Shown: one piece after another, positions 1-64,000 of the stretch | How positions within the stretch are numbered: the stretch's first letter is position 1 | How the letters are laid out: every line of letters starts with the position of its first letter | Source of the DNA: an uncultured Gammaproteobacteria bacterium | Lineage (GTDB): Bacteria; Patescibacteriota; Microgenomatia; Levybacterales; UBA12049 | NCBI GenBank assembly: GCA_964483115.1 | Contig: CAYZZF010000002.1 | Span: 5,493 to 69,492 of the forward strand | DNA: 64,000 nt | Direction of reading: 5' to 3' | Position numbers and translations under genes: made by a program | Notes under the pieces: generated by a model | Seen by the model: only the letters and a program-made list of their open reading frames with translations | What the model was told of the DNA's origin: nothing | Database searches by the model: none

Positions 1-573
1 ATAAGATCATCAAAATCCAAAGCATTATTGTCTTGCAAAATCTTTTGATATAAAGGGTAAATTCTTGCAACAGTTTCTTGAAAATACCCCCTTATGTATT
101 TTGGATATTCCTCTTGCGTTATCAACTCATTTTTTGCTTCGGAAATTGTTGTAAGTATAGATGAGGGCTTAAAATCACGACTTGAAATGTTAAGCATTTT
201 CATACTTTCTTTAACCACATCTGTTTGATCCTGCTCGTCGTAAATTATGAAGTTTTGAGGAGTCCCGATATATTCCCCCTCGATTCTAAGAATTTTTGCA
301 CAGAGTGAATGGAAGGTGGCAATCGTAAGTTGCGAATGTGGAAGAAATTTCTTTATCCTTTCCTTCATCTCATTTGCTGCTTTGTTGGTAAAAGTAACCA
401 TTAAAATATTGACCGGATCTATGTTCAGTATTTTAATTAAATAAATAACTTTATAAATAAGGACTCTTGTTTTGCCACTCCCCGCGCCTGCCAGAATTAT
501 CATTGGGCCATCAGTTTCTCTAACTGCCCTTTTTTGTTCCCCGTTTAAGTCATTGAGAATGTCTTTTTTCATA
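1..573 (-). CDS. uvrD: UvrD/PcrA-family ATP-dependent DNA helicase, N-terminal part; gene continues beyond the window start
   Basis: The reverse translation begins MKKDILNDLNGEQKRAV...GPMIILAGAGSGKTRVL, which is the Walker A (GSGKT) region and motif I/Ia of UvrD/Rep/PcrA. The ATG start is at 573. Confidence 0.8.
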
Positions 574-615
574 ATTTATACTATAATTAATAAATCTGCT
601 TTGTAATTGTAGCAC

Positions 616-1314
616 ATGAAAAAACTTTTTATTATAGCCAATTGGAAATCAAATAAGACAATTATTGAAGCTGAAAAATGGCTTCATGATTTCCATGATA
701 AGTTTGTTTCTGAAAATATCGACCTTTCCAACAAAGAAATAATTATCTGCCCTTCATTTACTCTTTTTGAACGTGCACATTATTATTCAAAAAATTTAAA
801 TCTCCCCATAAAATTTGGCGCGCAAAATATCTCGCCCTACGATGTCGGGGCGTACACCGGGGAGGTTAACGGAAAACAGATTAAAGAGGTCGCAGACTAT
901 GTAATAATAGGCCATTCAGAGAGAAGAGATAATTTTTTAGAGAATGATGAGATGATAACAAAAAAGCTAGATATGACAAACAGATACAATCTTTGCCCAA
1001 TATTGTGCATATCGGAGCCAGCTCAAATCTCAAAAATCAGATCTCAAAGTCAAAATTTAAAACTACAAAATTTAATAATTGCCTACGAACCGTTATTCGC
1101 TATCGGATCGGGAACGCCGGATACGCCAGAGAATGCAGAAAAGATTATGCAGAATATTAAAAAAGAATTAAGAGATGTCCCTGTTTTGTATGGAGGAAGC
1201 GTAACTTCTGAGAATATTAAGGGTTTTACAAAAATGTCAAACATAGACGGAACTTTAGTAGGTGGTGCAAGCCTTGATCCTCAAGAATTTCTTAAAATAA
1301 TTAAAAATGCGTAA
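616..1314 (+). CDS. tpiA: triosephosphate isomerase
   Basis: IANWKSNKT and IGHSERR motifs with a C-terminal GGAS block; length 232 aa. Confidence 0.9.
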   Translation: MKKLFIIANWKSNKTIIEAEKWLHDFHDKFVSENIDLSNKEIIICPSFTLFERAHYYSKNLNLPIKFGAQNISPYDVGAYTGEVNGKQIKEVADYVIIGHSERRDNFLENDEMITKKLDMTNRYNLCPILCISEPAQISKIRSQSQNLKLQNLIIAYEPLFAIGSGTPDTPENAEKIMQNIKKELRDVPVLYGGSVTSENIKGFTKMSNIDGTLVGGASLDPQEFLKIIKNA

Positions 1315-2416
1315 GAGAAAGAAATATAAAAAGATCTTTTTAATTGTAATCGTTCTTGTTGTTTTATTTTTTGCAGGAAAAGCAGCTTTAAATCTTACTA
1401 GAATAGCACCGTTTCTATTTCAGCTATTTTTTAATTATGATGTAAAACTTAAACAGAGCGATGACCATATAAATATTCTCCTTCTTGGGATAGGTGGAGG
1501 AACCCATCAAGGACCAAATTTAACAGATACTATAATCTTTGCAAGCCTTGATCCTGTTAAGAATAAAATTTCTTTAATTTCAATTCCCCGCGATCTATGG
1601 ATCCCAGATATTAATGGGAAAATAAACAGCGCTTATGCAATAGGTGAGGAGGAAAGAAATGGAGGAGGACTTGTGCTTGCCGAGGCAGTTGTTCAAAAAG
1701 TTCTTGGCCAGCCCGTTGATTATGGAGTACGAATAGATTTTAGCGGCTTTATAAAGGCAGTCGATGAAGTCGGAGGACTTGATATTAATGTTGACCGTGC
1801 TTTTGATGATTTTGAATATCCAATCGATGGTAAGGAAAATGATCCATGTGGTCGTACAGACGAAGAACTTAAGACTCTCGCAACTGCCTCATCTCAGCTT
1901 GAAGCATTCCCTTGTCGATATAAGTATATCCATTTTAATAAAGGGCTACAGCGTATGGACGGAAAAAGAGCTCTTGAGTTTGTAAGATCTCGTTATGCGC
2001 AAGGGCCGGAGGGGACTGATTTTGCAAGAAGTCAAAGACAGGAGAAAGTTATCAAAGCATTTAATGCTAAAGTACTTTCTCTTGAAACAATCTTTAATCC
2101 CGCAAGAATAATAAGCCTTTACAATATTGTCAAAACGAGTATAGACACTGATATAAAAGAGAATGAATTTGATGATTTTATAAGGCTTTATCAAAAATTA
2201 AAGACTGCAAAAATTACAAATGCGGTTTTAGATATGGGTGACGTAGAAACTAAAAGGCCTGGGCTTTTAGTAACCCCCAAACCTTTAGAAGAATATAATT
2301 ATCAATGGGTTTTGGCCCCTCGCATTGGAGATGGCAATTTTTCGGAGATTCAAAAATATGTTGATTGTGAGATAAAGACTGGGAATTGCAAAATTTCTAA
2401 AGAAGTGGGGAGGTAA
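1307..2416 (+). CDS. LytR-CpsA-Psr (LCP) family cell-envelope phosphotransferase
   Basis: N-terminal TM, then LLLGIGGGTHQGPNLTDTIIFASLDP...ISIPRDLWIP, the LCP core. The start overlaps the tpiA stop. Confidence 0.8.
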   Translation: MRKRKKYKKIFLIVIVLVVLFFAGKAALNLTRIAPFLFQLFFNYDVKLKQSDDHINILLLGIGGGTHQGPNLTDTIIFASLDPVKNKISLISIPRDLWIPDINGKINSAYAIGEEERNGGGLVLAEAVVQKVLGQPVDYGVRIDFSGFIKAVDEVGGLDINVDRAFDDFEYPIDGKENDPCGRTDEELKTLATASSQLEAFPCRYKYIHFNKGLQRMDGKRALEFVRSRYAQGPEGTDFARSQRQEKVIKAFNAKVLSLETIFNPARIISLYNIVKTSIDTDIKENEFDDFIRLYQKLKTAKITNAVLDMGDVETKRPGLLVTPKPLEEYNYQWVLAPRIGDGNFSEIQKYVDCEIKTGNCKISKEVGR

Positions 2417-4721
2417 TTTTATAAATCTTTGTTCTACCATTTTGGTAAATAATTTTTCCTAGTTTTTGAAATTTTTGCTCCGCAAGATTTGAGTATTTTT
2501 GATATTCTAAATCACCGATAAATATGTAGCTAATTTTATATTTACCTATTAATTCTTTAGTAATATTGATATCTGTTGTCTCGTACAAAATTTGTACTTC
2601 TGGAATTCGCGGAGCAGGAACATCATAGGTTCCACGCCATAGCCATTCATGCACTGTCCAACCTAAAACAGTTGGTAATCCTGTATTGGCGGATACTCTA
2701 GCAAAATCCGTATAAGAGTCTCCTTGCGCCTCTAGAATTACAGGTTGTCCTTTTATATTTTTATTAATCCACAAAATCGCTTCGTAATCAGTAGGGTAAA
2801 GATTTTTAAGATAAGCTGTCCCATCAAGCCCATAATTTATCTTAAAATTATTATAATAAGAATTTATGGCAAAGTAGGGATAAATTGCAACTAAAATAAA
2901 AAATAAAATAGAAAAAATAAAAAATACAAAGTAAAAATTAAAAATATTTAATATTTTATATTTAATATTTAATATCAATCGAATAATAATGTAGCCTGAA
3001 GAAATTGAAAGCATAATAAAAGATTGATAGACTAGCTTAAACATGGTGTTCGCTCGATAGTAAGTTGTGTAAATGTCCTTAATATAAATAAATTCGGGAA
3101 TGATAATAAGAATTGTCGATAGTATTATAAGAAGAAGAACGAAAATATCCGAAGCGGCAAGCGTATATCGTATAGCGTTTAGTTTTTTGAAAACGAAAAT
3201 AAGAAAGGAAATAACCCAAAAATAGAAGAAGCCGTAAAGTATTAAGAGCTGCCAGATTGGTGATCTTTGACAGGTGTTTGGTTCAAAAAGAAATGGACCA
3301 ATTTTACCTCTGTCAATTAGGAATTGGGGTGGACATATGATACCAATTCCTGAAACAAAAGGTTTGAAATAGTGATTAAATGGGAAAGAAAAAAGGATGA
3401 AGAAAATGCCGATAAAAATAAGATTTAAAAACCATTTTGAAATTGGAATCTTTTTTTGAAACACAAAAAACAAAAAAACAAGAGCAATTAACAGAAAATA
3501 AATAATTCCGTCCCAAGCGTTTGTCATATACATTATTGCTAGCAAAAATGCTAGCAAAATCTCAAATCTCAAGTCGCAAATCGCAAAATTGTGATAGTTA
3601 AAATTTTTGAATTTTGAATTATAATTTTGATTTTTGATTTTTGATTTTTTATCTAACCGGTTATTACTAAATGTATTCATGAATATAGAAAAAAGTAACG
3701 CTATAGCAAAGAGAACGAGGGGTATATCTAGTACGTGTCCATGAAGATCAGAAACTACAAATGAGTAGATTGGAAATTCATGGATAGTATGATAGATAAA
3801 GCGGGTTGCATTTGGATACCAGTATGAGTTTGGAAAGGTAAAAGGAGAGAAGGATAATTGCCAAAATGGAACCGGATTGTCATTTTGGTAAGGTTTGAAA
3901 AAAGCATAGATTGTTTGTAAGTTTCCCGCAAAAGAAATAAGAAAAGCAGTCAAAAAACCGGCAATTATCGCTCGGGGTCCTGCCCCGAATTTACCTCCCG
4001 CCAGTGCTCGTTCAGATTTTTCACTGCGCGCTGTCGGGAGCCCGTCCAGTCGTGTCGCCCCTCGCATCAAAAAATATATTAGGTTTGCTCCGATTGAAAA
4101 AGAGGCAGTAAAAGTAAAAGCAAAGATAGTTGCAAGCATCAGATTAAAGGTTATATTGGAAGGAATACCAGATAATTTGGTTAAAACCGCAGTTGCTAGG
4201 TGGCCAAAATAATAATAGTTGATCGAGAAGGGCGTAAACCACATGTCCTTTGGAGGAAAATATTCGGATCTAAGAATTGAATTAACAAAACCGAAATCCA
4301 TATACTTCTCAAGTCCATGAATATCAGGTGCGTATGAGCGAACATAAGACCAAAAGAAAAGTGCGATTATAAATAGTATTTCCTCAAAAACAAAGATTAC
4401 CCATTTCTCTTTTAAGATTATTAAAAAAGCACTTTTTATTCTTAAATAGCCATTATCTATTTTAAAAACCAAAGAAAGATTAAATATCAAAAGTAAAGTC
4501 AAGATAAATGCCAATGTTAATCCAGTAAAAGGAGCTATATAGGTAACACCTAAAATAAAAGCTACATAAGAAATAATCACAGTACCAATTATTTTTGAAA
4601 AAATGTACCCTTTGTCAAAGAAGTTCTTAAAAATTCTTGTGGCTGACGGTAGAAAGATAAAACCAATTACAAAAATCACAAGCCACCATTTTAAAATAAA
4701 TATAAAATCAAAAAATTCCAT
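2397..4721 (-). CDS. large polytopic membrane protein (DUF2298 / YYY-type) with C-terminal extracytoplasmic domain
   Basis: More than 12 predicted TM helices. The C-terminal block is YPTDYEAILWINKNIKGQPVILEAQGDSYTDFARVSANTGLPTVLGWTVHEWLWRG. It carries an in-frame low-complexity insertion derived from the dispersed repeat at 3556-3655. Confidence 0.6.
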   Translation of the reverse strand: MEFFDFIFILKWWLVIFVIGFIFLPSATRIFKNFFDKGYIFSKIIGTVIISYVAFILGVTYIAPFTGLTLAFILTLLLIFNLSLVFKIDNGYLRIKSAFLIILKEKWVIFVFEEILFIIALFFWSYVRSYAPDIHGLEKYMDFGFVNSILRSEYFPPKDMWFTPFSINYYYFGHLATAVLTKLSGIPSNITFNLMLATIFAFTFTASFSIGANLIYFLMRGATRLDGLPTARSEKSERALAGGKFGAGPRAIIAGFLTAFLISFAGNLQTIYAFFKPYQNDNPVPFWQLSFSPFTFPNSYWYPNATRFIYHTIHEFPIYSFVVSDLHGHVLDIPLVLFAIALLFSIFMNTFSNNRLDKKSKIKNQNYNSKFKNFNYHNFAICDLRFEILLAFLLAIMYMTNAWDGIIYFLLIALVFLFFVFQKKIPISKWFLNLIFIGIFFILFSFPFNHYFKPFVSGIGIICPPQFLIDRGKIGPFLFEPNTCQRSPIWQLLILYGFFYFWVISFLIFVFKKLNAIRYTLAASDIFVLLLIILSTILIIIPEFIYIKDIYTTYYRANTMFKLVYQSFIMLSISSGYIIIRLILNIKYKILNIFNFYFVFFIFSILFFILVAIYPYFAINSYYNNFKINYGLDGTAYLKNLYPTDYEAILWINKNIKGQPVILEAQGDSYTDFARVSANTGLPTVLGWTVHEWLWRGTYDVPAPRIPEVQILYETTDINITKELIGKYKISYIFIGDLEYQKYSNLAEQKFQKLGKIIYQNGRTKIYKITSPLL
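3556..3655. repeat. intragenic in-frame copy of dispersed AT-rich repeat (TTTTGAA-type, plus GCAAATCGCAAAATTGTGAT core-like segment)
   Basis: The segment aatttttgaattttgaattataattttga is near-identical to the reverse complement of the dnaK-downstream intergenic copy (33965-33995). It encodes a K/N/F-rich stretch with no stop codon. Confidence 0.6.
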
Positions 4722-5274
4722 TTTTTAAATGTTTTTCTGCAAATTCTCTAAGATCTATTATGGGCACTAAATTTTTTGGAAGACGGACTTTTTTTGGAAA
4801 TGTTCCTTTCAGCCAAAAAAAATCTATTCTGGGATTTCTTTTCGACAAATATAAAAGAAGATCAAGATCGTCATCAACAAATTTTGTTAATTTTAATTTT
4901 CTTATCATTTTATCTTTTAATAAATGAGGTTGCTCATTTTCGAAATTAAAATACATTTTTTTGAAAAACTTTTTTAATTTATGTCTTTTTAGCCAAATTT
5001 CTGTTTTATTTTTTAAAAAACCAAATCTTCCAGAAATAAGAAAAATATCCAATTCATTAATTTTTGTAATTTCAGAAAGCACTTCAATGTTTTTCTTAAT
5101 TGGGGATCTTAGCATCCAATGATGTGATAAAATTCTTATTTTTTGCTCAAATTCACTTGGAAATCTGTAGACTAATTTATGATTCTTTTTTTTGTATAGC
5201 CTGTCAATAATTGAGCTTGGGATAAAAGGAGGATAATCTACAAAAACCTTATCAAAATCAAATCCTATCCTCAT
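4708..5274 (-). CDS. HAD-superfamily hydrolase-like protein (possible phosphatase/nucleotidase)
   Basis: N-terminal GFDFDKVF resembles HAD motif I (DxD). Length 188 aa. Overlaps its neighbours within an operon. Confidence 0.45.
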   Translation of the reverse strand: MRIGFDFDKVFVDYPPFIPSSIIDRLYKKKNHKLVYRFPSEFEQKIRILSHHWMLRSPIKKNIEVLSEITKINELDIFLISGRFGFLKNKTEIWLKRHKLKKFFKKMYFNFENEQPHLLKDKMIRKLKLTKFVDDDLDLLLYLSKRNPRIDFFWLKGTFPKKVRLPKNLVPIIDLREFAEKHLKNGIF

Positions 5275-5277
5275 AAC

Positions 5278-6333
5278 TTAATATGAATTAAATAATTTAC
5301 CCCAATTTGTCTTCATAAAATTATCGATTCTTTTTCTGCCAATAAAATTATACCAGTAGCCATCATGATATAGATTGGAAGCCAAATATGACCATGGAGC
5401 AATAAAGGTTTGAAGCAATACTTTCTCAATATTTTCAGGAAGCTTATGATAAATAAATTTCTGGCCGCGTGAAGCGAAAGTATCGCTTGTTTTAAACCTC
5501 CATGAAGAAGGTAATTTTACATTAACATCAGGGGATAATGTCCCCAATTTTAATTTGTCTGCAAGCCTTAAATATTTTAATTTTTCAGGTTTAAAGCCCA
5601 TTATTTTTGCAACAACCGCATCTATGGCCACTAAATCGGATGAAGCAAAAAGATAATTTTTTTCTTCCCAATCCATTGCACGAGGACCTGAACCTTTTCC
5701 CACAATAGCTCCATCTGTCACACCTAAAATAGCAGGATGAATTTCTTTCTGGATTGTCAAAAGATCAACAATTGCCTCATGAATATATCTATGTGCAAAG
5801 TGTCTCACTTCTCCAAGCATTCCAAAATAATTCTTTATACAGCCGGTAGTGGTAGTGAATACGTGCATTTTGGCAGTGGCTAAATGGATTATGTTTTTAT
5901 TGAAAATTATTTCAGGAAGCAAAATTCCTTTCGGGAAAATTTTATCTAAAATTAGCATTTTATGCCTCGGTTTATAATAGATATACTTTTCATCAGTCAA
6001 ATAATGCATTTTCACTCCGTATTTTTTAAAAACCTTATCCCATTTATTATTTATTGTTCCCTGATAAACATTAGTGACTACAGTTCTATTTTCCAAAGGA
6101 ATTATTTTTTTAGGATTGAAGCCATCTTCAATCAAAGATTTTATAACACCCTCTAATTCCCATGGGGGAGTTGAACATGCGGGATAAAATTTAGTCCAAG
6201 ATAAATTAATTTTTAGAACCGTTTCTTTTTCTGGATTGAAATATCTTTTATATTGTGTTAATTCAAGCAGTTTTTTATAATCCTTCAAAACTGTTTCGGG
6301 TTTTGTCCTAACAAAAAATACTTTCGCCTTCAT
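5278..6333 (-). CDS. DUF362-domain protein
   Basis: Overall resemblance to the DUF362 family (about 350 aa, GVTDGAIVGKGSGP block). Function unknown. Confidence 0.45.
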   Translation of the reverse strand: MKAKVFFVRTKPETVLKDYKKLLELTQYKRYFNPEKETVLKINLSWTKFYPACSTPPWELEGVIKSLIEDGFNPKKIIPLENRTVVTNVYQGTINNKWDKVFKKYGVKMHYLTDEKYIYYKPRHKMLILDKIFPKGILLPEIIFNKNIIHLATAKMHVFTTTTGCIKNYFGMLGEVRHFAHRYIHEAIVDLLTIQKEIHPAILGVTDGAIVGKGSGPRAMDWEEKNYLFASSDLVAIDAVVAKIMGFKPEKLKYLRLADKLKLGTLSPDVNVKLPSSWRFKTSDTFASRGQKFIYHKLPENIEKVLLQTFIAPWSYLASNLYHDGYWYNFIGRKRIDNFMKTNWGKLFNSY

Positions 6334-6356
6334 AATCTATGTATTTTAACATAAAT

Positions 6357-8057
6357 TTACTTATCATTTTTCTTGAAAATCATAACCTTAGGATGGTCAT
6401 ATACGGTGAAAGATTCATCTGCGTTCTGATCATTTATGTCTATATTTGTAAAAGGAATTTTCGGGTATATGGCAAATTCGGCTACTTTTTCAAATCTCAA
6501 TTTTCCTGAAAAAAGATTTTTATAATATTCTGCTGTCTCTCTATAGCAAGGATTAGGAAATAATTTTTGACAATCAGTTAATTTTTGAAGCGGTACATAA
6601 AGTCTGTTGGAAGCAATAATAATATAATCTGTTTGTCTTAATTCAGTGTTTATTATAGACCATTTTTGAGGAGTGTCTTGGTTGTAAAGCGCAAGAGTTA
6701 AGATATTATAATTTTGTGCTCCAAAAAGAGGCAAACTATCATCCCAATGCTCTATTGCTATTGTTTTCCCTTGTGGTATATTTTCATTTATCCAATAGGA
6801 TGCCTGAACTCTAGTGTTTGGTTTTGTATAGATATTAAGGAAAGATAAAGTCCAAGTAAAAATACTACCAATAAATACCAATACTACCAATAAATACCAA
6901 TTACCAATCCTAATCTTTAGAAAAGTGGAAAGCTTATATATAAAAACTCCGGCAAAAACGGAAAGTAAAGGGTATAGAGGTAGCATATATCTCATAAAAC
7001 CTATTGCAAAACTTCCTGTTACTAAGAAATAAGTAAAGAAAAAGGCGATGATAATTATCAACTTATAATTGATTTTTTTAATTAATGAGACAGTAACATA
7101 GATTGTTCCTGAAAAAGCCAAAATTGCCAAAAAAGGTCCCTCTCCCCAAAGAAAAATATTTTTTAATTCATAAAAATAAGGAATTTTACCTACATATTGA
7201 AGCGTATAAGGAAACACAAAGGCATTGTGCGTCATTTGATATTGCTCAAGAGTCTGTTTCTGAAACTGCGGAAAATCTAGAATTGCATAGGGCTCAAGTA
7301 TTACAAAAGTTATAATAGTTCCAAAAATTATAATTAAACCTTCTGAGAAAAGACGTTTAAGAAAAATGGGTAGATGGGAAAACCAAATATGAGGCTTATG
7401 AGGTTGACGGAGGAAAATAAACAGAAAATCAATAGCAAGAGCAAGTCCAATAGAAATAATAAGAGGCAATGCGCTTACTTTAGTTGCTAAAGATAATCCA
7501 AAAAAAAGACCAATTAACAAAGCTTTCTTTTTGCTCGGCTTTTCATAAAAAAAAGATAGCATATATAAAGTTGCAAGAATAAAAAGAGAAAGCAAAGTAT
7601 CAACTGCATAAAAATGAGATGTTTGAAGGGGAAAAACACTTATTGCATAAAAAAAGGAAGAAAATAAGGCAACTTTTTGATTGAATAATTTTCTAGCAAG
7701 AGAAAAAATAACTAAAATAACTACTAAATCAGCAAAAACAGAAATAATCCGTCCAATAATATTAATTCCCGCATAGGTTGCAAAAGATGGATTTAAGAGA
7801 CCTGCAATACTTCCAAAAATTTTAAGAAGGTAAATAGGGAAACTTCCGTAAGCAAAAAAACGAGGATTCAGTGGGCTTTGAGGAGAAAAGAATTCGCTAG
7901 CATTTGAAGGGAAATGGAGCGGAAGAGCATACATTACTATTGCTCTTTCATCAGGATGAAGATGAAATCCTTGGTCCCAATTTAATCCATATATTCTTAA
8001 AAAGCTTGCGAGAATTAAAATCCCTAATAAAAGTAAATTTATACGTAAATTCTTCAT
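6357..8057 (-). CDS. GT-C fold membrane glycosyltransferase (PMT/ArnT-like, GT39/GT83)
   Basis: Polytopic protein. The first loop carries HLHPDER (the acidic DE motif), followed by FFAYGSFPIYLL. It is a paralog of the next gene. Confidence 0.7.
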   Translation of the reverse strand: MKNLRINLLLLGILILASFLRIYGLNWDQGFHLHPDERAIVMYALPLHFPSNASEFFSPQSPLNPRFFAYGSFPIYLLKIFGSIAGLLNPSFATYAGINIIGRIISVFADLVVILVIFSLARKLFNQKVALFSSFFYAISVFPLQTSHFYAVDTLLSLFILATLYMLSFFYEKPSKKKALLIGLFFGLSLATKVSALPLIISIGLALAIDFLFIFLRQPHKPHIWFSHLPIFLKRLFSEGLIIIFGTIITFVILEPYAILDFPQFQKQTLEQYQMTHNAFVFPYTLQYVGKIPYFYELKNIFLWGEGPFLAILAFSGTIYVTVSLIKKINYKLIIIIAFFFTYFLVTGSFAIGFMRYMLPLYPLLSVFAGVFIYKLSTFLKIRIGNWYLLVVLVFIGSIFTWTLSFLNIYTKPNTRVQASYWINENIPQGKTIAIEHWDDSLPLFGAQNYNILTLALYNQDTPQKWSIINTELRQTDYIIIASNRLYVPLQKLTDCQKLFPNPCYRETAEYYKNLFSGKLRFEKVAEFAIYPKIPFTNIDINDQNADESFTVYDHPKVMIFKKNDK

Positions 8058-9679
8058 AATTTTTTTTCAAAGATAAATAGTGTTGGTCTATCAAAAACAC
8101 TAGCGGTTTCTTCAAAACTAAATACCGGGTTTCCAAGATAAGTTATTTTGCAAAAAATGTCACAAGGGGTTTCATAAATTTCTATAAATCCCAATTTTTG
8201 ATTAAAAATATTATTGTAAAATTTATACCCTTTAGGAAATTGTTTTGGATTACTAAGTCTTGTATCTATAATTCTTTGGCTTGGGAAAACTGCAACTTCG
8301 TTTGTTTTTAATAGAAAAGAGAGTTCTAAGTCTTTATTTTCCATAGTATCAAGATCATAAAAATTAAAAAGAGTGATTATTGGGAAATTTCGATTAAAAG
8401 GAAGAATTCCTAGATCATAAACTTCGCTTAAAATTTTTGCATCATTTTTAACATGCTTTCTTGCCCAAGATGCAGCATCTACACGGGTATCAATTTTAGC
8501 ATAAACAGTTATAAAATAAGAAATTGCAAACACAAAATTTATTATTGTGATAAAAATTAGAAGATAATTTATAAGATTTTTTTTCAGAAAAGCGCGAAAA
8601 TCTGAGATGGCAAAGCCAATAATTAAAAATATAAAAGGCAGAGTTGGTAACACATAACGAGTCCATTTAGCAAAGAAGAAAGCTTGAGATAAAAATATTA
8701 AAAGGAAAGCTATGAGAAGTAAGAAAATATAATAGTTTTTATTTTTTATAAATATATAAATTAAATAAATAAGACAGACAACAAAAATAATTGTTGTAGA
8801 AGGATTTAGAAGAAAAGGATATATTTTGAGAAATTGATAAGCAATTGGAACAGTACCAAAAAACTCTTGCGTATAAAAAACAGGGAGTGTCCCAAGAGCA
8901 ACAGATGATTCATAGTTCATGCTAAAGAGAAAAGATTTGAAATCAAAAACAGAAAATGGGGAAAATATAAAAAAGGTTATAGCAGAAATAGTAAGAACTG
9001 AAAATAATTTCAAAAAGATCTTTTTATATTTTTTCTTTTCAATTCTTGCATTTAGAAAAATTGAGATTAATGGTATAGGAAAGAAAACAAGATTCGAAAT
9101 CTTTGTCGCTGCAAGAAAACCTAAAATCACACCTGATAGGATAATGTTTTTAAGTGTCATTTTTCTATAAATTTTTACGCTTATGAAAAATAATAAAGAC
9201 GCAAAAAAAGCACTTACCGTTTCGAATGTGCCGAAATGTGCAAATTGAATAAAACCTACACTTAAAATTGAAAATATCGAAGTAGTAATAGCTGCGGTTT
9301 TATCTTTTATTTCTTTAGCAATGAAATATAAAACGGGAATAAGAAGGGTGCTTAACAATGCAGACATAAAGCGGGAAATTAAAATGGCATTCTCAAAAGA
9401 AACTTGGGACATGGAATCAGAAATTTTAGTTTGGAAAATCACATTTTTTACAATTCCGGCAAAGAATATTAAATAAATAGGGAAACTTCCGTAAGCAAAA
9501 AAATGAGGATTCATTTGAGTTGGAAAATTAAGCTGGGAAACAGCGGCGGCAATGTTCCTTTCATCGGGATTAAAATAAAAAGGAGCGCCCCAGTCAAGAT
9601 TATAAAATCTTAAAAAAGCTCCGAAAGCCATTAAAATAAACAAGAATAACAACTCTTTGTTATTTAATATTTTTTTCAT
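8054..9679 (-). CDS. GT-C fold membrane glycosyltransferase (PMT/ArnT-like), tandem paralog
   Basis: FYNLDWGAPFYFNPDERNIA...HFFAYGSFPIYLIFF has the same architecture as 6357-8057. Confidence 0.7.
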   Translation of the reverse strand: MKKILNNKELLFLFILMAFGAFLRFYNLDWGAPFYFNPDERNIAAAVSQLNFPTQMNPHFFAYGSFPIYLIFFAGIVKNVIFQTKISDSMSQVSFENAILISRFMSALLSTLLIPVLYFIAKEIKDKTAAITTSIFSILSVGFIQFAHFGTFETVSAFFASLLFFISVKIYRKMTLKNIILSGVILGFLAATKISNLVFFPIPLISIFLNARIEKKKYKKIFLKLFSVLTISAITFFIFSPFSVFDFKSFLFSMNYESSVALGTLPVFYTQEFFGTVPIAYQFLKIYPFLLNPSTTIIFVVCLIYLIYIFIKNKNYYIFLLLIAFLLIFLSQAFFFAKWTRYVLPTLPFIFLIIGFAISDFRAFLKKNLINYLLIFITIINFVFAISYFITVYAKIDTRVDAASWARKHVKNDAKILSEVYDLGILPFNRNFPIITLFNFYDLDTMENKDLELSFLLKTNEVAVFPSQRIIDTRLSNPKQFPKGYKFYNNIFNQKLGFIEIYETPCDIFCKITYLGNPVFSFEETASVFDRPTLFIFEKKL

Positions 9680-9683
9680 TTAA

Positions 9684-10958
9684 TTAAATTACAATTTTCG
9701 CCACTTTTTGTCCAAGCTCCACCGCATAATTAGTACCCCTATCCCACGGATAAATTTGGTCTATATTGGCAAGATAAACGTTTTTGATAGGCGTTTTGAA
9801 AGGAGGTATTATTTTTCCATACCCAACCTCCATAACAGGCTGGGCAAAAGGAGCTTTAAAAACCTCATAGCTTATAACATATTGCTTATAGTTTGGATTT
9901 ATTTTCTTAAGAAACGGATCATAAATTTTTAGAAGTTCATCTGCTGCCATTTGCATATAAGGATGATCGAAAGGAAGATAATTGCCTATGTACACTATGT
10001 GTTCATTATTATAATATTTTTTGTCCATAAAATTTGTATGTTCAACCACAGCCATTAAAGGATTTTTTCTTTCGCAAATATTTAACCAGTATGTTCCATC
10101 AATAAGGAATTGTTTTTTAAGCCTCAAAATAAGATTGATCGCTCCTAAACTTTTAAGGCTTGCAAGTTTACTCTTGTAATCTAAAGGGAGTTCGGGGACA
10201 ATTTTTAAAAATAGAAAAGACGGCAAAGTAACAATTAACGAATCAAATTCATTTTTTTCAATTTTTGAATTTTGAGCTCCAATTTTAATTTTTGACTTTT
10301 GAAATTTGATTTTTGAAACCTCAGTATTATAGTAAAATTTTCCGCCTTTTTCTTGAATTTTTTCTTCAAGAGCTTCAGAGAATTCTAAAAACCCTCCTTG
10401 TGGATAAACAAGGCTTGGAGTTCTTTTTTTAATTCTTGCCCAAAACCATGCAAGAGAAATATCTTTTGCGAGATCACCAAATTTTCCTTTAAGAAGCGGA
10501 CTCCAAACCATTTCATAACCCTTTTTGCCCATAATTTTTAAAAGAATTTCGTTTGCTTTATATTTATCAAAGATTTTTAAAAAAGGGCTGAACTTTAAAA
10601 AACCAAGAGCCAATCCCATTCTAATTTTCTCAATAAAATTAAGGAGAGGGAAATTAATTAGAGTAAATGGAGAATCAAGTTGGTAAACTCCGCCCTTTAT
10701 AAAAGTTGAGGTTTTAGGTCTTTTGACAATAACTGGATAATTTATTTCTCTTGCTAAATCTAAAACTGTTTTATCATTTGTAAACCAATGATGGTAATGT
10801 TCTTCCACTGTCCATTTCCACCCCTTTTTTTTATAACCAATTGCAAGGCCTCCTGGTTTTGCCCCTTTTTCAAAAACTGCTACTTCATGACCATTTTTTA
10901 CCAATTCAAAAGCAGCGGACAGTCCGGTAAAGCCCGCACCAATAATTGCTATCTTCAT
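9684..10958 (-). CDS. Rossmann-type FAD/NAD(P)-binding oxidoreductase (amine-oxidase / UDP-galactopyranose-mutase-like fold)
   Basis: MKIAIIGAGFTGLSAAFEL...VFEKGAKPGGLA is a GxGxxG dinucleotide fold. Contains an in-frame repeat insertion at 10255-10318. Confidence 0.7.
   Translation of the reverse strand: MKIAIIGAGFTGLSAAFELVKNGHEVAVFEKGAKPGGLAIGYKKKGWKWTVEEHYHHWFTNDKTVLDLAREINYPVIVKRPKTSTFIKGGVYQLDSPFTLINFPLLNFIEKIRMGLALGFLKFSPFLKIFDKYKANEILLKIMGKKGYEMVWSPLLKGKFGDLAKDISLAWFWARIKKRTPSLVYPQGGFLEFSEALEEKIQEKGGKFYYNTEVSKIKFQKSKIKIGAQNSKIEKNEFDSLIVTLPSFLFLKIVPELPLDYKSKLASLKSLGAINLILRLKKQFLIDGTYWLNICERKNPLMAVVEHTNFMDKKYYNNEHIVYIGNYLPFDHPYMQMAADELLKIYDPFLKKINPNYKQYVISYEVFKAPFAQPVMEVGYGKIIPPFKTPIKNVYLANIDQIYPWDRGTNYAVELGQKVAKIVI
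10255..10318. repeat. intragenic in-frame copy of dispersed repeat
   Basis: aattttgacttttgaaatttga is a 22-bp exact match to the reverse complement of the groEL-downstream copy (20931-20965). Confidence 0.6.
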
Positions 10959-12286
10959 AAGGAAAGACTTTGGGCGAGAAGAAAAAGGAATACTCCAGTA
11001 ACAGTAATTGCCAGACCAATTATTCCAAAATTTACAATATTAGGATCGCCGGGTGCTGGTAGGGTGGGGGTTGGAGTCGCAGAACTTACCGGCGGTTCGG
11101 TAGGCATAATTGTTGGCGTAGGAGTTGCGGTTGGAGTTTGGGTTGGTGATGGAGAAAAAGCCGGCGTTGCGGAAGGAGTTGCCGATTGTGCAACTTGAGT
11201 TCCTGATGCATAGACAACAAAAGATTGAATTATTGTCCGTAGAATTCCTAAAGCATCTCTTGTAGTAATAGATATTGTGTGTGTGCCAGGCGAAAGGGGA
11301 GTATCAGGACGATAACTCCAGTTTCCAAAACCATCCGTTTCTACTTGAGCTTGTATATTTTCGGTGGAGCGAATAGTTATTGAAACAGTACTGTTTGGAA
11401 GAGCAACACCTTCGAATTTTGGTTGTTGATCGGAAAACCCTTGGTCCTTTTTAGGTATTAAAATTTCAGGACTTTTTGATGTTGTTTTTGCTAAGACAGG
11501 CAGAGCAGAAAAAACAGTCGATGAAGATGGGGTAGCAGGAGGTGAAACTAATGTAAAATCATAATCGTAGGATAGAATTATCGTAGGTACTTCTGTTGAT
11601 GAATTCGACAGTTCAATATTTGATGATAAATCCGCAGAAACTATTAGCATTTTAATAATAGAGTTTTCTTTAAGAGTCACGTATGAAGAAAGGTCGCTTA
11701 CTCTAAGAAGGTTTAATGGGATTTCATAGCTTCCGTCTTCTTTTGTTAGAGTTGATATTGCCTGCGAGTTACCTGCTGTTAGATAAACTATGGCTTCTTT
11801 TGGCGGGTCGCCATCGGGTAATTGAACCTTGCCCGAAACCTTTTTTTGCAAAGAACTCAAGGATGCAATATTCGGTCCTGTTGTTATACTAAAGGCAGCT
11901 CCGTTTTGAAGAAATGTGTCTTGCCCTGAAGTGATTGAAAAATAATAAGAAGTATTTGGTGTTAAATTTTTTACACTAATGCTATGAACTGCATGAGGAG
12001 TAAGCGAGCTCTTTTGTTCTCTTTCGTCCAATGCTGTTTGCCCTAAATTTCTATCTTTATCAAAATTTATAGATCCTAGAACAGCTGCGTCTGTTAAAAA
12101 AGATACTGTAAATGATGTGTCGGAAACATTAGTTATTCTTATATTTTTTGGAGAATTTGAAGGCCCAGCAAATCCAGTAAAGATTACCCTTCTTTGGACA
12201 AGAAATGTTGTTGTGCCTATTCCAATTACTATTACCAATAACCCGATTAATGTTGGTATGCGCTTATTCCAAATGCTATTTTTCAT
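10955..12286 (-). CDS. cell-surface protein: N-terminal TM/signal anchor, beta-rich (Ig/FN3-like) domains, PT-rich linker, C-terminal PGD + TM anchor
   Basis: The C-terminus is ...SATPTPTLPAPGDPNIVNFGIIGLAITVTGVFLFLLAQSLSL. The PT-rich region is SPSPTQTPTATPTPT. Confidence 0.55.
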   Translation of the reverse strand: MKNSIWNKRIPTLIGLLVIVIGIGTTTFLVQRRVIFTGFAGPSNSPKNIRITNVSDTSFTVSFLTDAAVLGSINFDKDRNLGQTALDEREQKSSLTPHAVHSISVKNLTPNTSYYFSITSGQDTFLQNGAAFSITTGPNIASLSSLQKKVSGKVQLPDGDPPKEAIVYLTAGNSQAISTLTKEDGSYEIPLNLLRVSDLSSYVTLKENSIIKMLIVSADLSSNIELSNSSTEVPTIILSYDYDFTLVSPPATPSSSTVFSALPVLAKTTSKSPEILIPKKDQGFSDQQPKFEGVALPNSTVSITIRSTENIQAQVETDGFGNWSYRPDTPLSPGTHTISITTRDALGILRTIIQSFVVYASGTQVAQSATPSATPAFSPSPTQTPTATPTPTIMPTEPPVSSATPTPTLPAPGDPNIVNFGIIGLAITVTGVFLFLLAQSLSL

Positions 12287-12567
12287 GGGGCAGTTCCTCC
12301 TTGAAGTTGTTGCTGAGCCGGTGTTGTTGCTGTCTCTTCTGGGGTAGGAATTACGTTCCCCATCTCATAGATTGGATATATTACCTCTCTGTTTTTAAGA
12401 TTCTCAATAGTTTTGGCATCAAAATCAGGATTTATGGGAGAAATCTGAATACTTAAGGGTGTCGATATAGTACTAACAACCAAATTGTCATATATACTAA
12501 AAATAATCCATGCGATTATTATGATAAAAGTAGATATTAGTAAAAAAAGAATATCTCTCTGTTTCAT
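12283..12567 (-). CDS. small bitopic membrane protein (pilus-operon associated)
   Basis: N-terminal TM (ILFLLISTFIIIIAWIIFSIY). Translationally coupled to pilO on one side and the surface-protein gene on the other. Confidence 0.4.
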   Translation of the reverse strand: MKQRDILFLLISTFIIIIAWIIFSIYDNLVVSTISTPLSIQISPINPDFDAKTIENLKNREVIYPIYEMGNVIPTPEETATTPAQQQLQGGTAP

Positions 12568-12570
12568 TTT

Positions 12571-13224
12571 TTATTTTTTAAAATAAGCCTTTCCTAAAAT
12601 ATTAAATTGCAGAAGCCCCTGTTCTGTTTCGCTGCCCTTTTTATTTATAGAGAGCGTATCTATAGAAAGCACCCTTTGCATTTTAGTTAGGGATGATAAA
12701 AATTTTGTTATATCCTCATAGGACCCTTGCCCAGAAATAGAAAAGGAGAACGAGGAGTATTTGCTCTGATCAGTTGAAGGAGGCTCAGCCTCTACCTGAA
12801 AGCTTTGAAGATTGGTAAGTATGATATTGGAATTTTTTGCAATCGATTGTAATTGTGCCAAAAGAGTAGGAACCTCTGGATTTTTGGGAATACTAGCCAA
12901 AACAATTGGTAAGTCGCTTTGTATAAGATTATATTTTTTTTGGAGAACTGATAGATTATTAATCTTTTCTTCTAGTTTTTGATCAACATATTTACTGTCA
13001 GCCAGCTGCTTTTTAAGCTTTGCAATCGTTGATAAAGTTGGATTTATTGCAAATAAACCAAAAAAGGACAGAGCCACAAGAGATAAGACAATGCTTGTGA
13101 ATCTTTGTGTTTTTTCTTTCTTAAAGTCAGGCAAGAGCTCAAAATATTTATTATTCTTGATATTTCTAAAAATATTGCCTGCTTTGTTTTGTTCTTTCAT
13201 AAAATAATCTTTATTCTTGCGCAA
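12571..13224 (-). CDS. pilO: type IV pilus assembly protein PilO-like
   Basis: Short cytoplasmic N-terminus, one TM, a coiled-coil, then a ferredoxin-like C-terminal domain; about 200 aa. Sits immediately downstream of the PilN-like gene. Confidence 0.5.
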   Translation of the reverse strand: MRKNKDYFMKEQNKAGNIFRNIKNNKYFELLPDFKKEKTQRFTSIVLSLVALSFFGLFAINPTLSTIAKLKKQLADSKYVDQKLEEKINNLSVLQKKYNLIQSDLPIVLASIPKNPEVPTLLAQLQSIAKNSNIILTNLQSFQVEAEPPSTDQSKYSSFSFSISGQGSYEDITKFLSSLTKMQRVLSIDTLSINKKGSETEQGLLQFNILGKAYFKK

Positions 13225-13750
13225 GTGTAGCTGTAATGCTCACGGTGATAGTTGTACTTGATAGCTTATTTTCTATTTTGTCTATACTTACACTTTTTAT
13301 ATTTTTTGAATTTCTTAAAGAACTAATAAAAACGCCAAGAGATGAGACTAATTGAAGATTTGCCTCTATGGTTAGACGATTTTCAGAAATAAGAAAATTA
13401 TTGAAGGTCATTCCTTGAGGAGCAAAACTAATGATCTCTTTTAAGATGTTTAATTTTTTCCCGCCCAAAGTGGAAAAATCAGATGTTAACTTAAGCCTAT
13501 CTTGTAAGTCTCTATAGGTATCTTCTCGATTTTTAAAATATTGTACAATTGTCTGCTCTTGTTTAATTTTTGAATGAAGATCAATAAGCTGTCTGTCTAA
13601 AGAGAATCTATATAAGAAAGCAGATAAGGCAATAAGCTCAATAATTATTACAACAAGCCGTCCTATTGTTAGTGCCCAATTTATAAATTTATCGAAGAAA
13701 TCTATACGTTCCTCTCCCAATAAATTTATAGATGGATGTCTTTTTACCAT
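13211..13750 (-). CDS. pilN: type IV pilus assembly protein PilN-like
   Basis: N-terminal SINLLGEE, the conserved PilN INLLP-type motif, followed by a TM and periplasmic domain. Confidence 0.55.
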   Translation of the reverse strand: MVKRHPSINLLGEERIDFFDKFINWALTIGRLVVIIIELIALSAFLYRFSLDRQLIDLHSKIKQEQTIVQYFKNREDTYRDLQDRLKLTSDFSTLGGKKLNILKEIISFAPQGMTFNNFLISENRLTIEANLQLVSSLGVFISSLRNSKNIKSVSIDKIENKLSSTTITVSITATLAQE

Positions 13751-13784
13751 CGCACTTTTAGTCTAGGGATTTTTTTAGTTTTTG

Positions 13785-14075
13785 TCAAAGAGAGGACGAG
13801 AAGGATTTTTTGCTTTGAGCAGATCTTTTCTTAACAATTTTTTTAACAATCATTTTTGCAAGTCTTGATTTTATTCTCACCGCTTTATTTTTATGAATAA
13901 CGTTCTTTTTAGCAGCTTTGTCTGCCATACTTAAAGCTTGTTGAACAGATTTTTTGGTTGGAGTTTTTATTGCCCTTTTGATAGCAGACTTTAAAAGATT
14001 TTTTAATTTTTTGTTTTCAGTCATTCTCTTTGCGTCTTTTCTTAATTTTTTCCGAGCTGATTTTATCACTGGCAT
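13785..14075 (-). CDS. rpsT: 30S ribosomal protein S20
   Basis: MPVIKSARKKLRKDAKR... is basic and 96 aa long, a typical S20. Confidence 0.8.
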   Translation of the reverse strand: MPVIKSARKKLRKDAKRMTENKKLKNLLKSAIKRAIKTPTKKSVQQALSMADKAAKKNVIHKNKAVRIKSRLAKMIVKKIVKKRSAQSKKSFSSSL

Positions 14076-14111
14076 AGGTGGATTTTAGCATGTTATACTT
14101 TAAATTACAAT

Positions 14112-15770
14112 ATGGCCAATAATTTTTTTAAAAAAGGTTTGAATCTTCTCCTTGCACGACAAACCAATATTTTATCTGCCGCTTTTATCATAATGATAAC
14201 GATTATCCTCTCGCAGATATTAGGGCTTGTTCGACAAAGACTTCTGGTCGCATTTTTCGGAGCCTCAGATACCTTAGGAGTTTATCTTGCGTCATCTCGT
14301 CTCCCTGATTTTCTATTTCAGCTTATTGTTGCCGGTGCACTTTCCTCTGCTTTTATTCCAGTCTTTTCTGATTATCTTGGGAAGCAGAAATATGAAGAGG
14401 CGTATAGAGTCGGCTCAACACTTCTTTACTTGGGGCTTATTTTGTTCTCTTTTTTTGCTGTTATCCTTTTTATCTTTGCAGGTACCTTCTCAAAACTTAT
14501 TGCCCCGGGCTTTTCACCCTCGCAAATTTTACTTATGGCAAAGCTTATGAGAATAATCACTTTTGGAGAATTATTATTTATTATCGGAAGTTTTTTTTCA
14601 GCTATTCTTCAGTCATATAACCATTTTTTTATTCCAGGGATTGCTGCGGCCCTTTATAATCTAGGGATAATTATAGCAATTATAACCCTTTATCCTATCT
14701 TTGGAATTTTTTCAGCAGTCTACGGAGTTATACTTGGCGCATTTATTTTTGTTATTATTCAGCTGCCTTTCATAAAAGATGTTAAATTTTCTTTCAAACC
14801 TTCATTCAACATCAAGGAAAGCGGGGTAATTCAGGTAGTAAAACTTATGTGGCCAAGAACCCTGTCGATAGCGATCTTTCAATTGGGGACTATAATAACT
14901 GTGACTTTAGTATCATTTCTCCCTTCGCCTGGAAGAAGCTATGTCATTTTCGATTATGCCCAAACCCTTGCTTCTGCGCCAGTTGTTCTTATTGGTCAGG
15001 CAATAGCTCAAGCCGCTTTTCCAGTTTTATCGCGCGAGAAAGACAGACTTGATGATTTTAAAGCAACCTTTATCACAAGTTTTAATCAAATGCTTTATCT
15101 AGTACTTCCTATTTCTGTTCTCTTTTTGGTTCTCCGTATCCCAATTGTCAGACTTGTTTTCGGTGCAGCAGCCTTTGACTGGCAAGCAACAGTTTCAACC
15201 GGAAGAACGCTTGCCCTGTTCAGCATCTCAATTTTTGCTCAGGCCCTTATCTATTTAGTTTCAAGGGGTTTTTACGCTCTTCATGATACCAAAATCCCGC
15301 TTATTGTAGGTAGTGCAACAACAATACTTATGTTAGGACTAGAAGCATTATTTATTTTTACATATCGTCTCGGAGTTGATAGCCTTGCAACTGCTTTTTC
15401 AATTGCAAGCATTGCAAATCTTGTAATTTCACTTATCCTTCTTGATTTTAAAATAGGCGGATTTAAGAAAACTACATTCCTTCTTTCAATTACAAAAATA
15501 TCTGTTGCAACTATCTTTACAGGTTTTGCTCTCTACATTCCTGTAAAACTTTTGGACCGTTTGGTCTTTGATACGACAAAAACCATTAATCTTCTGATTC
15601 TAACCGGAATCTCATCGTTTGTAGGGCTCTCGCTTTATCTTTTTTTAACCTGGCTCTTTGATGTAAAAGAAGCATCAACTTTTATTTTACTATTTAGGAA
15701 AATTGGCAACTGGAGAGAGATATTAAGTGGAAGTGAGGAGACAATCGATGCTACAAGAATAAATCCATAA
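14112..15770 (+). CDS. murJ: lipid II flippase MurJ (MviN)
   Basis: LLVAFFGASDTLGVYLASSRLPDFLFQLIVAGALSSAFIPVF is the MurJ N-terminal signature; 14 TM. Confidence 0.85.
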   Translation: MANNFFKKGLNLLLARQTNILSAAFIIMITIILSQILGLVRQRLLVAFFGASDTLGVYLASSRLPDFLFQLIVAGALSSAFIPVFSDYLGKQKYEEAYRVGSTLLYLGLILFSFFAVILFIFAGTFSKLIAPGFSPSQILLMAKLMRIITFGELLFIIGSFFSAILQSYNHFFIPGIAAALYNLGIIIAIITLYPIFGIFSAVYGVILGAFIFVIIQLPFIKDVKFSFKPSFNIKESGVIQVVKLMWPRTLSIAIFQLGTIITVTLVSFLPSPGRSYVIFDYAQTLASAPVVLIGQAIAQAAFPVLSREKDRLDDFKATFITSFNQMLYLVLPISVLFLVLRIPIVRLVFGAAAFDWQATVSTGRTLALFSISIFAQALIYLVSRGFYALHDTKIPLIVGSATTILMLGLEALFIFTYRLGVDSLATAFSIASIANLVISLILLDFKIGGFKKTTFLLSITKISVATIFTGFALYIPVKLLDRLVFDTTKTINLLILTGISSFVGLSLYLFLTWLFDVKEASTFILLFRKIGNWREILSGSEETIDATRINP

Positions 15771-15817
15771 ACTTTATAGATGTAATTTAAATCCTCCTCT
15801 GTTATAATTTCTCCGCT

Positions 15818-17602
15818 ATGGACCAAGAGAATATTAGAAACTTTGCTCTAGTTGCTCATATTGATCATGGAAAATCAACTCTTGCGGACCGCATTATGGA
15901 AATATGTGGTGCAGTTCCCAAAAAACATGAGCCTCAAATTTTAGACAGTCTTGAGCTTGAGAGGGACCATGGCATTACTATCAAATTAAAAGCCGTTCGT
16001 TTAAACTATACCTTAAACGCTATACCCTATCAGCTGAATTTGTTGGATACTCCGGGACATGCTGACTTTTCTTACGAAGTTTCAAGATCTCTTGCTTCTG
16101 TTGAAGGTGCCTTGCTCATTGTTGATGCAACACAAGGAGTGCAGGCACAGACTCTTTCCAATTTTAACCTGGCAATGAATGCCAAACTTACGCTGATTCC
16201 GGTCATCAACAAAATTGATATGCCACAGGCGGATGTCTTAAAGACTACTTTAGAACTTGTCGGTTTGGGATTTAAGGAAAATGAAATTATAAAAGTTTCA
16301 GCCAAAACAGGAGAAAATGTGGAAAAATTACTTTCAGAAATTATTGATAAAATACCTCCTCCCCGAGTTATTACAGACAAGCTCGTCTCTCTTATTTTCG
16401 ACTCAAGCCTTGATCCTTACAAAGGAGTTATTGCTACGGTGAGACTCTTTGGCGGATTACTAAAAACAGGCGATGAAATTTTATTTATGGCAGCAAAAAC
16501 AAAAGGTCAGATTTTACAATTAGGTTATTTGACTCCTAAACCATTTTATTCACAAGAGCTAAAAAAGAGAGAGATTGGATTTATTGTTACAAATATAAAA
16601 GATTTATCTCTGGTAAAGGTCGGGGATACAATATGTCATCCAAAAGAAATAGTTGCTCCGCTTCCTGGATATCAAAAGGTAAAGCCCGTGGTCTTTCTTT
16701 CTTTTTTTCCGCTCAGCTCATCTGATTTTCCGAAAATGAAGGAGGCTTTTGAGAAACTTAAATTAAATGACGCATCCCTTATCTATTCAAATGAGTCATC
16801 CGTTTCTTTGGGTCAGGGTTTTCGTGTAGGCTTTCTCGGTCTTTTGCATGCGCAGATTACTCAAGAAAGACTTGAAAGAGAATATGGTCTTGATATTATT
16901 GCGGCGTCTCCCTCTGTCAATTTTATTATTGATGGTAGAACAATCAATAAGCCTTCGGATTTTAACCCAAATTTAAATTCTCAAGTTCTTGAACCATATG
17001 CAAGAGCTACAATTTTTGTACCCCATAAATATTATGGGCAAATAAGCGATTTGATTTATAAAAAGCGTGGAACGATTGAACATTTTGAAAATATTGGTGC
17101 ATCTTTGAAGATTGAAGCAGTTATTCCACTTCTTGAGATATTAATCGGTTTTTATGATGAGCTTAAGTCTGATACTTCTGGGTTTGCCTCTTTAGATTTT
17201 GAAGTAATTGATTATCGAAGGGCAAACTTGGTAAAACTGGATATCTTGGTAAATCATGAGTCAGTTGAGGGTCTTTCGCAGATAATCCCATTTGAAAAAG
17301 CACAGGAGTTTGGGAAAAAACTAGTCAGTAAACTTAAAGAAGAAATTCCACGCCAGAATATTCCAATTCCCATACAGGCTGTTATTAATTTTGCAAGAAT
17401 AAAAGGAGGAATTGGTGGAAAAATTTTAGCCCGGGAAACAATCCCAGCTTATCGAAAAGATGTTACGGAAAAACTATATGGCGGGGATGTTACGCGCAAA
17501 ACAAAACTTTTAGAAAAACAGAAAAAAGGCAAGAAACGAATGAAACGTTTCGGCCAAATAGAAATTCCCCAAGAAGCCTTTCTGGCAGTTTTAAAATTTT
17601 AA
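15818..17602 (+). CDS. lepA: elongation factor 4 (LepA)
   Basis: NFALVAHIDHGKSTLADR, and a LepA-specific C-terminal domain. Confidence 0.95.
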   Translation: MDQENIRNFALVAHIDHGKSTLADRIMEICGAVPKKHEPQILDSLELERDHGITIKLKAVRLNYTLNAIPYQLNLLDTPGHADFSYEVSRSLASVEGALLIVDATQGVQAQTLSNFNLAMNAKLTLIPVINKIDMPQADVLKTTLELVGLGFKENEIIKVSAKTGENVEKLLSEIIDKIPPPRVITDKLVSLIFDSSLDPYKGVIATVRLFGGLLKTGDEILFMAAKTKGQILQLGYLTPKPFYSQELKKREIGFIVTNIKDLSLVKVGDTICHPKEIVAPLPGYQKVKPVVFLSFFPLSSSDFPKMKEAFEKLKLNDASLIYSNESSVSLGQGFRVGFLGLLHAQITQERLEREYGLDIIAASPSVNFIIDGRTINKPSDFNPNLNSQVLEPYARATIFVPHKYYGQISDLIYKKRGTIEHFENIGASLKIEAVIPLLEILIGFYDELKSDTSGFASLDFEVIDYRRANLVKLDILVNHESVEGLSQIIPFEKAQEFGKKLVSKLKEEIPRQNIPIPIQAVINFARIKGGIGGKILARETIPAYRKDVTEKLYGGDVTRKTKLLEKQKKGKKRMKRFGQIEIPQEAFLAVLKF

Positions 17603-17606
17603 AAGA

Positions 17607-18788
17607 TTAGAAGGCAAAGAATAAGGCGCCTGCGATAATTGAGATTACTAATCCGAAAATTCCTATACCAATTATTGTATCTCCAGGACCGGGTGGGACA
17701 ATGGTTGGCGTCGGCGTTGTCGCAGAGGATTGAGAAGCAGTAACAGTTATGTTTTGTGCGCAAGCCGAGCTGCTACTTATAGCTTCGTTATTGTCAGTTA
17801 AAATTGAAGTTGCAGTGAAAGTACCAGCATTATTATAAGTGTATGATATTGGTACATTTACAGAATTTGAGCCTATTCCTCCGCCGGTCGTAACATCTTG
17901 TATGGATCCATCCCCAAAATCAAATGTAACCTTATTGATTGTTCCGTCTGGATCATTGCCGTTTGCCGTTAAGGTTATGGAAAATGGAGCTGTACCTGTT
18001 CCAGATCGATCAATTGATAAACTTGAACAAACCGGAGCTTGGTTTATAGGCCCTCCTTGACCTGGGGTAGGAGTAGAAGTTATTGGTGGTAAAGATGGAG
18101 TAGGGGACGGCAAGGTAGGAGTAGGACTTATCTCACTCGGCGTTGGAGAGGGTACCGCGCCAGTTATGGTTACTTCTGCAGGATTGGTTGTTGAGAGGAC
18201 ATTCTCGTTAAATTGTTCGGTCGCAGCAATTGATAGCACTTGCGTTTGATTGCCAAATGTGATTTTGGTTGGGATACCTAGACCAGTTGGGGCTATGGCC
18301 TGAAAAGTCACAGTTGCAATGGTTGTTTTTGTCTGAATTGCTTTTGTAGGGTCTGCCCCCACAGAAAGGGTTGTTGTAATAGTACCAGGTTCATATACTG
18401 GTTCCTGAAGGGTTGAAGGCAGCACTTTAGCGTCTGAAACAAGACCAGAGCCAGCTGTTGCAAGTTTTGTTCCATCGTAAGAGATGACTAATTTAACAAA
18501 AGAAACCTGATTTTTCTCTCCGGGATCAAGGGAGACATCAAAACTTACTGTTTGTCCAACAGAAGTGGTTGCAGTGGTGGGGACAAAAGAAAGAGTTGTT
18601 GCTGCCACAGCCCTTCCCCTTATCTCTTGCTGTTTTTGGACAAGATATACAGTGAGTGGAATTGCTACAAGAAGTATTATTATAATTCCGGATAAAACTA
18701 GCTTTTTAGGAGATAAAGACATAAATTTAATTAGTCTTAGTTTATCGTATAGAAGAAAAAGGGGTATGTCAACCCCGAACCACATCAT
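17607..18788 (-). CDS. cell-surface protein with PKD domain, ST/P-rich linker and C-terminal PGD + TM anchor
   Basis: PKD-like block FDFGDGS...YTYNNAGTFTAT. The C-terminus is TPTPTIVPPGPGDTIIGIGIFGLVISIIAGALFFAF. Confidence 0.6.
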   Translation of the reverse strand: MMWFGVDIPLFLLYDKLRLIKFMSLSPKKLVLSGIIIILLVAIPLTVYLVQKQQEIRGRAVAATTLSFVPTTATTSVGQTVSFDVSLDPGEKNQVSFVKLVISYDGTKLATAGSGLVSDAKVLPSTLQEPVYEPGTITTTLSVGADPTKAIQTKTTIATVTFQAIAPTGLGIPTKITFGNQTQVLSIAATEQFNENVLSTTNPAEVTITGAVPSPTPSEISPTPTLPSPTPSLPPITSTPTPGQGGPINQAPVCSSLSIDRSGTGTAPFSITLTANGNDPDGTINKVTFDFGDGSIQDVTTGGGIGSNSVNVPISYTYNNAGTFTATSILTDNNEAISSSSACAQNITVTASQSSATTPTPTIVPPGPGDTIIGIGIFGLVISIIAGALFFAF

Positions 18789-18815
18789 GACTAAAGTATT
18801 ATATGCTATAGGTTA

Positions 18816-18844
18816 TTGACAGGAATTTAATTTTGTTGTATAAA
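18816..18844 (+). promoter_or_regulatory. sigma70-like promoter of groES-groEL (TTGACA-17-TATAAA)
   Basis: ttgaca at 18816-18821, a 17-nt spacer, and tataaa at 18839-18844. Confidence 0.5.
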
Positions 18845-18845
18845 T

Positions 18846-18872
18846 TTAGCAATCACTTAGATTAAGTGATAT
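18846..18872 (+). promoter_or_regulatory. degenerate CIRCE-like inverted repeat (possible HrcA operator)
   Basis: TTAGCAATC-N9-AAGTGATAT. The first arm matches the CIRCE half-site 8/9. Within it is a perfect 8-bp palindrome ATCACTTA-gat-TAAGTGAT. Confidence 0.35.
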
Positions 18873-18906
18873 TTTTTGGTTAAACTTTATAAACTTTACA
18901 TAAGGT

Positions 18907-19209
18907 ATGGCAAAAAAGACGACCAATATAAAGCCATTATTTGATAATGTTCTTATAAGACCACTTGAGGCAGAAGAAAGAACTGCAAGTGGGATTATTC
19001 TTCCAGATACTGCAAAAGAAAAACCCCAGATCGGAATTGTCATGGCAATAGGCCACGGTGCTACAAACGATGCAGGAAAACTTATTCCTGTGACTGTTAA
19101 AGTTGGACAAAAAGTTATGTATAAAAAATGGGGTGGAAATGAAGTTAAGATTGATGGCGAAGACTGGACAATGGTTGAACAAAAAGATATCCTCGCAATA
19201 GTTGGATAG
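18907..19209 (+). CDS. groES: co-chaperonin GroES
   Basis: IKPLFDNVLIRPLEAEERTASGIILP. Confidence 0.95.
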   Translation: MAKKTTNIKPLFDNVLIRPLEAEERTASGIILPDTAKEKPQIGIVMAIGHGATNDAGKLIPVTVKVGQKVMYKKWGGNEVKIDGEDWTMVEQKDILAIVG

Positions 19210-19262
19210 CGTATAGCGTTTAGGGTATAGTTTAAACTAAATTCTAGACACTAACGAAGTAA

Positions 19263-20930
<1,668 letters not shown>

Positions 20931-20965
20931 CAAAAATCATAATTCAAATTTCAAAAGTCAAAATT
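20931..20965. repeat. intergenic copy of dispersed repeat (tcaaaaatcataattcaaatttcaaaagtcaaaatt)
   Basis: Matches the dnaK-downstream copy and the intragenic copies. Confidence 0.6.
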
Positions 20966-20986
20966 AACCGCATTGGCGGTTTTTTG
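20966..20986 (+). terminator. rho-independent terminator after groEL
   Basis: aaccgc-attg-gcggtt hairpin followed by a T5 run. Confidence 0.6.
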
Positions 20987-21027
20987 TTGACAAATTCATT
21001 GTAATAAATATCATTTCTTGCTATATT

Positions 21028-21879
21028 GTGTTCACCACTCTCTTTATGAAAAAAATAATTTTATACACAGTTCTAATCTTGATTGTTATAGTGGCCTTTT
21101 CGGGATTAGTATACCTTCTTAATCAAAAATCTGGTAAAGGAGCACTCCAAGTCACCTCAACTCCTCAAAGCAAAGTTTATTTGGATGGTAAGTTTATAGG
21201 GAATACTCCTCTTTGTAGATGCGGCGTATCGAACATGTTACCTATTGGTAATTATACTATTCAACTTTCCCCGGTTAAAGCTGATCTCAAGTCGTTTGAA
21301 GAAAAGATAACTATAAATAAGTCAACGCTTACTGTAGTTGATAGAAGTTTTGCTATTGGATCTGAATCTGCGGCAAGCATTATTACTCTTTCTCCACTTG
21401 GCGATAATAAAGAGATTGAACTTATGGTTATTTCTTTTCCGTCAAGATCAAATGTATTTTTAGACAATAGTCCTGTTGGTATTACGCCTCTTCTTTTGAA
21501 AAATATAACCCAATCAGACCATGACTTGAAGATAACTAAAGATGGATACATTGACAGATCAGTAAGAATAAGAACAACAGCTGGATTCGTGCTTAAGTCT
21601 ATAATTTACCTTGGCATAAATCCAAATATTTCAACTTCTTCATCGACATTTTCTCAACCAACTCCATCGGCTCCTTCTGTAACAAAAATATTAATTCTGG
21701 ATACTCCTACAGGATTTTTGAGAGTTAGAGAAAGTAGTTCGCTTGATTCTTTAGAAATAAACAGAGTTAAACCAGGAGAAACATTTGAACTAGTTGATGA
21801 AAAAGAAGGTTGGTTTGAAATAAAATTATCAAATGGAAAACTCGGTTGGATAAGTACGCAATATGCAAAAAAACAATAG
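21028..21879 (+). CDS. PEGA-domain protein with C-terminal SH3b domain
   Basis: N-terminal TM; two PEGA-like motifs (VYLDGKFIGNTPL, VFLDNSPVGITPL); C-terminal GWFEIKLSNGKLGWIS, an SH3-like segment. Confidence 0.55.
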   Translation: MFTTLFMKKIILYTVLILIVIVAFSGLVYLLNQKSGKGALQVTSTPQSKVYLDGKFIGNTPLCRCGVSNMLPIGNYTIQLSPVKADLKSFEEKITINKSTLTVVDRSFAIGSESAASIITLSPLGDNKEIELMVISFPSRSNVFLDNSPVGITPLLLKNITQSDHDLKITKDGYIDRSVRIRTTAGFVLKSIIYLGINPNISTSSSTFSQPTPSAPSVTKILILDTPTGFLRVRESSSLDSLEINRVKPGETFELVDEKEGWFEIKLSNGKLGWISTQYAKKQ

Positions 21880-21880
21880 A

Positions 21881-22825
21881 TTAGGGAGCAATAAAGTATA
21901 CTATTGCAATGACTAAAATAACCCAAACAACGACGGTTGTAAGAAGCGGTCTATCCGAAAGTAAGACTTTTTCAGGACTTTCTCCTTCATGTTTTTCATA
22001 AACATCTTGGATATATCTCATTAGTCCATAAACCACAGGTACTATTGTAATCATTAGCCATTTTCTATATAAAAATGATGGAAGAAAATCCGGAAGAAAT
22101 ATACTAATTCCCAGTCTGAATCCTTTGGGATTTTCCAAAAACGTAAAAAGTGAATAGAATACAAAAGTTGATGTAGCAAATATTGAAGTATAAACATCAA
22201 GCAATCTTTCAGAATAATGAGATAGAGATCTTCGAACATCTGCAATACTAGCCCCTTTTATTTGAGAAACAAGGGTGAGTTCGGATTTTCTTTTGCCAGT
22301 AGCCAAAAACAGAGAAAGAGAAATGATAGTCAGCAAAAGCCAGACTGATATATGGAAACCACTTGCAAATTCACCAGCATACACTCTTAATATATAACCT
22401 GTAGATATAGCCAGAATATCTGCGACGGCAACCGACTTTAGGGAAAGAGAGTATAGAAATTGAATTAATAAAAATATCAAGATTACTATGAAAAACGCCG
22501 GCGTTACATAAATAAAGGACAGATAGAGAGATACAGCCATTAAAATAAGAGCTAAACTTATTGCAGGTATTGTTTTGACATCGCCGTGGGCTAACGGGCG
22601 AAATCTTTTGAACGGGTGAAGTCTATCGCTTCTTATATCAAAATAATCGTTAATAATATACGTTGCAGAAGATACTCCGCATAAAATAAAAAAACCGATT
22701 AGAACCTTTTCAAATACCGGTAAATAAAATAATTGTCCAGAAAAAGTTATAGCAGCAAAGATTGCTAAATTTTTTATCCATTGTCTAGGTCGTAAAAGTC
22801 TTAAAATATTATATATTGTTTTCAT
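21881..22825 (-). CDS. UbiA-family prenyltransferase, decaprenyl-phosphate phosphoribosyltransferase (DPPR synthase)-like
   Basis: N-terminal LLRPRQWIKNLAIF and NDYFDIRSDRLHP, the UbiA Asp-rich motif. Confidence 0.65.
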   Translation of the reverse strand: MKTIYNILRLLRPRQWIKNLAIFAAITFSGQLFYLPVFEKVLIGFFILCGVSSATYIINDYFDIRSDRLHPFKRFRPLAHGDVKTIPAISLALILMAVSLYLSFIYVTPAFFIVILIFLLIQFLYSLSLKSVAVADILAISTGYILRVYAGEFASGFHISVWLLLTIISLSLFLATGKRKSELTLVSQIKGASIADVRRSLSHYSERLLDVYTSIFATSTFVFYSLFTFLENPKGFRLGISIFLPDFLPSFLYRKWLMITIVPVVYGLMRYIQDVYEKHEGESPEKVLLSDRPLLTTVVVWVILVIAIVYFIAP

Positions 22826-23885
22826 TTTCAGTTTTTCTTAAAAATAAGTGTAGGAAGAGTAAGGCACCCCCTATCAAAATTATTATCATAATAACTGCAA
22901 AAAATTTTCCCTTGCTTGATAAGAACAAAGAAAGGGAGCCTAATATAGCAGAAATAAGCCAATAAAACAATGCAATTGTTCTTTGCGAAAAACCCATGTA
23001 CAAAAGTATGTGGTGGAGATGTTTTTTGTCATGCCAAAACGGAGACTTTCCTTCCAGAACTCTACGGATAATTGTAAATACTCCATCAATCATTGGTACT
23101 CCCATAACTAAAATTGCAGTAGCCAGCTTTGCGCTTGAGAGAATCGAGATAGTAGCCAACAAAAGATAAATTGCAGTCGCTCCATATCCTGGGAAAATCT
23201 TAGCAGGGTAAAAATTAAAAATTAAAAATCCCAACGCAGCTCCTGCGAGCATAAAAGAAAGTTTCGCGCTGATAAGATTTGTCTCATCAATTATGGGAAA
23301 ACGAAGGCTAAGAAGTCCTATTACAACAGCGGAAATTGCTACAATTCCTGGCATTTGTCCATCAACACCTTTACTCCAATTTAGCATATTCATAACCCAT
23401 ACAATCCATACAAGGGCAATAAGATCTGACAATACTAATATTGAATGATGTCCAAAAAAATCAAATGAGATACGGAAAATGTTTAGATAAAGAATTCCGC
23501 CAAATGGATTGGTTACAAAAGGTATTCCTACACCACTTCCGACAACAATGCCAGCTGATACTATATTTATAAAAAAACGCGCATAAGGAGATATGTCAAA
23601 TTTGTCATCCAAAACCCCAATTATAAGAGCAAGAAGAGAGGCTAAAAAAAGAGCGATTACAATTTTTGTCATAGGTAAAAATAAAATTCCCGAAGTTAAT
23701 ACTCCTATGAAAAGAGGAATTCCTCCTCCTCTTGGAACTGGTTTTTTGTGTATTACGGCAGGATGTTTATGAGAGAATGGGTCATCAACTACGCCTATCT
23801 TCTTAGCAATAACTAACCAAATGGGCGTTACAATCGCTGTGCTGACAAATGCCGTTACAAAAGGTAGGAATATTATATTTTGCAT
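22809..23885 (-). CDS. GT4 polyprenyl-phosphate sugar-1-phosphate transferase (MraY/WecA family)
   Basis: About 10 TM, with VLDDKFDISPYARF and the MNxxNxxDGxDG-like block MNMLNWSKGVDGQ. Confidence 0.75.
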   Translation of the reverse strand: MQNIIFLPFVTAFVSTAIVTPIWLVIAKKIGVVDDPFSHKHPAVIHKKPVPRGGGIPLFIGVLTSGILFLPMTKIVIALFLASLLALIIGVLDDKFDISPYARFFINIVSAGIVVGSGVGIPFVTNPFGGILYLNIFRISFDFFGHHSILVLSDLIALVWIVWVMNMLNWSKGVDGQMPGIVAISAVVIGLLSLRFPIIDETNLISAKLSFMLAGAALGFLIFNFYPAKIFPGYGATAIYLLLATISILSSAKLATAILVMGVPMIDGVFTIIRRVLEGKSPFWHDKKHLHHILLYMGFSQRTIALFYWLISAILGSLSLFLSSKGKFFAVIMIIILIGGALLFLHLFLRKTENENNI

Positions 23886-23894
23886 GAGCCAATA

Positions 23895-24248
23895 TTAAAT
23901 TATCAAAGATATCGTCCTTAGGATAAAAAGAAAAGATAGAAAAGCAATAAGAAGGCTTGTTGTTGCAAGTATACGAGATAAAACCTGCATCTTTTTATAG
24001 ATAATTGATGAAATGACCATATTAATAATAGAGATAAAAAATGCTAAAGCTATAGGGATAAATATCATAATTGTTGTTCCAAGCCTGATGTTGCCCCAGG
24101 GAAGTTGGTTAAAAAGAGGAATAAAGGGAGGAAGAGAACTATAATAAAAAAGTATATAGACAACTGTAATAATAACTAAAATAAAAGATGTGGAAAATCC
24201 AGCCAAAATTACTTTGTCCTCTTTTGCATCCTTAAAAAATTCGTTCAT
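23895..24248 (-). CDS. small polytopic membrane protein, unknown function
   Basis: Three predicted TM helices; packed between glycosyltransferase genes. Confidence 0.4.
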   Translation of the reverse strand: MNEFFKDAKEDKVILAGFSTSFILVIITVVYILFYYSSLPPFIPLFNQLPWGNIRLGTTIMIFIPIALAFFISIINMVISSIIYKKMQVLSRILATTSLLIAFLSFLFILRTISLII

Positions 24249-25722
24249 AAATTACAGTATTGTCAATTCTTACGCCCCGGCCATAATTATAAAGAGAGAA
24301 AGGAATATTGCCTTGGTCAGGAAGCACCACAATAAATTTCACTTTTTTATCTAAGACAGCTTTTTGTGTATTTTTTATTCCATCTTTATAACCTGTTATG
24401 TGGTAAGCTACTGCATATTTCCCGGGAGGGAGCTTATTGGATAGCGTGTATATTTGAGCATTGTTTCCCCAGACAAATATTGTATCTTTATTAGTTGTTC
24501 TCATTTTGATAAATTGTGCAATTTCATAATCTACAGCCGTTTGTCTATCAAAAAACGCCTGATAGGAGGAAACGGTTTTTTTACCCATGATAAATGATAA
24601 AAAATTCTGATAGTAGAAGATTGTTTTACCATAAAAGTTAAAATCTTTAACAATAAATAAAAGAAAAATTATAAAAATTGAAGCATTTATCAATTGATAT
24701 TTCTTGTCCCAAAAAAGTAAACCTAAAAGCAATATAAAACTTGGCAGAAGTACTAAAAGATAATGTGTATAGGGCCGTTGGGCAAAGTAGGCATTAAAAA
24801 GAGAGAATGAAAACCAAAGGAGTATAAAAAGAGTAGTTTTTGAAAATTTATTTCTTTTTGTAAATAAGAAAATAGTAAACAGAATTAGCAAGAATAACTT
24901 AAAGAATAGAAATCCCTGAGGAATAAAAAATTTATTTCCATATCCTACATATGACACATTTTGGAGAAATGTTGCCTGAAGGAACTCTTTAAATGCCCCG
25001 GCAGTTAGGAAAAATAATATTGATATTAATATCGGAATCAAAAACCCTATTACAAAAATCAATAGTGGTTGCAGAAGATTATCAAAATTTTTCCTAATCA
25101 ATGAGCTTTTAAGGGAAACCTTGACTGGCAGGTTTATAAATAAAATAAATAGGAAGAAAGCTGCAAAATCAAAAACTGCAACAACCTTAAAAAGAAAAGC
25201 TACTCCAAGAAGAAGACCAGAAAAAAAAAGAATTCCCTGCTTTTTTGCTGGAATTATGTCAAAGATAAAAAAAGCGGCAAAAAGTATTGGGAAGAGTATG
25301 AAATTTTCTGCATTTGCAATGTTCCCTTCAAGAAGCGGTAGTCCAAAAAGGACTGCAAAAAGTAAAGTAGTAATAAATACTATATTTTGTCCACTTTGTT
25401 TGTTTTGAAAAAGTTTTTTTACAAGAACAAAAAAAACAATTATTGCCAAAATTCCAAAAATAATAGAAACAAACCGCAGAGCAAATTGGTCAGAATTAAA
25501 AAGAGCATACAGTAAATAAAGCAGAGGCGGCTTGTTGTCCCAAATATCTCTATAAAGAAGTCTTCCATTACGGAGTGCAATACCTAGTACTTGATAGATT
25601 CCTTCATCGCCATACCAATACGGTTCAAAAAGAGAGGGAAGACGAAGGAGAAAAAAAACAAAAGACGCTAGTAGAAGAAACCAAACATCTTTACTCTTTT
25701 CAGCTTTGGCAATAAGCCTCAT
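24232..25722 (-). CDS. GT-C fold membrane glycosyltransferase (ArnT/PMT-like), third copy
   Basis: LFEPYWYGDEGIYQ (DE motif in the first loop); polytopic; 496 aa. Confidence 0.6.
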   Translation of the reverse strand: MRLIAKAEKSKDVWFLLLASFVFFLLRLPSLFEPYWYGDEGIYQVLGIALRNGRLLYRDIWDNKPPLLYLLYALFNSDQFALRFVSIIFGILAIIVFFVLVKKLFQNKQSGQNIVFITTLLFAVLFGLPLLEGNIANAENFILFPILFAAFFIFDIIPAKKQGILFFSGLLLGVAFLFKVVAVFDFAAFFLFILFINLPVKVSLKSSLIRKNFDNLLQPLLIFVIGFLIPILISILFFLTAGAFKEFLQATFLQNVSYVGYGNKFFIPQGFLFFKLFLLILFTIFLFTKRNKFSKTTLFILLWFSFSLFNAYFAQRPYTHYLLVLLPSFILLLGLLFWDKKYQLINASIFIIFLLFIVKDFNFYGKTIFYYQNFLSFIMGKKTVSSYQAFFDRQTAVDYEIAQFIKMRTTNKDTIFVWGNNAQIYTLSNKLPPGKYAVAYHITGYKDGIKNTQKAVLDKKVKFIVVLPDQGNIPFSLYNYGRGVRIDNTVIYERIF

Positions 25723-27221
25723 ATCTTTTCTGTAACTTTGTATTCAAGTCTTTTTCCAAGCATAAGTTGAGTATGAGAAATAAGAGCAGGAAGTGTTGAT
25801 AGAAAAAATCCAACAATTGGCAGAAGCACGAATTCAAGAGGAAATAAAAATTCCCTTGCCTTACCCAGAAACATGTTGCGAGGCCTATTTCTAAAATCAA
25901 TAATAACCATTACTAAAAGTGCAAAAAGACAAGAAGTTAAAATAGCAGCAGCAATGCCTGGAAGTCTGTATCCAAGAGCTGTTCTTGAGAAAGCAGGATT
26001 TATAAAAGGTATGATATTTGCTGCAATAGTTATTATAAACCAGTTTACAGGCCAAAGGAAATGATCTAAGAGTACATTATATAGCATAACAGTTTTTCTA
26101 ATAAAAGGCACGTTGGGTATTGTAAGCCACCACTTTATAAATAAGGGGTCATCAGATACGCCCCATGACCAGCGTCTTTCCTGATCATATTTGTTTTTGA
26201 GACTTTTTAGGAATGTTGAAGAAAGAGGAGCATCCATTGATGTTTTTAGAAAAATTGGTTCAACCCAAGCATTTCCAGCGAGTCTAAAAAAGGCTTTAAA
26301 AAAAATTCTGTAATCCTCAGGGATTACATCTGTATCCCAAAAGTCGATTCTCTTTAAAAGTCTAAAAGAGAGAGAATAAGTTGAATTCGCAACAAGTTTA
26401 TCTTTTTGTACAAGAACAGCCATTCGCCAAACGCTTCCGAAAAATGCGATAATTCTTGTTGGTGCTGGTATTTTCCAGAAATTATTATAATTAACGTTTG
26501 CTGACTGCCAAAATTTATTGTATGGTTTAGAATCAGTTAGAAATTTATAAGATAGATAGGAAAAATATTGTTTATCAAAAATTGAATCTGCATCAACAGA
26601 AGACACAGTTGCGTAATCTATATCTATAATTCCTTTTTGAATCAGTTCTTTATATGCCATTTTTCCTGCGTATGCCTCATTTGATGATTTACCTTTTACT
26701 TCTCCTGAAATGTCAGGATGATAAGTAGCAAGCATTTGTCCAAAAACCTTTTCAAAATCTTTGATTAGGATATCTGCTTTCTCCTTTGCATCTTTTTCTC
26801 TTTGTTCCATGGCCAATACTATATAGATTCTTTTTGTGGGGAAGGTTTGGCCTGCTATTGATTTGATAGTTTCTCTTAATTTTTCTACCTTTTCTTTATA
26901 ATTTGGAAGAATAACAACATGAGAAAGTTTTTTAAACCCTTCAACTGCAGAGGACTCTTGAAACCAATCCTTTTTTTCGGCTTTTTTTATTTTATTAGAT
27001 GCAATAATTGCGGTGGCCGCAAGAAAGAATGATTTGTAAAACCAATAAACATCAAAAAATAGTATAAAATATGCAACAAAAAAAGGAATAACCAAAGAAC
27101 CCCAAATAGGAAATAAAATAAGCATCCAGGAAAAAAAGCCCGGCAGTATTTCCAAAAACCGCCTCGTTTTTACCGGATAGCGGATAAAAATTCTATTAAA
27201 AAAATCACTCATAAAGATCAA
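25719..27221 (-). CDS. membrane GT2 glycosyltransferase, processive (cellulose/chitin-synthase-like) type
   Basis: VVILPNYKE, SSVDADS (DxD), and QERRWSWG (Q-x-x-R-W motif), with flanking TM segments. Confidence 0.7.
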   Translation of the reverse strand: MIFMSDFFNRIFIRYPVKTRRFLEILPGFFSWMLILFPIWGSLVIPFFVAYFILFFDVYWFYKSFFLAATAIIASNKIKKAEKKDWFQESSAVEGFKKLSHVVILPNYKEKVEKLRETIKSIAGQTFPTKRIYIVLAMEQREKDAKEKADILIKDFEKVFGQMLATYHPDISGEVKGKSSNEAYAGKMAYKELIQKGIIDIDYATVSSVDADSIFDKQYFSYLSYKFLTDSKPYNKFWQSANVNYNNFWKIPAPTRIIAFFGSVWRMAVLVQKDKLVANSTYSLSFRLLKRIDFWDTDVIPEDYRIFFKAFFRLAGNAWVEPIFLKTSMDAPLSSTFLKSLKNKYDQERRWSWGVSDDPLFIKWWLTIPNVPFIRKTVMLYNVLLDHFLWPVNWFIITIAANIIPFINPAFSRTALGYRLPGIAAAILTSCLFALLVMVIIDFRNRPRNMFLGKAREFLFPLEFVLLPIVGFFLSTLPALISHTQLMLGKRLEYKVTEKI

Positions 27222-28027
27222 TCTCTTTTCAAATCGAGTCTAAAAATATTATTAACGTTTTCTGTTGTTTTTTCAATGGCCTTTTTAAATGAGACACCTT
27301 TAATTTTAGAGAGAAAGTTCCCAACAATTATAACATAACTTGGTATATTTCTACTACCCCGATGGGGCACTGGAGCTAGAAATGGACTATCAGTCTCGGC
27401 AACAATTCTATCGATTGGAGCGTATTTGACAAGCTCAGAAAGCGCAGTATCTTCACCTGGAGATAAACCTTTATAAGTAATATTTCCGTCAAATCCTACA
27501 TAAAATCCAAGTTCAAGTATCTTTTTAAGAAAATCAGTATTTCCGGACATACAGTGAAACATTCCCGGAGGATTTAATAAGAGTGATTTATGAGCATTTA
27601 AAATTTCAATAATTTTTTTTCCAGCTTGGCGATTATGGATCTGAAGCGGAAGTTTTAATTTATTTGAAAGTTCAATTTGTTTGACAAAAACTCTTTCCTG
27701 AAGTTCTGGTTCAACAATAGCATTAGATTTATAGCTATAAAAATCCATTCCGCATTCTCCAATTCCTACAACTTTTCGGTTTTTTGCCATTTTTTCAAGC
27801 TCTTTGTCCCAATCCTTTTCTAATTTATCGGCATGATGAGGATGGATTCCGATAATTGCATACAAGTTTCCATATTTTTCCGCTAGATCAATTGCTTTTT
27901 GGCTTGAATCAATCTTGGTTCCAACATTTATAATCTTCGTAACCCCGTCCTCAAAAGCTTTCTTAATGACCTCATCAAAATCTTTCTCAAAAGCTTTAAA
28001 ATTCAAATGACAATGTACATCAACCAT
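27218..28027 (-). CDS. tatD: TatD-family metal-dependent DNase/hydrolase
   Basis: MVDVHCHLNF...IGIHPHHA, and a C-terminal ETDSPFLAP. Confidence 0.9.
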   Translation of the reverse strand: MVDVHCHLNFKAFEKDFDEVIKKAFEDGVTKIINVGTKIDSSQKAIDLAEKYGNLYAIIGIHPHHADKLEKDWDKELEKMAKNRKVVGIGECGMDFYSYKSNAIVEPELQERVFVKQIELSNKLKLPLQIHNRQAGKKIIEILNAHKSLLLNPPGMFHCMSGNTDFLKKILELGFYVGFDGNITYKGLSPGEDTALSELVKYAPIDRIVAETDSPFLAPVPHRGSRNIPSYVIIVGNFLSKIKGVSFKKAIEKTTENVNNIFRLDLKRD

Positions 28028-28183
28028 ATTTCAAGATTTACAAGATATAGTATAAATTCCCCTCTGATATAATGCAATTATTTTATTATTAAAACGGGAA
28101 CGTTTACTCTGCGGCCATTCAAAAATGGTGATAACCCATCTCTTATTAAAAATATTAATAATAAAAAAATATATAAACCTACC

Positions 28184-28560
28184 TTGAATATTCCATACCC
28201 CTATACTATTAAAGATGCAAAGGACTGGATTAATAAAAATAAAAAATACATCAGAGACAATTCTTTAAAAGCGGTAAATTTTACAATTGACATTAAAGGA
28301 AAAGTGGCTGGCGGTATTGGTATTTCTAAGACAGAAAATAGTGAAGGAGAATGTTATTGGTTAGGTGAAGACTATTGGGGCAGGGGAACAATGTCGGAAG
28401 CGTAAGAGTTATGACAGATCGTGTTTTAAAAAACTCAAATTGAAGAGAATTTATGCATATGTTTTTTCTTTCAATAAAGCTTCAATGAAAGTATTGGAAT
28501 AAAATGGATATAAACTTGAGTAAATTTTGAAGGGAAATCTCTTAAAAGACGGAGGAAAAA
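28184..28560 (+). pseudogene. fragmented GNAT N-acetyltransferase (RimJ/RimL-like) remnant
   Basis: The 73-aa ORF ends after YWLGEDYWGRG. Downstream frames continue with ...RIYAYVFSFNKASMKVLEKNGYKLE, interrupted by stops and frameshifts. Confidence 0.55.
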
Positions 28561-28595
28561 CTCGACGATTATAAATTCTCAAAGATTGCTCAAAA

Positions 28596-30044
28596 TTAAA
28601 TTCTTGGGAAAAGAGGTGGTTTGGAAATTATTTTTGGGCCTTTGAATTGTTCTTCGATTTTTTTGGCCGTTTCGGGCAAGAATGGTTCCAAAAGTCCTGC
28701 AATCTCCTGGATCTGATCTACACTATGAGCAAGAATATCTCTAATTTTTGATTCTCTATTTTGTATCAAAAGCCACGGTTTCTCATCGTTTATGAATTTA
28801 TCAAGATTTGCTATCTTTGTCCATATAAAAGAAAGAGCGTCATTGAATCGAAATTCTGAGATTGCCCGCGAATAATCTTCAATTGAAATAACATGACTTG
28901 AAGTTCCATCAGGTGAGCCCATTTGAATATAGTTTCCTGTTTCACAGAGTTTTGCAACACGAGAAATAAGATTTCCTAGTCCATTTGCCAAGTCTGCGTT
29001 ACAGGATTTTACAAATTTATCTTCCGAATAATCCCCGTCTGCAAACGGCGATATGTAGCGCAGAAGATAGTAACGAAGTGCCTCCGCTCCATATTTTTTA
29101 ATTAGGTCCAAAGGGTCTATTACATTGCCTAGGGTTTTTGACATTTTTTGTTCGTTGACTGTTATGTATTCATGGACAAATATATTTTTTGGCAGTGCAA
29201 GACTAGCAGAGAGAAGAAAAGCTGGCCAATAAATAGCATGAAACCTTAGAATTCCTTTACCGATTACATGCAAATCTGCTGGCCACCATTTATTATATTT
29301 TTTCTCATTCTGTCCAAAACCAACTCCGCTTTGGTAAATATTTAAGGCATCAAACCAAACATACATTTTTTGCGAAGAGTCATTTGGGACAGAAACCCCC
29401 CAGTTTTTAGCTCTTTTATTTGATCTTGAAATACTTATATCAGAAAGCCCCTGTTTAATAAATGAAAGCATCTCGTTTTTGCGGTTTTGCGGTATTATTT
29501 GTATTTCGTCAGATTTTATAAGCTTTTCTATTTGAGACTGATACTTTGAAAGTTTAAAAAAATAATTTTCCTCAGATACCTCTTCGAGTTTTTTCCCCGG
29601 GTGTTCAAAACATTCTCCTTTCTCATTCAATTCGCTTTTTTCATAAAACAATTCACAGCCAATACAATAAAGTCCTGTGTATTTCTTTTTATAAATATCT
29701 TTACTGCATAATTCCCATAACTTTTGTGAGGCAGAATGATGTTTTGGATCGCTTCCTCTTTGAAAAACATCAAACTGCACATTTAGCTTTTTAGCAAGCT
29801 CTTTAAAAAGTTTGCTGTTTTTGTCAACTAATTCCTGGACTGGAATTTTTTCCTCCTCGGCCGCCTGAACATTTTTTAAAGCATTTTCATCAGAGCCGCA
29901 TAAAAGAAGAACATCTTCTCCAATTTGCCGATGATATCTGGCAATTACATCAGACTCCACAAACTCAAGTGCGTGTCCGATATGAGGTTTAGCATTAACA
30001 TAAGGAATCGCATTGGTAATATAAAATTTATTAGCTTTTGCCAT
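28596..30044 (-). CDS. metG: methionyl-tRNA synthetase (short form)
   Basis: YITNAIPYVNAKPHIGHALE (HIGH motif) and KMSKTLGNVIDP (KMSKS motif). Confidence 0.85.
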   Translation of the reverse strand: MAKANKFYITNAIPYVNAKPHIGHALEFVESDVIARYHRQIGEDVLLLCGSDENALKNVQAAEEEKIPVQELVDKNSKLFKELAKKLNVQFDVFQRGSDPKHHSASQKLWELCSKDIYKKKYTGLYCIGCELFYEKSELNEKGECFEHPGKKLEEVSEENYFFKLSKYQSQIEKLIKSDEIQIIPQNRKNEMLSFIKQGLSDISISRSNKRAKNWGVSVPNDSSQKMYVWFDALNIYQSGVGFGQNEKKYNKWWPADLHVIGKGILRFHAIYWPAFLLSASLALPKNIFVHEYITVNEQKMSKTLGNVIDPLDLIKKYGAEALRYYLLRYISPFADGDYSEDKFVKSCNADLANGLGNLISRVAKLCETGNYIQMGSPDGTSSHVISIEDYSRAISEFRFNDALSFIWTKIANLDKFINDEKPWLLIQNRESKIRDILAHSVDQIQEIAGLLEPFLPETAKKIEEQFKGPKIISKPPLFPRI

Positions 30045-30088
30045 GAGGTAATTCTATCAGAGAAAAAAGAGTGCGACAAGAATTTATA

Positions 30089-30424
30089 TTATTTTTTGTA
30101 ACTGAAGAAGAGTTCAAGTGTAAGAAATAATATTAAAAGAATTATCAGAAAGAAAATATGAGTTAGATAAAAAAATCTAAGAAGTAAATAGATTACGACG
30201 AATAGACCCACAAAGAGTCCTCGTCGGAAGTTGCTTAAAATGTAAGAAAAAAGAGAAAAGAGAAATAGAAAGATAGCAATAAAAAAGATTGGAAGGATAG
30301 GAAATTGAAAATTGAAAGTTGAAAGTCGAAAGTTTGGCGCAAGGGATACTATTATAGATGCGAGAATAGCTAAGAACAAAAAGCTAATAACTAAAAGCCA
30401 AACTGGTCTTTTCCTGTTTCTCAT
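30089..30424 (-). CDS. small polytopic membrane protein, unknown
   Basis: Three TM helices. Contains an in-frame repeat copy at 30295-30337. Confidence 0.4.
   Translation of the reverse strand: MRNRKRPVWLLVISFLFLAILASIIVSLAPNFRLSTFNFQFPILPIFFIAIFLFLFSLFSYILSNFRRGLFVGLFVVIYLLLRFFYLTHIFFLIILLILFLTLELFFSYKK
30295..30337. repeat. intragenic in-frame copy of dispersed repeat (ggaaattgaaaattgaaagttgaaagtcgaaag)
   Basis: TTGAAA-type tandem units, the same family as the other copies. Confidence 0.5.
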
Positions 30425-30627
30425 AAAATTAGTTTAGCATAATTTTTCTTCTTCTTTTCTGTCAAGAAAAGAAGCAAAAGCTCTCACAAGTCTTGTCTTG
30501 TGCTCTCAAAGTTTCGTTCACACCTCCTCTGCAATATCACGCCCCCTTTTTTACGTATTCACTCAACTTCTCGTGCATTCGACATGCGGATTGGCGACTT
30601 TATATATAAATAAAAAAATTTTGGGGC

Positions 30628-30656
30628 TTGACAGAGATTAGCAGTCGTGTTATATT
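30628..30656 (+). promoter_or_regulatory. sigma70 consensus promoter of hrcA operon (TTGACA-17-TATATT)
   Basis: ttgaca at 30628-30633, a 17-nt spacer, and tatatt at 30651-30656. Confidence 0.7.
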
Positions 30657-30664
30657 ACTGCTAA
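30638..30664 (+). promoter_or_regulatory. CIRCE element (HrcA operator) overlapping the promoter
   Basis: TTAGCAGTC-N9-TACTGCTAA against the consensus TTAGCACTC-N9-GAGTGCTAA, with 8/9 inverted-repeat arms. It is followed by a second imperfect palindrome, aaccccgattaaatcgggatt. Confidence 0.75.
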
Positions 30665-30697
30665 TCCAACCCCGATTAAATCGGGATTGCAAACAAC

Positions 30698-30821
30698 AAA
30701 TTCCAAATTACAAATCTAAAGTAAATTCAAAATTTCAATATCGAAATGTTTTGAATTATGAAAATTTGAAATTAAGTATTATTTAGGATTTGCTGCTTTG
30801 AAATTGGAATTTTTAAGAAAT
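30698..30821 (+). repeat. dispersed repeat copy in the hrcA 5' leader (shared about 75-bp block with the rnj leader)
   Basis: The block tttgaaattaagtattatttaggatttgctgctttgaaattggaattttt closely matches 52288-52340 and the reverse complement of 56145-56200. Confidence 0.6.
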
Positions 30822-31553
30822 ATGTATAACTTAACGCAGAGACAAATTGAGATATTAAAAAGTCTTATAGAAGAATATATAGAAACTGCAGCTCCTGTAG
30901 GTTCTGAAACTTTAGAAAAAAAGTGTAGTATAAGCGCCTCCCCTGCAACTATAAGAAACGAGATGGTAAAACTTACGCAACTTGGTTACCTTCAAAAACC
31001 TCATTCTTCAGCCGGCCGTATGCCTACACCTTCGGGCATGAAATTCTATGTTAATCAACTCATGAAAGAGAAAGAGATTTCTGTGGCTGAGGAAGTAGAT
31101 GTTAGAGATAAGGTATGGGATTTTAGAAATCAGGAGCAAAAACTTTTAAAGGAATTAACAAGATCGCTTGCTGACAAAACAAAGACCTTGGCAATTACTT
31201 CAACCGATGAGGGTGATTTTTTTTGCGCAGGTTATTCTCACATCCTAGACATACCTGAGTTTTTTGATATAGATGTAACAAAAAATCTACTAAGCGTTCT
31301 TGATGAGTTTGACTACTTTAATAATATTTTTTCAAGTATAATTGATGAAGAAGATATCCACATACTTATAGGAGATGAACTTGGGCCAAAACTTAGAGGT
31401 CCATATGGATTTGTTTTTAGACATTACAATACTCCTAAACACTCAACTGGGGAGATTGGAGTAATCGGACCAAACAGACTTGACTATACTTCTGTAGTAC
31501 CAACTGTTCGATATTTTGGTGATTTAATTGAAGAGATTGCAGAAGGATGGTAA
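30822..31553 (+). CDS. hrcA: heat-inducible transcription repressor HrcA (short form)
   Basis: MYNLTQRQIEILKSLIEEYIETAAPVGSETL is an HrcA N-terminal winged HTH. The ATG at 30822 is preferred over the TTG at 30798, which lies inside the repeat. Confidence 0.8.
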   Translation: MYNLTQRQIEILKSLIEEYIETAAPVGSETLEKKCSISASPATIRNEMVKLTQLGYLQKPHSSAGRMPTPSGMKFYVNQLMKEKEISVAEEVDVRDKVWDFRNQEQKLLKELTRSLADKTKTLAITSTDEGDFFCAGYSHILDIPEFFDIDVTKNLLSVLDEFDYFNNIFSSIIDEEDIHILIGDELGPKLRGPYGFVFRHYNTPKHSTGEIGVIGPNRLDYTSVVPTVRYFGDLIEEIAEGW

Positions 31554-31603
31554 TTTAAAATAGAATATAAAATATAAAAATTAAAAAGGACTATTGAAGT
31601 GAG

Positions 31604-32044
31604 ATGGCAAAAAAAATAAAGAAAAATGCTGAAGAAGTTGAAAAAAAAGAACAAGAACTTGAAGATCAATTAAAAAGGATTTTAGCGGATTATCAGAATC
31701 TTGAGAAAAGAGTTGCCCAGGAAAAAGAGGAATTAAAAAAATCGGCAAACAGAGAGCTTATATTGCGGTTTTTGCCAGCACTTGATACACTAATTCTTAC
31801 AGATAAACATACTCAAGACGAGGGATTGAAATTGAGCATCAAACATATCTTTGATACGCTGGAAAAAGAAGGCCTTAAGAAAATCGAGGCAAAAGGACAG
31901 GATTTCAATCCGGAATTTATGGAAGCAGTGCATGTAGTTCAAGGTGAGGAAGGAAAAGTTATAGAAGAATTAAGAACAGGTTATTTTTTAAATGATAAAG
32001 TTTTGCGACCAGCACAGGTGGTTGTCGGACGACAACAAAATTAA
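31604..32044 (+). CDS. grpE: nucleotide exchange factor GrpE
   Basis: Coiled-coil N-terminus, ADYQNLEKR, and a C-terminal beta domain. Confidence 0.9.
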   Translation: MAKKIKKNAEEVEKKEQELEDQLKRILADYQNLEKRVAQEKEELKKSANRELILRFLPALDTLILTDKHTQDEGLKLSIKHIFDTLEKEGLKKIEAKGQDFNPEFMEAVHVVQGEEGKVIEELRTGYFLNDKVLRPAQVVVGRQQN

Positions 32045-32065
32045 AAATTTGACTGAAAGGAGCAT

Positions 32066-33967
32066 ATGGGAAAAATTATTGGAATAGATTTAGGCACAAC
32101 AAATTCATGTGTTGCCGTTATGGAAGGAGGAAGTCCCAAGGTTATTCATAGTGCAGAAGGAAGAAATGTTATACCATCGGTTATTGACCCGATTTCTCAT
32201 GTCGTTGGAGATGTAGCAAAAAGACAGCTTGTTCTTAAGCCTAAGAGCACTATTTTTTCCATAAAGAGGCTCATGGGTAGAAAATTCAAGGATGTATCAG
32301 TGCAGCAGGATATAAAATGGCTTCCATATACTGTAAAAGCTGGGAGAGACGGGATGGCGGTTGTTGAAGTTGATGGACGAACTTTTACTCCTCAGGAAAT
32401 TTCAGCCCAGATTTTGCAAAAAATTAAAAGTGATGCAGAAAGTTATCTAGGTAGCAAAGTTACACAGGCTGTTATTACTGTCCCTGCGTATTTTGACGAT
32501 TCACAGCGTCAAGCAACAAAACAGGCTGGAGAAATATCAGGACTTGAGGTTATGCGTATTATTAATGAGCCGACAGCAGCCGCTCTTGCCTATGGATTGG
32601 ATAAAAAAAATGCTCACACAATTGCTGTCTATGATTTAGGCGGCGGAACATTTGATATTTCAATTTTGGAGCTTGGAGAAGGAGTGTATGAGGTAAAATC
32701 AACAAATGGAGACACGCACTTAGGTGGAGATGATTTTGATCAAAAGATTATCGACTATATTGCAGAAGAGTTTAAGAAAGAGCACGGGGTAGATTTAAGA
32801 CGCGACCCGCAAGCACTGCAAAGACTCAAAGAAGCGGCAGAAAAGGCAAAGATAGAACTATCCACTGCTCAAGAAGCCCAGATTAATCAGCCATTTATTA
32901 CTCAAGGAAAAGAAGGACCACTGCATCTAACTATGACTCTAAGCCGTGCAAAACTTGAACAAATCGTTGATGAGCTTATTGAAAAAACAACAAAACCTGT
33001 TGAACTAGCCCTAAAAGATGCAAAAATTAAAGTCTCTGATGTTGATGAGGTTGTCCTGGTTGGAGGAATGACCAGAATGCCTAAAATTGTTGAAACAGTT
33101 ACTAAGTTCTTTGGTAAAGAGCCGCATAAAGGCGTTAATCCCGACGAAGTAGTAGCAGTTGGCGCGGCAATTCAAGGTGGAGTATTAGGAGGAGAAGTAA
33201 AAGATGTTCTTCTTCTTGATGTTACGCCTTTGACTTTAGGAATCGAGACATTGGGAGGGGTTGCAACCCCGCTTATTTCTAGAAATACAACTATACCTTC
33301 TTCTAAATCTCAAATTTTTTCAACAGCAGCAGATAATCAGACACAGGTTGAAATTAATGTTCTTCAGGGAGAACGTCCTATGGCAGCCGATAATAAATCA
33401 TTAGGCAGATTTATTTTAGACGGAATACCACCTGCCCCTCGCGGCATTCCTCAGATTGAGGTAAGTTTTGATATCGACGCAAATGGAATCTTAAATGTAA
33501 AAGCTCAAGACAAGGCAACTGGAAGAGAACAAAGTATTAAGATTACAGGTTCAACTGGCTTAACAAAAGATGAAATTGAAAAAATGACAAAGGAAGCAGA
33601 AAGGCATGCAAAAGAAGATTTGGAGAAAAAAGATAAGGTTGAGGCCAGAAATGCGGCGGATTCGCTCATCTTTACAGCCGAAAAAACTCTTAAAGAAGCA
33701 GGGAATAAAGCAGATCCGACTTTGAAAAAGGAAGTTGAAGATAAAGTTTCCGAGCTTAAATCAATTCTTGACACAGGCAGTAAAGATGATCTTGAAGCGA
33801 AAACAAAAGACTTATCTGATGCTTTACAAAAAGTAGGTCAGGCAATGTATAGTCAGCAACAGGCAACTTCCGACCAACAACAAACAACTGGAGACGCAGA
33901 GGAGACAAAACAAGAAGAGAAAAAATCCGACAAGGAAGAACCAGTTGAGGGAGAAGTCGTAAATTAA
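32066..33967 (+). CDS. dnaK: chaperone DnaK (Hsp70)
   Basis: [21 protein letters not shown], and full-length Hsp70. Confidence 0.97.
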
Positions 33968-33995
33968 TTCAAAATTCATAATTCAAAATTCAAAA
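33965..33995. repeat. intergenic copy of dispersed repeat (ttcaaaattcataattcaaaattcaaaatt)
   Basis: Its reverse complement is near-identical to the intragenic copy at 3598-3640. Confidence 0.6.
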
Positions 33996-33998
33996 TTG

Positions 33999-34022
33999 GC
34001 CGCGGAGACGCGGTTGTTTGTT
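33999..34022 (+). terminator. hairpin plus U-rich tract between dnaK and dnaJ (attenuating terminator)
   Basis: gccgcg-gaga-cgcggt stem-loop followed by ttgtttgtt. Confidence 0.45.
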
Positions 34023-34037
34023 ATAATATTGTAGCTT

Positions 34038-34934
34038 ATGGCAGAACAGAAAGATTTTTACGAAATTTTAGGCATTTCGAAAAATGCAACAGCCGATGAA
34101 ATAAAAAAGGCTTATAGAAAGCTTGCTCTTTCCTATCATCCTGATCGTAATAAGACTAAAGAAGCTGAGGAAAGATTTAAAGAGATAAATCAAGCTTACG
34201 AAGTTTTATCAGATTCAAAAAAAAGACAGGCTTATGACCAATTTGGGCAGACAGCTTTTACTCAAGGGTTTGGCCAGTCACCTTTTGGAGAAGGTTTTAG
34301 TGGACAGACAAGAACTGGGCGCTACGGACCGTTTACTTATACATACTCAGCTGGGCCGGGCGCTGATGAGGGCTTTGATTTTGGAGGATTTTCTGACCCA
34401 TTTGAAATATTTGAACAGTTTTTTGGTGGAGCTTCACCTTTTGGCTCACAAGCCCGCCAAAGACCAATTTACTCTCTAACAATTGAGTTCATGGAAGCAG
34501 TACATGGAACCACAAAAAAGGTAGTAATTGGTGGGAAAAATCAAACCATAAAAATTCCTAAAGGAGTTGACAATGGGTCAAGAATTCGTTTTGGTGAATA
34601 TGATGTAATTTTGGAGGTGCAACCAGACAGAAGATTTAGAAGAGAAGGTACAGACATAATTTCGGATGTTGAAGTTTCATTTACTAAGGCAGCTTTGGGA
34701 GATACGGTAACGGTTGAGACAATCGATGGACCAGTTAAGCTTCGTATCCCTGTCTCTACACAGCCGGGCACAGTTATACGTTTAAGACAAAAAGGAGTTC
34801 CTTATCTTCGAGGCTCAGGCAGAGGAGATCATTATGTGAGAATAAAAGTTATAATCCCTAAACATCTGACCAGCCACCAAAAAAAACTTCTTGAGGAACT
34901 TGAAAAAGAATCAACTAAAAAAAGCTGGTTTTAA
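34038..34934 (+). CDS. dnaJ: DnaJ-family co-chaperone lacking the Zn-finger domain (type II)
   Basis: J-domain (YHPDRNK) and a G/F-rich region; no CxxCxGxG repeats; C-terminal substrate-binding domains. Confidence 0.85.
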
Positions 34935-34981
34935 GAATTTTCTAATTGTGGTTTTTGAGCAAAATATGCTACGATTAGTAT

Positions 34982-35302
34982 ATGTTACTATCCGGAGTTT
35001 TAGGTGCTACTTCTTGCAGAGTGAATGAAAAACTAACCGATTTTGGGTGTATTCCTAATGACCCCGTTGCTTTTGTTGCCAAATTTTATGGTATTGGACT
35101 TGGATTAATTGGCGGTGTTGCGATACTTTTTATTATCTACGGAGGGTATATTATTCTTGCTTCCCAAGGTGATCCGGTAAAATTGAATACTGGTAAAAGT
35201 TATATATATTATGCGATTGCCGGACTTCTCCTGGCAATTTTTGGATTTGTTTTTGTTCAGGTGATTGTTGTTGACATATTGCACATACCTGGGTTTAAAT
35301 AA
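34982..35302 (+). CDS. small two-helix membrane protein (pilin-like; TrbC/VirB2-like topology)
   Basis: Two long hydrophobic helices (IGLGLIGGVAILFIIYGGYIIL and YIYYAIAGLLLAIFGFVFVQVIVV) separated by a short polar loop. Sits 6 bp upstream of the large membrane protein. Confidence 0.45.
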   Translation: MLLSGVLGATSCRVNEKLTDFGCIPNDPVAFVAKFYGIGLGLIGGVAILFIIYGGYIILASQGDPVKLNTGKSYIYYAIAGLLLAIFGFVFVQVIVVDILHIPGFK

Positions 35303-35308
35303 GAATAT

Positions 35309-37627
35309 ATGATAAAATTTCTGCCCATTCTGCGAAAGATTCTTTTTATTCTTATTGCATTTTTTGTAATAGGACTTTCGCTATTTAGTTTTACTGCAAT
35401 AGCAAAAGCACAGTCAGCCCCAACCCCAACTGGAGTACCTGAAGGTTCCTGGGTAAAAGATCAGGAGGTAACTTTTGTTGGTAAAACTGCTGCCCGGTCA
35501 GGAGAATTTTTAGATTGGACGCTAAAAAATTATGATTGGTCCTCTGTTTCGCCGGGGACAAGCAATCCACTTGCTACATTTTGGGCGACTATTAGAAATA
35601 TTGTTTATGCGTTTTTTATTCTTTTTGTTTTGGTAACAGCGTTTGTAATTATTGTTACTCGAGGAAGAAACATAACAGTGGCCAAATTCATACCCAAACT
35701 TATTATCATAATTCTTTTGGTAACATTTTCTTTTGCATTAGTTCAATTTATCTATCAAGTTACAGATGCAATACAAGGCTTTTTCTTAAAGAGCCCATCT
35801 CCTGATTGTACTTCCATTTGTCAAAAAGATCTCTTTTACTGGGGTTGGAATTATCAAGATTTTGAAGGTTTCCGTTTTATTGATCAAGCCGGTACTTATG
35901 ATGAATCAGCTTTTATAGCTCTTCTCCTTGTTAGACTTACCGCTCTTACCTATTATGTTATGGTTGGAATACTTATACTTAGAAAAATAATACTTTGGTT
36001 TTTTATTATAATATCGCCCATATTTCCTCTTCTTCTTTTGTATTCCCCAATTAGAAATACCGCCAAAATCTGGGTCGGAGAGTTTTTTCGCTGGCTTTTA
36101 TATGCGCCTATATTTGCAATTTTTTTGTCCGGGCTAGTTGTAATCTGGCGCTCACAGACGAACATACCCTTACAGTTTAATCTTACAAATACAAAAGTTA
36201 TCTACCCAACTGCCATAAACATTCTTCTTGGAGGGCCCGGACAAGTATTATCATACGTTTCTCCCGCTCAATCAAATAGCGTAAACAACATTGACACTTT
36301 CGCCCTTTATGTAGTTGCGCTTCTTATGCTTTGGGTCGTTATAATTTTGCCGTTTCTTCTTCTTCAGATTTTTCTTGATTATCTTAACAATTTTTCATTC
36401 GGAGAAAGTGCTATTTTAAAACAGCTCATAGCTGGAGGATCAGCGTTTGTAAATAGAGCTGGTCCTGGACTAACTCCTCCGCCCCCTACGATTCCTGCTG
36501 GTATAGCCCGTGCTCTACCATTTATTCCAGGTAAGGTTGAGATACCCGAGATAAGAGCAACAGAGGCTATTATCAATGCACAAGTCGCAGATATGAGAGG
36601 AATACAGGCAAGTTCAGATATACTTCGTCTAGCTAGTCTAAGCGTTCCTACCATGCGTGATATCGCAAAATATGAAACTGCTCTTTTATCCTCAGACATA
36701 GGTAAGCATCAAGATATAGCAAGATTTCACGAAACATTAGAGGGAATTGCCAATCCAAAAAGGGTGGCAACACCTGCGGAAAGACAAAATTATAATCTTA
36801 TGCAGGGAAGACTAAAACGGGAAGCCCAAAGAGGGGATCCTCTGGCATCCTCCATATTATCCGCTGCCAGTATCGTTTCTAAATCTTCTTTACAAAATAA
36901 ACAAGAGGAAAATGCAAGAGTAGGCAGTATCCTTTCCAGGATGAATAATCTTGCTAGCATAATTTCAACTGAGGAGAAAGAAAGACTAAACGCAATAAAA
37001 TCGTCTCTTATAGAAGCTGCGCAGAAAGGGGATCCTCTGGCAAACTCTATTCTATCTGCGATGAAAGAAGGCAAGACAGAAATAGATGAGAAACTTAAAG
37101 AACAGCTGCTTGAAGCAAAAGAAAGAGGAAGCGCGCTAGCTGCATCAATTTTAGAACAAGCTGGTGTTTCTGTTACTGTACAGACGTTCCCTGTTACAAA
37201 TCGTGTGCAAGCAGTAAGTATAGATGATTACGAAGCGGTAAAGAAAGTCTGGCAAGAAAATTATCAGAAACTTGAGCCGCCAAGAACTATTGAAGGAAAA
37301 CAAAAAAACAGGGAAGAATGGATTATAGGAGACATAGATAGGATTACAGAAACTATTAATCTTCTTACATCGGAAGATGTTCAGAATATCAAAAAGGGCA
37401 TGGAAGAGGTTTCTGCAATACTCCCCTTCCTTCTTATAGGAGGGTTTGCTCAGACAGAAGTTATTGCCTATCTTAAAGCAAAACTTGAAGCTGCAAAATC
37501 AGTTTCCGAAGAAATCAGCAAAAAAGAAGAGGAAGAAGAAACTATGCTTGGAAGAGAGAAGGCTAAAACAGATAAGCCAGCGGAGATGGAAATGAAAGAA
37601 GAAGTTAAAGAAAACCAAAATAATTGA
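35309..37627 (+). CDS. large polytopic membrane protein with signal peptide and C-terminal cytoplasmic repeat/acidic domain; unknown function
   Basis: Signal-like N-terminus and about 8-10 TM helices. The C-terminal region carries a triple GDPLAxSILSA repeat and an EEEEE tail. Confidence 0.55.
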   Translation: MIKFLPILRKILFILIAFFVIGLSLFSFTAIAKAQSAPTPTGVPEGSWVKDQEVTFVGKTAARSGEFLDWTLKNYDWSSVSPGTSNPLATFWATIRNIVYAFFILFVLVTAFVIIVTRGRNITVAKFIPKLIIIILLVTFSFALVQFIYQVTDAIQGFFLKSPSPDCTSICQKDLFYWGWNYQDFEGFRFIDQAGTYDESAFIALLLVRLTALTYYVMVGILILRKIILWFFIIISPIFPLLLLYSPIRNTAKIWVGEFFRWLLYAPIFAIFLSGLVVIWRSQTNIPLQFNLTNTKVIYPTAINILLGGPGQVLSYVSPAQSNSVNNIDTFALYVVALLMLWVVIILPFLLLQIFLDYLNNFSFGESAILKQLIAGGSAFVNRAGPGLTPPPPTIPAGIARALPFIPGKVEIPEIRATEAIINAQVADMRGIQASSDILRLASLSVPTMRDIAKYETALLSSDIGKHQDIARFHETLEGIANPKRVATPAERQNYNLMQGRLKREAQRGDPLASSILSAASIVSKSSLQNKQEENARVGSILSRMNNLASIISTEEKERLNAIKSSLIEAAQKGDPLANSILSAMKEGKTEIDEKLKEQLLEAKERGSALAASILEQAGVSVTVQTFPVTNRVQAVSIDDYEAVKKVWQENYQKLEPPRTIEGKQKNREEWIIGDIDRITETINLLTSEDVQNIKKGMEEVSAILPFLLIGGFAQTEVIAYLKAKLEAAKSVSEEISKKEEEEETMLGREKAKTDKPAEMEMKEEVKENQNN

Positions 37628-37687
37628 TATTAAAAGTACCATCAGTGCTAAAATATATAAAAGGTAATGCTGTAAATAGATAGAAAT

Positions 37688-40243
37688 ATGTTTGGAAATT
37701 TATTCGGTTCAAGAAATTTTGAAGTAAAAACCGGGACTACTCAAGTTCCGCAGCAGGTGCCGGCATCTCCTTCTGTGCCGTCAGTCCAATCTGTCCAGCC
37801 TCTCCAATCTAATGTTGTCGGATCTGCCATGAACCCATCTTTAAGGCAGGATTTATCAGTGTTATCTCATTTAGACGCTAGAGCATCACAAGTATTACAA
37901 GCTGCTAAAAATGAAACAAAAAGAATTCAGCAATCACTTATTGAACCAGAGCAAATTCTCTACGGACTTTTATTTGACGGCGAAGTTTTCAAACTTATTT
38001 CACAATTTTCTTCAGACCCTACAAAGATCGTTAAGGAAATTGAAAGTAAAGAATCAGTCGGAAGTTTTATAGGAGAATCAACTCTGTCAGATACTTCAAA
38101 AAAGATCTTTGAAGATGCATATTCGATGGTAAAAAAAAGAGGAGTTGAGTTTATAAGTCCTGAAGATATTCTATTATCTCTCTTTTCACAAAGTGTAGGA
38201 GTCTCAAATTATCTTCAGTCAGAGGGAATTAAAAAAGAAGACATTGAAGAAAAACTTTCAAAGACATCAAGCTATGTCTATGGTAAAAAATCTGCACTTG
38301 AAAGTTTTGGTGTTGATTTGACAGAACAGGCGAGAAACGGGGAACTTGATCCAATTGCAGGACGAGATAAGGAAATTGAAAGACTTGTCCACATACTTCT
38401 TCGCAGAACCAAAAATAACCCTATTGTTATAGGAGAGGCAGGAGTTGGAAAAACAGCCATTGTTGAAGGATTAGCTCAAAATATCATAAAGGGCACTGCC
38501 CCCCGCGATCTTCTAGAAAAAAAAATTATCCAGATTGATTTATCCTCTCTTGTTGCGGGGGCATCGCACCGGGGGGAATTTGAGGAAAGACTCAGAAGCG
38601 TTATAAAAGAAACCCAAGCTGCAAGCGGAGCAGTAATATTATTCATTGATGAGATCCATACTTTGATTGGAGCAGGAGATACAGAAGGGGCTTTGGATGC
38701 ATCAAATATTATAAAGCCTTTTTTGGCAAGAGGACAACTCCAGATTATTGGAACAACAACGACTGCTGAATATAGAAAATATTTTGAAAAGGATAAAGCC
38801 TTTGAGAGAAGGTTTCAATCGGTTTTGGTTGCCGAACCCGATGAGAAAACAGCCGTTGAAATGCTTTTGGTTCTTAAAACAAAATACGAGAATTTTCATA
38901 AAGTTGTTCTGCCACAAGAGACTCTTGAGGCATCCGTTGCCCTATCAAAACGCTATATTGGCGAGCGGTATTTACCCGATAAGGCAGTTGATCTCCTGGA
39001 TGAGGCAGCAGCAGAAGTAAGGCTTTTGCAAAACGAAGGGAAGAGATCTGATAATACTGTTTCAAAAAGTGATATAGAAAAAGTTGTTTCAGGTTGGACA
39101 GGAATTCCTATAACAAAACTTACAGAAAATGAAAGCGAGAGACTTTTGCATCTTGAAGACACAATTCACAAGCGCTTAATCGATCAGGAAATGGCAGTTA
39201 AAACTGTTGCAGAAGCTGTAAGGCGAGGAAGGATCGGATTGTCAAGTGCCCAAAGGCCTATTGCATCATTTATATTCTTGGGACCAACCGGGGTTGGAAA
39301 AACAGAACTTGCAAAAACACTCGCTTCGATTCTCTTTGGCAAAGAGGAGGCAATGGTGAGACTTGATATGAGTGAGTATATGGAAAAACATGAGGTCGCA
39401 AAACTTATTGGCGCCCCTCCCGGTTATGTTGGTTATGAAGAAGGGGGTCAGTTAACAGAGGCAGTCAGGATAAAACCTTATTCTATAGTTCTTTTGGATG
39501 AGATAGAAAAAGCGCACCCGGATGTCTTTAATATTTTACTCCAGCTTCTTGAAGATGGAAGACTTACCGATAATAAGGGCAATACAGTATCTTTTAAGAA
39601 TACGATTATTATTGCAACATCAAATATCGGTAGTATGCTAATACAGCAGCAGTTGGAAACAGACAAAAAGGGAGGTTCGGAATTGCAGGAAAAAAGTGAT
39701 GCGAAAAAATTTGAGGAGCTTTCAAAGACCCTCCTTGCAGAACTTAGAAAATTCTTTAGACCCGAACTTTTGAACCGTTTTGATGGAGTTGTGATTTTTG
39801 AACCTTTATCTTTGAAAAACATGCTTTCTGTTGCCCAGCTTGGTATAGATGCAACTAAAAAATTGCTTAATCAACAGGGTATTGATCTTGATATTACACA
39901 AGAAGGGCTTTCTCAACTTGCTCGTGAAGGCTATGACCCGGTTTATGGAGCAAGACCGCTAAGGCGTCTTATTCAAAGCTCTATAGAAAATCCAATCGCT
40001 GTGCTTCTTATAAATAAAACTTTTATAGCAGGGGACAAGATTTTGATTGATTTTGATAAGATAAAAGAAGAGTTCATTTTTACAAAAGTTGCTCTGTCCC
40101 CAACCCAGCCAGGAACAACACAAGGCGAAACCCTGAATCCAGTTTCGGCAAATGACGGAAACTTTCCACCAGCACAACCTTTACAGCCGGAGGCACCACC
40201 AATACAGGGGATTGATGACACTCAAATGCAACCACAAAATTGA
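37688..40243 (+). CDS. clpB: ClpB/ClpC-family double-ring AAA+ chaperone lacking the M-domain, with disordered N- and C-terminal tails
   Basis: Clp_N repeats. D1 has GRDKEIERLVHILLRRTKNNPIVIGEAGVGKTA and Walker B FIDEIH. D2 has LGPTGVGKTELAK, LLDEIEKAHPDVFNILLQLLEDGRLTD and GARPLRRLIQ. Only about 9 residues separate DLLDEAAAEV from the D2 linker. There is no LGF ClpP loop. Confidence 0.85.
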   Translation: MFGNLFGSRNFEVKTGTTQVPQQVPASPSVPSVQSVQPLQSNVVGSAMNPSLRQDLSVLSHLDARASQVLQAAKNETKRIQQSLIEPEQILYGLLFDGEVFKLISQFSSDPTKIVKEIESKESVGSFIGESTLSDTSKKIFEDAYSMVKKRGVEFISPEDILLSLFSQSVGVSNYLQSEGIKKEDIEEKLSKTSSYVYGKKSALESFGVDLTEQARNGELDPIAGRDKEIERLVHILLRRTKNNPIVIGEAGVGKTAIVEGLAQNIIKGTAPRDLLEKKIIQIDLSSLVAGASHRGEFEERLRSVIKETQAASGAVILFIDEIHTLIGAGDTEGALDASNIIKPFLARGQLQIIGTTTTAEYRKYFEKDKAFERRFQSVLVAEPDEKTAVEMLLVLKTKYENFHKVVLPQETLEASVALSKRYIGERYLPDKAVDLLDEAAAEVRLLQNEGKRSDNTVSKSDIEKVVSGWTGIPITKLTENESERLLHLEDTIHKRLIDQEMAVKTVAEAVRRGRIGLSSAQRPIASFIFLGPTGVGKTELAKTLASILFGKEEAMVRLDMSEYMEKHEVAKLIGAPPGYVGYEEGGQLTEAVRIKPYSIVLLDEIEKAHPDVFNILLQLLEDGRLTDNKGNTVSFKNTIIIATSNIGSMLIQQQLETDKKGGSELQEKSDAKKFEELSKTLLAELRKFFRPELLNRFDGVVIFEPLSLKNMLSVAQLGIDATKKLLNQQGIDLDITQEGLSQLAREGYDPVYGARPLRRLIQSSIENPIAVLLINKTFIAGDKILIDFDKIKEEFIFTKVALSPTQPGTTQGETLNPVSANDGNFPPAQPLQPEAPPIQGIDDTQMQPQN

Positions 40244-40246
40244 TGT

Positions 40247-41845
40247 ATGAGCGATGGAAACATAAACCTCCTCCAGACAATTCCGGTTCAACACTTCAAT
40301 CCCCAAGACAAAAAGACCGCAATTTTTGGAACAAAAAAATTTATTTTCTCAGTTCTTTTTATAACTATTTTTGCAATCGCCTCTTTTATTTTCTTGGTAT
40401 CTTCAAAAAAACAATCTATGATATCACCCTCGGCTAATCCTTATCCCGCAAAATCTTTTAAAATGTGGGAGATTACATTTGTTTACGATACTGAAAAACA
40501 AACGCTCTCAGTTAAAAGTGCAATTATTAAGACTGGAACAGCAACTGCTTCCAATCTGGGACTGTCGCCATATAAACTTCTAGTTTTTAATAAAAATAAC
40601 AACGTTATTTTCAATACAGACATTCATATAACAGAAGGAATTCTCTATGATATTGATGGCCCGCCCAATGCTACTTCATCACCAATTATTGTTCCTTCTA
40701 CGCCCAAAACATTTGAAAACGTTGTTTATATCCCGTTATTTCAGAGTGCAAAAAAGATAGAGGTAACAAAAAATGGTATTAAGATATTGGAATTTACTCT
40801 CCCTAAAGTTACAGGATTTAATTTAATTAATCAAACATTTGCCGTAAATGGACCGGCTTGTACAACCAATCTAAAGATTGTATTTATTAGCGACGGATAC
40901 AACAGTGAAAGCCAGTTTTATAGCGATGCCCAAGAAGTGGTTAAAAAGTATATTTCTCTTTCTCCCTATTCTGAAAAGCCAGATATATTTGATTTTAAAA
41001 TGGTTTACAATACTATTCCTCTTGGTTGTGCTAAGAATGGTGTTCTATATACTGAGTGCTTGAGTTCTTTACAGACAATAATAATGGAAAAAAATATAAT
41101 TTTTGGAAAATATCCAGAACTTCAGGGAATTGATGGCGATCATTTAAAATTTATAGTTCTAGCAGATGCGCAACCTGAGCTATTTGGTGGATTGTTATAT
41201 ATGGGAGCTATGGAAGGCGTAGGCGGAGTTTATGGAGTCTTTGAAACGCGAGACCGCGATAAATTACCGACTGTTGCCTCCCACGAAGTATTAGGACATG
41301 CAGTAGGCTATCTATATGATAGATATGTGTATAGCTCAGGCCCAAATTCTCAGGAAAGAAGTGTTTTTCCAGAGAGCAACTGTAGTAGAAGTCAACAAGG
41401 AGCGTCCTTTTGGCAAAGCATTAATGGAGGAGGAGCATATCAAGGTTGTACATCTGAGTATTTGTTTGGACCTTACCCGCGTGATTGTGGGACAGGAGGA
41501 ACACGTGAGTCTATAATGAGTCTGGTAAGTTGTGGTTCAAGTGAATTTGATCCAGTCGAGCAAGCATGGATAAGAACTAATGTTATCTCAAAATACCAGT
41601 CTTGCAGTGGAAGCAGTCCATCCGCTTCTTTTCCGCCGACCTCGACTTCAATCCCCACTTTAGTTCCCAGGCAACCAACATCTATACAAGAGCCAGTTGT
41701 TACCCCAACCAGCACTTCCAGTGTTCCAACCACAGTTCCTACTTCAGCATCATTAACTACTTATGATTGCTATTCTGATCCAAACTGTCGTAATTCTGGC
41801 CAAGGGAATATTCAGCTATGCCCTCTTGTCTGCACTCCCAAATAA
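40247..41845 (+). CDS. membrane-anchored extracytoplasmic Cys-rich protein with HExxGH zinc-metallopeptidase motif (M64-like)
   Basis: N-in TM anchor; HEVLGHAVGYLYDRY; many Cys; C-terminal PT-rich region. Confidence 0.5.
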   Translation: MSDGNINLLQTIPVQHFNPQDKKTAIFGTKKFIFSVLFITIFAIASFIFLVSSKKQSMISPSANPYPAKSFKMWEITFVYDTEKQTLSVKSAIIKTGTATASNLGLSPYKLLVFNKNNNVIFNTDIHITEGILYDIDGPPNATSSPIIVPSTPKTFENVVYIPLFQSAKKIEVTKNGIKILEFTLPKVTGFNLINQTFAVNGPACTTNLKIVFISDGYNSESQFYSDAQEVVKKYISLSPYSEKPDIFDFKMVYNTIPLGCAKNGVLYTECLSSLQTIIMEKNIIFGKYPELQGIDGDHLKFIVLADAQPELFGGLLYMGAMEGVGGVYGVFETRDRDKLPTVASHEVLGHAVGYLYDRYVYSSGPNSQERSVFPESNCSRSQQGASFWQSINGGGAYQGCTSEYLFGPYPRDCGTGGTRESIMSLVSCGSSEFDPVEQAWIRTNVISKYQSCSGSSPSASFPPTSTSIPTLVPRQPTSIQEPVVTPTSTSSVPTTVPTSASLTTYDCYSDPNCRNSGQGNIQLCPLVCTPK

Positions 41846-41883
41846 TAAATTGCAATTTAGACAAAAACCTCTTACACTAAAAA

Positions 41884-42197
41884 TGATGGCTTGGGATTTT
41901 TTAAAATTTTGGTTCTTCGAAGCTCCAAGAGAAATATTAAATTTCTTTACCTCCCTTAACAAATCTTTTCTGGAATTAGTTTCTCTTCAACTTTTGGTAA
42001 AAACATATTTTAAAGCCTGGAAAAATGAGTACAGGGAGGGACTGGTTGGATTCTCGATTGCAATGGGAATATTTATAAAAACCCTTGTTATTTTTGCCGA
42101 TATAATTTTGTTTTCCATTCTTTTGTCAATTGAAATAATATTATTTTCTGCGTTTATTTTTTGGCCGATTGGAACAGTCATTTTGCTTTTTATTTAA
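41884..42197 (+). CDS. small membrane protein, unknown
   Basis: Two TM helices. The ATG at 41884 is preferred because it avoids the overlap with the upstream gene. Confidence 0.35.
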
Positions 42198-42198
42198 T

Positions 42199-44580
42199 AT
42201 GATCGGATACGCAAGAATTTATAATTTTTACACAACAAATATTATAAGATTATTAAGATTTGTTATTTTTATTTTTCTTCTATGGAGTACCTATCAATCT
42301 GTTTCTAATAGTTTTTTCCTTTCTGCCTCCTCTCGCATATCAATTTTTCTTCTATCCGTCTTCTTAATACTTGAGGTTTTTTTTCGCTTTAAAATCTCAA
42401 GATTGACTCCCAGAGTTTCGATTTCAGAAAATGAAGGCAAAAATATCTACACATCCTTTACTTTTAAAAGTTTATATGTTTTTTTAGGCAAAACAACATC
42501 AATAATAAAATTACTTCTTAAAGAAAAATCCAGCCTTTTTATTCTTGAAAAATCAGACATCAGGCAAAACGAGGTGTCACTTATCGATATTTCAAAAGAA
42601 GACTTAGGTGCGTATTCCCTTGAGGTTTCAAAAAATCTGAAGGGAAAATTTGTAACTACAATGGATATTTTAGTTTCCTATCTTCTATTAACTGAAGACA
42701 AAACCAAACTCTTGTTTAATAAAAATCTTAAAAAAGAGGAGCTAATGCATATTCTTTACTGGGCTCGCTTAAGATTTTCTGATGAAGAAAATCCAAAACC
42801 TTTTATGATAAATTTTTGGGGGGAAGGAATTGGAGAAGGCATGGTTTCGGGTTGGACTATAGAAACAAAAAAATACATGGTTGATAAAACATCGGAGATT
42901 TTAAGAAAAAGGACAACTCTCTTTGGGAAAGAGTCTGAATATAGACAGATCTTAGAAGCGTTATATCAGCAAAAAAGTGTTATTCTAGTTGGGGAGCAAG
43001 GGGTTGGTAAAGAAGAAATTATTGAAAGCCTTGCTTTTGAAAGTTTTACCGGCAGTTTGAGAGGAAGCCTTTATCATCAGAGGTTTTTTGAGCTTTTGAT
43101 TGATGCGCTTATTGCAGGATCTCAAAATCAAGGAGAACTTGAATCCCGTCTTGATGCAATTATCGCAGAGCTTGCCCACTCTGGCAATATAATTGTTTAT
43201 ATCCCATCTTTTGAAAATATCTTGGGATCTTCCTCTTTCCATATCGACCTTTCAGGAGTCCTTGCTCCGTATCTTGAAAGAGGAGTAATTCGCATAATTG
43301 CAACTGTTAGCCTTGGAGCATATAAAAAATTTGTTGAGGCGCGAAAAACACTGATGAATGCGTTCCAAGTTGTAAAACTTGAAGAGCCTGACAAGGATTT
43401 GACTCTACAGATGTTATTTAGGAAAACTCTAGATATTGAGGGAATTTACAGCGTTGATTTGACTTACAAATCTGTTATCGCGGCAGCTACGTACGGAAAA
43501 CAATATTTACCAGGAAGTTATTTGCCTGGCGCGGCTTTTGAGCTTCTTAAAGACACCGCCAATATGGTATTTCTTAGAGGTAAAAAAATTGTTGAAGAGG
43601 AGGATGTTATTGAAAAAGTAAAGACCCAAACAAAAATTGCAATTGGAAAGCCAAAAGGAAAAGAGAAAGAATTACTGCTCCATCTTGAGAATGAGATGCA
43701 TAAGCGAATTATTGATCAGGAAGAAGCTGTATCAGAGGTCTCAGAAGCTATGCGGCGGCTTCGAACAGGCATTACCACTCTTAATAAACCTATTTCATTT
43801 TTATTTTTGGGACCTACAGGGGTTGGAAAAACAGAAACAGCAAAAACTCTAGCCGCGCTTTACTTTGGAGGAGAAAACAAAATGATAAGGCTTGATATGA
43901 GTGAATATTCGGGGGATGACGCAGCCAGAAGACTATTGGGATCTTTACCGGGTGAAGAAGAAGAAAGAGGAGAGCTTACAGATAAAGTCTATGATAATCC
44001 GTTTTCATTAATTCTTCTTGATGAATTTGAGAAGGCAAATATTAATGTACTTAATTTATTCTTGCAGGTTTTGGATGACGGGCGACTAACTGATAATAAA
44101 GGAAGAACCGTATCTTTTGTCAATGCTATTATTATTGCAACCTCAAATGCCGCATCAGAATTTATTAGAGAGGAGATCGGAAAAGGTGCTACTGTAAATA
44201 AAAAATTTCAAGAAAAACTTCTCGAGTTTTTACAAACAAAAGGAATTTTTAAGCCAGAGCTTCTAAATAGGTTTGACGGAATAATTGTTTTTAAACCATT
44301 AGGGCAAGGAGAGGTGGTTCAAGTTATAAAGCTTTTGCTTTCAGAATTATCTAGAAAAATGCAAGAGCAGGATGTTGCTATCATTTTCGATGACAAAATA
44401 ATAGAAAAAATTATTAACGAAGGTTTTGATGAACAGTTTGGCGCCCGCCCCCTGCGCCGATATATTCAGGACAACATCGAAGATTTAATTGCCCAAAAAA
44501 TCTTAAAGGACGAGATAAAACGCGGGGACAAAATTTCCGTCTCAACTGATGGAAATCAATTTCTAATTTCTAAATCCTAA
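42199..44580 (+). CDS. membrane-anchored Clp-like AAA+ ATPase with degenerate D1 and intact D2
   Basis: N-terminal 2 TM (LLRFVIFIFLLW, ISIFLLSVFLILEVFF). D1 Walker A is degenerate (GEQGVGKEE, no T/S after the Lys), and D1 Walker B is replaced (YIPSFENIL). D2 is canonical: LGPTGVGKTETAK, LLDEFEKA, GARPLRRYIQ. Confidence 0.75.
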   Translation: MIGYARIYNFYTTNIIRLLRFVIFIFLLWSTYQSVSNSFFLSASSRISIFLLSVFLILEVFFRFKISRLTPRVSISENEGKNIYTSFTFKSLYVFLGKTTSIIKLLLKEKSSLFILEKSDIRQNEVSLIDISKEDLGAYSLEVSKNLKGKFVTTMDILVSYLLLTEDKTKLLFNKNLKKEELMHILYWARLRFSDEENPKPFMINFWGEGIGEGMVSGWTIETKKYMVDKTSEILRKRTTLFGKESEYRQILEALYQQKSVILVGEQGVGKEEIIESLAFESFTGSLRGSLYHQRFFELLIDALIAGSQNQGELESRLDAIIAELAHSGNIIVYIPSFENILGSSSFHIDLSGVLAPYLERGVIRIIATVSLGAYKKFVEARKTLMNAFQVVKLEEPDKDLTLQMLFRKTLDIEGIYSVDLTYKSVIAAATYGKQYLPGSYLPGAAFELLKDTANMVFLRGKKIVEEEDVIEKVKTQTKIAIGKPKGKEKELLLHLENEMHKRIIDQEEAVSEVSEAMRRLRTGITTLNKPISFLFLGPTGVGKTETAKTLAALYFGGENKMIRLDMSEYSGDDAARRLLGSLPGEEEERGELTDKVYDNPFSLILLDEFEKANINVLNLFLQVLDDGRLTDNKGRTVSFVNAIIIATSNAASEFIREEIGKGATVNKKFQEKLLEFLQTKGIFKPELLNRFDGIIVFKPLGQGEVVQVIKLLLSELSRKMQEQDVAIIFDDKIIEKIINEGFDEQFGARPLRRYIQDNIEDLIAQKILKDEIKRGDKISVSTDGNQFLISKS

Positions 44581-44706
44581 ATTCCAAATAAATTCCAAAT
44601 CCAAAATGCCAAAACCTAAAACAAATAGTATTGAAATTCCTGGACTGTTTGATTTCAGCCATTCCGCCCCAAAAGCTCCTTGTAAAAATTAAAACCACAA
44701 AAATCG

Positions 44707-44735
44707 TTGCTACAAAATAGCAAATTTGGTATACT
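44707..44735 (+). promoter_or_regulatory. sigma70-like promoter of nusA-infB operon (TTGCTA-17-TATACT)
   Basis: ttgcta at 44707-44712, a 17-nt spacer, and tatact at 44730-44735, 9 nt before the nusA ATG region. Confidence 0.55.
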
Positions 44736-44744
44736 GTTTCAATT

Positions 44745-45785
44745 ATGCCAGCACTGCAGCGAAGTGAATTTGCACTTGCCTTAAATCAGGTCGCCAACGA
44801 GCGTGGCGTTGATATTTCTGTGGTTTTGGAAACGGTTAAAAATGCGATAATTGCCGCTTACAAGAAAGATCATCCTGGAATAAATGTTGAGGATTATTCG
44901 GCAGCTTTGGATAAAAATACCGGCGAAACAAAAATATTTTACAAAGATAAAGATGTTACCCCTCCAGGATTTGGTAGGATTGCGGCTCAAACCGCCAAGC
45001 AGGTAATCTTGCAAAAAATTAGAGAAAAAGAAAGAGAGGCAATCCTCTCAGATTATAAAACAAGAGTTGGAACTGTTATTAATGGTATGATTTTACGATT
45101 TGCTGGGCTAAATATAATCGTTGATATCGGAAAGACAGAAGCAATCATGCCACAATTTGAGCAAATACAAAATGAGAAATATTATCCTAATCAAAGACTA
45201 GCTGTTTACCTTTTGGAGATAAAAGAAGGCCTAAAGGGAGAAGAAGTAATAGTCTCAAGAGTAAATAATGGGCTCTTGGAGGGTCTGTTTAAGAGAGAGG
45301 TTCCGGAAATTGCGCAAGGATCTGTTGAGATTAAAAATATAGCCAGAGAGCCTGGAAGCAGAAGTAAAATAGCAGTTTATTCTGCTCAGAGCGGTATTGA
45401 TCCAGTTGGAAGTTGCGTTGGGCAAAAAGGCGTGAGAGTTCAAGCAATAATTCAGGAGTTTGGAGGACTTGAAAAAATTGACATCATTCAATGGCAGGAG
45501 GATCTAAAAGATTATATAGCGCAAGCATTGTCCCCTGCCAAAAATGTTAAAGTGGAACTAGATGAGGAGGAAAAAACTGCCCGCGTAACTGTTCCAAATG
45601 ATGAACTTTCACTCGCCATTGGGAAAGATGGACAGAATGTTCGGCTTGCCTCAAAGCTTACAGGGTATAGGATTGAGATAGAAGGAGAAGAGACAGATGA
45701 AGATACAAAAGATAAAAATGAAGAAAATGAAAGAGACATTATTGAAAAAAATAAAGCTAAGGCTAAATCAAAAGATGAAAAATAA
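44745..45785 (+). CDS. nusA: transcription termination/antitermination factor NusA
   Basis: N-terminal domain, S1 and two KH domains (GSCVGQKGVRVQAI); K/E-rich tail. Confidence 0.9.
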   Translation: MPALQRSEFALALNQVANERGVDISVVLETVKNAIIAAYKKDHPGINVEDYSAALDKNTGETKIFYKDKDVTPPGFGRIAAQTAKQVILQKIREKEREAILSDYKTRVGTVINGMILRFAGLNIIVDIGKTEAIMPQFEQIQNEKYYPNQRLAVYLLEIKEGLKGEEVIVSRVNNGLLEGLFKREVPEIAQGSVEIKNIAREPGSRSKIAVYSAQSGIDPVGSCVGQKGVRVQAIIQEFGGLEKIDIIQWQEDLKDYIAQALSPAKNVKVELDEEEKTARVTVPNDELSLAIGKDGQNVRLASKLTGYRIEIEGEETDEDTKDKNEENERDIIEKNKAKAKSKDEK

Positions 45786-45927
45786 ATTACAATACCAAGA
45801 TATCAAATTACAAATAAATTCAAATAATCAGGAAACAAAATCCAAAATTTATGTTTAAAACACTTGGAATTTCGGATTTAGGATTTGTTTGGAGTTTAGA
45901 TATTAGAGTTTGGAATCTTAATTTATT

Positions 45928-47436
45928 ATGGAAAAGAAAAATAAAACAAAAACCATTGCCTCTCCTTTGGCTTCCATTCCTCCTGTCGTGACTGTATTGG
46001 GTCACGTGGATCATGGAAAAACAACTCTTCTTGATGCAATTCGCAAAACCAACATTGCAGAAAAGGAGAAAGGCGGAATAACTCAAAAAATTGGTGCATC
46101 AAAAATAGAGTTTATAAATAATGAACAGAGAAGGCAAATAACTTTTATTGATACGCCAGGTCATGAAGCATTTTCTAAAATGCGTGGAAGAGGCATCCAA
46201 GCGGGAGATGTAGGAATTCTTGTTGTATCATCAAGCGATGGAGTAATGCCACAGACAAAAGAAAGTATTTTATATCTTAAACAAGCCAATATACCTTTTA
46301 TTGTTGCCTTGACAAAATCAGATCTCCCAAATAGGAATCCCGAAAAAATTAAACAGCAGCTGATTAAGGAAGGAGTAGAAATCGAGGCTTTTGGAGGAAA
46401 TGTCCCTGTTATTGAAGTCTCGGCAAAAACCAACACGAACATAAAGGAGCTTTTGGAATTAATACTTCTTGTCTGGGAACTAAACTTTAACAGTTCAATA
46501 TCAGAAACTGGAAGTTTTGTGGCAATTATTATTGAATCAAAACAGGATGCTAGAGTAGGTCCTCTTGCAACGCTTGTTATAAAAAATGGGACGTTGTCGA
46601 TTAAAGATGAATTGATCTGTGATGGTGTATATTGTCGAGTAAAGTCAATCATAAATGATCGGGGAGAAAAATTAAAAAGCGCAACAGTAGGGCAAGCTGT
46701 TGAGGTTTTGGGATTTGAGAAAGTTCCCAGTGTTGGTTCTTTAGTTATTAAAAAGGGTGCTGAGGTCGTCCACGAAGGACCAGTTAAAAGTTATTCGGCA
46801 TCGAAGCTCGTTATGCCAGACATTAGACGTCAAACGATACGGGAGACGAAACCGTTTACCCAAGACGACGATAGCCATCTTATTTCTGTTATTCTTTGTG
46901 CGGATACATTAGGTTCTCTTGAGGCAATAGTTAGTATACTGCCCAGAGAGGTAAATGTGGTTTTGCAAAAAACAGGCAACGTTGCGCCGGCAGATGTAAT
47001 ATTTGCAAAATCAACCGGTGCAATAATTTTGGGGTTTCATATAAAAATCCAGCCTGACATTTTAAGACTTGCTAAGACAGAAAAAGTATTAATGAAAAAT
47101 TATATGCTCATCTATGAATTGACAGATGAAATTAAAGATGTTCTAGAAGGTAAACAGTTAGAGCAAAAAGAAATTTTAGGTGTTGCCAAAGTTGTAGCTT
47201 CTTTTCCATATGAAAAAACTAAAGTATTGGGAATAAAAGTGATTGAAGGAAGAATAGCAAAAGGGGACAGAATAAGATTATTAAGGGGTGATAATACGAT
47301 TGGTGAAAGCGCGATATCATCTTTGCGCCAAGGAAAAAATCCTATTTCTAAGGTTGAAAAAGGGAATGAGGCGGGCATAATAATCTCTCCTTTTCTTGAC
47401 TTTGCCATAGACGATGTGCTAATATCTCTGGGTTAA
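45928..47436 (+). CDS. infB: translation initiation factor IF-2 (short, N-terminally truncated form)
   Basis: PVVTVLGHVDHGKTTLLDAIR, DTPGHEAF; G domain plus C-terminal beta-barrels. Confidence 0.9.
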   Translation: MEKKNKTKTIASPLASIPPVVTVLGHVDHGKTTLLDAIRKTNIAEKEKGGITQKIGASKIEFINNEQRRQITFIDTPGHEAFSKMRGRGIQAGDVGILVVSSSDGVMPQTKESILYLKQANIPFIVALTKSDLPNRNPEKIKQQLIKEGVEIEAFGGNVPVIEVSAKTNTNIKELLELILLVWELNFNSSISETGSFVAIIIESKQDARVGPLATLVIKNGTLSIKDELICDGVYCRVKSIINDRGEKLKSATVGQAVEVLGFEKVPSVGSLVIKKGAEVVHEGPVKSYSASKLVMPDIRRQTIRETKPFTQDDDSHLISVILCADTLGSLEAIVSILPREVNVVLQKTGNVAPADVIFAKSTGAIILGFHIKIQPDILRLAKTEKVLMKNYMLIYELTDEIKDVLEGKQLEQKEILGVAKVVASFPYEKTKVLGIKVIEGRIAKGDRIRLLRGDNTIGESAISSLRQGKNPISKVEKGNEAGIIISPFLDFAIDDVLISLG

Positions 47437-47447
47437 AAATAATTCTT

Positions 47448-48434
47448 ATGGATAGAAGAACGTCTGAACAAATACGAGATTTACTGGAAGTTAGCAATAA
47501 GATTGGAATTGCAGTTGGCAAAAACTCAGGAATTGATGAATTAGCAGGGGCACTTGCGCTTTATCTGGCTCTTCTTGAAAGAGGCAAGAATGTATCAATT
47601 GCTTGCCCAACTGACCCTCTGGTTGAACATACTGTGCTTGTTGGGATTGATAGAGTAAAGAAAAATTTTGATGGTGCAACAGGAGATATGGTAGTTTCTT
47701 TTCCCTACAAAGAGGGCGATATAGAAAAAATCTCTTATACACTTGAGAATGGACTTTTAAATATTATAGTTAAGGGCGGAGAAGAAGGACTTTCATTTAA
47801 CGAGAATGATGTTATTTTTAAAAGGTCCGAGGGTAATCCAGAGCTTCTTTTTGTTGTAGGCACTTCGAAATTGTCTGATCTTGATAAAATATTTGATCCC
47901 CATGCTCTTAGAGATACTAAGGTTATCAATATAGATAATAAGCGCGATAATCAGGGATTTGGAGACATAGTTTTGGTTTCTTCTAATTTCTCATCGGTAT
48001 CCGAAGGAATTACAGATCTTTTAATACTTCTTGATATTTCAATAGATATTGATATAGCACAAAATCTTTTATTAGGAATAGAAAATGCTACGAATAACTT
48101 TCAAGGTCCCAATACGAGTCCGGTTGCTTTTGAGATGGCAGCTGCCCTTATGAAAAAAGGAGCCAGAAGAACAGGAACAAGTTTTAGAAGACAGCAATCG
48201 GTGCCGCTTGAAGAAGTTTCTTCTATTTTTTCTCCTAAAGATTCTAATATTCTTAGTCCAATTGACAAAGATGAGAAAAGAAATTCATCTTTAGATAAAC
48301 AGGCCACAAAAGATCTATCTGCCGCCCGCCTGCCGGGACAGGGCAGACCCGCTTCGCAGCGAGGTGAGCAACGTAAAAACCCTCCAGTTGATTGGCTAAC
48401 CCCAAAGATTTATAAAGGCTCAACAAATATTTAA
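47448..48434 (+). CDS. DHH/DHHA1-family (NrnA-like) protein with degenerate catalytic motifs and disordered tail
   Basis: Overall NrnA-like layout, but the DHH motif position reads IDNK and no GGGH motif is seen. In the infB operon it occupies the slot usually held by rbfA/truB. Confidence 0.45.
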   Translation: MDRRTSEQIRDLLEVSNKIGIAVGKNSGIDELAGALALYLALLERGKNVSIACPTDPLVEHTVLVGIDRVKKNFDGATGDMVVSFPYKEGDIEKISYTLENGLLNIIVKGGEEGLSFNENDVIFKRSEGNPELLFVVGTSKLSDLDKIFDPHALRDTKVINIDNKRDNQGFGDIVLVSSNFSSVSEGITDLLILLDISIDIDIAQNLLLGIENATNNFQGPNTSPVAFEMAAALMKKGARRTGTSFRRQQSVPLEEVSSIFSPKDSNILSPIDKDEKRNSSLDKQATKDLSAARLPGQGRPASQRGEQRKNPPVDWLTPKIYKGSTNI

Positions 48435-48514
48435 CTTTTTTCAGTCTTCCCTTCGGACATAAAATAAAATTAGAGTATTGAGGGCGCAAGGAAAACTTGC
48501 TATAATTAAAATCT

Positions 48515-48784
48515 ATGCCACTGACATCAACGCAAAAACAAGAAATTATAAAAAAATTTCAGACAGGAAAAGGAGACACTGGAAGTCCAGAAGTTCAGAT
48601 TGCTCTCTTAACAAGCCGCATTGACAAATTAACAGAGCACCTTAGAGAACATCAGCATGATGTGCACTCAAGACGCGGGCTTCTTTCGATGATTGCAAAA
48701 AGGAGAAGACTTATAAACTTTCTTAGAGGTGTTGATAAGACTCGTTATGCTTCTGTTGCAAAGAATCTTGGTCTTAAGGATTAA
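48515..48784 (+). CDS. rpsO: 30S ribosomal protein S15
   Basis: [35 protein letters not shown]. Confidence 0.95.
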
Positions 48785-51067
48785 ATGAATAAAACCATCG
48801 TTGTACTAGAGTTAGCAGGTAAAACACTTACACTTGAAACAGGAGAGCTTGCAAAACAAGCCACCTCTTCAATATTAGCCAGACTTGGAGATACAATGGT
48901 GCTTGTTACGCTTGTGGTGGGAAATGTGCGGGAAGACTTAGATTATTTTCCTCTAACTGTTGAATATGTCGAAAGACTGTATGCAGGCGGAAGAATAAAA
49001 GGAAGCCGCTGGGTAAAACGCGAAGGAAGACCAAGTGATGACGCAATACTAACCGCCCGGCTTATAGACCGTTCTATAAGACCGCTTTTCCCAAAAGAAT
49101 ACAGGAAAGAAATCCAGATAGTTGTTACTGTTCTTTCTGTAGATGGTGAAAATGAGCCGGATGTTCTATCAATTATTGCAACCTCTGCAGCTCTTACAAT
49201 TTCTCCTGTGCCTTGGAAGGGTCCAATTGGAGCAACCAGAGTCGGTCTTGTAAGGGAAAAAAGTAACGGAAACCTGGAGTATTTGATAAATGCCGATGTT
49301 GCAGAAAGTGAGTTTTCAGAGCTTGACTTAGTTGTTTCACAAACAAAAGAAAAAACTTTAATGCTTGAAGCGGGTGGACAGGAGGTAAGCGAAGACATAA
49401 TGTCTGCGGCAATAGAAAAAGCACATACGGAGAATAAAAAAATTATAGGATTTATAGAAGATCTTGTAAAAAAAGTTGGTAAGAAAAAGGAAACCATTTC
49501 TCCTGATACAAAAGTTTCTGAACTTATTCAAAGATTTGAAAAAAACTATAAAGAAGAAGTCTCTTCCCTTATTAAAGCAAGAGCCAATAAAGAAGGCAGT
49601 CGAACAGAAACAGGAGAGCTTGTTGACAAGATCTTTGAGGAAGAAAAGGCAGCAAACCTAGAGGTTGAGATTGATAAAAAGCTTATCTTAAGAGCGATTG
49701 AAGAGTTTTTATTTAAGATTGTCAGAAATGATATTTTAAAAAATGGCAAAAGACCTGATGGTCGAAAAGCTGATGAGATTCGTCAGATAAGCTCACGGGT
49801 TTCAGTTCTTCCAAGGACTCATGGATCTGCTATTTTTCAGAGAGGCGACACCCAAGTATTAACTGTTGTGACTTTGGGTTCTCCAAGACTTGAACAATTG
49901 GTTGAGACAGCAGAAGGGGAAGAAACAAAACGGTACATGCATCATTATTCAATGCCTCCTTATTCGGTTGGTGAGACAGGAAGAATAAGTTTTCCATCAA
50001 GACGCGAGATAGGACATGGAGCGCTAGCTGAAAGAGCACTTCTTTCAGTTATCCCAAAACAAGATGTATTTCCATACACTATACGAGTTGTTTCAGAAGT
50101 TCTATCTTCAGATGGTTCAACATCAATGGCTTCGACATGCGGTTCAACCCTGGCTTTAATGGATGCAGGAGTGCCAATCGAGAACGCAGTTGCAGGAATT
50201 GCTATGGGGTTAGTTTCAGACACTGATAAATATGTTATTCTTACCGATATTTTGGGTCTTGAGGATTTTTCAGGAGATATGGATTTTAAAATTGCAGGGA
50301 GTAAAAAGGGTATTACCGCAGTTCAGCTTGATGTAAAAAATGATGGATTGACCACTGCTCAAATAAAAGAGACCTTTGAGGGTGCAAAGAAAGCTCGACT
50401 TGCAGTTCTGGAAAAAATGTTTTCTATAATACCCAAGACAAGAGAAGAGGTTTCAAAATATGCCCCCAAAATAGAACTTATTCATATCCCGGTTGAAAAA
50501 ATTGGAGAAGTAATTGGTCCTGGAGGGAAAATAATCAGAAATATTATTGCTCAAACCGGTGCAACTGTAGATGTTGAAGATGATGGAACTGTTTCGATAT
50601 CTGCTACAACCGAGGATGCAGTGAAAAAAGCAGTAGAATGGGTACAAGGGTTAACTCGCGAAATAAAAGTTGGAGAAACATTTGAAGGTGAAGTTAAAAG
50701 GATTTTGCCATTTGGAGCATTTGTAGAATTGTTACCTGGCAAAGAAGGTATGGTTCATGTTTCACAGATGGGACATGGGTTTGTTAAAAATCCAGCTGAT
50801 GTCGTTTCTATTGGACAAAAGATAAAAGTAAAAGTTTTCGAAATAGATGAGCAAGGAAGAATAAATCTTACTATGAAACTTGCTAGTGAAGATAAGGATT
50901 TTAGTAGAGGTCAAGATTTTCAAAAAAGACCACGTCAAAGACCAAAGTCCGAAGAGCATCCATTATCAAGACAATTCAGAAGAGAACGAGCTGAAAGTTT
51001 TGATAAACCCCGTGGCTTTCCCCAAAGACGACCACGTGGCTCTAATTTCCGCAAATCTTCCTATTAA
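48785..51067 (+). CDS. pnp: polyribonucleotide nucleotidyltransferase (PNPase)
   Basis: Two RNase PH domains, KH, S1, and an RG-rich tail. Confidence 0.95.
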   Translation: MNKTIVVLELAGKTLTLETGELAKQATSSILARLGDTMVLVTLVVGNVREDLDYFPLTVEYVERLYAGGRIKGSRWVKREGRPSDDAILTARLIDRSIRPLFPKEYRKEIQIVVTVLSVDGENEPDVLSIIATSAALTISPVPWKGPIGATRVGLVREKSNGNLEYLINADVAESEFSELDLVVSQTKEKTLMLEAGGQEVSEDIMSAAIEKAHTENKKIIGFIEDLVKKVGKKKETISPDTKVSELIQRFEKNYKEEVSSLIKARANKEGSRTETGELVDKIFEEEKAANLEVEIDKKLILRAIEEFLFKIVRNDILKNGKRPDGRKADEIRQISSRVSVLPRTHGSAIFQRGDTQVLTVVTLGSPRLEQLVETAEGEETKRYMHHYSMPPYSVGETGRISFPSRREIGHGALAERALLSVIPKQDVFPYTIRVVSEVLSSDGSTSMASTCGSTLALMDAGVPIENAVAGIAMGLVSDTDKYVILTDILGLEDFSGDMDFKIAGSKKGITAVQLDVKNDGLTTAQIKETFEGAKKARLAVLEKMFSIIPKTREEVSKYAPKIELIHIPVEKIGEVIGPGGKIIRNIIAQTGATVDVEDDGTVSISATTEDAVKKAVEWVQGLTREIKVGETFEGEVKRILPFGAFVELLPGKEGMVHVSQMGHGFVKNPADVVSIGQKIKVKVFEIDEQGRINLTMKLASEDKDFSRGQDFQKRPRQRPKSEEHPLSRQFRRERAESFDKPRGFPQRRPRGSNFRKSSY

Positions 51068-51131
51068 CAAGTCTATTTATATAGATTGTTGTTTGTTGTA
51101 TAGAATATTTCTCTTGTAGTATTATAGATAT

Positions 51132-52199
51132 ATGGATTCTTTTACTTCTTTGGAAAGCCAGATACAAAAGCTTGAGGAAAAAGTTAAATCAATAGAGCTT
51201 CCTTCGGATTTGCTGGAAAAAATAGAAGGGATGATAAATTTGCTTCGAGCAAGTCTTAAAAGTGGAAATGCCTCATTTATAAATTATGAAAGTGTTTCAG
51301 CCTATGTTAATTGGATTGTCTCTTTGCCTTTTGCTAAAGAAACTAAAGATATTCTAGATCTTCATCGGGCAAAAGAGATTTTGGATAAAAATCATTACGG
51401 ACTTTCGGGTGTCAAAAATAGAATTCTGGAGTATTTATCGGCAATTATTTTAAGTATGCAAAACAACACATCAGGAGGAGTGATACGAGCACCGATCCTT
51501 TGCTTAATTGGTCTTGTTGGAACTGGTAAGACAACACTTGCTTACTCTATTGCAGAGGCTCTGGGACGGAGGTTTGAGAGAATACCTTTTGGAGGAATGG
51601 GAGATGCAAGGGCACTACGCGGTCAGTCTCGCGCAATGTCTGATGCAGAACCAGGAGCTATCATTAAAAAATTAGTTAATGCCCAAAGTAAAAATGCTGT
51701 TATTCTTCTTGATGAACTAGATAGAGTGGCAGAGTCTGCTAGAGCTGACATTATGGGAGTTTTGGTGGAGCTTTTGGACCCCGAACAAAATAAAGCATTT
51801 ACAGACCATTATATTGACTATCCATTTGATTTGTCTCATGTTTTGTTTGTTACAACAGCAAATAATTCAACTAACATCTCAACAGCAGTATTAGACAGAC
51901 TTGAGATAATACAAATGCCTTCTTATTCAGATGAGGAGAAAACGTCCATTGCAAGAAGTTATCTATTCCCGAAAATTCGTACTCAGACAGGATTATCAGA
52001 ACAACAAATACTTATTGATGATGCTGTTTGGCCTTTGGTAATAAGACCTTTAGGTTTTGACTCGGGAATAAGAAGCCTTGAGAGGACAATTGAGGGGATT
52101 TGCAGAAAAACCGCAAGGTTTATTGTCGAAGGAAAAGTGCCCCAGGGAGCATCTGTCCACATAACAAGCGAGAATTTTAAACAATTTTTACTAACCTAA
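51132..52199 (+). CDS. Lon-like AAA+ ATPase module without N-terminal LON domain and without S16 protease domain
   Basis: HYGLSGVKNRILEYL; LCLIGLVGTGKTTLAYSIAEALGRRF; LLDELDR; VELLDPEQNKAFTDHYIDYPFDLSHVLFVTTANN; SGIRSLERTIEGICRK. The ORF ends before any protease-domain sequence. Confidence 0.8.
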   Translation: MDSFTSLESQIQKLEEKVKSIELPSDLLEKIEGMINLLRASLKSGNASFINYESVSAYVNWIVSLPFAKETKDILDLHRAKEILDKNHYGLSGVKNRILEYLSAIILSMQNNTSGGVIRAPILCLIGLVGTGKTTLAYSIAEALGRRFERIPFGGMGDARALRGQSRAMSDAEPGAIIKKLVNAQSKNAVILLDELDRVAESARADIMGVLVELLDPEQNKAFTDHYIDYPFDLSHVLFVTTANNSTNISTAVLDRLEIIQMPSYSDEEKTSIARSYLFPKIRTQTGLSEQQILIDDAVWPLVIRPLGFDSGIRSLERTIEGICRKTARFIVEGKVPQGASVHITSENFKQFLLT

Positions 52200-52352
52200 T
52201 GAAAATCACAGACATCAAATCACTCGCTTCGCAACGAGGCAAGCAAATCACAAATAAATTAAAAGCTACAATATCAAAAAGTCTTGAATTTTGAAGATTT
52301 GAAATTAAGTATTATTTGAAATTTGCTGCTTTTGGTTTGAAATTTAGATTCT
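52200..52352 (+). repeat. dispersed repeat element in the rnj leader; left arm of an inverted-repeat pair
   Basis: The 39-bp core aaatcactcgcttcgcaacgaggcaagcaaatcacaaat (52217-52255) is an exact inverted match to 56229-56267. The block attatttgaaatttgctgcttt is shared with 30776-30800 and 56160-56185 (reverse complement). Confidence 0.75.
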
Positions 52353-54023
52353 ATGGATAATCAACTATCATTTATTCCCTTAGGGGGAGTTGGAGATGTT
52401 ACAAAAAACATGTATCTTTATGAATATAAAGATGAGATTTTAATTGTTGATTGCGGATTTGGGTTTGCAGATGAGACAATGCCTGGAGTAGATCTTCTAA
52501 TTCCAGATATTTCTTACCTTAAAAAAACCTGCCTGCCGGAAGGCAAGGCTAACAAAAAGATCATCGCTATGATTTTGACCCACGGACATGAGGATCACAT
52601 TGGTGCGATTCCTTATGTACTTGCGAACCTTCCTAAATTCCCAATATTTGGCTCGAAACTAACAGCCGCTCTTGCCAATGAGAAACTTAAGGAGTTTGGT
52701 ATAAAGAACAATGTTCAGACCATTAACTTTAATCAAATACTTAATTTGGGAAGTTTTCAAGTGTCTTTTATAAGAGTTACTCATTCAATAATTGATTCAG
52801 CCCATATTCTTATTAAGACACCGGTTGGTAATTTTTATCATGGTAGTGACTTTAAGTTTGATCTTACGCCAGTTGATGGAAAACCATCAGAGCTTTCAAA
52901 GATTGCTAAGGCAGGAGAAGAGGGCGTCGTCTGTCTTTTTTCTGATTGTTTAGGAGCAGAAAGACCAGGACATTCACCTTCTGAACGGGCAATAACCCAG
53001 AGTTTTGAAGAAGAATTTAAAAAGACCAAAGGTAAAATATTTGTAACCACATATTCTTCAAATATTTCAAGATTAAATCAGGCAATTGATGTGGGAATAA
53101 AGCTTGGTCGAAAAGTTTGCTTTGTGGGAAGATCTCTTCTTAAATCTCGCGATATCGGAAAGAGGCTTGCCTACATGAATTACCCATCTTCTTTGGAAAT
53201 TGCGCCGCAGGATGTAAAAAAAATGAATCCAGCGCAGGTTCTTGTGCTTGTTGCAGGAAGTCAAGGGCAGGAGGATTCAGCTCTTGTAAGAGTTGCAAAC
53301 GGAGAAGACAGAGATATTAGGATTGCAAAAGATGACGTTGTTATTTTTTCGGCCGATCCCATTCCTGGTAATGAAACTAGCATTAATTCTTTAATCGATA
53401 CAATAGCAAGACAGGGAGCAAAAGTGGTTTATTCAGAAATTACCGATGAATTTCATGTTTCGGGTCATGGTTCTCAAAATGATCTAAAACTTCTTATTGA
53501 TCTTGTCCGTCCCAAATTTCTTTTTCCAATCGGCGGAACATATAGACAAATGGTTGCATATCGATATTTAGCAAAAGAGCTGGGTTTTGGAGAAAGGGAA
53601 GTGATATTATCTGATGATGGGCAAGAAATAAAATTTGATAAAAATACAATATCACTTGGAAAGAAAATTTCGCTTTCAAATATATTTGTAGATGAATTAA
53701 CAGGAGAAGCAATCGAGAATTATGTAGTATTTGACAGGGTTAAGATTGCAAAAGAAGGACTTATCATTGTGATAGTCGAAATAGATTCAAACACCGGGCA
53801 TCTCGCTTCTTCTCCTGATATATTAACAAAAGGATTTAAATACGAAAACATAAAAAATTTGGCAAAAAGAGTTCAGAGAGCCCTTGAAGAATCTATTGGA
53901 AAAAGAAGAGAAAAAGTTATTAATTGGGTTTATTATAAAAAGATTGTAGAGCGGGTTACAGAGCAAATTCTTTTTAAAGAAGGTAGACAGCCTCTTATAG
54001 TACCGGTTATCCTTGAAGTATAG
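52353..54023 (+). CDS. rnj: ribonuclease J
   Basis: LGGVGDVTKNMYLYEY, THGHEDHIGAIPY (beta-lactamase HxHxDH), beta-CASP and C-terminal domain. Confidence 0.9.
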   Translation: MDNQLSFIPLGGVGDVTKNMYLYEYKDEILIVDCGFGFADETMPGVDLLIPDISYLKKTCLPEGKANKKIIAMILTHGHEDHIGAIPYVLANLPKFPIFGSKLTAALANEKLKEFGIKNNVQTINFNQILNLGSFQVSFIRVTHSIIDSAHILIKTPVGNFYHGSDFKFDLTPVDGKPSELSKIAKAGEEGVVCLFSDCLGAERPGHSPSERAITQSFEEEFKKTKGKIFVTTYSSNISRLNQAIDVGIKLGRKVCFVGRSLLKSRDIGKRLAYMNYPSSLEIAPQDVKKMNPAQVLVLVAGSQGQEDSALVRVANGEDRDIRIAKDDVVIFSADPIPGNETSINSLIDTIARQGAKVVYSEITDEFHVSGHGSQNDLKLLIDLVRPKFLFPIGGTYRQMVAYRYLAKELGFGEREVILSDDGQEIKFDKNTISLGKKISLSNIFVDELTGEAIENYVVFDRVKIAKEGLIIVIVEIDSNTGHLASSPDILTKGFKYENIKNLAKRVQRALEESIGKRREKVINWVYYKKIVERVTEQILFKEGRQPLIVPVILEV

Positions 54024-54040
54024 GTATATAATAAATTAGT

Positions 54041-56143
54041 ATGGCGAGAAGGCATTATAGAAGACGCAAGTTTAAGCTCAAACTTAAGAAAAGTACGGTT
54101 TATTCAATCTTTTCTTTTGGGCTAATTTTAATAGGTTTAATACTTCTTCTATCTTTTACCAAAAGTCAACCTTCATTTATTGTCTTGAGTAATCTTTTAC
54201 AAAAATATTTTGGTGCGGTTTCTTTTCTTTTGCCATTAGAGCTTATTTTTTTAGGATTTTTGTTTTTAAGACTTAAGTTTTTTTTGTCTCGTACCAACGT
54301 CTCGGTTGGTTTTTTCCTCCTTTTTTTATCTTTGGATGCTTTAATAAAAGGTGGAAAGTTTGGGGGATACCTTTTTAAGATATTGGCTGATATTCTTACA
54401 AATCTGGGAGCAAATATAGTTTATTTAGCAGGTGCATTTGTTGGTTTCATTGTTTTGTTTGATACTTCGATTGACGAGCTTTTGGATTTTTTCGTTTCTC
54501 TGTGGAAAATAATTTTGAAATTTTATCCAACCAAACTTCTCGCCTTTTTTAGAACAAAGAAAGCTACCGGCTTTAAAAATAGGCCAATAACCATAAGAGG
54601 AGGATTAAAAGAATCTCCAAGCTTAGCGAGTCGCGAGATAACAGTTGCCGCACAAGCTAAAAAAGACTCTATACTTCTTTCCGATAAGCTAGTTAGCAAT
54701 CCTTTAGCAACTGGAGTAGTGTGGGAGTATCCACCCTTATCTCTTCTTTCTGATTCATCGACGCAAAAGGCAGACAGAGGAGATATAAAAAGGGTAGCCA
54801 GTGTTATTGAAAATACGTTGCAGAGTTTTGGTATCGAAGCAAAAGTTGTTGAAGTAAATTTGGGTCCTGCTGTTACCCAATATGCACTTGAGATTGCTCT
54901 TGGAACAAAAGTTTCAAAAATTACTTCTCTTTCAAATGATTTAGCTCTTGCAACAGAAGCACCAACTGGACAGATAAGAATTGAGGCTCCTATTCCAGGA
55001 AGGAATTTGGTCGGGATAGAAATCCCCAATAGGAGTTTGGAAATTGTCGCACTTAAGACAATGCTTGAGTCAGATACAATGAGAAAAAGCAAGTCAAAGC
55101 TTACTGTGTCTTTGGGTCTTGATGTTTCGGGAAACCCCATTGTTGCTGATGTTAGTAGGATGCCCCATGTTTTGATTGCTGGAACAACGGGATCTGGAAA
55201 ATCAGTTCTTATAAATTCTTTCATAGCGTCTCTTTTATTTCGAGCCGCACCTTTTGAGGTAAAATTGATTCTTATTGATCCTAAAAGGGTAGAGCTTACC
55301 GGATACAATGGTATACCTCATCTTATGACACCTGTTATTGTTGAGATTGAAAAAATATTATCAGCTCTGAAGTGGGCAATGGATGAGATGGACCGACGTT
55401 ATAAAACCTTTGCCGAAAGAGGAGTTAGGAATATAGATGCTTATAATGAACTTTCAGGTTTTCAAGCCCTTCCTTATATTGTTATTCTAATAGACGAATT
55501 GGCAGACTTAATGGCATTTGCTCCGGTCGAGGTTGAAGATGCAATAGCCCGTCTTGCTCAGATGGCGCGTGCCACAGGAATTCATCTAGTTGTTTCCACT
55601 CAAAGACCATCAGTTGATGTTATAACAGGACTTATTAAAGCAAACATCCCTTGCCGTATTGCTTTTAATGTTTCATCAATGGTTGATTCAAGAGTTATAA
55701 TTGATATGCCAGGGTCTGAAAAACTTTTGGGCCGGGGCGATATGCTTTATATCCCGCCCGATCAAGCAAAACCAACCCGTATACAGGGAGCATATGTTTC
55801 GGACAGAGAAGTCAAAAAGTTGGTTGACTATCTCAAATCAAAAGGCCCGCCAGTTGAATACACAGAAGAGGTTACCTCAAAGCCGCTTGTGACCCGAGGA
55901 GGAGGATTTTTTGGAGCTGGGCGCGACCCACTTTTTGAAGAAGCAATAAGGATTGTTTGTCAACATGACAGAGCATCTGCATCTCTTCTTCAACGTAGGC
56001 TTTCAATCGGTTATTCAAGAGCTGCCCGGATTTTGGATCAGCTTGAAGAAGCAGAAATTGTAGGACACGCAGAAGGCTCAAAGCCGCGAGATGTGTTAAT
56101 TAGAAATGCAGAAGAACTAATAAGCAGCTTGCAGGAACAATAA
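54041..56143 (+). CDS. ftsK: DNA translocase FtsK/SpoIIIE
   Basis: N-terminal TM helices, PHVLIAGTTGSGKS, and a C-terminal gamma winged-helix. Confidence 0.9.
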   Translation: MARRHYRRRKFKLKLKKSTVYSIFSFGLILIGLILLLSFTKSQPSFIVLSNLLQKYFGAVSFLLPLELIFLGFLFLRLKFFLSRTNVSVGFFLLFLSLDALIKGGKFGGYLFKILADILTNLGANIVYLAGAFVGFIVLFDTSIDELLDFFVSLWKIILKFYPTKLLAFFRTKKATGFKNRPITIRGGLKESPSLASREITVAAQAKKDSILLSDKLVSNPLATGVVWEYPPLSLLSDSSTQKADRGDIKRVASVIENTLQSFGIEAKVVEVNLGPAVTQYALEIALGTKVSKITSLSNDLALATEAPTGQIRIEAPIPGRNLVGIEIPNRSLEIVALKTMLESDTMRKSKSKLTVSLGLDVSGNPIVADVSRMPHVLIAGTTGSGKSVLINSFIASLLFRAAPFEVKLILIDPKRVELTGYNGIPHLMTPVIVEIEKILSALKWAMDEMDRRYKTFAERGVRNIDAYNELSGFQALPYIVILIDELADLMAFAPVEVEDAIARLAQMARATGIHLVVSTQRPSVDVITGLIKANIPCRIAFNVSSMVDSRVIIDMPGSEKLLGRGDMLYIPPDQAKPTRIQGAYVSDREVKKLVDYLKSKGPPVEYTEEVTSKPLVTRGGGFFGAGRDPLFEEAIRIVCQHDRASASLLQRRLSIGYSRAARILDQLEEAEIVGHAEGSKPRDVLIRNAEELISSLQEQ

Positions 56144-56285
56144 AAATAAAATTCCAAATTCAAAGCAGCAAATTTCAAATAATAATTAAATTCAGATTTT
56201 TAAGATCTAAAACATTTGAATTTTGAATTTGTGATTTGCTTGCCTCGTTGCGAAGCGAGTGATTTTGGATTTGTAATTCAATGCT
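56144..56285 (-). repeat. dispersed repeat element, inverted copy (right arm of the inverted-repeat pair flanking rnj-ftsK)
   Basis: Reverse complement of the 39-bp core plus the ttatttgaaatttgctgctttgaatttggaatttt block. Confidence 0.75.
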
Positions 56286-56915
56286 ATGATAAGAGTTGGG
56301 CAAAGACTTGAGGAGGAACGTGTAAAAAAAAGGTTAACTCTTAAAGAGGTTTCGTCGGCAACAAAAATAAGAGTAGAATTTCTGCAAGCTCTAGAAAGAG
56401 GAGATTATAAAAGGCTTCCTTCTGCTTCCTATGCCCAAGGTTTTGTCAGAAACTATGCTAAATTTTTGGAAATGCCAGAGGAAGAGACACTTGCGCTATT
56501 TAGAAGAGAATTTGATGAAAAAAAAGAATTTAAAGTTTTGCCGGAAGGATTAATCGAGTCCTCTTTCCCTATTCGCCGATTTAAAATAAAACAAATAGTT
56601 TTATTGGTTATTCTAGTTTTTCTCTTGCTTTTTGGATATATAGTTTTCCAATACAGGTATGCTATATTCAGTCCTCCTCTTAATGTAGCAACCCCTCAGG
56701 AGACAGCAGAAATTTCCTCCCAGACATTAGATGTAAGCGGTACCACTGATCCTGCATCAACCATTTTTGTAGATGGTGAGCAGGTTTCAGTTAATAGTGA
56801 TGGGACTTTTAAAAAAGAAATAGTTGTTTTTCCTGGTAAAACAATAATTACAATAAAGGCAGTCAATAGATTTGGTAAGCAAACCATCATAAAGCGCCAT
56901 GTTGTGGTAAAATAA
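56286..56915 (+). CDS. rodZ: RodZ-like cytoskeleton protein (XRE-type HTH + TM + C-terminal domain)
   Basis: N-terminal HTH (LTLKEVSSATKIRVEFLQALERGDY), one TM, and a C-terminal beta-rich domain. Confidence 0.55.
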   Translation: MIRVGQRLEEERVKKRLTLKEVSSATKIRVEFLQALERGDYKRLPSASYAQGFVRNYAKFLEMPEEETLALFRREFDEKKEFKVLPEGLIESSFPIRRFKIKQIVLLVILVFLLLFGYIVFQYRYAIFSPPLNVATPQETAEISSQTLDVSGTTDPASTIFVDGEQVSVNSDGTFKKEIVVFPGKTIITIKAVNRFGKQTIIKRHVVVK

Positions 56916-56921
56916 CAAATT

Positions 56922-57420
56922 ATGAATTTACAGAAGTTAATTAAGTACGCAGAAAGCCCTGACAATTCGATAATCCGAACAGAGATTTGGAGAGATTTTG
57001 TCGGATGGAACAACCGGAGACGCGGAGAGAACGGGTTTTTACCAAACCAATTAAAAAATCATAATTTAAAGAAAGTTTTGGATGTAGCACTTGGCGATGG
57101 TGTCGGCAAGTTTTGCAGATATTACAAATAATCATATACTAATTCAGTATGAGCATAAACATGGCAAGAAAGTGTACTACTACGGCTATCCATTTAAAAA
57201 AGGAGAATTATTCTTTTAAAAGAGGCAGGAGTTTCAAGAATTGAGCAGTACAGCGATTATGAGCTGGGAGACAATCCCAATGCAGATTTTTATTGGTACG
57301 TCTCTGGGTTAAATAAAAACACTTTGTTACAACAATATTATAACGATTATAGTCTAAATCTTGTCTTTATCCATCAATCTTCTTTCTTAGGTTGTTAGCC
57401 TATTAACCTACTAGGTCTTT
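56922..57420 (+). pseudogene. decayed gene remnant (possible class I SAM methyltransferase)
   Basis: A 69-aa ORF carries KKVLDVALGDGVG (MTase motif I-like). Downstream frames give coding-like peptides (HKHGKKVYYYGYPFKKGELFF; LKEAGVSRIEQYSDYELGDNPNADFYWYVSGLNKN) broken by stops and frameshifts. Confidence 0.3.
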
Positions 57421-57547
57421 TGCGGATTGTTTGTTTATGATTGATCCCGCACCAATTAAATGTTTGAAAGACTGATATTTAAAGCTATAGTTTTACCGAT
57501 TGGCGCTGGGTTGACATTTAAAAATTCCAATGTTATCTTAATAAAGT

Positions 57548-57823
57548 ATGATAGATCCTGCCCAAACAGCACTATTTTTAGTAATTATAGTTTTGACACT
57601 TCTTCTTTTGGTATTGGGTATTCAAGTTTTTTTTATTTTAAGGGAGCTTAGAAAAACTGTTGATAAGGCAAATAAAGTTCTAGATGATACAGGAGTTATA
57701 ACCGAAAGCGTCTCAGCTCCTATTGCCAATCTTTCGACTCTTGCCACAGGAATAAAAACAGGTGCGGCAATTGCAGGTCTTTTAAAAAAGAAAAAATTAA
57801 AAAGGAGAACTGAAGATGAATAA
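57548..57823 (+). CDS. DUF948-like small membrane protein
   Basis: N-terminal TM, then VDKANKVLDDTG. Confidence 0.5.
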   Translation: MIDPAQTALFLVIIVLTLLLLVLGIQVFFILRELRKTVDKANKVLDDTGVITESVSAPIANLSTLATGIKTGAAIAGLLKKKKLKRRTEDE

Positions 57824-58136
57824 CAGTGGCAACGGAAACAGATTTTTTGATGGATTCTTGTGGGGAGCTATTATAGGTGGAGGATTGGTGTTTCTTCTTG
57901 GGACAAAAAAAGGAAAAAAACTTCTCAAGACGATTTCTGAAGAAGGTGTGGAAGGGCTTTCAGAACTACTCGAAGAGCAGATTGATAAAGAAGAAGATTT
58001 TGAGAATGAAGTTCCTGAACAAGTTCCTCAAATCAAGCCGTCAAACGGAAACGGAGTCGTAAAACAAACTCAAGAATCTGTCTCTGTTAAGAAAGAAACA
58101 AAACCTGCAAGAAGATTTTTTAGAAGAAAATCTTAA
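57816..58136 (+). CDS. YtxH-like protein
   Basis: GFLWGAIIGGGLVFLLGTKKGKKL, and an acidic/K-rich tail. Confidence 0.55.
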   Translation: MNNSGNGNRFFDGFLWGAIIGGGLVFLLGTKKGKKLLKTISEEGVEGLSELLEEQIDKEEDFENEVPEQVPQIKPSNGNGVVKQTQESVSVKKETKPARRFFRRKS

Positions 58137-58260
58137 TAAGATTCTGCGTTGAGGTTGCTCACGAAAATCTTCTTGTTCCGCAGATCATACTATATCTAAA
58201 CTTTTTACTGGTCTATTCCAACTGCGAACAGCGAAAATTTTGTAAGCCCCTCACGCTAAA

Positions 58261-59217
58261 TTATAATCCGTATTTTTTGATGTTTGTGTTGTGTTGTTCA
58301 ATAGTCTCTGAAAAATGCAAATTCCCGTTTTTGTCCGAGATATAATATAGATAATTTGTTTGTGCAGGATTTACTGCAGCAGAAAGTGCTGAAAGTCCAG
58401 GATTTGAAATAGGAGTTGGGGGAAGACCCACATTTTTATAAGTATTGTAGGCAGATGTGATGTTTAAATCATCTGCTGATAAGCTCTTTTTCCACCATGT
58501 TTGCGTAGACTCTTGGTAACCAAGAGCATATTGGATCGTTGCGTCAACATCAAGCTTCATACCAATCTTAAGTCTATTTAATATTACACTTGCAACCAGT
58601 GGTCTGTCCTGCGGAAATTTTGCCTCCCTTTCAACTATTGATGCGACCGTAACTATTTCATTTTTTGATAAACTTGAACGACTTATATCAATAGTTTTAT
58701 ATTTTTTATCAAAGTTGCCTTTCATAAGAGTTACAATCAGGTTTATATCAGCATCTTTTGGAATAAGATAAGTATCTGGAAAAAGATAGCCTTCATTTGT
58801 TACAAGGATATTTTGCCACTGCGGTTTGTAGGTTGGGATGTTTTTTTTAAGAAGCTCCGCAACTTCCGTAGCTCTTATGCCTTCAGGAATTGTGACCCAA
58901 ATATCAAGTGTGCCATGAGTTAGGTTCTGAATTATGTTGTAGAGACTCATGGACGGACTTAAACGAAAGTCTCCAGCCTCAAGATCTTTATCAAACCCTA
59001 ATCTTTTTGTGAGAAGAAAGAATATAATAGGATCCTTGATAAGCCCTCTTTTTTTAAGGCTATTTCCGATTTCTCTTACTCCTTCTCCTTTTGAAATAAC
59101 AAATATCTGCGAGGTTTTATTTGTAGTATCAGCAGGCTGTAAGCCATTTTTCCACCAGATAATTCCGCCTGCAGTGATAAATACAATGATAATGATAAGA
59201 ATAAATAACCTTCTCAT
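58261..59217 (-). CDS. mltG: endolytic murein transglycosylase MltG (YceG-like)
   Basis: N-terminal TM, YceG-like domain, ASIVEREA (catalytic Glu region). Confidence 0.85.
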   Translation of the reverse strand: MRRLFILIIIIVFITAGGIIWWKNGLQPADTTNKTSQIFVISKGEGVREIGNSLKKRGLIKDPIIFFLLTKRLGFDKDLEAGDFRLSPSMSLYNIIQNLTHGTLDIWVTIPEGIRATEVAELLKKNIPTYKPQWQNILVTNEGYLFPDTYLIPKDADINLIVTLMKGNFDKKYKTIDISRSSLSKNEIVTVASIVEREAKFPQDRPLVASVILNRLKIGMKLDVDATIQYALGYQESTQTWWKKSLSADDLNITSAYNTYKNVGLPPTPISNPGLSALSAAVNPAQTNYLYYISDKNGNLHFSETIEQHNTNIKKYGL

Positions 59218-60518
59218 TATAAAAAGCTTATTGGAAAAAGAGTAGCTGATTCTCTTCCCTTTTTAAGATTATACATGCTCTCACTGTACAATGTATAGAG
59301 GATTTCTCCGCTTTTGACTTTTTCCCCAATCTTTTTATTCAAAAAAATTCCTGATCCTTTTTGAATTGGAGCTCCCAAAAATTTTGCGACAACAGTCAGA
59401 TTTTCGCTATTTACACTTTTTACAATGCCATTTTTTGTCGCTCTTAGTTTAAATGAGAATTTTCCTGGTTTTAGATTTCTGCTGTCTATATTTGGATTCC
59501 CTCCTTGTTCTTTGATTATTTCCTTTATCTTTTTTAAAGCAAGGCCGCTTTTTAAGATTGCTCTTGCCCAACCAAAACCGTCTTTATATTTGCTTCTAAC
59601 ACTTTCATTAAGATTTTTTGAAGAATCCTTAAGGCAGAGCTCTAAAAGATTGCCTGCAAGATCAATACTTCTTTTTTCAAGATCATTAGGCCGGTTTGGT
59701 TTTTGTTCAAGCACTCTTAATGCTTCTTGAGTTTCTAAAATAGGGCCAACACCGCGGCCTGCCGGTTCGTCAGTCTTATGAATTAAAACTTTTATTTTTA
59801 TATTAAACTTTTTAGCCAAAAATCCAAATTTGTCTTTTAGAATTTCGGCGTCTTTTATTCTATGTACTTTTACCATTCTCCCATATGGAAGATCTATCAC
59901 CACATGGTTTGAACCAAAAGCAACCTTCTTGGCCATTATAGAAACTAAGATCTTGTCAAAACTTTCAAAAAGCAGGGGCTTTTCAACATTTATTATTACG
60001 TCATCAGCAGGTGCAATGCTAAAAGTCCCTCCCCAAACAATACAGCCGTTTGTCTTTTCTACAATTTTATAAATTTTGTCTTTTGGTAATTCAACCGGCG
60101 ATAGTACTTCCATATCATCAGCCGTTCCACCGGGAGTTGTTATTGCCCTTGATGAGCTTTTGGGAATAGTAAAACCTGCCGTGGCAACAATTGGTACGAC
60201 AATCAAAGTCGTTCTTGTCCCCGGTACCCCGCCAATCGAGTGTTTATCAGCAACAATGCTCTTGTTAAAATCGAGATGTTCTCCTGTATCAACCATAGCG
60301 CGGGTCAAATAATATAGTTCTTTATTGGTAAAACCTTTAGAGTAGCCCGACGCGGCAAAATATGTGGTCAGCACTTCCCCGAGTCTATTTTTTGCTATCT
60401 CATCCATTACAGCGTAGATTTCCTTGTATGTTAATGTTTTGCCAACTAACTTTTTTCTTATAGCATTAAGTGCCTTTCTTAATTCCTCCTCCTCGTTTTT
60501 AAATACTTTTTGTTTCAC
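59217..60518 (-). CDS. AMP phosphorylase / thymidine-phosphorylase-family nucleoside phosphorylase (archaeal-type)
   Basis: DKHSIGGVPGTRTTLIVVPIVATAGFTIPKSSSRAITTPGGTADDME. The SSRAIT...GGTAD pattern fits AMP phosphorylase better than bacterial DeoA (SGRGLGHTGGTLD). Confidence 0.75.
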   Translation of the reverse strand: MKQKVFKNEEEELRKALNAIRKKLVGKTLTYKEIYAVMDEIAKNRLGEVLTTYFAASGYSKGFTNKELYYLTRAMVDTGEHLDFNKSIVADKHSIGGVPGTRTTLIVVPIVATAGFTIPKSSSRAITTPGGTADDMEVLSPVELPKDKIYKIVEKTNGCIVWGGTFSIAPADDVIINVEKPLLFESFDKILVSIMAKKVAFGSNHVVIDLPYGRMVKVHRIKDAEILKDKFGFLAKKFNIKIKVLIHKTDEPAGRGVGPILETQEALRVLEQKPNRPNDLEKRSIDLAGNLLELCLKDSSKNLNESVRSKYKDGFGWARAILKSGLALKKIKEIIKEQGGNPNIDSRNLKPGKFSFKLRATKNGIVKSVNSENLTVVAKFLGAPIQKGSGIFLNKKIGEKVKSGEILYTLYSESMYNLKKGRESATLFPISFL

Positions 60519-60667
60519 CCTGCCCCTCCTTTTATCTGCTTTACTGCCAAAGCTATAATGCCTTTTAGCAAAGAGAGTATAAAATAAATTGCAGAGTTGA
60601 TAATCCGATAAATAGTCGGCCAGATTTGAACCAGAATTGCTTTTAATCTATTTTCTTGTTGCATAAT

Positions 60668-61396
60668 TTAAATCTTCTCTAATCTTGCTTTCATAATAAG
60701 TCTTTTCCAAGTCGTTCCAGGAGGAGTACAAGTAACAAGAGTTAGATAAGAATTACTATAGTCTTGAGAAAATATCGAGATATCATCTGGATTAACGACA
60801 TTTATATTAAAAATTCTATAAAGATAAATCACCCCATCTACATTAACATAAACTACATCACCTTCTTGTAAGTTATATAAAGTTGCAAAGATTGTTTTGT
60901 AGTCCTTTGGATTAAAAAGCTGAGGAAGCGTTGAATGCCCAAATATTACAGCATTACCTTTATCAGGCGGAATTGCAGTCCCCTGATAGTTTACCAGATG
61001 CCTAGCAAGATCGTTATCGGTTGTTGAGACAACCGCATCTTTTATATTAAGTTTTGGGATGGAGATACTATATGTTGGAATTTTGGGCTTTTTCCCTAAG
61101 GAGGGACGGTAGCTTGGGAACCAGTTCTGCGCATTAGTATAATCCACTCCTGTTATTGTATTTTGAGCCTGATAGATTAAACTGCTAATCTCAGAAGTTA
61201 CAACATTGGTTTTTGGTATTGAGGTTGTAAAATCTTTCATGGTTGTCTTCCCTGAAAAATATATTTGCCATGACAATATAGGATAAAAAATATAAAAGAC
61301 AATAGTAAGCCCAAAAAACAGAAAAAGAAGGCTTAGGATGCGAAAAAATTTTTTGCGACTTTTTGTGTTTCTCTTAAAGTAGTAATATTTACTCAT
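60668..61396 (-). CDS. sortase-family transpeptidase
   Basis: N-terminal TM; VIFGHS (catalytic His), LTLVTCTP (TLxTC catalytic Cys) and a downstream Arg. Confidence 0.75.
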   Translation of the reverse strand: MSKYYYFKRNTKSRKKFFRILSLLFLFFGLTIVFYIFYPILSWQIYFSGKTTMKDFTTSIPKTNVVTSEISSLIYQAQNTITGVDYTNAQNWFPSYRPSLGKKPKIPTYSISIPKLNIKDAVVSTTDNDLARHLVNYQGTAIPPDKGNAVIFGHSTLPQLFNPKDYKTIFATLYNLQEGDVVYVNVDGVIYLYRIFNINVVNPDDISIFSQDYSNSYLTLVTCTPPGTTWKRLIMKARLEKI

Positions 61397-63617
61397 TGAT
61401 TCTGATTGTAATTTTTATGTTGCCTGGTAGTATCGGAAGCATTTTGGGAATAAACGGCAGGCTAAAGTAAGACATTACATTAACATTTGAAACCTCAGGT
61501 ATTTTTGATAATATCTCCTGAGCTTGTTTTACAGACTTCCCGCTGATCTCCTTCCTTATTTTTTTATCATTAATTTTTGGTTTAACTATCGCCGTGATGG
61601 TAAGATTTGCAGAAACATCTTTATTTTCCTGCTGTCTTACATCCTTTGTTTCAACTCTTATATCAGTCGGGTCAATAGCAAGATCATTGGAAGTTTCATT
61701 TTTAAGAAGCGTTTGCGAAAATGAGATAAGATCATTTTTTGCATAAGAAATCCCTTGATATCCGACAGAACCCTTAAGCGTTACCTCGCTTGCCTCGTCT
61801 CCTACATTCTTATCGAAATTTTTATTATCAATTTTTGTATTTATAAAAACAGGAAGAAGAGTTTTATCATTGGATATCTTTTTTGAAAGGTCGTCCCTTG
61901 CCTTTTGTTCTAATTTTTTAGGCAGGTCGGCAAGTAATTTTGCCACATCATCTTTTGACACAACTTTTATATTTTTTTTTGTGCCTCCAGAAAAAGGATT
62001 GTCGTTTTTAGCGGCAATTGAGAGACTTTCTCCTATTGAAAATTTAACATTTGAAGGTAAATTATATTCCGTACCAATTTTAGTGGCAGTAACAGACATG
62101 TTGGCTTTGCCAGGAGTCGTACCTGTAAATATATCCCCCGATGCAGAAGATACAGTCACATTTTTGTCAAGAACAAATTCCAAACCATTACTAGAGGTTA
62201 TTGAGGTGTCTGATGATAGAGTTTGTGGGTCTGTGGAGTTGTTAAAAATTGTTACTGTTCCTTTTGCTTTCGTCCCTGTCTCTTTTTCCCCAGTCACAGC
62301 CGTAGAAATGCTTCCGTCCTCTGATATAGATGCAAGCTCGGCAGAAATAATACTTTTTGAAGGATTGGTAGTTGCCGATATAGAGAAGATAACATTTTGA
62401 TTCTGCTTTACAGTTTTTGGATTTATAGTAAGTGAAACCTCTGCTCGGGTTACAAATACATAAAGCAAAATAACAAGAATGATAACAGCGACAATAGGGA
62501 TTAAAAATCTAGTCTGATTTTTGGGAAGTATAGATAAACCCCTTTTTACAGGATTTTTTTTAAGATTTTTAAAAAGCCTAAAAAGAATGTCCCTTACGCC
62601 AAGAAGAATCATAGATGCAGTTTGTGGCAGTTGTTTTTTTTGAGCTTCCTCAAGTTCTTCTTCTGGGATTTCGGCAATTTGTTCGCCCACAATTTCTTGC
62701 GGGATTTGCGGCTCTTCTTTTTTGGGTGGGGGTTTCTTGGCAACATCTTTATTCTCAACAAATCCGAGATATTCTGAAGATACCTCTTCTGTTTCCCTAA
62801 GACCTTCTTTTCTCTTTTTTTCTAAACTTTCTTCTTCGATAAATTCTTCTTGTAGCTCTTCTTCAAAGACTTCAAAACCCATTTGAGTTGCCGCGCCAAA
62901 TAATACCGCTCTTGCGTCGAATTCATCGGCCAAGGTTGTTACCTGGGGAATATGGAGAAATGGCAGACTCTTGCCCCAGCGGTGATTTATAAATTCTTGG
63001 GTTATATCTTCGTCTGCGTCAAAAATTGTAATGCGAGATGGAAGAATCTCAGAAGATGTAAAATGTTTTAGAAGAGTATCAACTGTTAAAGCAGGTGAAT
63101 CAGGGATTTCTGAGGTTTTTGTTTCTGTTATCCTTCCGGCTCTAACCAGCGCAACCGAGACAAACTTCTTTCCTATTTCAACAAGAATTGTTGAAACGGG
63201 TGCACCTTCTTCTTTTGCAAGAAGGTGGGCTATAGCTTCAAAGATTACCAAAAAACCTATTGGCTCAAGGCCTAGCTCATCACTTACCTTTTTGAGTTTT
63301 AAAAGATAGTCCCTTTTTATTTTGTTGTCTTCAACCCAAGTCTCCTTGACACCAAAAATTGTTTTTATAGTCTTTGATTCTGTTGGAAGGAACTGTTCTG
63401 CAGTTGATACTGTTTTATCTAAAACCTCAAGTAATTCATCTATTGACGCATCCTCAATCGAATTTTTGAAGTGCTCTTTGTGTTTACCAACGACCCGAAT
63501 TTTACCCGAGAGTTCCTCGAAGATTACGGCATTTGCCTCTTCATTTCGAAGAACTAAGGCTAGAAAATATTCCGGTTTTTCTTTTCTCTCCAAAAAGGGC
63601 AGGGAAGGTAGTTTCAT
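61389..63617 (-). CDS. bitopic membrane protein: N-terminal actin-like (FtsA/PilM-like, degenerate) cytoplasmic domain, one TM, large S/T-rich extracellular domain
   Basis: Segments YFLALVL..AVIFEELSGKIRVVG and STILVEIGKKFVSVALVRAGRI resemble actin-fold phosphate and adenosine motifs but lack the Asp/Gly residues. TM is RFLIPIVAVIILVILLYVFV; about 380 aa lie outside. Overlaps the sortase gene. Confidence 0.45.
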   Translation of the reverse strand: MKLPSLPFLERKEKPEYFLALVLRNEEANAVIFEELSGKIRVVGKHKEHFKNSIEDASIDELLEVLDKTVSTAEQFLPTESKTIKTIFGVKETWVEDNKIKRDYLLKLKKVSDELGLEPIGFLVIFEAIAHLLAKEEGAPVSTILVEIGKKFVSVALVRAGRITETKTSEIPDSPALTVDTLLKHFTSSEILPSRITIFDADEDITQEFINHRWGKSLPFLHIPQVTTLADEFDARAVLFGAATQMGFEVFEEELQEEFIEEESLEKKRKEGLRETEEVSSEYLGFVENKDVAKKPPPKKEEPQIPQEIVGEQIAEIPEEELEEAQKKQLPQTASMILLGVRDILFRLFKNLKKNPVKRGLSILPKNQTRFLIPIVAVIILVILLYVFVTRAEVSLTINPKTVKQNQNVIFSISATTNPSKSIISAELASISEDGSISTAVTGEKETGTKAKGTVTIFNNSTDPQTLSSDTSITSSNGLEFVLDKNVTVSSASGDIFTGTTPGKANMSVTATKIGTEYNLPSNVKFSIGESLSIAAKNDNPFSGGTKKNIKVVSKDDVAKLLADLPKKLEQKARDDLSKKISNDKTLLPVFINTKIDNKNFDKNVGDEASEVTLKGSVGYQGISYAKNDLISFSQTLLKNETSNDLAIDPTDIRVETKDVRQQENKDVSANLTITAIVKPKINDKKIRKEISGKSVKQAQEILSKIPEVSNVNVMSYFSLPFIPKMLPILPGNIKITIRINE

Positions 63618-63620
63618 AAA

Positions 63621-64000
63621 TTAGTCATGGACTTTGGCATAAATTCTTCTTTGCCCATACCCAATATTTTCTTGCTTTATTATCTTAAACCTTTTGAGTC
63701 GTCCTGTAAAATCAACATGCGGCCCTCCGCAAAATTCTTTAGAATAGTCGCCTATAAAATATACTTTTACTTTATCTTCATATTTTTCATCAAAAAGTCC
63801 TATTGCCCCAAGTTTTTTTGCTCTATCAAGAGGCATTATTTCAAAATGAACAGGCAGATTCTCTTCTATCTTTTTATTTACAATGTCTTCTACTTTTGTA
63901 ATTTCACCATCGCTTAGTTTTCTTTCAAAATTAAAATCAAATCTCACCCGCTCAGTTGTGATATTTGAGCCTGTTTGGAAGACATGATTTCCCAAGACAT
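63621..64000 (-). CDS. AlaX/alanyl-tRNA-synthetase editing-domain-like protein, C-terminal part; gene continues beyond the window end
   Basis: CGGPHVDFTGRL...ENIGYGQRRIYA is a tRNA_SAD-type motif. The ORF is open to the window edge. Confidence 0.55.
   Translation of the reverse strand, partial: VLGNHVFQTGSNITTERVRFDFNFERKLSDGEITKVEDIVNKKIEENLPVHFEIMPLDRAKKLGAIGLFDEKYEDKVKVYFIGDYSKEFCGGPHVDFTGRLKRFKIIKQENIGYGQRRIYAKVHD

Follow-up and report, generated by a model that had tools for sequence, protein, structure and literature searches.

The window, that is, the whole 64-kb stretch of DNA that was analysed, comes from an uncultivated Levybacteria-like (Microgenomates/CPR) bacterium and carries a minus-strand run of ten co-directional open reading frames at positions 2397-13750. 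A preliminary description had counted an eleven-gene operon; an eleventh gene is reached only by including rpsT (13785-14075), 34 nt upstream of the run, but the close spacing and ATGA-type overlaps are real, with junctions from pilN downstream of -14, +3, -4, -4, +4, -4, +23, +3, and -14 nt. The run is tightly packed, and its genes are real and conserved. When 80 related loci were compared with the window locus, the identical order was found to recur in more than 30 related genomes, and the arrangement is therefore far beyond chance. The run is embedded in a long syntenic block that also holds LepA, MurJ, rpsT, LCP, and TIM and is kept down to 41% identity of the flavoenzyme described below.

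The first three genes of the run are pilN, pilO, and a gene for a small TM protein. The pilN product (13211-13750, minus strand; 179 aa) is a bitopic type IV pilus alignment protein whose N terminus carries the motif SINLL. Its own match to PF05137 is weak (E 1.5e-3; 19.0 bits, below the cut-off of 22.8), whereas 24 of 31 orthologs match PilN (best 5.9e-12), and a PilM-binding-type [ST]INLL N-terminus is conserved among them. The adjacent pilO (12571-13224, minus strand) encodes 217 aa from a TTG start or 209 aa from the ATG of the public gene call, with matches to PF04350 (E 2.9e-18) and T2SSM_b (6e-6). The early assignment of both genes is thus upheld, as is that of the small transmembrane protein that follows, a 94-aa single-TM protein (TM94; 12283-12567, minus strand) with a short PT-rich tail. 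The family search gave no match for TM94; its own family counts 31 members in related loci, in every case placed between pilO and the gene for the Ig-like protein. PilN and PilO had been described as lacking an adjacent pilM; neither pilM nor pilB, pilC, pilT, or a prepilin motif was found anywhere in the 64-kb window.

The fourth gene encodes Ig443, a secreted Ig-like protein of 443 aa (10955-12286, minus strand), in which Pfam domains and motifs run from an N-terminal TM/signal segment through an fn3-like region (also matching PurAcPhos_N), CarboxypepD_reg, and Big_13 to a PT-rich stalk, the motif LPAPGD, and a C-terminal TM helix. The PT-rich surface protein that had been proposed is borne out in its Ig-like domains, PT stretch, and extracellular location. 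The PT-rich stretch stands directly before the C-terminal helix, and a 40-aa segment at this position is PT-rich in all 37 family members (S+T+P fraction 0.47-0.82). Orthologs of Ig443 carry LPXTG-type sorting signals after the PT stretch, and four of nine tested ortholog tails pass TIGR01167 (LPXTG_anchor); the tail in the window, with its degenerate LPAPGD and lack of a basic tail, fails this model. The window also encodes a sortase (60668-61396, minus strand; PF04203, 1.6e-24) with a TLVTC active-site motif; LPXTG-type tails would be expected to be its substrates, and sortase is near-ubiquitous in Microgenomates (PMC6744442). Given these sorting signals and the sortase, the PT stretch reads as a classic wall-spanning stalk. 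Outside the operon, at 17607-18788, the window encodes a member of another surface protein family (PKD/cohesin) that is likewise PT-rich and LPXTG-like.

The fifth gene, which has a 4-nt overlap with the stop codon of Ig443, encodes a cytoplasmic FAD-dependent oxidoreductase that belongs to the amine-oxidase/CrtI/PPOX superfamily (9684-10958, minus strand; PF01593, 7e-27; NF005560/PRK07233, 1.4e-117) with more than 6900 homologs. Enzymes of the amine-oxidase/CrtI type normally act on C-N or C-C bonds. A Rossmann FAD oxidoreductase with a Glf-like fold had been suggested; the FAD oxidoreductase stands, but the Glf identity was rejected, as a PDB profile search matched UDP-galactopyranose mutase to the N-terminal Rossmann segment only.

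Next come two GT-C paralogs with 28% identity to each other, GTC541 (8054-9679, minus strand; 541 aa; PMT_2, 1.5e-6) and GTC566 (6357-8057, minus strand; 566 aa; PMT_2, 7.3e-16; PMT, 2e-6). Both carry PDER in the first outside loop (NPDER in GTC541, HPDER in GTC566), P35-D36-E37-R38 being invariant in 34 homologs, and GTC566 has a C-terminal alpha/beta domain with an invariant E436..D439 motif. The AF2 model of GTC566 (pLDDT 84.9) has a GT-C fold, and its Foldseek matches include STT3/AglB/PglB, ALG9/12, ArnT, Pmt4, AftA, and Emb. Judged by sequence, the nearest characterised relatives of GTC566 are protein O-mannosyltransferases, the sole PDB sequence match being Pmt4 (E 0.08). The pair had been described as GT-C transferases with a DE motif typical of GT39/GT83; two PMT_2-type GT-Cs with HPDER/NPDER motifs are confirmed, but the proteins cannot be placed in GT39 because OST, ALG, and ArnT structures score above Pmt4 for GTC566 and the sequence match to Pmt4 is at E 0.08. 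Pfam searches found no PMT_4TMC or MIR domain, and the pair falls clearly into no lipid- or peptidoglycan-modifying clade.

The last three genes encode a DUF362 protein (5278-6333, minus strand; 351 aa; PF04015, 1.5e-21), a 188-aa HAD-like protein (HAD188; 4708-5274, minus strand), and a 774-aa polytopic DUF2298/Chlor_Arch_YYY protein (2397-4721, minus strand; PF10060, 9e-97; TIGR03662, 4e-147), and the earlier calls for the first and last of these are retained. DUF362 fills a slot where relatives have an SDR epimerase (family f13), and none of the 80 loci has a DUF362 homolog there. HAD188 is a candidate sugar-phosphate phosphatase, for which the earlier label of HAD hydrolase has a weak footing: the window copy has no Pfam match of its own and resembles none of the solved phosphatases in sequence, while an invariant DxD...K...DDD pattern (D6, D8, K120, D135) and weak Acid_phosphat_B or HAD_2 matches in 6 of 21 orthologs point to this superfamily. 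DUF2298 is probably a divergent GT-C relative, as suggested by a direct profile match to GT-C (E 6e-4), a common WIN(E/K)NI..G....E...DS motif, and family f18, which hhalign links to both DUF2298 (99% probability) and GT-C (94.5%); a fold search gave only weak PglB/AftA matches.

Further envelope genes lie around the run, with the WecA-like, small TM, third GT-C, LCP, and MurJ genes all within 25 kb. A LytR-CpsA-Psr (LCP) glycopolymer ligase (1307-2416, plus strand; PF03816, 7e-32; TIGR00350 above cut-off) is convergent with DUF2298, overlaps its 3' end by 20 nt, and is conserved beside it in 23 loci. On the other side, a MurJ-type MOP flippase (14112-15770, plus strand; PF03023, 4e-67) is divergent from rpsT-pilN; it passes the lipid II flippase model TIGR01695 (261.8 bits, cut-off 235.6) and therefore need not serve the glycan pathway. 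A companion locus identified with Pfam (21881-25722, minus strand) comprises a UbiA protein (21881-22825), a WecA-like GT4 (22809-23885; match to WecA at 1e-27, short of the cut-off), a multi-TM protein of 117 aa (23895-24248), and a third GT-C (24232-25722; PMT_2). This UbiA passes the curated cut-off of NF008978, decaprenyl-phosphate phosphoribosyltransferase (209.6 bits, cut-off 207), and is of the DPPR-synthase type.

Comparison of the related loci separates the run into two parts. PilN, PilO, TM94, Ig443, and the flavoenzyme are constant in Levybacteria-type genomes, and a GT-C-like protein lies within four genes of the flavoenzyme in 50 of 78 loci. A swappable cassette, missing from about one third of complete loci, is made up of the GT-C pair, the gene in the epimerase slot, and the HAD-like gene. 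The pair is present in 17 of 28 complete intervals between the flavoenzyme and DUF2298, HAD188 accompanies it in all 17, and HAD188 is present in one further interval, L018, where one GT-C is intact and the other fragmented. In nine other complete intervals there is just one f18 or GT-C-like gene. An SDR epimerase occupies the slot in 12 intervals, and GT1, GT2, or methyltransferase genes are added in others. The pattern is that of a surface-glycan island that varies while its flanks are conserved. The pair is missing from L006, L008, L009, L010, L016, and L035, and Ig443 orthologs of loci without it have equally PT-rich stalks; in L012 and L026 the flavoenzyme, still joined to Ig443, has no GT-C or DUF2298 downstream. 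Conversely, Gottesmanbacteria-type loci show the order flavoenzyme, DPPR-synthase-type UbiA, GT-C, GT-C, together with HAD188 and DUF2298, without PilN, PilO, or Ig443, and in Chloroflexi loci the flavoenzyme stands between LPG_synthase_TM and UDP-glucose dehydrogenase genes. Synteny, named in the preliminary description as a check, thus confirms the gene order, but shows a variable GT-C cassette and a module separable from PilN/O/Ig443.

Of the possible interpretations, the one we tentatively prefer is that a polyprenyl-phosphate donor pathway, with pentofuranose as the probable sugar, feeds GT-Cs that assemble or decorate an envelope glycan, the run consisting of two side-by-side modules. 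Module A (13750-10955) would comprise PilN, PilO, the small TM protein, and a C-terminally anchored, sortase-type Ig-like protein with a PT stalk. Module B (10958-2397), comprising the flavoenzyme, the cassette (GT-C pair, slot gene, here DUF362, and HAD-like phosphatase), and DUF2298, would carry out lipid-carrier-dependent glycosylation outside the membrane. We infer a sequence in which the DPPR-synthase-type UbiA would place phosphoribose on polyprenyl phosphate, the HAD-like protein would take off the 5-phosphate, and the flavoenzyme and/or the epimerase-slot enzyme may remodel the pentose or carrier; once flipped, the sugar would be passed by the GT-Cs and DUF2298, on the outer side of the membrane, to an envelope glycan whose synthesis the WecA-like enzyme would prime and whose final ligation would fall to the flanking LCP. 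In L049, L054, L068, and L072, a UbiA ortholog sits immediately between the flavoenzyme and the GT-C pair; in L058 it is one gene farther away. Known three-component pentofuranose systems combine a UbiA-like PPPRS and HAD phosphatase with a flippase and a GT-C, SDR or DprE1/E2 epimerases being optional, and elaborate Bacillus versions have several GT-Cs together with FAD oxidoreductases and NAD epimerases (PMC11127046, PMC11194591). Against this reading, the DPPR synthase lies 8 kb away in the window genome and is kept in L010, where the GT-C pair is missing, and the flavoenzyme is not homologous to DprE1. In addition, the Ig443-flavoenzyme junction with its ATGA overlap, kept in about 35 loci, counts against separate modules, and to our knowledge glycan chemistry is known for no Levybacteria.

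That junction also favours a second explanation, less likely but a serious rival, in which the GT-C pair would directly O-glycosylate Ser/Thr of the Ig443 PT stalk. The two enzymes, which might form a heterodimer like Pmt1/Pmt2 and act with or without DUF2298, would draw on a polyprenyl-phosphate sugar and would also modify comparable stalks on other sortase-type surface proteins, in each case while the protein leaves the Sec channel. The PMT_2 and PMT matches, the DE-containing loop motif, the Pmt4 sequence match, the constant pairing of the tandem paralogs, and the PT stalk of every Ig443 ortholog agree with this explanation, and PT-rich sequences are typical of actinobacterial Pmt targets. 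Secreted PT-rich or Ig-like genes again lie just upstream of the flavoenzyme in other Microgenomates lineages (L032, L039, L042, L079), and a small Ig-like gene (f37) does so in four loci, which hints at a protein link, although the enrichment of such secreted genes is not significant (3/26 versus 19/499, p = 0.089). However, the stalk persists where the pair is missing, Gottesmanbacteria-type loci have the module but no Ig443, OST, ALG, and ArnT structures outrank Pmt4, and the window locus has neither a polyprenyl-P-mannose synthase (GT2) nor PMT_4TMC or MIR domains. Multiple GT-Cs, an epimerase slot, a phosphatase, a DPPR synthase, a WecA-like enzyme, and an LCP also exceed the needs of Pmt-type O-mannosylation.

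It is improbable, if conceivable, that module B and the companion locus make a polyprenyl-diphosphate-linked glycan that the LCP protein moves to Ig443 before sortase anchoring, on the model of Actinomyces oris GspA/LcpA/SrtA, where LcpA glycosylates the sortase substrate GspA (PMC6381275). The conserved LCP-DUF2298 overlap, the sorting signals of Ig443 orthologs, the sortase, and the nearby WecA-like primer enzyme fit this scheme, but the LCP-TIM adjacency belongs to the same inherited synteny block, the window Ig443 tail is degenerate, and the window LCP is indistinguishable from ordinary peptidoglycan-directed ligases. If true, the locus would combine a polymer pathway with a protein-glycosylation pathway. 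Least probable is that the GT-Cs put pentofuranose oligomers from a DPPR-derived donor on type IV pilins, as Pseudomonas aeruginosa TfpW, a GT-C, arabinofuranosylates pilin from a DPPRS/DprE1/E2-derived donor (bioRxiv 10.1101/2020.04.19.049825; PMC11194591), which would account for the PilN/PilO neighbourhood and draw on the DPPR-synthase equivalog, but no pilin gene or prepilin motif occurs in the window or beside the module in the 80 loci, and other lineages carry the same module well away from any pil gene.

The preliminary description had proposed that the operon glycosylates its co-encoded PT-rich protein. A dedicated substrate-enzyme operon is unsupported because the case for it is one of adjacency inside a long syntenic block, the GT-C pair is variable while the PT stalks stay without it, clusters of the flavoenzyme, GT-Cs, and DUF2298 occur without PilN/O/Ig443, and a PT stretch before LPXTG-type signals can be read as an ordinary wall-spanning stalk. 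The glycosylation machinery and the extracytoplasmic PT-rich protein stand: the evidence supports a locus that encodes lipid-carrier-dependent extracytoplasmic glycosylation machinery, and under the preferred reading of an envelope glycan pathway, the adjacency of PilN/O and Ig443 to this machinery would reflect inherited synteny.

The ten minus-strand genes at 2397-13750 constitute a real and conserved locus, which is a CPR variant of extracytoplasmic glycosylation built on a lipid carrier and GT-C glycosyltransferases. The preliminary description counted eleven genes in this span, but the ORF count is ten, encoding PilN, PilO, a 94-aa single-TM protein (TM94), a 443-aa Ig-like surface protein with a PT-rich stalk (Ig443), a flavoenzyme (FAD, 9684-10958), two GT-C paralogs (GTC541 and GTC566, together the GT-C pair), a DUF362 protein, a 188-aa HAD-like protein (HAD188), and a DUF2298 membrane protein; an eleventh is reached only with rpsT, 34 nt upstream. 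The tight packing with overlaps described for these genes is borne out by junctions of -14, +3, -4, -4, +4, -4, +23, +3, and -14 nt. Pfam and NCBIfam likewise uphold the assignments of PilO, the PMT_2 GT-Cs, DUF362, and DUF2298, but not that of a Glf-like enzyme, and the HAD protein has no Pfam match of its own. The focal genes are identical on two Logan assemblies (metagenome runs SRR5161805 and SRR5161795) and one NCBI contig, and the closest homologs of their products (60-67% identity) come from Candidatus Levybacteria and other Patescibacteria MAGs, which places the organism among uncultivated, Levybacteria-like Microgenomates (CPR). The G+C content of the window is ~29-40%. Promoter and terminator scans gave no excess over shuffled expectation (60 vs 54.8 and 7 vs 7.8, respectively), and Rfam and tandem-repeat searches (window 1-30000) returned nothing relevant. 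A 136-aa antisense ORF at 10788-11198 (+), reading GVGVAVGV..., merely reflects the PT-coding repeat of the opposite strand and is not a gene, and elsewhere in the window two ClpB-like AAA+ genes stand either side of a 532-aa ORF with no family match (37688-44580, +).

Eighty loci from GTDB species genomes were compared with the flavoenzyme as anchor, using tblastn, clustering of all ORFs, and family HMMs. Approximately 35 Levybacteria-type loci share one gene order, with LepA and MurJ in one orientation, rpsT, pilN, pilO, TM94, Ig443, FAD, a variable stretch, and DUF2298 in the other, and LCP and TIM genes facing back toward them; the same order from LepA to TIM occurs in a Chisholmbacteria locus (FAD 41% identical) and in two loci labelled Microgenomates (L039) and Limnocylindrales (L063). 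Since this block also holds obvious housekeeping genes, adjacency within it is weak evidence for shared function. The stretch between FAD and DUF2298 varies in content: the GT-C pair is present in 17 of the 28 complete intervals, HAD188 accompanying every intact pair (17/17), and an eighteenth HAD188-bearing interval (L018) has one intact and one fragmented GT-C. Nine other intervals carry a single GT-C-like gene or a member of f18, a family of ~546-aa membrane proteins with no Pfam or NCBIfam match that stands in for the GT-C pair in some relatives. L012 and L026 carry none. The slot between the pair and HAD188 is taken by an NAD-dependent SDR epimerase in 12 related cassettes (L003, L005, and L013 among them) and sometimes by a GT1 gene, whereas DUF362 (5278-6333, -; 1.5e-21) occupies it only in the window among the 80 loci.

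The association of the flavoenzyme with glycan genes extends beyond Levybacteria. Of 78 loci, 50 have a GT-C-like gene no more than four genes away from FAD, and 35 have Ig443 at such a distance. In Gottesmanbacteria-type loci, which have no PilN, PilO, or Ig443, FAD is followed by a UbiA of the decaprenyl-phosphate phosphoribosyltransferase (DPPR synthase) type and then by the orthologous GT-C pair; in L049, L054, L068, and L072 the UbiA ortholog is the sole gene separating FAD from the pair, in L058 it is found one gene further along, and L072 also has HAD188 and DUF2298. In Chloroflexi, FAD follows an LPG_synthase_TM (flippase-like) gene in nine loci (L048, L052, L062, L066, L070, L073, L074, L080, and L082), with UDP-glucose dehydrogenase downstream in all but the last two, a neighbourhood that points to a glycan-related role of the predicted flavoenzyme outside CPR.

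In the window, the corresponding UbiA (21881-22825) passes the DPPR synthase model NF008978 (209.6 bits vs a cut-off of 207) and belongs to a second glycan locus on the minus strand (21881-27221). Genes for a WecA-like GT4, a 117-aa multi-TM protein, and a third PMT_2 GT-C (496 aa) come after it, and the locus also encodes a 500-aa protein that matches no family. The 117-aa protein (23895-24248) has no family match either and is a candidate small flippase; it and MurJ are the only flippase candidates for a polyprenyl-phosphate sugar, and MurJ, divergent and upstream of the focal genes, passes the lipid II flippase model. At the other end, an LCP glycopolymer ligase gene overlaps the 3' end of DUF2298. 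The flavoenzyme, described at first as Glf-like, proved to be of the amine-oxidase/PPOX/CrtI type (PF01593; PRK07233 at 1.4e-117). Identity with UDP-galactopyranose mutase was rejected, as there is no GLF Pfam match and UGM structures match only the Rossmann residues 2-95 (E ~5e-4). DprE1/DprE2 identity was likewise rejected, FAD being of the PF01593 type and not the VAO-type FAD_binding_4, with an SDR in 12 related cassettes and DUF362 in the window. The call of a HAD hydrolase is weak: HAD matches, themselves weak, turn up in six of 21 orthologs, and a DxD, a lysine, and a DDD are invariant in HAD188 (D6-x-D8, K120, and D135).

Both GT-C paralogs match PMT_2 (GTC566 at 7.3e-16, GTC541 at 1.5e-6). 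GTC566 additionally matches PMT (PF02366) at 2e-6, with 28.0 bits (cut-off 22.7) over only positions 94-210 of the 245 in the profile; GTC541 has no PMT match in Pfam, and PMT_4TMC and MIR domains gave no Pfam match at E <= 0.01 in either GT-C. The HPDER/NPDER motif reported in the preliminary description is well founded, P-D-E-R being invariant in 34 homologs, both paralogs among them, with D36-E37 in the loop after TM1. In its AlphaFold2 model (pLDDT 84.9), GTC566 certainly adopts a GT-C fold, with a distinct C-terminal alpha/beta domain, but its placement in any one family within GT-C is tentative. Foldseek ranks OST, ALG, and ArnT above Pmt4 (STT3/AglB/PglB 1e-8 to 1e-5, ALG9/12 1e-6, ArnT 8e-5, Pmt4 2e-4), while AftA/Emb are distant fold matches at ~1e-2. 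The GT-C profile has Pmt4 as its sole match in the PDB, at a non-significant E of 0.08, and sequence searches against solved structures found none for GTC566, DUF2298, HAD188, or DUF362.

DUF2298 matches PF10060 at 325.5 bits (9e-97) and TIGR03662 at 491.8 bits (cut-off 300; 4e-147), and its NYYYFGH motif (N168-Y169-Y170-Y171-F172-G173-H174) is invariant. Its model (pLDDT 72.9) yields only weak structural matches, to PglB and AftA. By hhalign, f18, whose members follow FAD in L008, L016, L035, L032, L036, L042, L050, L053, and L079, matches DUF2298 at 99% probability and the PMT_2 GT-Cs at 94.5-95%. The window DUF2298 and GT-C families also align directly (E 6e-4) in a segment spanning the final TM helices and the beginning of the C-terminal domain, with the common motif WIN(E/K)NI..G..(I/V)x(I/L)E...DS. 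From these alignments, DUF2298 is probably a divergent GT-C. A/T-rich tandem-repeat DNA at 3587-3649 encodes an N/K-rich low-complexity insert in DUF2298 (residues ~350-380), which is missing in most orthologs and modelled with low confidence. Among the works searched, no functional study of DUF2298/TIGR03662 was found.

The reading we tentatively favour, at somewhat less than even confidence, is that a polyprenyl-phosphate-sugar pathway, probably of a DPPR-derived pentofuranose, feeds GT-Cs in the assembly or decoration of an envelope glycan, and that PilN, PilO, and Ig443 are neighbours through inherited synteny. A UbiA-type DPPR synthase would initiate a polyprenyl-phosphate pentofuranose donor, which the GT-Cs would then transfer into the envelope glycan. 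There is a close likeness to three-component extracytoplasmic pentofuranose systems, exemplified by ORF15/ORF14/ORF12 of the Citrobacter youngae O-antigen (Kelly et al. 2024, PMC11127046), in the UbiA-like polyprenyl phosphoribose synthase, the candidate HAD phosphatase, the GT-Cs acting outside the membrane, and the optional SDR slot. In more elaborate Bacillus examples, FAD oxidoreductases and NAD epimerases accompany several GT-Cs (PMC11127046, PMC11194591), and the window likewise has several GT-Cs and an FAD oxidoreductase. Unlike the Citrobacter system, where synthase and phosphatase form one fused protein, the synthase and the candidate phosphatase of the window are separate genes 17 kb apart, and the host is a monoderm-like CPR bacterium with no O-antigen. 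A constant DUF2298 and an amine-oxidase-type flavoenzyme are added, DUF362 takes the epimerase slot, and the GT-Cs match PMT_2, which would set them apart from GT136, the CAZy family of the GT-C in such systems, which was created because it resembled no family then known.

The mycobacterial decaprenyl-phospho-arabinose (DPA) pathway involves Rv3806c, Rv3807c, DprE1/DprE2, Emb/Aft, WecA, and Lcp1. The parts list of the window parallels this DPA/arabinan logic, with a DPPR synthase, a candidate phosphatase, a flavin oxidoreductase (joined by an SDR in relatives), several GT-Cs, a WecA-type primer, and an LCP ligase. It differs in a flavoenzyme of amine oxidase/CrtI type as against the VAO-type DprE1, in a candidate phosphatase that is HAD-like as against PAP2, and in GT-Cs that Pfam does not place with Emb/Aft.

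That the Ig443 stalk is O-glycosylated directly, in the manner of Pmt, is a rather unlikely but live alternative. GT39 PMTs transfer mannose from polyprenyl-phosphate-mannose to Ser/Thr of secreted proteins, and the window resembles them (yeast Pmt1/2/4, actinobacterial Pmt) in the GT-C fold, the acidic DE of the first outside loop, the partial PMT match of GTC566, tandem paralogs reminiscent of the Pmt1-Pmt2 heterodimer, and an adjoining PT-rich candidate substrate. It departs from them in the missing PMT_4TMC/MIR domains, in GTC541 with no PMT match, in a structural ranking that favours OST/ALG/ArnT, in surrounding genes that point to a more complex glycan, and in a locus containing no GT2 polyprenyl-phosphate-mannose synthase. 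The conserved Ig443-FAD overlap argues for this alternative, as does the persistence of FAD with Ig443 even where the GT-Cs are lost. Support also comes from secreted PT-rich or Ig-like genes that precede FAD in other lineages: a ~140-aa secreted Ig-like protein with a weak Big_1 match is encoded directly upstream in the Gottesmanbacteria-type loci L047, L049, L068, and L072, overlapping FAD by 4 nt in the latter two, but the enrichment of PT-rich genes in this position outside Levybacteria is not significant (3/26 vs 19/499, p = 0.089). The proposal that the operon glycosylates its PT-rich protein is no more than plausible, the conserved overlap speaking for it and the generic stalk and variable GT-C pair against it.

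Ig443 carries Big_13, fn3, and CarboxypepD_reg domains (Pfam). All 37 members of its family have an N-terminal TM or signal sequence and a stretch of 40 residues, with S, T, and P making up a fraction of 0.47-0.82, right before the C-terminal hydrophobic helix, and many have LP(P/K/V)TG(S/N) ahead of this helix and a basic tail behind it. The LPXTG-anchor model TIGR01167 is passed by 4 of 9 ortholog tails (16.0-19.7 bits vs a cut-off of 15.9) and failed by the window tail (LPAPGD...AQSLSL). A sortase with a TLVTC motif (PF04203 at 1.6e-24) is present in the window, its gene (60668-61396, -) beginning within the final part of that for a 742-aa protein with only a weak Baseplate_J-like match, so that the two span 60668-63617; sortases are near-ubiquitous in Microgenomates (PMC6744442). 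A PKD/cohesin surface protein unlinked to the operon (17607-18788, -) has a PT-rich stalk and a VPPGPGD-plus-TM tail, its orthologs have LPPTG-like motifs, and its family shares the PT-rich and LPXTG-like architecture of Ig443. Both PT-rich surface proteins of the organism end in a degenerate P-G-D motif with no basic tail, which suggests a putative altered sorting signal. Given the LPXTG-type tails, the sortase, and the second, unlinked PT-rich family, the PT stretch is probably the ordinary stalk with which sortase-type proteins of the lineage span the wall, and it is not unique to the operon protein; Ig443 orthologs retain it whatever lies between FAD and DUF2298.

A fuller version, unlikely as a whole, would be an undescribed lipid-linked pentofuranose system in Microgenomates and partly in Chloroflexi, in which an amine-oxidase/CrtI flavoenzyme serves in place of DprE1 or in carrier tailoring, a free-standing HAD protein does the work of the PAP2 or fused phosphatase, and a PMT_2 GT-C heterodimer together with DUF2298, as a new GT-C family, O-glycosylates the PT stalks of sortase-anchored Ig-like proteins tied genetically to PilN/PilO. 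An LCP-mediated glycoprotein route, which would reconcile the polymer and protein readings, seems quite improbable. It is modelled on the Actinomyces oris GspA-LcpA-SrtA pathway (PMC6381275), where, as here, an LCP enzyme, a sortase, and an LPXTG-type protein are encoded with glycan-synthesis genes; in the window, however, the Ig443 sorting signal is degenerate and any action of the LCP enzyme on protein would be hypothetical. Pilin glycosylation, for which Pseudomonas aeruginosa TfpW offers a precedent of DPPR-derived-type donors going onto type IV pilin, is the least supported and very improbable, since nowhere does the module have a pilin gene beside it.

The pilus link itself consists of PilN and PilO, whose families are widespread in CPR (PMC6744442). 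PilO has a Pfam match at 2.9e-18; the window PilN falls below the PF05137 threshold, but 24 of 31 orthologs match this family (best 5.9e-12), and the N-terminus [ST]INLL is kept across the family. We take this INLL-type N-terminus to be the PilM-binding motif, after known PilM-PilN complexes, and PilM should therefore be encoded elsewhere: no pilM, pilin, or ATPase gene was found across the 64-kb window, six-frame translation gave no prepilin motif, and pilM is never adjacent to pilN in 33 related loci, where the upstream gene is rpsT or a divergent gene. The arrangement thus resembles the PilM-PilN-PilO subcomplex in an INLL-type PilN followed by PilO, and differs from it in the absence of an adjacent pilM and in the presence after pilO of TM94 and the sortase-type Ig443. 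In diderm bacteria, pilP/pilQ follow pilO. The conserved sortase-type Ig-like protein always found after pilN-pilO in Levybacteria would represent a new protein family associated with the pilus.

Most CPR/Patescibacteria are episymbionts that have not been cultivated, in which pili, wall-anchored proteins, and glycans contact the host cell, and to our knowledge almost nothing is known of their envelope glycans. Searches of the literature for CPR with PMT, and for Patescibacteria with DPPR synthase or O-glycosylation, returned nothing pertinent. The locus offers a parts list for such a glycan, comprising a DPPR synthase, a putative HAD-like phosphatase, a flavoenzyme, an exchangeable GT-C cassette, DUF2298, and an LCP ligase, and the cassette differs between close relatives, as expected of a surface structure under selection. 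Testable roles are also proposed for two large uncharacterised families with thousands of members each, these being the first functional hypotheses for DUF2298/TIGR03662 and the PRK07233 flavoenzymes. If the protein-glycosylation reading were true, no earlier proposal of an O-glycosylation system in CPR is known to us from the literature searched, and, were the undescribed pentofuranose system real, it would provide a glycoprotein coat, specific to CPR, on the cell surface at the base of the pilus.

What the first reader, a model, noticed from the sequence alone, without database searches (positions are those of the whole stretch)
10955..18788. Two surface proteins share a novel-looking C-terminal 'P-G-D + TM helix' anchor; sortase encoded in the same window
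Two proteins, at 10955-12286 and 17607-18788, both end with a PT-rich linker followed by a terminal TM helix with no basic tail. Those C-termini read LPAPGDPNIVNFGIIGLAITVTGVFLFLLAQSLSL and VPPGPGDTIIGIGIFGLVISIIAGALFFAF. The arrangement resembles the logic of archaeal PGF-CTERM or LPXTG sorting signals, but with a PGD tripeptide. A sortase (60668-61396, with TLVTC and His) is present 40 kb away, yet no LPXTG/LAXTG substrates are visible. The PGD-CTERM motif may therefore be the recognition signal of this sortase or of another transpeptidase.
Basis: seen in the sequence. Interest (0 to 1): 0.55.

Follow-up and report, generated by a model that had tools for sequence, protein, structure and literature searches.

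The report
Decayed LPXTG sortase anchors, not PGD
The two "PGD + membrane helix" protein tails are real, but they are worn-down copies of the ordinary LPXTG-type cell-wall sorting signal that relatives of this uncultivated Levybacteria-like bacterium carry in canonical form, so this is a lineage variant of a known system rather than a new one.

Summary
Both ORFs, both C-terminal tails and the sortase are in the sequence as described. The "PGD-CTERM" reading does not hold.

I compared 120 homologues of each protein. The conserved element is a sortase pentapeptide just before the helix:
- Cohesin/PKD family: [LIMV]-[PA]-P-T-G.
- fn3/Ig family: [LI]-[PA]-[PA]-[P/T/A/G]-G-N.
- The Gly is present in 239 of 240 sequences; the Asp of "PGD" in only 31/120 and 5/120.

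The window proteins read IVPPG|PGD and LPAPG|D. These are LPXTG-like motifs with Pro in place of Thr. The two "PGD" tripeptides are therefore not in equivalent positions.

Some orthologue tails of protein 1 pass NCBI's LPXTG-anchor model (TIGR01167). A 34-position tail profile found 95 hits among 1.84 billion proteins. All lie at or within a few residues of the C-terminus, they come from at least five protein families, and most carry LPPTG.

The window sortase has intact His/Cys/Arg. Among solved structures it is nearest class C, but it falls below every class cut-off. It is the only sorting enzyme in the window and shares contigs with these proteins.

Lineage-specific points are the missing basic tail, the tolerance of Pro/Ala/Gly at the cleavage position, and an apparently undescribed substrate set for CPR sortases. 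Cleavage is untested.

The parts
10955..12286 (-). Surface protein 1 (443 aa): N-terminal membrane helix, fn3/purple-acid-phosphatase-N-like domain, CarboxypepD_reg-like domain, Big_13 Ig-like domain, PT linker, C-terminal sorting tail.
   Evidence: ORF; Pfam domains; 555 homologues, mostly labelled Levybacteria or Patescibacteria.
11048..11062 (-). LPAPG, the LPXTG-equivalent pentapeptide of protein 1 (residues 409-413), with Pro where orthologues have P50/T32/A17/G17.
   Evidence: Column counts; codons; orthologue tails with LPPTGN/LPATGN score 16.6 and 18.1 bits on TIGR01167, cut-off 15.9.
10973..11041 (-). C-terminal membrane helix of protein 1 (NIVNFGIIGLAITVTGVFLFLLA) with a GxxGx6G pattern, followed by QSLSL. 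Orthologues usually have Arg where this protein has Gln.
   Evidence: Hydropathy; the Gly columns and R74/H11 versus Q.
17607..18788 (-). Surface protein 2 (393 aa as ORF; probable start at 18722): leader, cohesin-like domain, PKD domain, PT linker, C-terminal sorting tail.
   Evidence: ORF; Pfam Cohesin and PKD; 349 homologues.
17688..17702 (-). IVPPG, the LPXTG-equivalent pentapeptide of protein 2 (residues 363-367). Homologues have [L52 I30 M21 V14][P49 A48][P84 A25][T94] G120. The 'PGD' follows this motif.
   Evidence: (the invariant Gly is G8 of TPTIVPPG...).
17610..17678 (-). C-terminal Gly-rich membrane helix of protein 2 (TIIGIGIFGLVISIIAGALFFAF), ending at the C-terminus with no basic tail.
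   Evidence: none of 120 homologues has K/R/H in the last 10 residues.
18609..18722 (-). N-terminal leader of protein 2 (MSLSPKKLVLSGIIIILLVAIPLTVYLVQKQQEIRGRA), shared with unrelated tail-bearing families.
   Evidence: tblastn of P0325, P0329 and P0285 hits only this stretch; N-termini listed.
60668..61396 (-). Sortase (242 aa) with an N-terminal membrane anchor, TLVTC (60728-60742) and invariant His154/Cys223/Arg232. It is the only sorting enzyme in the window.
61389..63617 (-). 742-aa single-pass membrane protein whose stop overlaps the sortase start. It is a conserved partner of this sortase clade; function unknown.
   Evidence: ORF; a protein of about 710-810 aa sits immediately upstream of the sortase in about 43 of 48 related loci; only a weak Baseplate_J hit.
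12283..13750 (-). Context: PilN-like (13211-13750), PilO (12571-13224) and a 94-aa membrane ORF (12283-12567), directly upstream of protein 1 and overlapping it.
   Evidence: Pfam PilO E=2.9e-18, PilN weak; the same gene order in L051-L054.

Best explanation
The two tails are diverged copies of the LPXTG-class cell-wall sorting signal as it occurs in Levybacteria (Microgenomates, CPR).

Proposed mechanism. Each protein is exported by means of an N-terminal hydrophobic leader. It is then held in the membrane by the C-terminal Gly-rich helix. That presents the pentapeptide 7-8 residues outside the helix (LPAPG in protein 1, IVPPG in protein 2; canonical L-[PA]-x-T-G in relatives) to the membrane-anchored sortase at 60668-61396. 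The sortase would cut before the invariant Gly and transfer the protein to a peptidoglycan precursor.

'PGD' is not the signal. In protein 1 its Pro-Gly are the Thr-Gly equivalents. In protein 2 it lies just after the motif.

Shown: homology of the tails to canonical LPXTG/LAXTG tails; modular use of the tail on several protein families; an intact sortase in the same genome.

Inferred: that this sortase is the enzyme, and that the Pro-for-Thr variants are still cleaved.
For: 1. Homologue tails. In the protein-2 family (n=120) the motif columns are [L52 I30 M21 V14][P49 A48][P84 A25][T94 S7 P6 V5 A4] G120. In the protein-1 family (n=120) they are [L69 I37][P63 A33][P82 A22][P50 T32 A17 G17] G119 N92. 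Asp at the 'PGD' position occurs in only 31/120 and 5/120.
2. In the combined alignment of 82 tails from both families, the only invariant column is the Gly of the pentapeptide.
3. Cross-family detection: the tail profile of one family finds the other far above background.
4. Orthologue tails of protein 1 with LPPTGN/LPATGN plus a basic tail pass TIGR01167 LPXTG_anchor (16.6 and 18.1 bits; cut-off 15.9).
5. A 34-position tail profile searched against 1.84e9 representative proteins gave 95 hits at E<=1e-3. All are at or within a few residues of the C-terminus. LPPTG is the commonest pentapeptide (29/90). About 20 hits have N-terminal parts that fall into at least 3 further families with no or unrelated Pfam domains.
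6. The sortase is intact: PF04203 E=1.6e-24, His154/Cys223/Arg232 invariant in 54 homologues, sortase fold. No exosortase, archaeosortase or rhomboid was found in any ORF of the window.
7. The sortase and the tail proteins are on the same contig in the window and in JACOXU010000001.1 (L004 and L051). A third tail family (P0252, L057) is in the same assembly as sortase locus L027.
8. In the Pro-type clade of the protein-1 family the rest of the signal is kept: aliphatic at -4 in 44/50, Gly in 49/50, basic tail in 48/50. This argues the signal is still read.
9. Peptidoglycan-related genes (MurJ, YceG/MltG, LCP) are in the window.
10. Published survey: sortase is nearly ubiquitous in Microgenomates (PMC6744442).
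Against: - Neither window tail contains Thr at the cleavage position, and neither has a basic tail.
- Neither tail hits TIGR01167.
- From my own knowledge, characterised sortases strongly prefer Thr (occasionally Ala) before the scissile bond. I know of no sortase shown to cleave Pro-Gly, and in Staphylococcus the charged tail is required for anchoring.
- No substrate gene lies within 10 kb of the sortase in 50 related genomes, so the enzyme-substrate link rests on co-occurrence only.
- The sortase matches no defined class: class C 72 bits, D 57, E 52, F 24, against cut-offs of 160-166.
- Nothing here demonstrates cleavage.
Confidence: 0.55

Rival explanations
1. The tails descend from LPXTG signals but no longer work as sortase substrates in this genome. 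With Thr replaced by Pro in both proteins, and Arg replaced by Gln in protein 1, the proteins would stay tethered to the membrane by the C-terminal helix instead of being linked to the wall.
For: Both window motifs lack Thr. Protein 1 has also lost the Arg that 74/120 orthologues keep after the helix. In the Pro-type clade the -3 position is relaxed: P19 A12 S8 T4 V4, versus P28/32 in the Thr type. From my own knowledge, known sortases discriminate strongly against non-Thr residues at this position.
Against: Pro at this position is common and evolutionarily stable: 50/120 in the protein-1 family, with the flanking Gly-Asn-Ser, the aliphatic -4 residue and the basic tail all conserved. One genome can carry a Thr-type and a Pro-type tail alongside a single detected sortase gene (JACOXU010000001.1). 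A dead motif would be expected to drift like the adjacent linker, which is highly variable.
Confidence: 0.33
2. This is a new 'PGD-CTERM' sorting signal read by a dedicated, non-sortase enzyme, analogous to PGF-CTERM/archaeosortase or PEP-CTERM/exosortase.
For: Superficial architecture: a Thr/Pro-rich linker, a short Pro-Gly motif, a terminal helix, and no LPXTG in the window copies.
Against: The Asp is not conserved, and the two PGDs are not in equivalent columns. Relatives carry LPXTG/LAXTG. There are no hits to any PGF-, PEP-, GlyGly- or other CTERM model. No exosortase, archaeosortase or rhomboid gene is in the window.
Confidence: 0.04
3. Chance resemblance: two unrelated proteins that both happen to end in a low-complexity linker and a hydrophobic helix.
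For: The segments are short and compositionally biased. Only two examples occur in 64 kb.
Against: Cross-family profile scores lie far above the background of 978 ORFs. There are 95 library-wide significant hits, all C-terminal. The GxxGx6G spacing is shared in the helices of both families.
Confidence: 0.02

Closest known systems
LPXTG cell-wall anchor domain (TIGR01167) with a housekeeping sortase, as in Firmicutes
   Same: Tripartite C-terminal signal on exported surface proteins: a pentapeptide with invariant Gly, a hydrophobic helix containing Gly, and (in most protein-1 orthologues) a basic tail. The sortase is a membrane-anchored Cys transpeptidase with TLxTC. Some orthologue tails pass the TIGR01167 cut-off.
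   Different: The window copies have Pro instead of Thr and no basic tail. The whole protein-2 family and the further tail families never have a basic tail (0/120; 86/90) and score at most 9.9 bits on TIGR01167. The position before Gly is unusually permissive in the protein-1 family (P/T/A/G).
Class E sortase with LAXTG signals (Actinobacteria)
   Same: LPxTG and LAxTG motifs are mixed about equally (P49/A48 in the protein-2 family). As far as detected there is a single sortase per genome, and it is not clustered with its substrates.
   Different: The sortase scores 52 bits against a class E cut-off of 160, and its nearest solved structures are class C, not E. The signals lack the basic tail.
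Class C (pilus-assembly) sortases, e.g. Corynebacterium diphtheriae SrtA 5K9A and Actinomyces oris SrtC1 2XWG
   Same: These are the best sequence and fold matches (E about 1e-12; 20-28% identity over about 185-195 aligned columns, including helices ahead of the beta-barrel).
   Different: 72 bits against a class C cut-off of 160. There is no C-terminal membrane helix and no adjacent pilin genes in 50 genomes. Instead the sortase is fused into an operon with a roughly 750-aa membrane protein.
PGF-CTERM with archaeosortase A
   Same: A Thr-rich linker followed by a short Pro-Gly-containing motif and a terminal membrane helix.
   Different: No model hit. No archaeosortase or exosortase gene in the window. 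The conserved motif in relatives is LPXTG, not PGx.

Membership tests
LPXTG-type sortase sorting signal (TIGR01167 LPXTG_anchor) | Pentapeptide LPXTG or an accepted variant (LAXTG, LPXTA...) about 30-40 residues from the C-terminus | tested here: not met
   The window proteins read LPAPG and IVPPG, with Thr replaced by Pro. Their homologues meet the feature: T94/120 in one family, T32/120 in the other, and Gly in 239/240.
LPXTG-type sortase sorting signal (TIGR01167 LPXTG_anchor) | Hydrophobic membrane-spanning segment directly after the motif | tested here: met
   23-residue helices with mean hydropathy 2.6 within the last 30 residues.
LPXTG-type sortase sorting signal (TIGR01167 LPXTG_anchor) | Positively charged tail after the helix | tested here: not met
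   Neither window tail has Lys or Arg. 89/120 protein-1 homologues have K/R/H in the last 10 residues; 0/120 protein-2 homologues do.
LPXTG-type sortase sorting signal (TIGR01167 LPXTG_anchor) | Score at or above the curated cut-off (15.9 bits) on the family model | tested here: not met
   No TIGR01167 hit for either window protein or for its isolated tail. Orthologue tails score 18.1 (P0219), 16.6 (P0231) and 15.0 (P0199) bits; tail-less types score at most 9.9.
LPXTG-type sortase sorting signal (TIGR01167 LPXTG_anchor) | N-terminal export signal on the same protein | tested here: met
   Both proteins have an N-terminal hydrophobic segment after a basic start. The leader of protein 2 is shared with other tail-bearing families. 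No dedicated signal-peptide predictor was available.
LPXTG-type sortase sorting signal (TIGR01167 LPXTG_anchor) | A sortase encoded in the same genome | tested here: met
   Sortase at 60668-61396. Same-contig co-occurrence in JACOXU010000001.1.
LPXTG-type sortase sorting signal (TIGR01167 LPXTG_anchor) | Cleavage before Gly and covalent attachment to peptidoglycan | not testable with these tools
   Requires peptide-cleavage assays or proteomics.
Sortase superfamily (PF04203 / TIGR01076) | Family model above cut-off, catalytic His-Cys-Arg triad, sortase beta-barrel fold | tested here: met
   PF04203 86.5 bits (cut-off 26.6) and TIGR01076 72.2 bits (cut-off 39.35). H154, C223 and R232 are invariant in 54 sequences. 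Foldseek probability 1.00 to many sortase structures.
Sortase classes C, D, E, F (NCBIfam NF033745-NF033748) | Score at or above the class-specific cut-off (160-166 bits) | tested here: not met
   Class C 72.0, D 57.1, E 52.4, F 23.9 bits.
PGF-CTERM / PEP-CTERM / GlyGly-CTERM type signals (archaeosortase, exosortase, rhombosortase) | Match to the signal model and presence of the cognate polytopic processing enzyme | tested here: not met
   No such NCBIfam hit at E<=1 for the whole proteins or E<=10 for the isolated tails. No such enzyme among the window ORFs scanned with Pfam. The rest of the genome could not be examined.

The most novel reading that the evidence does not exclude
Levybacteria/Microgenomates run their own sortase sub-system. 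Its parts would be: a sortase clade outside classes A-F that is almost always co-transcribed with a roughly 750-aa membrane partner; a signal with a Gly-zipper helix that does not need a cationic tail; and an enzyme that accepts Pro, Ala or Gly as well as Thr before the scissile bond, so that it cuts a Pro-Gly bond in the two window proteins.
Probability: 0.25. Interest if true: 0.55.

Novelty: new variant of a known kind. Interest (0 to 1): 0.3.

Why it matters
Sortase is nearly universal in Microgenomates (PMC6744442). In the literature I could search, none of the papers I found that mention sortase in CPR bacteria says what it sorts.

This analysis names concrete candidate substrates: at least five surface-protein families. 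One is embedded in a pilN-pilO operon; another sits between groES/groEL and lepA. It also yields a tail profile that could be used to annotate them.

These are candidate attachment proteins of ultrasmall bacteria that are thought to live attached to other cells.

If the Pro/Ala/Gly variants are really cleaved, the enzyme would have an unusual specificity of possible use in protein ligation. If they are not cleaved, Thr-to-Pro changes would be a simple evolutionary switch between wall-linked and membrane-tethered display.

Tried and rejected
1. PGD as the motif. Rejected: Asp is poorly conserved, and the two tripeptides fall in different alignment columns.
2. Substrates clustered next to the sortase. 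I scanned 10 kb either side of the sortase in 50 related genomes (about 0.8 Mb) for C-terminal helices. No tail-bearing gene was found.
3. More tail-bearing genes near known ones. The tail profile run over 1.05 Mb of fetched loci (2064 ORFs) hit only the three families already used to fetch them.
4. Extending the source contig beyond the window. One look-up returned only an 8.5-kb contig and the other found nothing.
A narrower alignment returned only 10 loci, mostly short.
6. A specificity change in this genome's sortase that might explain Pro in both tails. Only one deviation from a residue kept in at least 85% of homologues lies near the active site (Thr206 to Ile, in the loop before the TLVTC strand). 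That is too little to interpret.
7. Identity of the 742-aa sortase partner. No NCBIfam hit, only a marginal Baseplate_J hit, and nothing useful among solved structures.
8. Rfam and tRNA scans of the window found nothing.
9. Literature searches for CPR or Patescibacteria sortase signals returned no description of substrates.

Full report
**Observation**

The window has 35.5% G+C. It carries two minus-strand ORFs at exactly the stated coordinates: 10955-12286 (443 aa) and 17607-18788 (393 aa). Their C-termini read as quoted.
- Each has an N-terminal hydrophobic segment, extracellular-type domains, a Pro/Thr-rich linker and a 23-residue terminal helix. Neither has Lys or Arg after the helix.
- Protein 1 carries fn3/Pur_ac_phosph_N, CarboxypepD_reg and Big_13 domains. 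Protein 2 carries Cohesin and PKD domains.
- The sortase at 60668-61396 is genuine: PF04203 E=1.6e-24, and TLVTC can be read in the translation.
- Among ORFs of at least 80 aa in the window, only these two have this kind of tail.

**What the tails are**

I collected the best 120 homologues of each protein. Nearly all that carry a name are labelled Levybacteria or Patescibacteria, so the window comes from a Levybacteria-like member of the Microgenomates (CPR).

Aligning only the C-termini shows what is conserved.
- Protein-2 family: [L52 I30 M21 V14]-[P49 A48]-[P84 A25]-[T94 S7 P6 V5 A4]-G120, followed by [P77 S29]. This is LPXTG/LAXTG.
- Protein-1 family: [L69 I37]-[P63 A33]-[P82 A22]-[P50 T32 A17 G17]-G119-N92-S84. 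This is usually followed, after the helix, by Arg, Lys or His.
- The Asp of 'PGD' is present in only 31/120 and 5/120.
- In a joint alignment of 82 tails from both families, the single invariant column is the Gly that ends the pentapeptide.

The window proteins therefore read IVPPG|PGD and LPAPG|D. They are LPXTG-equivalents with Pro in place of Thr. The two 'PGD' tripeptides do not occupy equivalent positions: in protein 1 the Pro-Gly are the Thr-Gly equivalents, while in protein 2 the tripeptide follows the motif.

**Is the tail a real, transferable signal?**

- A profile built from protein-1-family tails alone detects all 120 protein-2-family tails (median 15 bits, maximum 31.7). The best unrelated ORF among 978 scores 8.8 bits.
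- Both helices share a GxxGx6G pattern at nearly the same distance from the motif.
- A 34-position profile of both families was searched against 1.84 billion representative proteins. It returned 95 hits at E<=1e-3 for the whole library, every one at or within a few residues of the C-terminus.
- Most of those hits are protein-2-like. About 20 have unrelated N-terminal parts that fall into at least three further families, most with no Pfam domain.
- LPPTG is the commonest pentapeptide (29/90), and 86 of 90 have no Lys or Arg in the last eight residues.
- One subfamily of protein-1 homologues carries a protein-2-type tail behind a residual protein-1-type motif (LAPGGNSPGPDGK...LLFAL). This suggests the tails are exchanged as modules.

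**Comparison with the known model**

- Isolated orthologue tails of protein 1 with LPPTGN/LPATGN and a basic tail score 16.6 and 18.1 bits on TIGR01167 LPXTG_anchor (cut-off 15.9).
- The tail-less type scores at most 9.9 bits.
- The two window tails are not detected.
- No PGF-, PEP-, GlyGly- or other CTERM model matches.

**The enzyme**

- I scanned essentially every sizeable ORF of the window against Pfam. The sortase is the only sorting enzyme; there is no exosortase, archaeosortase or rhomboid.
- The sortase has an N-terminal membrane helix. His154, Cys223 and Arg232 are invariant across 54 homologues.
- A predicted structure (mean pLDDT 74.9) matches sortase structures with probability 1.00. 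Class C pilus sortases are the nearest, followed by class D and class A.
- It falls far below the NCBIfam cut-offs for classes C, D, E and F, so I leave it unclassified.
- It differs from conserved residues of its clade at only four positions. One, Thr206 to Ile, lies in the loop before the TLVTC strand. I draw no conclusion from this.

**Linkage between enzyme and tails**

- The sortase and tail-bearing proteins are on the same contig in the window and in JACOXU010000001.1 (L004 and L051).
- A third tail family (P0252, L057) is in the same assembly as sortase locus L027.
- In 50 related genomes no tail-bearing gene lies within 10 kb of the sortase. The tail profile found no additional tail genes in 1.05 Mb of fetched loci.
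- The sortase therefore behaves as a housekeeping enzyme with a few scattered substrates.
- A published survey reports sortase as nearly ubiquitous in Microgenomates (PMC6744442). None of the papers I found describes its substrates.

**Genomic context**

Both proteins sit in a strongly conserved neighbourhood: groEL-groES, protein 2, lepA, murJ, rpsT, pilN-like, pilO, a small membrane ORF, protein 1, an amine-oxidase-like gene, GT-C glycosyltransferases, DUF2298, LCP and tpiA. Finding 'two in one window' thus reflects conserved gene order, not enrichment. Protein 1 overlaps the small ORF downstream of pilO and probably belongs to that operon.

**Most likely mechanism**

Export through the N-terminal leader, then retention by the C-terminal helix, then recognition of the pentapeptide by the membrane-anchored sortase, with cleavage before Gly and transfer to a wall precursor. 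MurJ, MltG/YceG and LCP in the window argue that a wall is made.

The homology and modularity of the signal and the presence of the enzyme are shown.

In favour of continued function:
- Pro at this position is frequent and stable (50/120 in the protein-1 family).
- In that clade the aliphatic -4 residue (44/50), the Gly (49/50), Asn-Ser and the basic tail (48/50) are retained, while the adjacent linker varies freely.
- The same genome can carry a Thr-type and a Pro-type tail with one detected sortase.

Against continued function:
- From my own knowledge, characterised sortases strongly prefer Thr, and in Staphylococcus the charged tail is needed for anchoring.
- The window copies lack both features. 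Protein 1 has Gln where 74/120 orthologues have Arg.

The main rival is therefore that these two copies are now plain membrane anchors. I put the sortase-processed reading at 0.55, the decayed-anchor reading at 0.33, a truly new PGD system at about 0.04, and chance at about 0.02.

**Novelty and verdict**

The 'new PGD-CTERM signal' is not supported. What is there is a lineage-specific variant of the LPXTG sorting signal. Its particular features are:
- no cationic tail in most families;
- a permissive residue before the scissile bond;
- a Gly-zipper helix;
- a sortase clade outside the defined classes, coupled to a large membrane partner.

I rate this as a new variant of a known kind, of modest interest (0.3). 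The most novel reading still open, probability about 0.25, is a distinct Microgenomates sortase sub-system able to cut Pro-Gly.

Noticed in passing
window 18609-18722 (-), N-terminus of protein 2; also P0285, P0287, P0297, P0307, P0329 and L051 2286-3458: Tail-bearing proteins from unrelated families share an N-terminal leader: a basic start, a helix ending in A(I/V)P(L/V)T(V/L)Y(L/F)VQ(K/Q)QQ(E/N)(I/L)R(G/Q)(R/K)A. No NCBIfam or Pfam model matches it. It may be a lineage-specific export or processing signal paired with the C-terminal tail.
   Followed up: partly
window 61389-63617 (-) and L001-L048 immediately upstream of the sortase: The sortase start overlaps the stop of a 742-aa single-pass membrane protein with an acidic linker, one helix, and an outer part giving a marginal Baseplate_J hit. 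A partner of about 710-810 aa with a conserved C-terminal ...P(F/L)(L/F)PKxLP....NIxI... motif precedes the sortase in about 43 of 48 related loci. Its function is unknown and it has no solved relatives.
   Followed up: partly
window 60668-61396 (-): The public gene call for this sortase (P0331) is only 190 aa, 79% of the ORF, and lacks the N-terminal membrane anchor. Homologues align over the full 242 aa, so the longer start at 61396 is probably correct.
   Followed up: partly
window 17607-18788 (-): The first 22 codons of the protein-2 ORF (MMWFGVDIPLFLLYDKLRLIKF) have no counterpart in homologues. Similar spurious extensions appear in the ORFs of L053, L063 and L066. The true start is probably Met23 at 18722.
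   Followed up: partly
window 10955-13750 (-); L051-L054: Protein 1 is always the fourth gene of a pilN-like, pilO, small membrane ORF, protein 1 series with overlapping stops and starts. It sits where pilP/pilQ would be in double-membrane bacteria, so it may be a wall-anchored component of the type IV pilus apparatus.
   Followed up: partly
P0170-P0230 subfamily of protein-1 homologues (e.g. L053 10001-11410): This subfamily has a chimeric tail, ...LAPGGNSPGPDGKI(V/I)TLGLLGG..LLFAL. A protein-2-type helix with no basic tail sits behind a residual protein-1-type motif. This suggests the sorting tails are swapped between families as modules.
   Followed up: no
window 2397-9679 (-), 24232-25722 (-), 1307-2416 (+): The window is dense in envelope genes: three PMT_2-like GT-C glycosyltransferases, DUF2298, an LCP (LytR_cpsA_psr) ligase, a GT4 (MraY/WecA-like) enzyme, UbiA and MurJ. 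The PT-rich linkers of the two surface proteins could be O-glycosylation targets; this is speculation.
   Followed up: no
window 34982-44580 (+): A 106-aa protein with a weak T4SS_pilin hit is followed by a 772-aa polytopic protein with no Pfam match, two ClpB-like AAA+ proteins (851 and 803 aa), and a 532-aa protein with no match. This could be a secretion or conjugation-like module.
   Followed up: no
window 60779-60781 (-), sortase residue 206: The window sortase has Ile where 47 of 53 homologues have Thr. The position lies in the loop just before the TLVTC strand, a region that contacts the sorting signal in characterised sortases. It could relate to Pro-type motifs in this genome, but a single change cannot be interpreted.
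   Followed up: no
window 1-64000: No tRNA, tmRNA or Rfam family at gathering threshold anywhere in the 64 kb.
   Followed up: yes

Follow-up and report, generated by a model that had tools for sequence, protein, structure and literature searches.

The block at positions 21881-27221 of the 64,000-nucleotide stretch of DNA analysed here (the window) encodes what is probably the core of a system that glycosylates the Levybacteria (CPR/Patescibacteria) cell envelope with polyprenyl-phosphate-linked pentofuranose; judging from sequence, we put the probability of this reading at roughly 0.6. The block consists of five minus-strand ORFs for a UbiA-like protein, a WecA-like GT4, a 117-aa membrane protein (sm117), a GT-C and a membrane GT2 (Table 1). 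The initial annotation gave exact borders for four of these (UbiA 21881-22825, GT4 22809-23885, GT-C 24232-25722 and GT2 25719-27221) but missed sm117. The GT2 ORF exists as it was described, but its start is most likely ATG 27212, as in all homologues, rather than TTG 27221. Junctions between the ORFs are overlaps of 4-17 nt or gaps of at most 9 nt. The UbiA, GT4, GT-C and GT2 genes each have hundreds to thousands of homologues at E<1e-100, and the complete five-gene order is retained in 61 of the 70 testable species-representative Levybacteria/Microgenomates genomes; the block genes are therefore real and not chance ORFs. PEGA/SH3 and cohesin/PKD surface proteins are encoded on its flanks.

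Table 1. Annotated features of the two glycosylation loci in the window.
Feature	Position	Strand	Basis or context
LCP (LytR-CpsA-Psr) glycopolymer-to-peptidoglycan ligase	1307..2416	+	PF03816 E=7e-32; divergent from DUF2298
DUF2298/Chlor_Arch_YYY large polytopic membrane protein; candidate GT-C-type transferase	2397..4721	-	overlaps HAD-like gene
HAD-superfamily phosphatase, lineage-restricted; candidate polyprenyl-P-ribose-5-P 5-phosphatase	4708..5274	-	motifs and fold
DUF362 protein in variable slot upstream of HAD gene	5278..6333	-	PF04015
PMT_2-type GT-C glycosyltransferase (paralogue 1)	6357..8057	-	PF13231/PF02366
PMT_2-type GT-C glycosyltransferase (paralogue 2)	8054..9679	-	PF13231/PF02366
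FAD-dependent oxidoreductase (PRK07233 family), conserved ahead of the GT-C pair	9684..10958	-	NF005560 393 bits; PF01593
UbiA-superfamily polyprenyl-phosphate 5-phosphoribosyltransferase (PPPRS; Rv3806c/DPPR-synthase type), 314 aa	21881..22825	-	PF01040, NF008978, 8j8j
WecA/TagO-like polyprenyl-phosphate sugar-1-phosphate transferase (PNPT family, 'Glycos_transf_4'), 358 aa	22809..23885	-	PF00953
sm117, conserved three-TM membrane protein, 117 aa; candidate accessory subunit or flippase	23895..24248	-	between GT4 and GT-C
GT-C fold glycosyltransferase (PMT_2-type), 496 aa, ~9 TM and C-terminal soluble domain	24232..25722	-	PF13231
Membrane-integrated GT2, cellulose/hyaluronan-synthase-like, 497 aa	25719..27212	-	motifs and fold; ORF extendable to TTG 27221
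TatD/YabD-family metal-dependent hydrolase, first gene of co-oriented run	27218..28027	-	PF01026, TIGR00010

The UbiA-like protein had been assigned to the mycobacterial Rv3806c type, and this assignment held; a quinone or haem prenyltransferase it is not. The NCBIfam equivalog NF008978 scored 209.6 bits against a cut-off of 207, a marginal excess of 2.6 bits; scores for two sister DPPRS models were under their cut-offs. The DPPRS models overall gave 178-210 bits, whereas UbiA, MenA, CyoE, ChlG and GGGP-type models reached at most 62 bits. The best PDB match was Rv3806c itself (8j8j; E=7e-41, full length, 35.7% identity), as against E=2e-4 for the next UbiA-fold enzyme. The Mg, PRPP and 5-phosphate ligands of Rv3806c have been defined by cryo-EM and mutagenesis, and its phosphoribose-binding residues are not conserved in UbiA enzymes that use prenyl diphosphates (PMC10994848). 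In the alignment to 8j8j all 13 of these ligands are identical in the Levybacteria protein (R22, K28, Y70, N73, D74, D77, D81, K87, R90, Q135, Y138, K143 and Y157), and an arginine takes the place of lysine at the K208 position. The PRPP/Mg ligand positions are invariant or near-invariant across 66 orthologues, and the RPRQWIKN motif, also present in the window protein, is invariant or nearly so. By sequence this is an Rv3806c-type PPPRS, which would almost certainly charge a lipid carrier with ribose-5-phosphate from PRPP. No PRPP synthetase was seen in the window. That the protein is instead a conventional prenyltransferase of quinone, haem or archaeal-lipid synthesis, in a block unrelated to pentoses, as the JGI label '4-hydroxybenzoate polyprenyltransferase' on some close relatives and the solely generic Pfam match (PF01040) might suggest, is extremely improbable and is refuted at the sequence level by the NCBIfam scores, the PDB ranking and the full set of phosphoribose-binding residues.

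The neighbouring GT4 matched PF00953 with 82 bits and resembled the WecA model (E=1e-27) more than the MraY model (E=1.5e-7), both under their equivalog cut-offs. The motifs DDxxD, NxxNxxxGxDG and HxHH are all present, and D93-D94, N166/N169/G173/D175/G176 and H289/H291/H292 are invariant in 70 orthologues; its annotation as a WecA-like polyprenyl-phosphate sugar-1-phosphate transferase is confirmed. The GT-C with a DE motif is likewise real: PF13231 (PMT_2) scored 38 bits (cut-off 26.1), and the loop-1 residues W36-Y-G-D39-E40, D62-N-K-P-P66, R316 and H320, among others, do not vary in 71 orthologues. The GT-C has no PDB relative by sequence or profile and no detectable similarity to any of the window's three further GT-C-like proteins (BLASTP E>=0.7 or nothing). 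Its sequence is also unrelated to GT136, Emb and Aft enzymes, so that only its context suggests a donor. Between GT4 and GT-C lies sm117, with three hydrophobic segments and no Pfam or NCBIfam match even at E<=10. It is conserved in at least 59 related loci and keeps this position in 62 complete blocks, nearly always at a length of 117 aa and with 29-61% identity, and residues D11, P40, P44, W51, G52, N76 and R92 are invariant.

The window copy of the GT2 reached none of the Pfam GT2 thresholds, but PF13632 matched 55 of 86 diverse family members. Across the family (24-57% identity), E107, D207xD209, E299-D300 and Q344xxR347 are invariant or near-invariant, the window protein having DAD at D207/D209 and QERRW at Q344/R347. 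Position 348 is W in 69 of the 86 members and H in 16; K175xxN178 occurs in 82, an aromatic residue at 491 in all and K496 in 85. Foldseek searches with a structural model (pLDDT 64 overall, with a high GT-A core) returned CvHAS 7sp7, XlHAS 8smm and BcsA 5ej1/4p00 as the best full-length matches, and the non-processive archaeal mannosyltransferase 6yv7 was also among the top matches. By its motifs (DxD, ED, QxxRW and [F/Y]xVTxK) and its modelled fold the GT2 is cellulose/hyaluronan-synthase-like, which bears out its annotation as a membrane synthase-like enzyme. It shares with BcsA, hyaluronan synthases and chitin synthase/NodC the GT-A core E(x)…DxD…ED…QxxRW, the KxxN UDP-binding stretch, the C-terminal [F/Y]xVTxK and TM helices at both termini. 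It differs from this group in having no PilZ or other regulatory domain and in that its gating-loop-like motif sits at the extreme C-terminus.

The GT2 may or may not act in one pathway with the other four genes. The TatD gene (PF01026 E=1e-75; TIGR00010 254 bits) abuts the GT2 gene in the same orientation, with a 568-nt gap upstream of TatD, and the two are adjacent in 74 of 78 loci, including loci without GT-C, GT4 and UbiA. The five genes may thus not constitute one pathway: TatD-GT2 could be an independent unit, its synthase secreting a beta-glycan of its own, and its adjacency to GT-C-sm117-GT4-UbiA could be due only to a rarely rearranged chromosomal region. We regard this as unlikely, though a serious contender. 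It would account for TatD-GT2 adjacency being more frequent (74/78) than the full block (61/70), for the his operon that separates GT2 from GT-C in locus L049, and for the distant loci, of which five of the nine with sufficient downstream sequence have MetRS-TatD-GT2 followed by unrelated genes (RNase Y in L076, a class II aminoacyl-tRNA synthetase in L083); L075 and L079, on shorter contigs, look the same. The entire region is syntenic in Levybacteria, flanking housekeeping genes included, and gene order by itself is therefore weak evidence for shared function. Against independence, GT2 and GT-C overlap by 4 nt in the window and are separated by a median HSP gap of ~26 nt across 62 loci, which suggests co-translation, and the complete block is still present down to ~50% GT2 identity (L072, L078 and L081). 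For the main reading speaks that GT-C-sm117-GT4-UbiA, contiguous in 61 of 70 genomes, has survived rearrangement of the flanking MetRS/GroEL genes and the his-operon insertion. The GT2 is tied more closely to TatD than to UbiA and could work on its own; a pathway role for TatD is doubtful.

A phosphatase for the predicted product of the PPPRS is potentially encoded in the first locus, 16.6 kb from the UbiA gene. The HAD phosphatase reported there proved genuine: it has no Pfam match and no PDB match by sequence, but D6xD8, S81, K120 and D134-D136 (motifs I-IV) are invariant in 40 homologues, and its AF2 model (pLDDT 91.5) has a HAD fold. Foldseek matches of this model were all HAD phosphatases, including 5'-nucleotidases and 7shg, a ribofuranosyltransferase containing a PRP domain. 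In L049 the UbiA gene is followed after 47 nt by SDR epimerase-HAD-DUF2298, so that the epimerase gene alone stands in the 1.1 kb between UbiA and HAD. The two loci are also joined in L145, with HAD near UbiA. This adjacency is limited to one sublineage; judging from contigs of equal length, the HAD family and the UbiA block also appear to share long contigs, for example of 650,109 nt and 330,010 nt. DUF2298 (PF10060 E=9e-97; TIGR03662 492 bits) comes after the HAD-like gene in every informative locus with downstream sequence, and beyond it most such relatives carry the LCP gene on the opposite strand (TIGR00350 and TagU-like matches). The slot upstream of HAD, occupied in the window by DUF362, holds a same-strand GalE-like SDR epimerase (PF01370, E=4e-43) in 26 of 41 informative loci (25 among L084-L165, plus L049); in the remainder it holds a methyltransferase and a GT-B, or other genes. 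The two paralogous GT-Cs, 28% identical to each other, are conserved in most informative first-locus relatives. Among PDB entries the FAD oxidoreductase came closest to uncharacterised archaeal oxidoreductases and carotene desaturase, and not to UDP-galactopyranose mutase.

These parts suggest the following pathway. The UbiA-like enzyme would, by strong inference, transfer ribose-5-phosphate from PRPP to polyprenyl phosphate at the cytoplasmic face, giving polyprenyl-P-beta-D-ribofuranose-5-P, and the HAD phosphatase would remove the 5-phosphate. Because neither locus has an SDR or DprE-type epimerase, the donor would remain ribofuranose, and is thus likely polyprenyl-P-ribofuranose rather than DPA; relatives with the GalE-like SDR beside the HAD gene probably make an epimer. 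The donor would be flipped across the membrane. The block has no recognised flippase (MATE, SMR or GtrA), which leaves sm117 as the sole unassigned candidate. On the outer side of the membrane the block GT-C would pass the pentofuranose to an acceptor, a role that the first locus's three GT-C-like proteins probably share. As acceptor, a glycopolymer is most likely: the WecA-like GT4 would prime it on polyprenyl-PP, and the neighbouring LCP ligase would attach it to peptidoglycan. The GT2 may build the decorated beta-glycan, or may be a separate synthase that only happens to lie in the same transcription unit.

A PPPRS, phosphatase, flippase and GT-C, with or without an SDR epimerase, have precedent in the 'three-component' system for the pentofuranose side chains of Citrobacter youngae O1/O2, which comprises ORF15 (PPPRS-PRP), ORF14 (MATE flippase), ORF12 (GT-C/GT136) and ORF13 (SDR epimerase); there, the presence of one SDR gene decides between Ribf and Xylf (Kelly et al. 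2024, PMC11127046). With this report, and with relatives of the UbiA-like protein already named 'decaprenyl-phosphate phosphoribosyltransferase' in public records, the earlier remark that such a route would be unexpected outside Actinobacteria is outdated. The Levybacteria loci share with Citrobacter the UbiA-fold PRPP-dependent synthase, a HAD-type phosphatase, GT-C transferase(s), a single optional SDR epimerase that is present or absent between close relatives, and, as proposed here, a WecA-primed polymer as acceptor. They differ in that the HAD is a separate, lineage-restricted protein of 188 aa that is not fused to the synthase, the block has no MATE flippase, and the GT-Cs, of PMT_2/DUF2298 type, do not detectably resemble GT136. 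The synthase gene also shares an operon with the WecA-like enzyme, sm117 and the cellulose-synthase-like GT2, and the CPR host has neither outer membrane nor O antigen.

The same donor could instead serve surface proteins and not a wall polysaccharide; type IV pilins, S-layer proteins and Ig/PKD-domain proteins would be candidates. In the window, and in most relatives whose upstream sequence is long enough, pilN/pilO and an Ig/fn3 surface protein stand immediately before the first locus. The GT-Cs of that locus belong to the PMT_2 type, which is protein-O-mannosyltransferase-like, and surface proteins flank the UbiA block as well. A precedent, cited in PMC11127046, is the D-arabinofuranosylation of Pseudomonas aeruginosa Pa5196/PA7 pilin by a PPPRS, DprE1/E2 homologues and the GT-C TfpW, likewise a case of a PPPRS outside Actinobacteria feeding a GT-C. 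Unlike that system, the window has no DprE homologues, and the WecA-like enzyme in the block and the LCP ligase by DUF2298, hallmarks of peptidoglycan-linked glycopolymers, point to a wall polymer; adjacency to the pil genes may be just conserved gene order. Protein acceptors therefore seem to us unlikely.

The initial annotation had suggested a DPA-like route, with lipid-linked ribose epimerised to arabinofuranose for arabinosyltransferase-type GT-Cs as in mycobacterial arabinogalactan. This did not stand up and we consider it improbable. The mycobacterial pathway comprises Rv3806c, Rv3807c, DprE1/DprE2, Rv3789, Aft/Emb GT-Cs, WecA, GlfT2 and Lcp1, and the Levybacteria neighbourhood mirrors this list with an Rv3806c homologue whose PRPP site is identical, multiple GT-Cs, a WecA-like initiator, a GT2 and an LCP ligase. 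In M. tuberculosis aftB-ubiA-Rv3807c-glfT2 are neighbours as well. The conserved FAD oxidoreductase and the SDR of relatives could in principle mimic DprE1/DprE2. However, a search for such enzymes found no DprE1 (FAD_binding_4), DprE2/SDR or PAP2 (Rv3807c) protein among window ORFs of at least 120 aa, and the FAD enzyme has an amine-oxidase/desaturase fold, not that of DprE1. The epimerase that most relatives carry is a single GalE-like SDR, the type yielding xylofuranose in Citrobacter O2; the GT-Cs match PMT_2 and DUF2298 rather than Emb/Aft arabinosyltransferase families, and the GT2 is a membrane-integrated synthase type, not GlfT2-like. The predicted sugar is accordingly not arabinofuranose but ribofuranose, or in relatives an epimer made by the SDR.

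A GT2, a small membrane protein and a GT-C form the classic three-component arrangement for hexose decoration (GtrA/B/V, GacI/J/L). The block has this layout, and with 6yv7 among the top fold matches the GT2 might be a GtrB/CsbB/DPM1-like polyprenyl-phosphate hexose synthase that supplies the GT-C with a lipid-linked hexose, the hexose option named by the initial annotation. We think there is little chance of this, as QxxRW, ED, the C-terminal [F/Y]xVTxK and a multi-helix C-terminal membrane domain are of cellulose/hyaluronan type rather than GtrB type, and the top full-length structural matches are HAS and BcsA. The pentofuranose system proposed here does share the logic of the Gram-positive systems (CsbB/GtrB-GtcA-YfhO; GacI/J/K/L), in which a lipid-phosphate sugar synthesised inside the cell is flipped and then serves a GT-C outside for the decoration of wall polymers, and in which a small membrane protein is encoded alongside. 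It departs from them in that its donor synthase would be a UbiA-fold PRPP enzyme instead of a GtrB-type GT2, its GT2 is synthase-like, and sm117 matches neither the GtrA nor the GacJ family. It would be a further case, and one from a new phylum, of the cell-surface pentose decoration known from mycobacteria, Pseudomonas and enterobacteria.

The UbiA-like protein of the second glycosylation block passed the NCBIfam equivalog model NF008978 marginally (209.6 bits against a cut-off of 207) and fell under the cut-offs of the sister models NF008977 (200 versus 234) and NF008976 (177 versus 474). In the PDB it matched Mycobacterium tuberculosis Rv3806c end to end over residues 5-311 (8j8j, E=7e-41), and the next UbiA-fold enzyme reached only 2e-4. 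None of the models for UbiA, MenA-type enzymes, haem O synthase (CyoE), chlorophyll synthase (ChlG) and GGGP synthase gave more than 62 bits. The grouping with MenA/UbiA prenyltransferases that the initial annotation had named as a refuting result is therefore contradicted by both the profile scores and the structural matches. Public pipelines already label close relatives of this protein 'decaprenyl-phosphate phosphoribosyltransferase'.

Cryo-EM and mutagenesis of Rv3806c have assigned Mg2+ binding to N73 and D77, ribose binding to N73 and Q135, 5-phosphate binding to K28, Y70 and Y157, and pyrophosphate binding to R22, K87, R90, Y138 and K143; this phosphoribose site is absent as a conserved feature from ordinary UbiA enzymes (PMC10994848). 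The window protein, with an overall identity of 35.7%, shares every one of these PRPP-site ligands, as well as D74 and D81, with Rv3806c; it has arginine in place of K208. Eleven of 14 PRPP-site positions are invariant among 66 orthologues, the exceptions being Q122 (histidine in eight), Y144 (phenylalanine in four) and the variable equivalent of K208. The equivalog score, the full-length match to 8j8j and the identical PRPP site uphold the proposed Rv3806c type. We are highly confident from these comparisons that the protein is a polyprenyl-phosphate 5-phosphoribosyltransferase (PPPRS) and not a prenyltransferase.

The initial annotation placed four enzymes in the block, and all four ORFs were found. 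It missed a fifth, a 117-residue membrane protein (sm117) for which no family match was obtained even at E<=10. Neighbouring ORFs of the block share 4-17 nt or lie at most 9 nt apart, and a TatD-family gene abuts the GT2 gene. The GT2 probably starts at the ATG at 27212, because all homologues are 495-498 residues long and begin at the equivalent position. A 568-nt gap separates the TatD gene from metG, and the downstream end of the block is convergent with a PEGA/SH3 surface protein gene and groES/groEL. Promoter and terminator scans performed at chance level (38 found versus 36 expected, and 7 versus 5.9), and a comparison with Rfam gave neither riboswitches nor any other RNA element, in the block or elsewhere in the window.

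Coordinates of the block, the first glycosylation locus and other features of the window
Feature	Coordinates	Strand	Remarks
DUF2298/Chlor_Arch_YYY polytopic membrane protein	2397-4721	-	first locus
HAD phosphatase	4708-5274		first locus
DUF362 protein	5278-6333	-	first locus, variable slot
FAD oxidoreductase	9684-10958	-	first locus
Ig/fn3-domain protein	10955-12286		
pilO and weak pilN homologue	12571-13750	-	
UbiA-like	21881-22825	-	314 aa
Glycos_transf_4 (GT4)	22809-23885	-	358 aa
sm117, unannotated membrane protein	23895-24248	-	117 aa
GT-C	24232-25722	-	496 aa
Membrane GT2	25719-27221	-	500 aa as ORF
TatD-family gene	27218-28027	-	abuts GT2
ORFs without Pfam family	35309-37627, 40247-41845, 47448-48434	+	772, 532 and 328 aa
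ClpB-like AAA+ genes	37688-40243, 42169-44580		
MltG to sortase region	58261-61396	-	
AMP/thymidine phosphorylase homologue	59217-60518		archaeal type
Protein with weak Baseplate_J-like stretch	61389-63617	-	742 aa

The near-identical and close relatives of the block proteins come from metagenome-assembled genomes of Candidatus Levybacteria (Microgenomates, CPR/Patescibacteria). We scanned species-representative genomes with the narrower of two GT2 alignments as the query, the diverse one being too divergent. This identified 80 loci in Levybacteria, Curtissbacteria, other Microgenomates and unnamed Patescibacteria, with GT2 identity ranging from 79% down to 48%. Many of these contigs (among L012-L079) have a clearly Levybacteria-like gene content but are titled 'uncultured Gammaproteobacteria' or 'Pseudomonadales', which is probably a placeholder or mistaken taxonomy. 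The order GT2-GT-C-sm117-GT4-UbiA, with spacing near zero, is present in 61 of the 70 loci having enough downstream sequence, and TatD lies directly upstream of GT2 in 74 of 78. The block is also unbroken in a group of loci (L055-L067) in which metG and groEL sit on the opposite side. Gene order alone is nevertheless little evidence on function, since the flanking housekeeping genes are almost equally syntenic.

Of nine distant loci with sufficient sequence downstream, five retain metG-TatD-GT2 followed by unrelated genes, for example RNase Y (L076) or a class II aminoacyl-tRNA synthetase (L083), and two shorter contigs (L075 and L079) show the same arrangement. In L049, a hisG/H/A/F cluster (12197-15205 of that locus) lies between GT2 and GT-C and cuts GT2 off from the other block genes. 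Because GT2 parts from the others in these cases, the tight unit is GT-C-sm117-GT4-UbiA; GT2 pairs with TatD and may be functionally separate from this unit. The his cluster of L049 is itself a PRPP-consuming biosynthetic pathway within a CPR genome. The distant locus L073 (11555-14303) retains GT4 and UbiA but has, in place of GT-C and sm117, two opposite-strand ORFs of 411 and 491 residues, neither with a Pfam match. Across L004-L083, no adjacency of the region is more stable than TatD-GT2, which is kept both where metG has been relocated and where GT-C, GT4 and UbiA are missing. TatD was considered as the missing 5-phosphatase, but this is not supported, as it adjoins GT2 rather than UbiA and is also found in loci lacking UbiA.

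The GT4 protein matched PF00953 with 82 bits against a cut-off of 27. It is much nearer to WecA (E=1e-27, 97 bits versus a cut-off of 326) than to MraY (E=1.5e-7, 31 versus 192) and stays under both equivalog cut-offs. Its DDxxD, NxxNxxxGxDG and HxHH motifs do not vary among 70 orthologues, and together with the PF00953 match they support the assignment to the WecA/MraY-like PNPT family. The block GT-C matched PF13231 (PMT_2) weakly but above threshold (38 bits versus 26.1). Its first extracytoplasmic loop carries a W-Y-G-D-E sequence in which D39-E40 is invariant across 71 orthologues, consistent with a GT-C enzyme with a DE motif as originally described. No PDB relative was found for it by single-sequence or profile searches, and its sequence is not detectably similar to those of the window's other GT-C-like proteins.

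The window copy of GT2 has no Pfam match; PF13632 is matched by 55 of 86 diverse members of its family, which comprises about 2,350 clusters at 50% identity in an exhaustive search. In these 86 members (24-57% identity), D207xD209 and Q344xxR347 are invariant, E107 of a PxYxE motif is present in 84 and W348 in 69. E299-D300 is kept (D300 in 84), as are K175xxN178 and a C-terminal [F/Y]xVTxK motif with the aromatic residue in 86 and the lysine in 85. We take these to be the cellulose-synthase motifs, gating loop included. Single-sequence and profile searches of GT2 against the PDB gave nothing meaningful. The AlphaFold model has a pLDDT of 64, high in the GT-A core and below 55 in the membrane part. 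Its best full-length Foldseek matches were the hyaluronan-synthase-type enzymes CvHAS (Chlorella virus HAS) and XlHAS (Xenopus HAS) and BcsA, with a TM-score of only about 0.4. The archaeal PcManGT, which is non-processive, has the same fold as these matches. The initial description as a membrane GT2 with DxD and QxxRW motifs holds, and the enzyme may reasonably be read as a putative processive beta-glycan synthase, with the reservation that a non-processive enzyme shares the fold.

A phosphatase that could act on the PPPRS product is encoded in the first locus. For the HAD ORF there, neither Pfam nor NCBIfam nor a PDB sequence search gave a match, and its family of 145 clusters consists, among source-named members, entirely of Levybacteria or Patescibacteria. 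HAD motifs I-IV (D6xD8, S81, K120 and D134-D136) are invariant in the family. The predicted structure is a Rossmannoid HAD fold with a pLDDT of 91.5, and its structural neighbours are all HAD phosphatases, among them 5'-(deoxy)ribonucleotidases and, at a lower rank, 7shg, a ribofuranosyltransferase containing a phosphoribose-phosphatase. Invariant motifs, a confident fold and the top structural matches all bear out the HAD phosphatase noted earlier in this locus. The HAD gene lies 16.6 kb from UbiA in the window and adjoins UbiA only in L049 and L145. In L049, SDR epimerase-HAD-DUF2298 comes 47 nt after UbiA, and in L145 the UbiA block and an SDR-HAD-DUF2298 module are neighbours. Judged from contigs of equal length, the HAD family and the UbiA block also appear to share long contigs in several genomes. 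PIN-domain toxin genes lie between the two in L145 (7401-8904), which suggests that the loci were united there by a rearrangement involving mobile toxin-antitoxin genes.

Most relatives keep the first-locus order pilN-pilO-x-Ig-FAD oxidoreductase-GT-C-GT-C-[slot]-HAD-DUF2298 with an LCP ligase opposite. The DUF2298 gene always overlaps the HAD gene and faces the LCP ligase in most relatives, which suggests a glycosyltransferase role for DUF2298. The slot is variable. It holds a same-strand GalE-like SDR epimerase (PF01370, E=4e-43) in 26 of 41 informative loci (25 among L084-L165, and L049), and a methyltransferase with a GT-B or other genes in the remaining relatives. In the window it is occupied by the DUF362 gene, directly upstream of HAD/DUF2298; no DUF362 protein was found in the slot of any relative examined. 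DUF362 may be a replacement of the SDR epimerase, with a related or unrelated role. A 345-residue ORF following UbiA in L049 was examined as a possible counterpart of DUF362 (BLASTP E=0.33) and is actually the SDR epimerase (19419-20456 of that locus).

The FAD oxidoreductase belongs to the PRK07233 family (393 bits), which is uncharacterised. In the window and most relatives, its gene directly precedes those of two paralogous PMT_2 GT-Cs. Its identification as a UDP-galactopyranose mutase, which would have offered a Galf or 'arabinogalactan' parallel, was rejected because the proteins closest to it are desaturases and uncharacterised oxidoreductases. The enzyme could take part in lipid-sugar modification as a non-orthologous redox partner. 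On its immediate upstream side, the first locus has pilO and the weak pilN homologue, followed by the Ig/fn3-domain protein; these genes recall Pseudomonas pilin pentosylation.

In Citrobacter youngae, experiments have established that a UbiA-fold synthase converts PRPP to polyprenyl-P-ribose-5-P, and a HAD domain takes off the 5-phosphate. The lipid is then exported by a flippase, and a GT-C attaches its ribofuranose, outside the membrane, to a polymer primed by WecA; one additional SDR gene turns the donor into xylofuranose (Kelly et al., 2024; PMC11127046). The mycobacterial decaprenyl-phosphoarabinose (DPA) route and Pseudomonas pilin arabinosylation were assigned to the same three-component class, with further candidates in Gram-positive bacteria and a phage (PMC11127046). 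Like the Citrobacter system, the block has UbiA and GT-C in one overlapping gene run (61 of 70 genomes). Unlike it, the block contains no recognisable flippase: MATE, SMR and GtrA were not found in it, and the sole MOP-superfamily gene in the vicinity encodes a genuine MurJ. Compared with the known examples, the HAD is separate and lineage-specific, the GT-Cs are of the PMT_2/DUF2298 type, and UbiA is operonically coupled to a WecA-like enzyme, the novel sm117 and a cellulose-synthase-like GT2. The locus is also near-universal in a CPR phylum, and we found no literature linking CPR/Patescibacteria to DPPR synthase, UbiA or GT-C systems of this kind.

On this basis we propose the following pathway, to which we assign as a whole a probability of about 0.6. 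We strongly infer that UbiA condenses PRPP with polyprenyl-P to give polyprenyl-P-Ribf-5-P, from which the stand-alone HAD would remove the 5-phosphate. The resulting donor would be used without epimerisation in the window's genome, since no epimerase gene was found among window ORFs of at least 120 aa; the SDR of the relatives, used as a tblastn query, had no match in the window. The donor would then be flipped, and sm117, as the sole unassigned conserved membrane protein, is the candidate. The block GT-C would transfer the sugar, as probably would the first-locus GT-C-like proteins. The acceptor is most likely a GT4-primed polymer, joined to peptidoglycan by the LCP enzyme, and GT2 may supply a beta-glycan backbone or be unrelated. 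Surface proteins or pilins as the acceptor are a live alternative.

A more far-reaching version, which we consider unlikely, is that the ultra-small Levybacteria possess a peptidoglycan-anchored, arabinogalactan-like glycopolymer that arose outside Actinobacteria and is jointly GT4-primed, GT2-built, GT-C-decorated and LCP-ligated. The backbone would be extruded by the cellulose-synthase-like GT2, and up to four GT-Cs of three unrelated families would extend it or densely decorate it with pentofuranose; the sugar would be ribofuranose in this genome and, in most relatives, an epimer made by the SDR. If this were true, it would provide a first function for DUF2298/Chlor_Arch_YYY, that of a pentofuranosyl GT-C, and would add a new clade of stand-alone phosphoribose-phosphatases as well as a new small membrane partner, sm117. 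A DPA-like arabinose route, as first suggested for this region, fails in the window, where neither DprE1 (FAD_binding_4) nor DprE2 (SDR) occurs among ORFs of at least 120 aa and no Emb/Aft-type arabinosyltransferase is present, the GT-C-like proteins matching PMT_2 or DUF2298 only. An Rv3807c-type PAP2 phosphatase was likewise not found among window ORFs of at least 120 aa.

Elsewhere in the window, the archaeal-type AMP/thymidine phosphorylase homologue (PRK04350, 474 bits) is encoded between the MltG and sortase genes, a region with typical CPR nucleotide-salvage and Gram-positive-like envelope content. The sole Pfam match of the 742-residue protein is the Baseplate_J-like stretch (E=5e-5). 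Three ORFs without a Pfam family lie amid chaperone and translation genes, and the 532-residue one has a ClpB-like AAA+ gene on either side.

The type of pathway is established and the enzyme family is auto-annotated in these genomes, so that nothing is overturned and the finding is no surprise in principle. To our knowledge, there is hardly any experimental information on the cell envelope of CPR/Patescibacteria, on which their episymbiotic life depends. Judged from sequence, the conserved locus described here very probably makes a lipid-linked ribofuranose donor. The three-component pentofuranose concept (2024) would thereby extend to a new phylum with another phosphatase, another GT-C and no known flippase. 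PPPRS and HAD are clonable targets that could be assayed in E. coli membranes as for Citrobacter. The locus thus offers a useful lead into CPR envelope chemistry and DUF2298 function, and it predicts pentofuranose-containing surface glycans across a whole candidate phylum.
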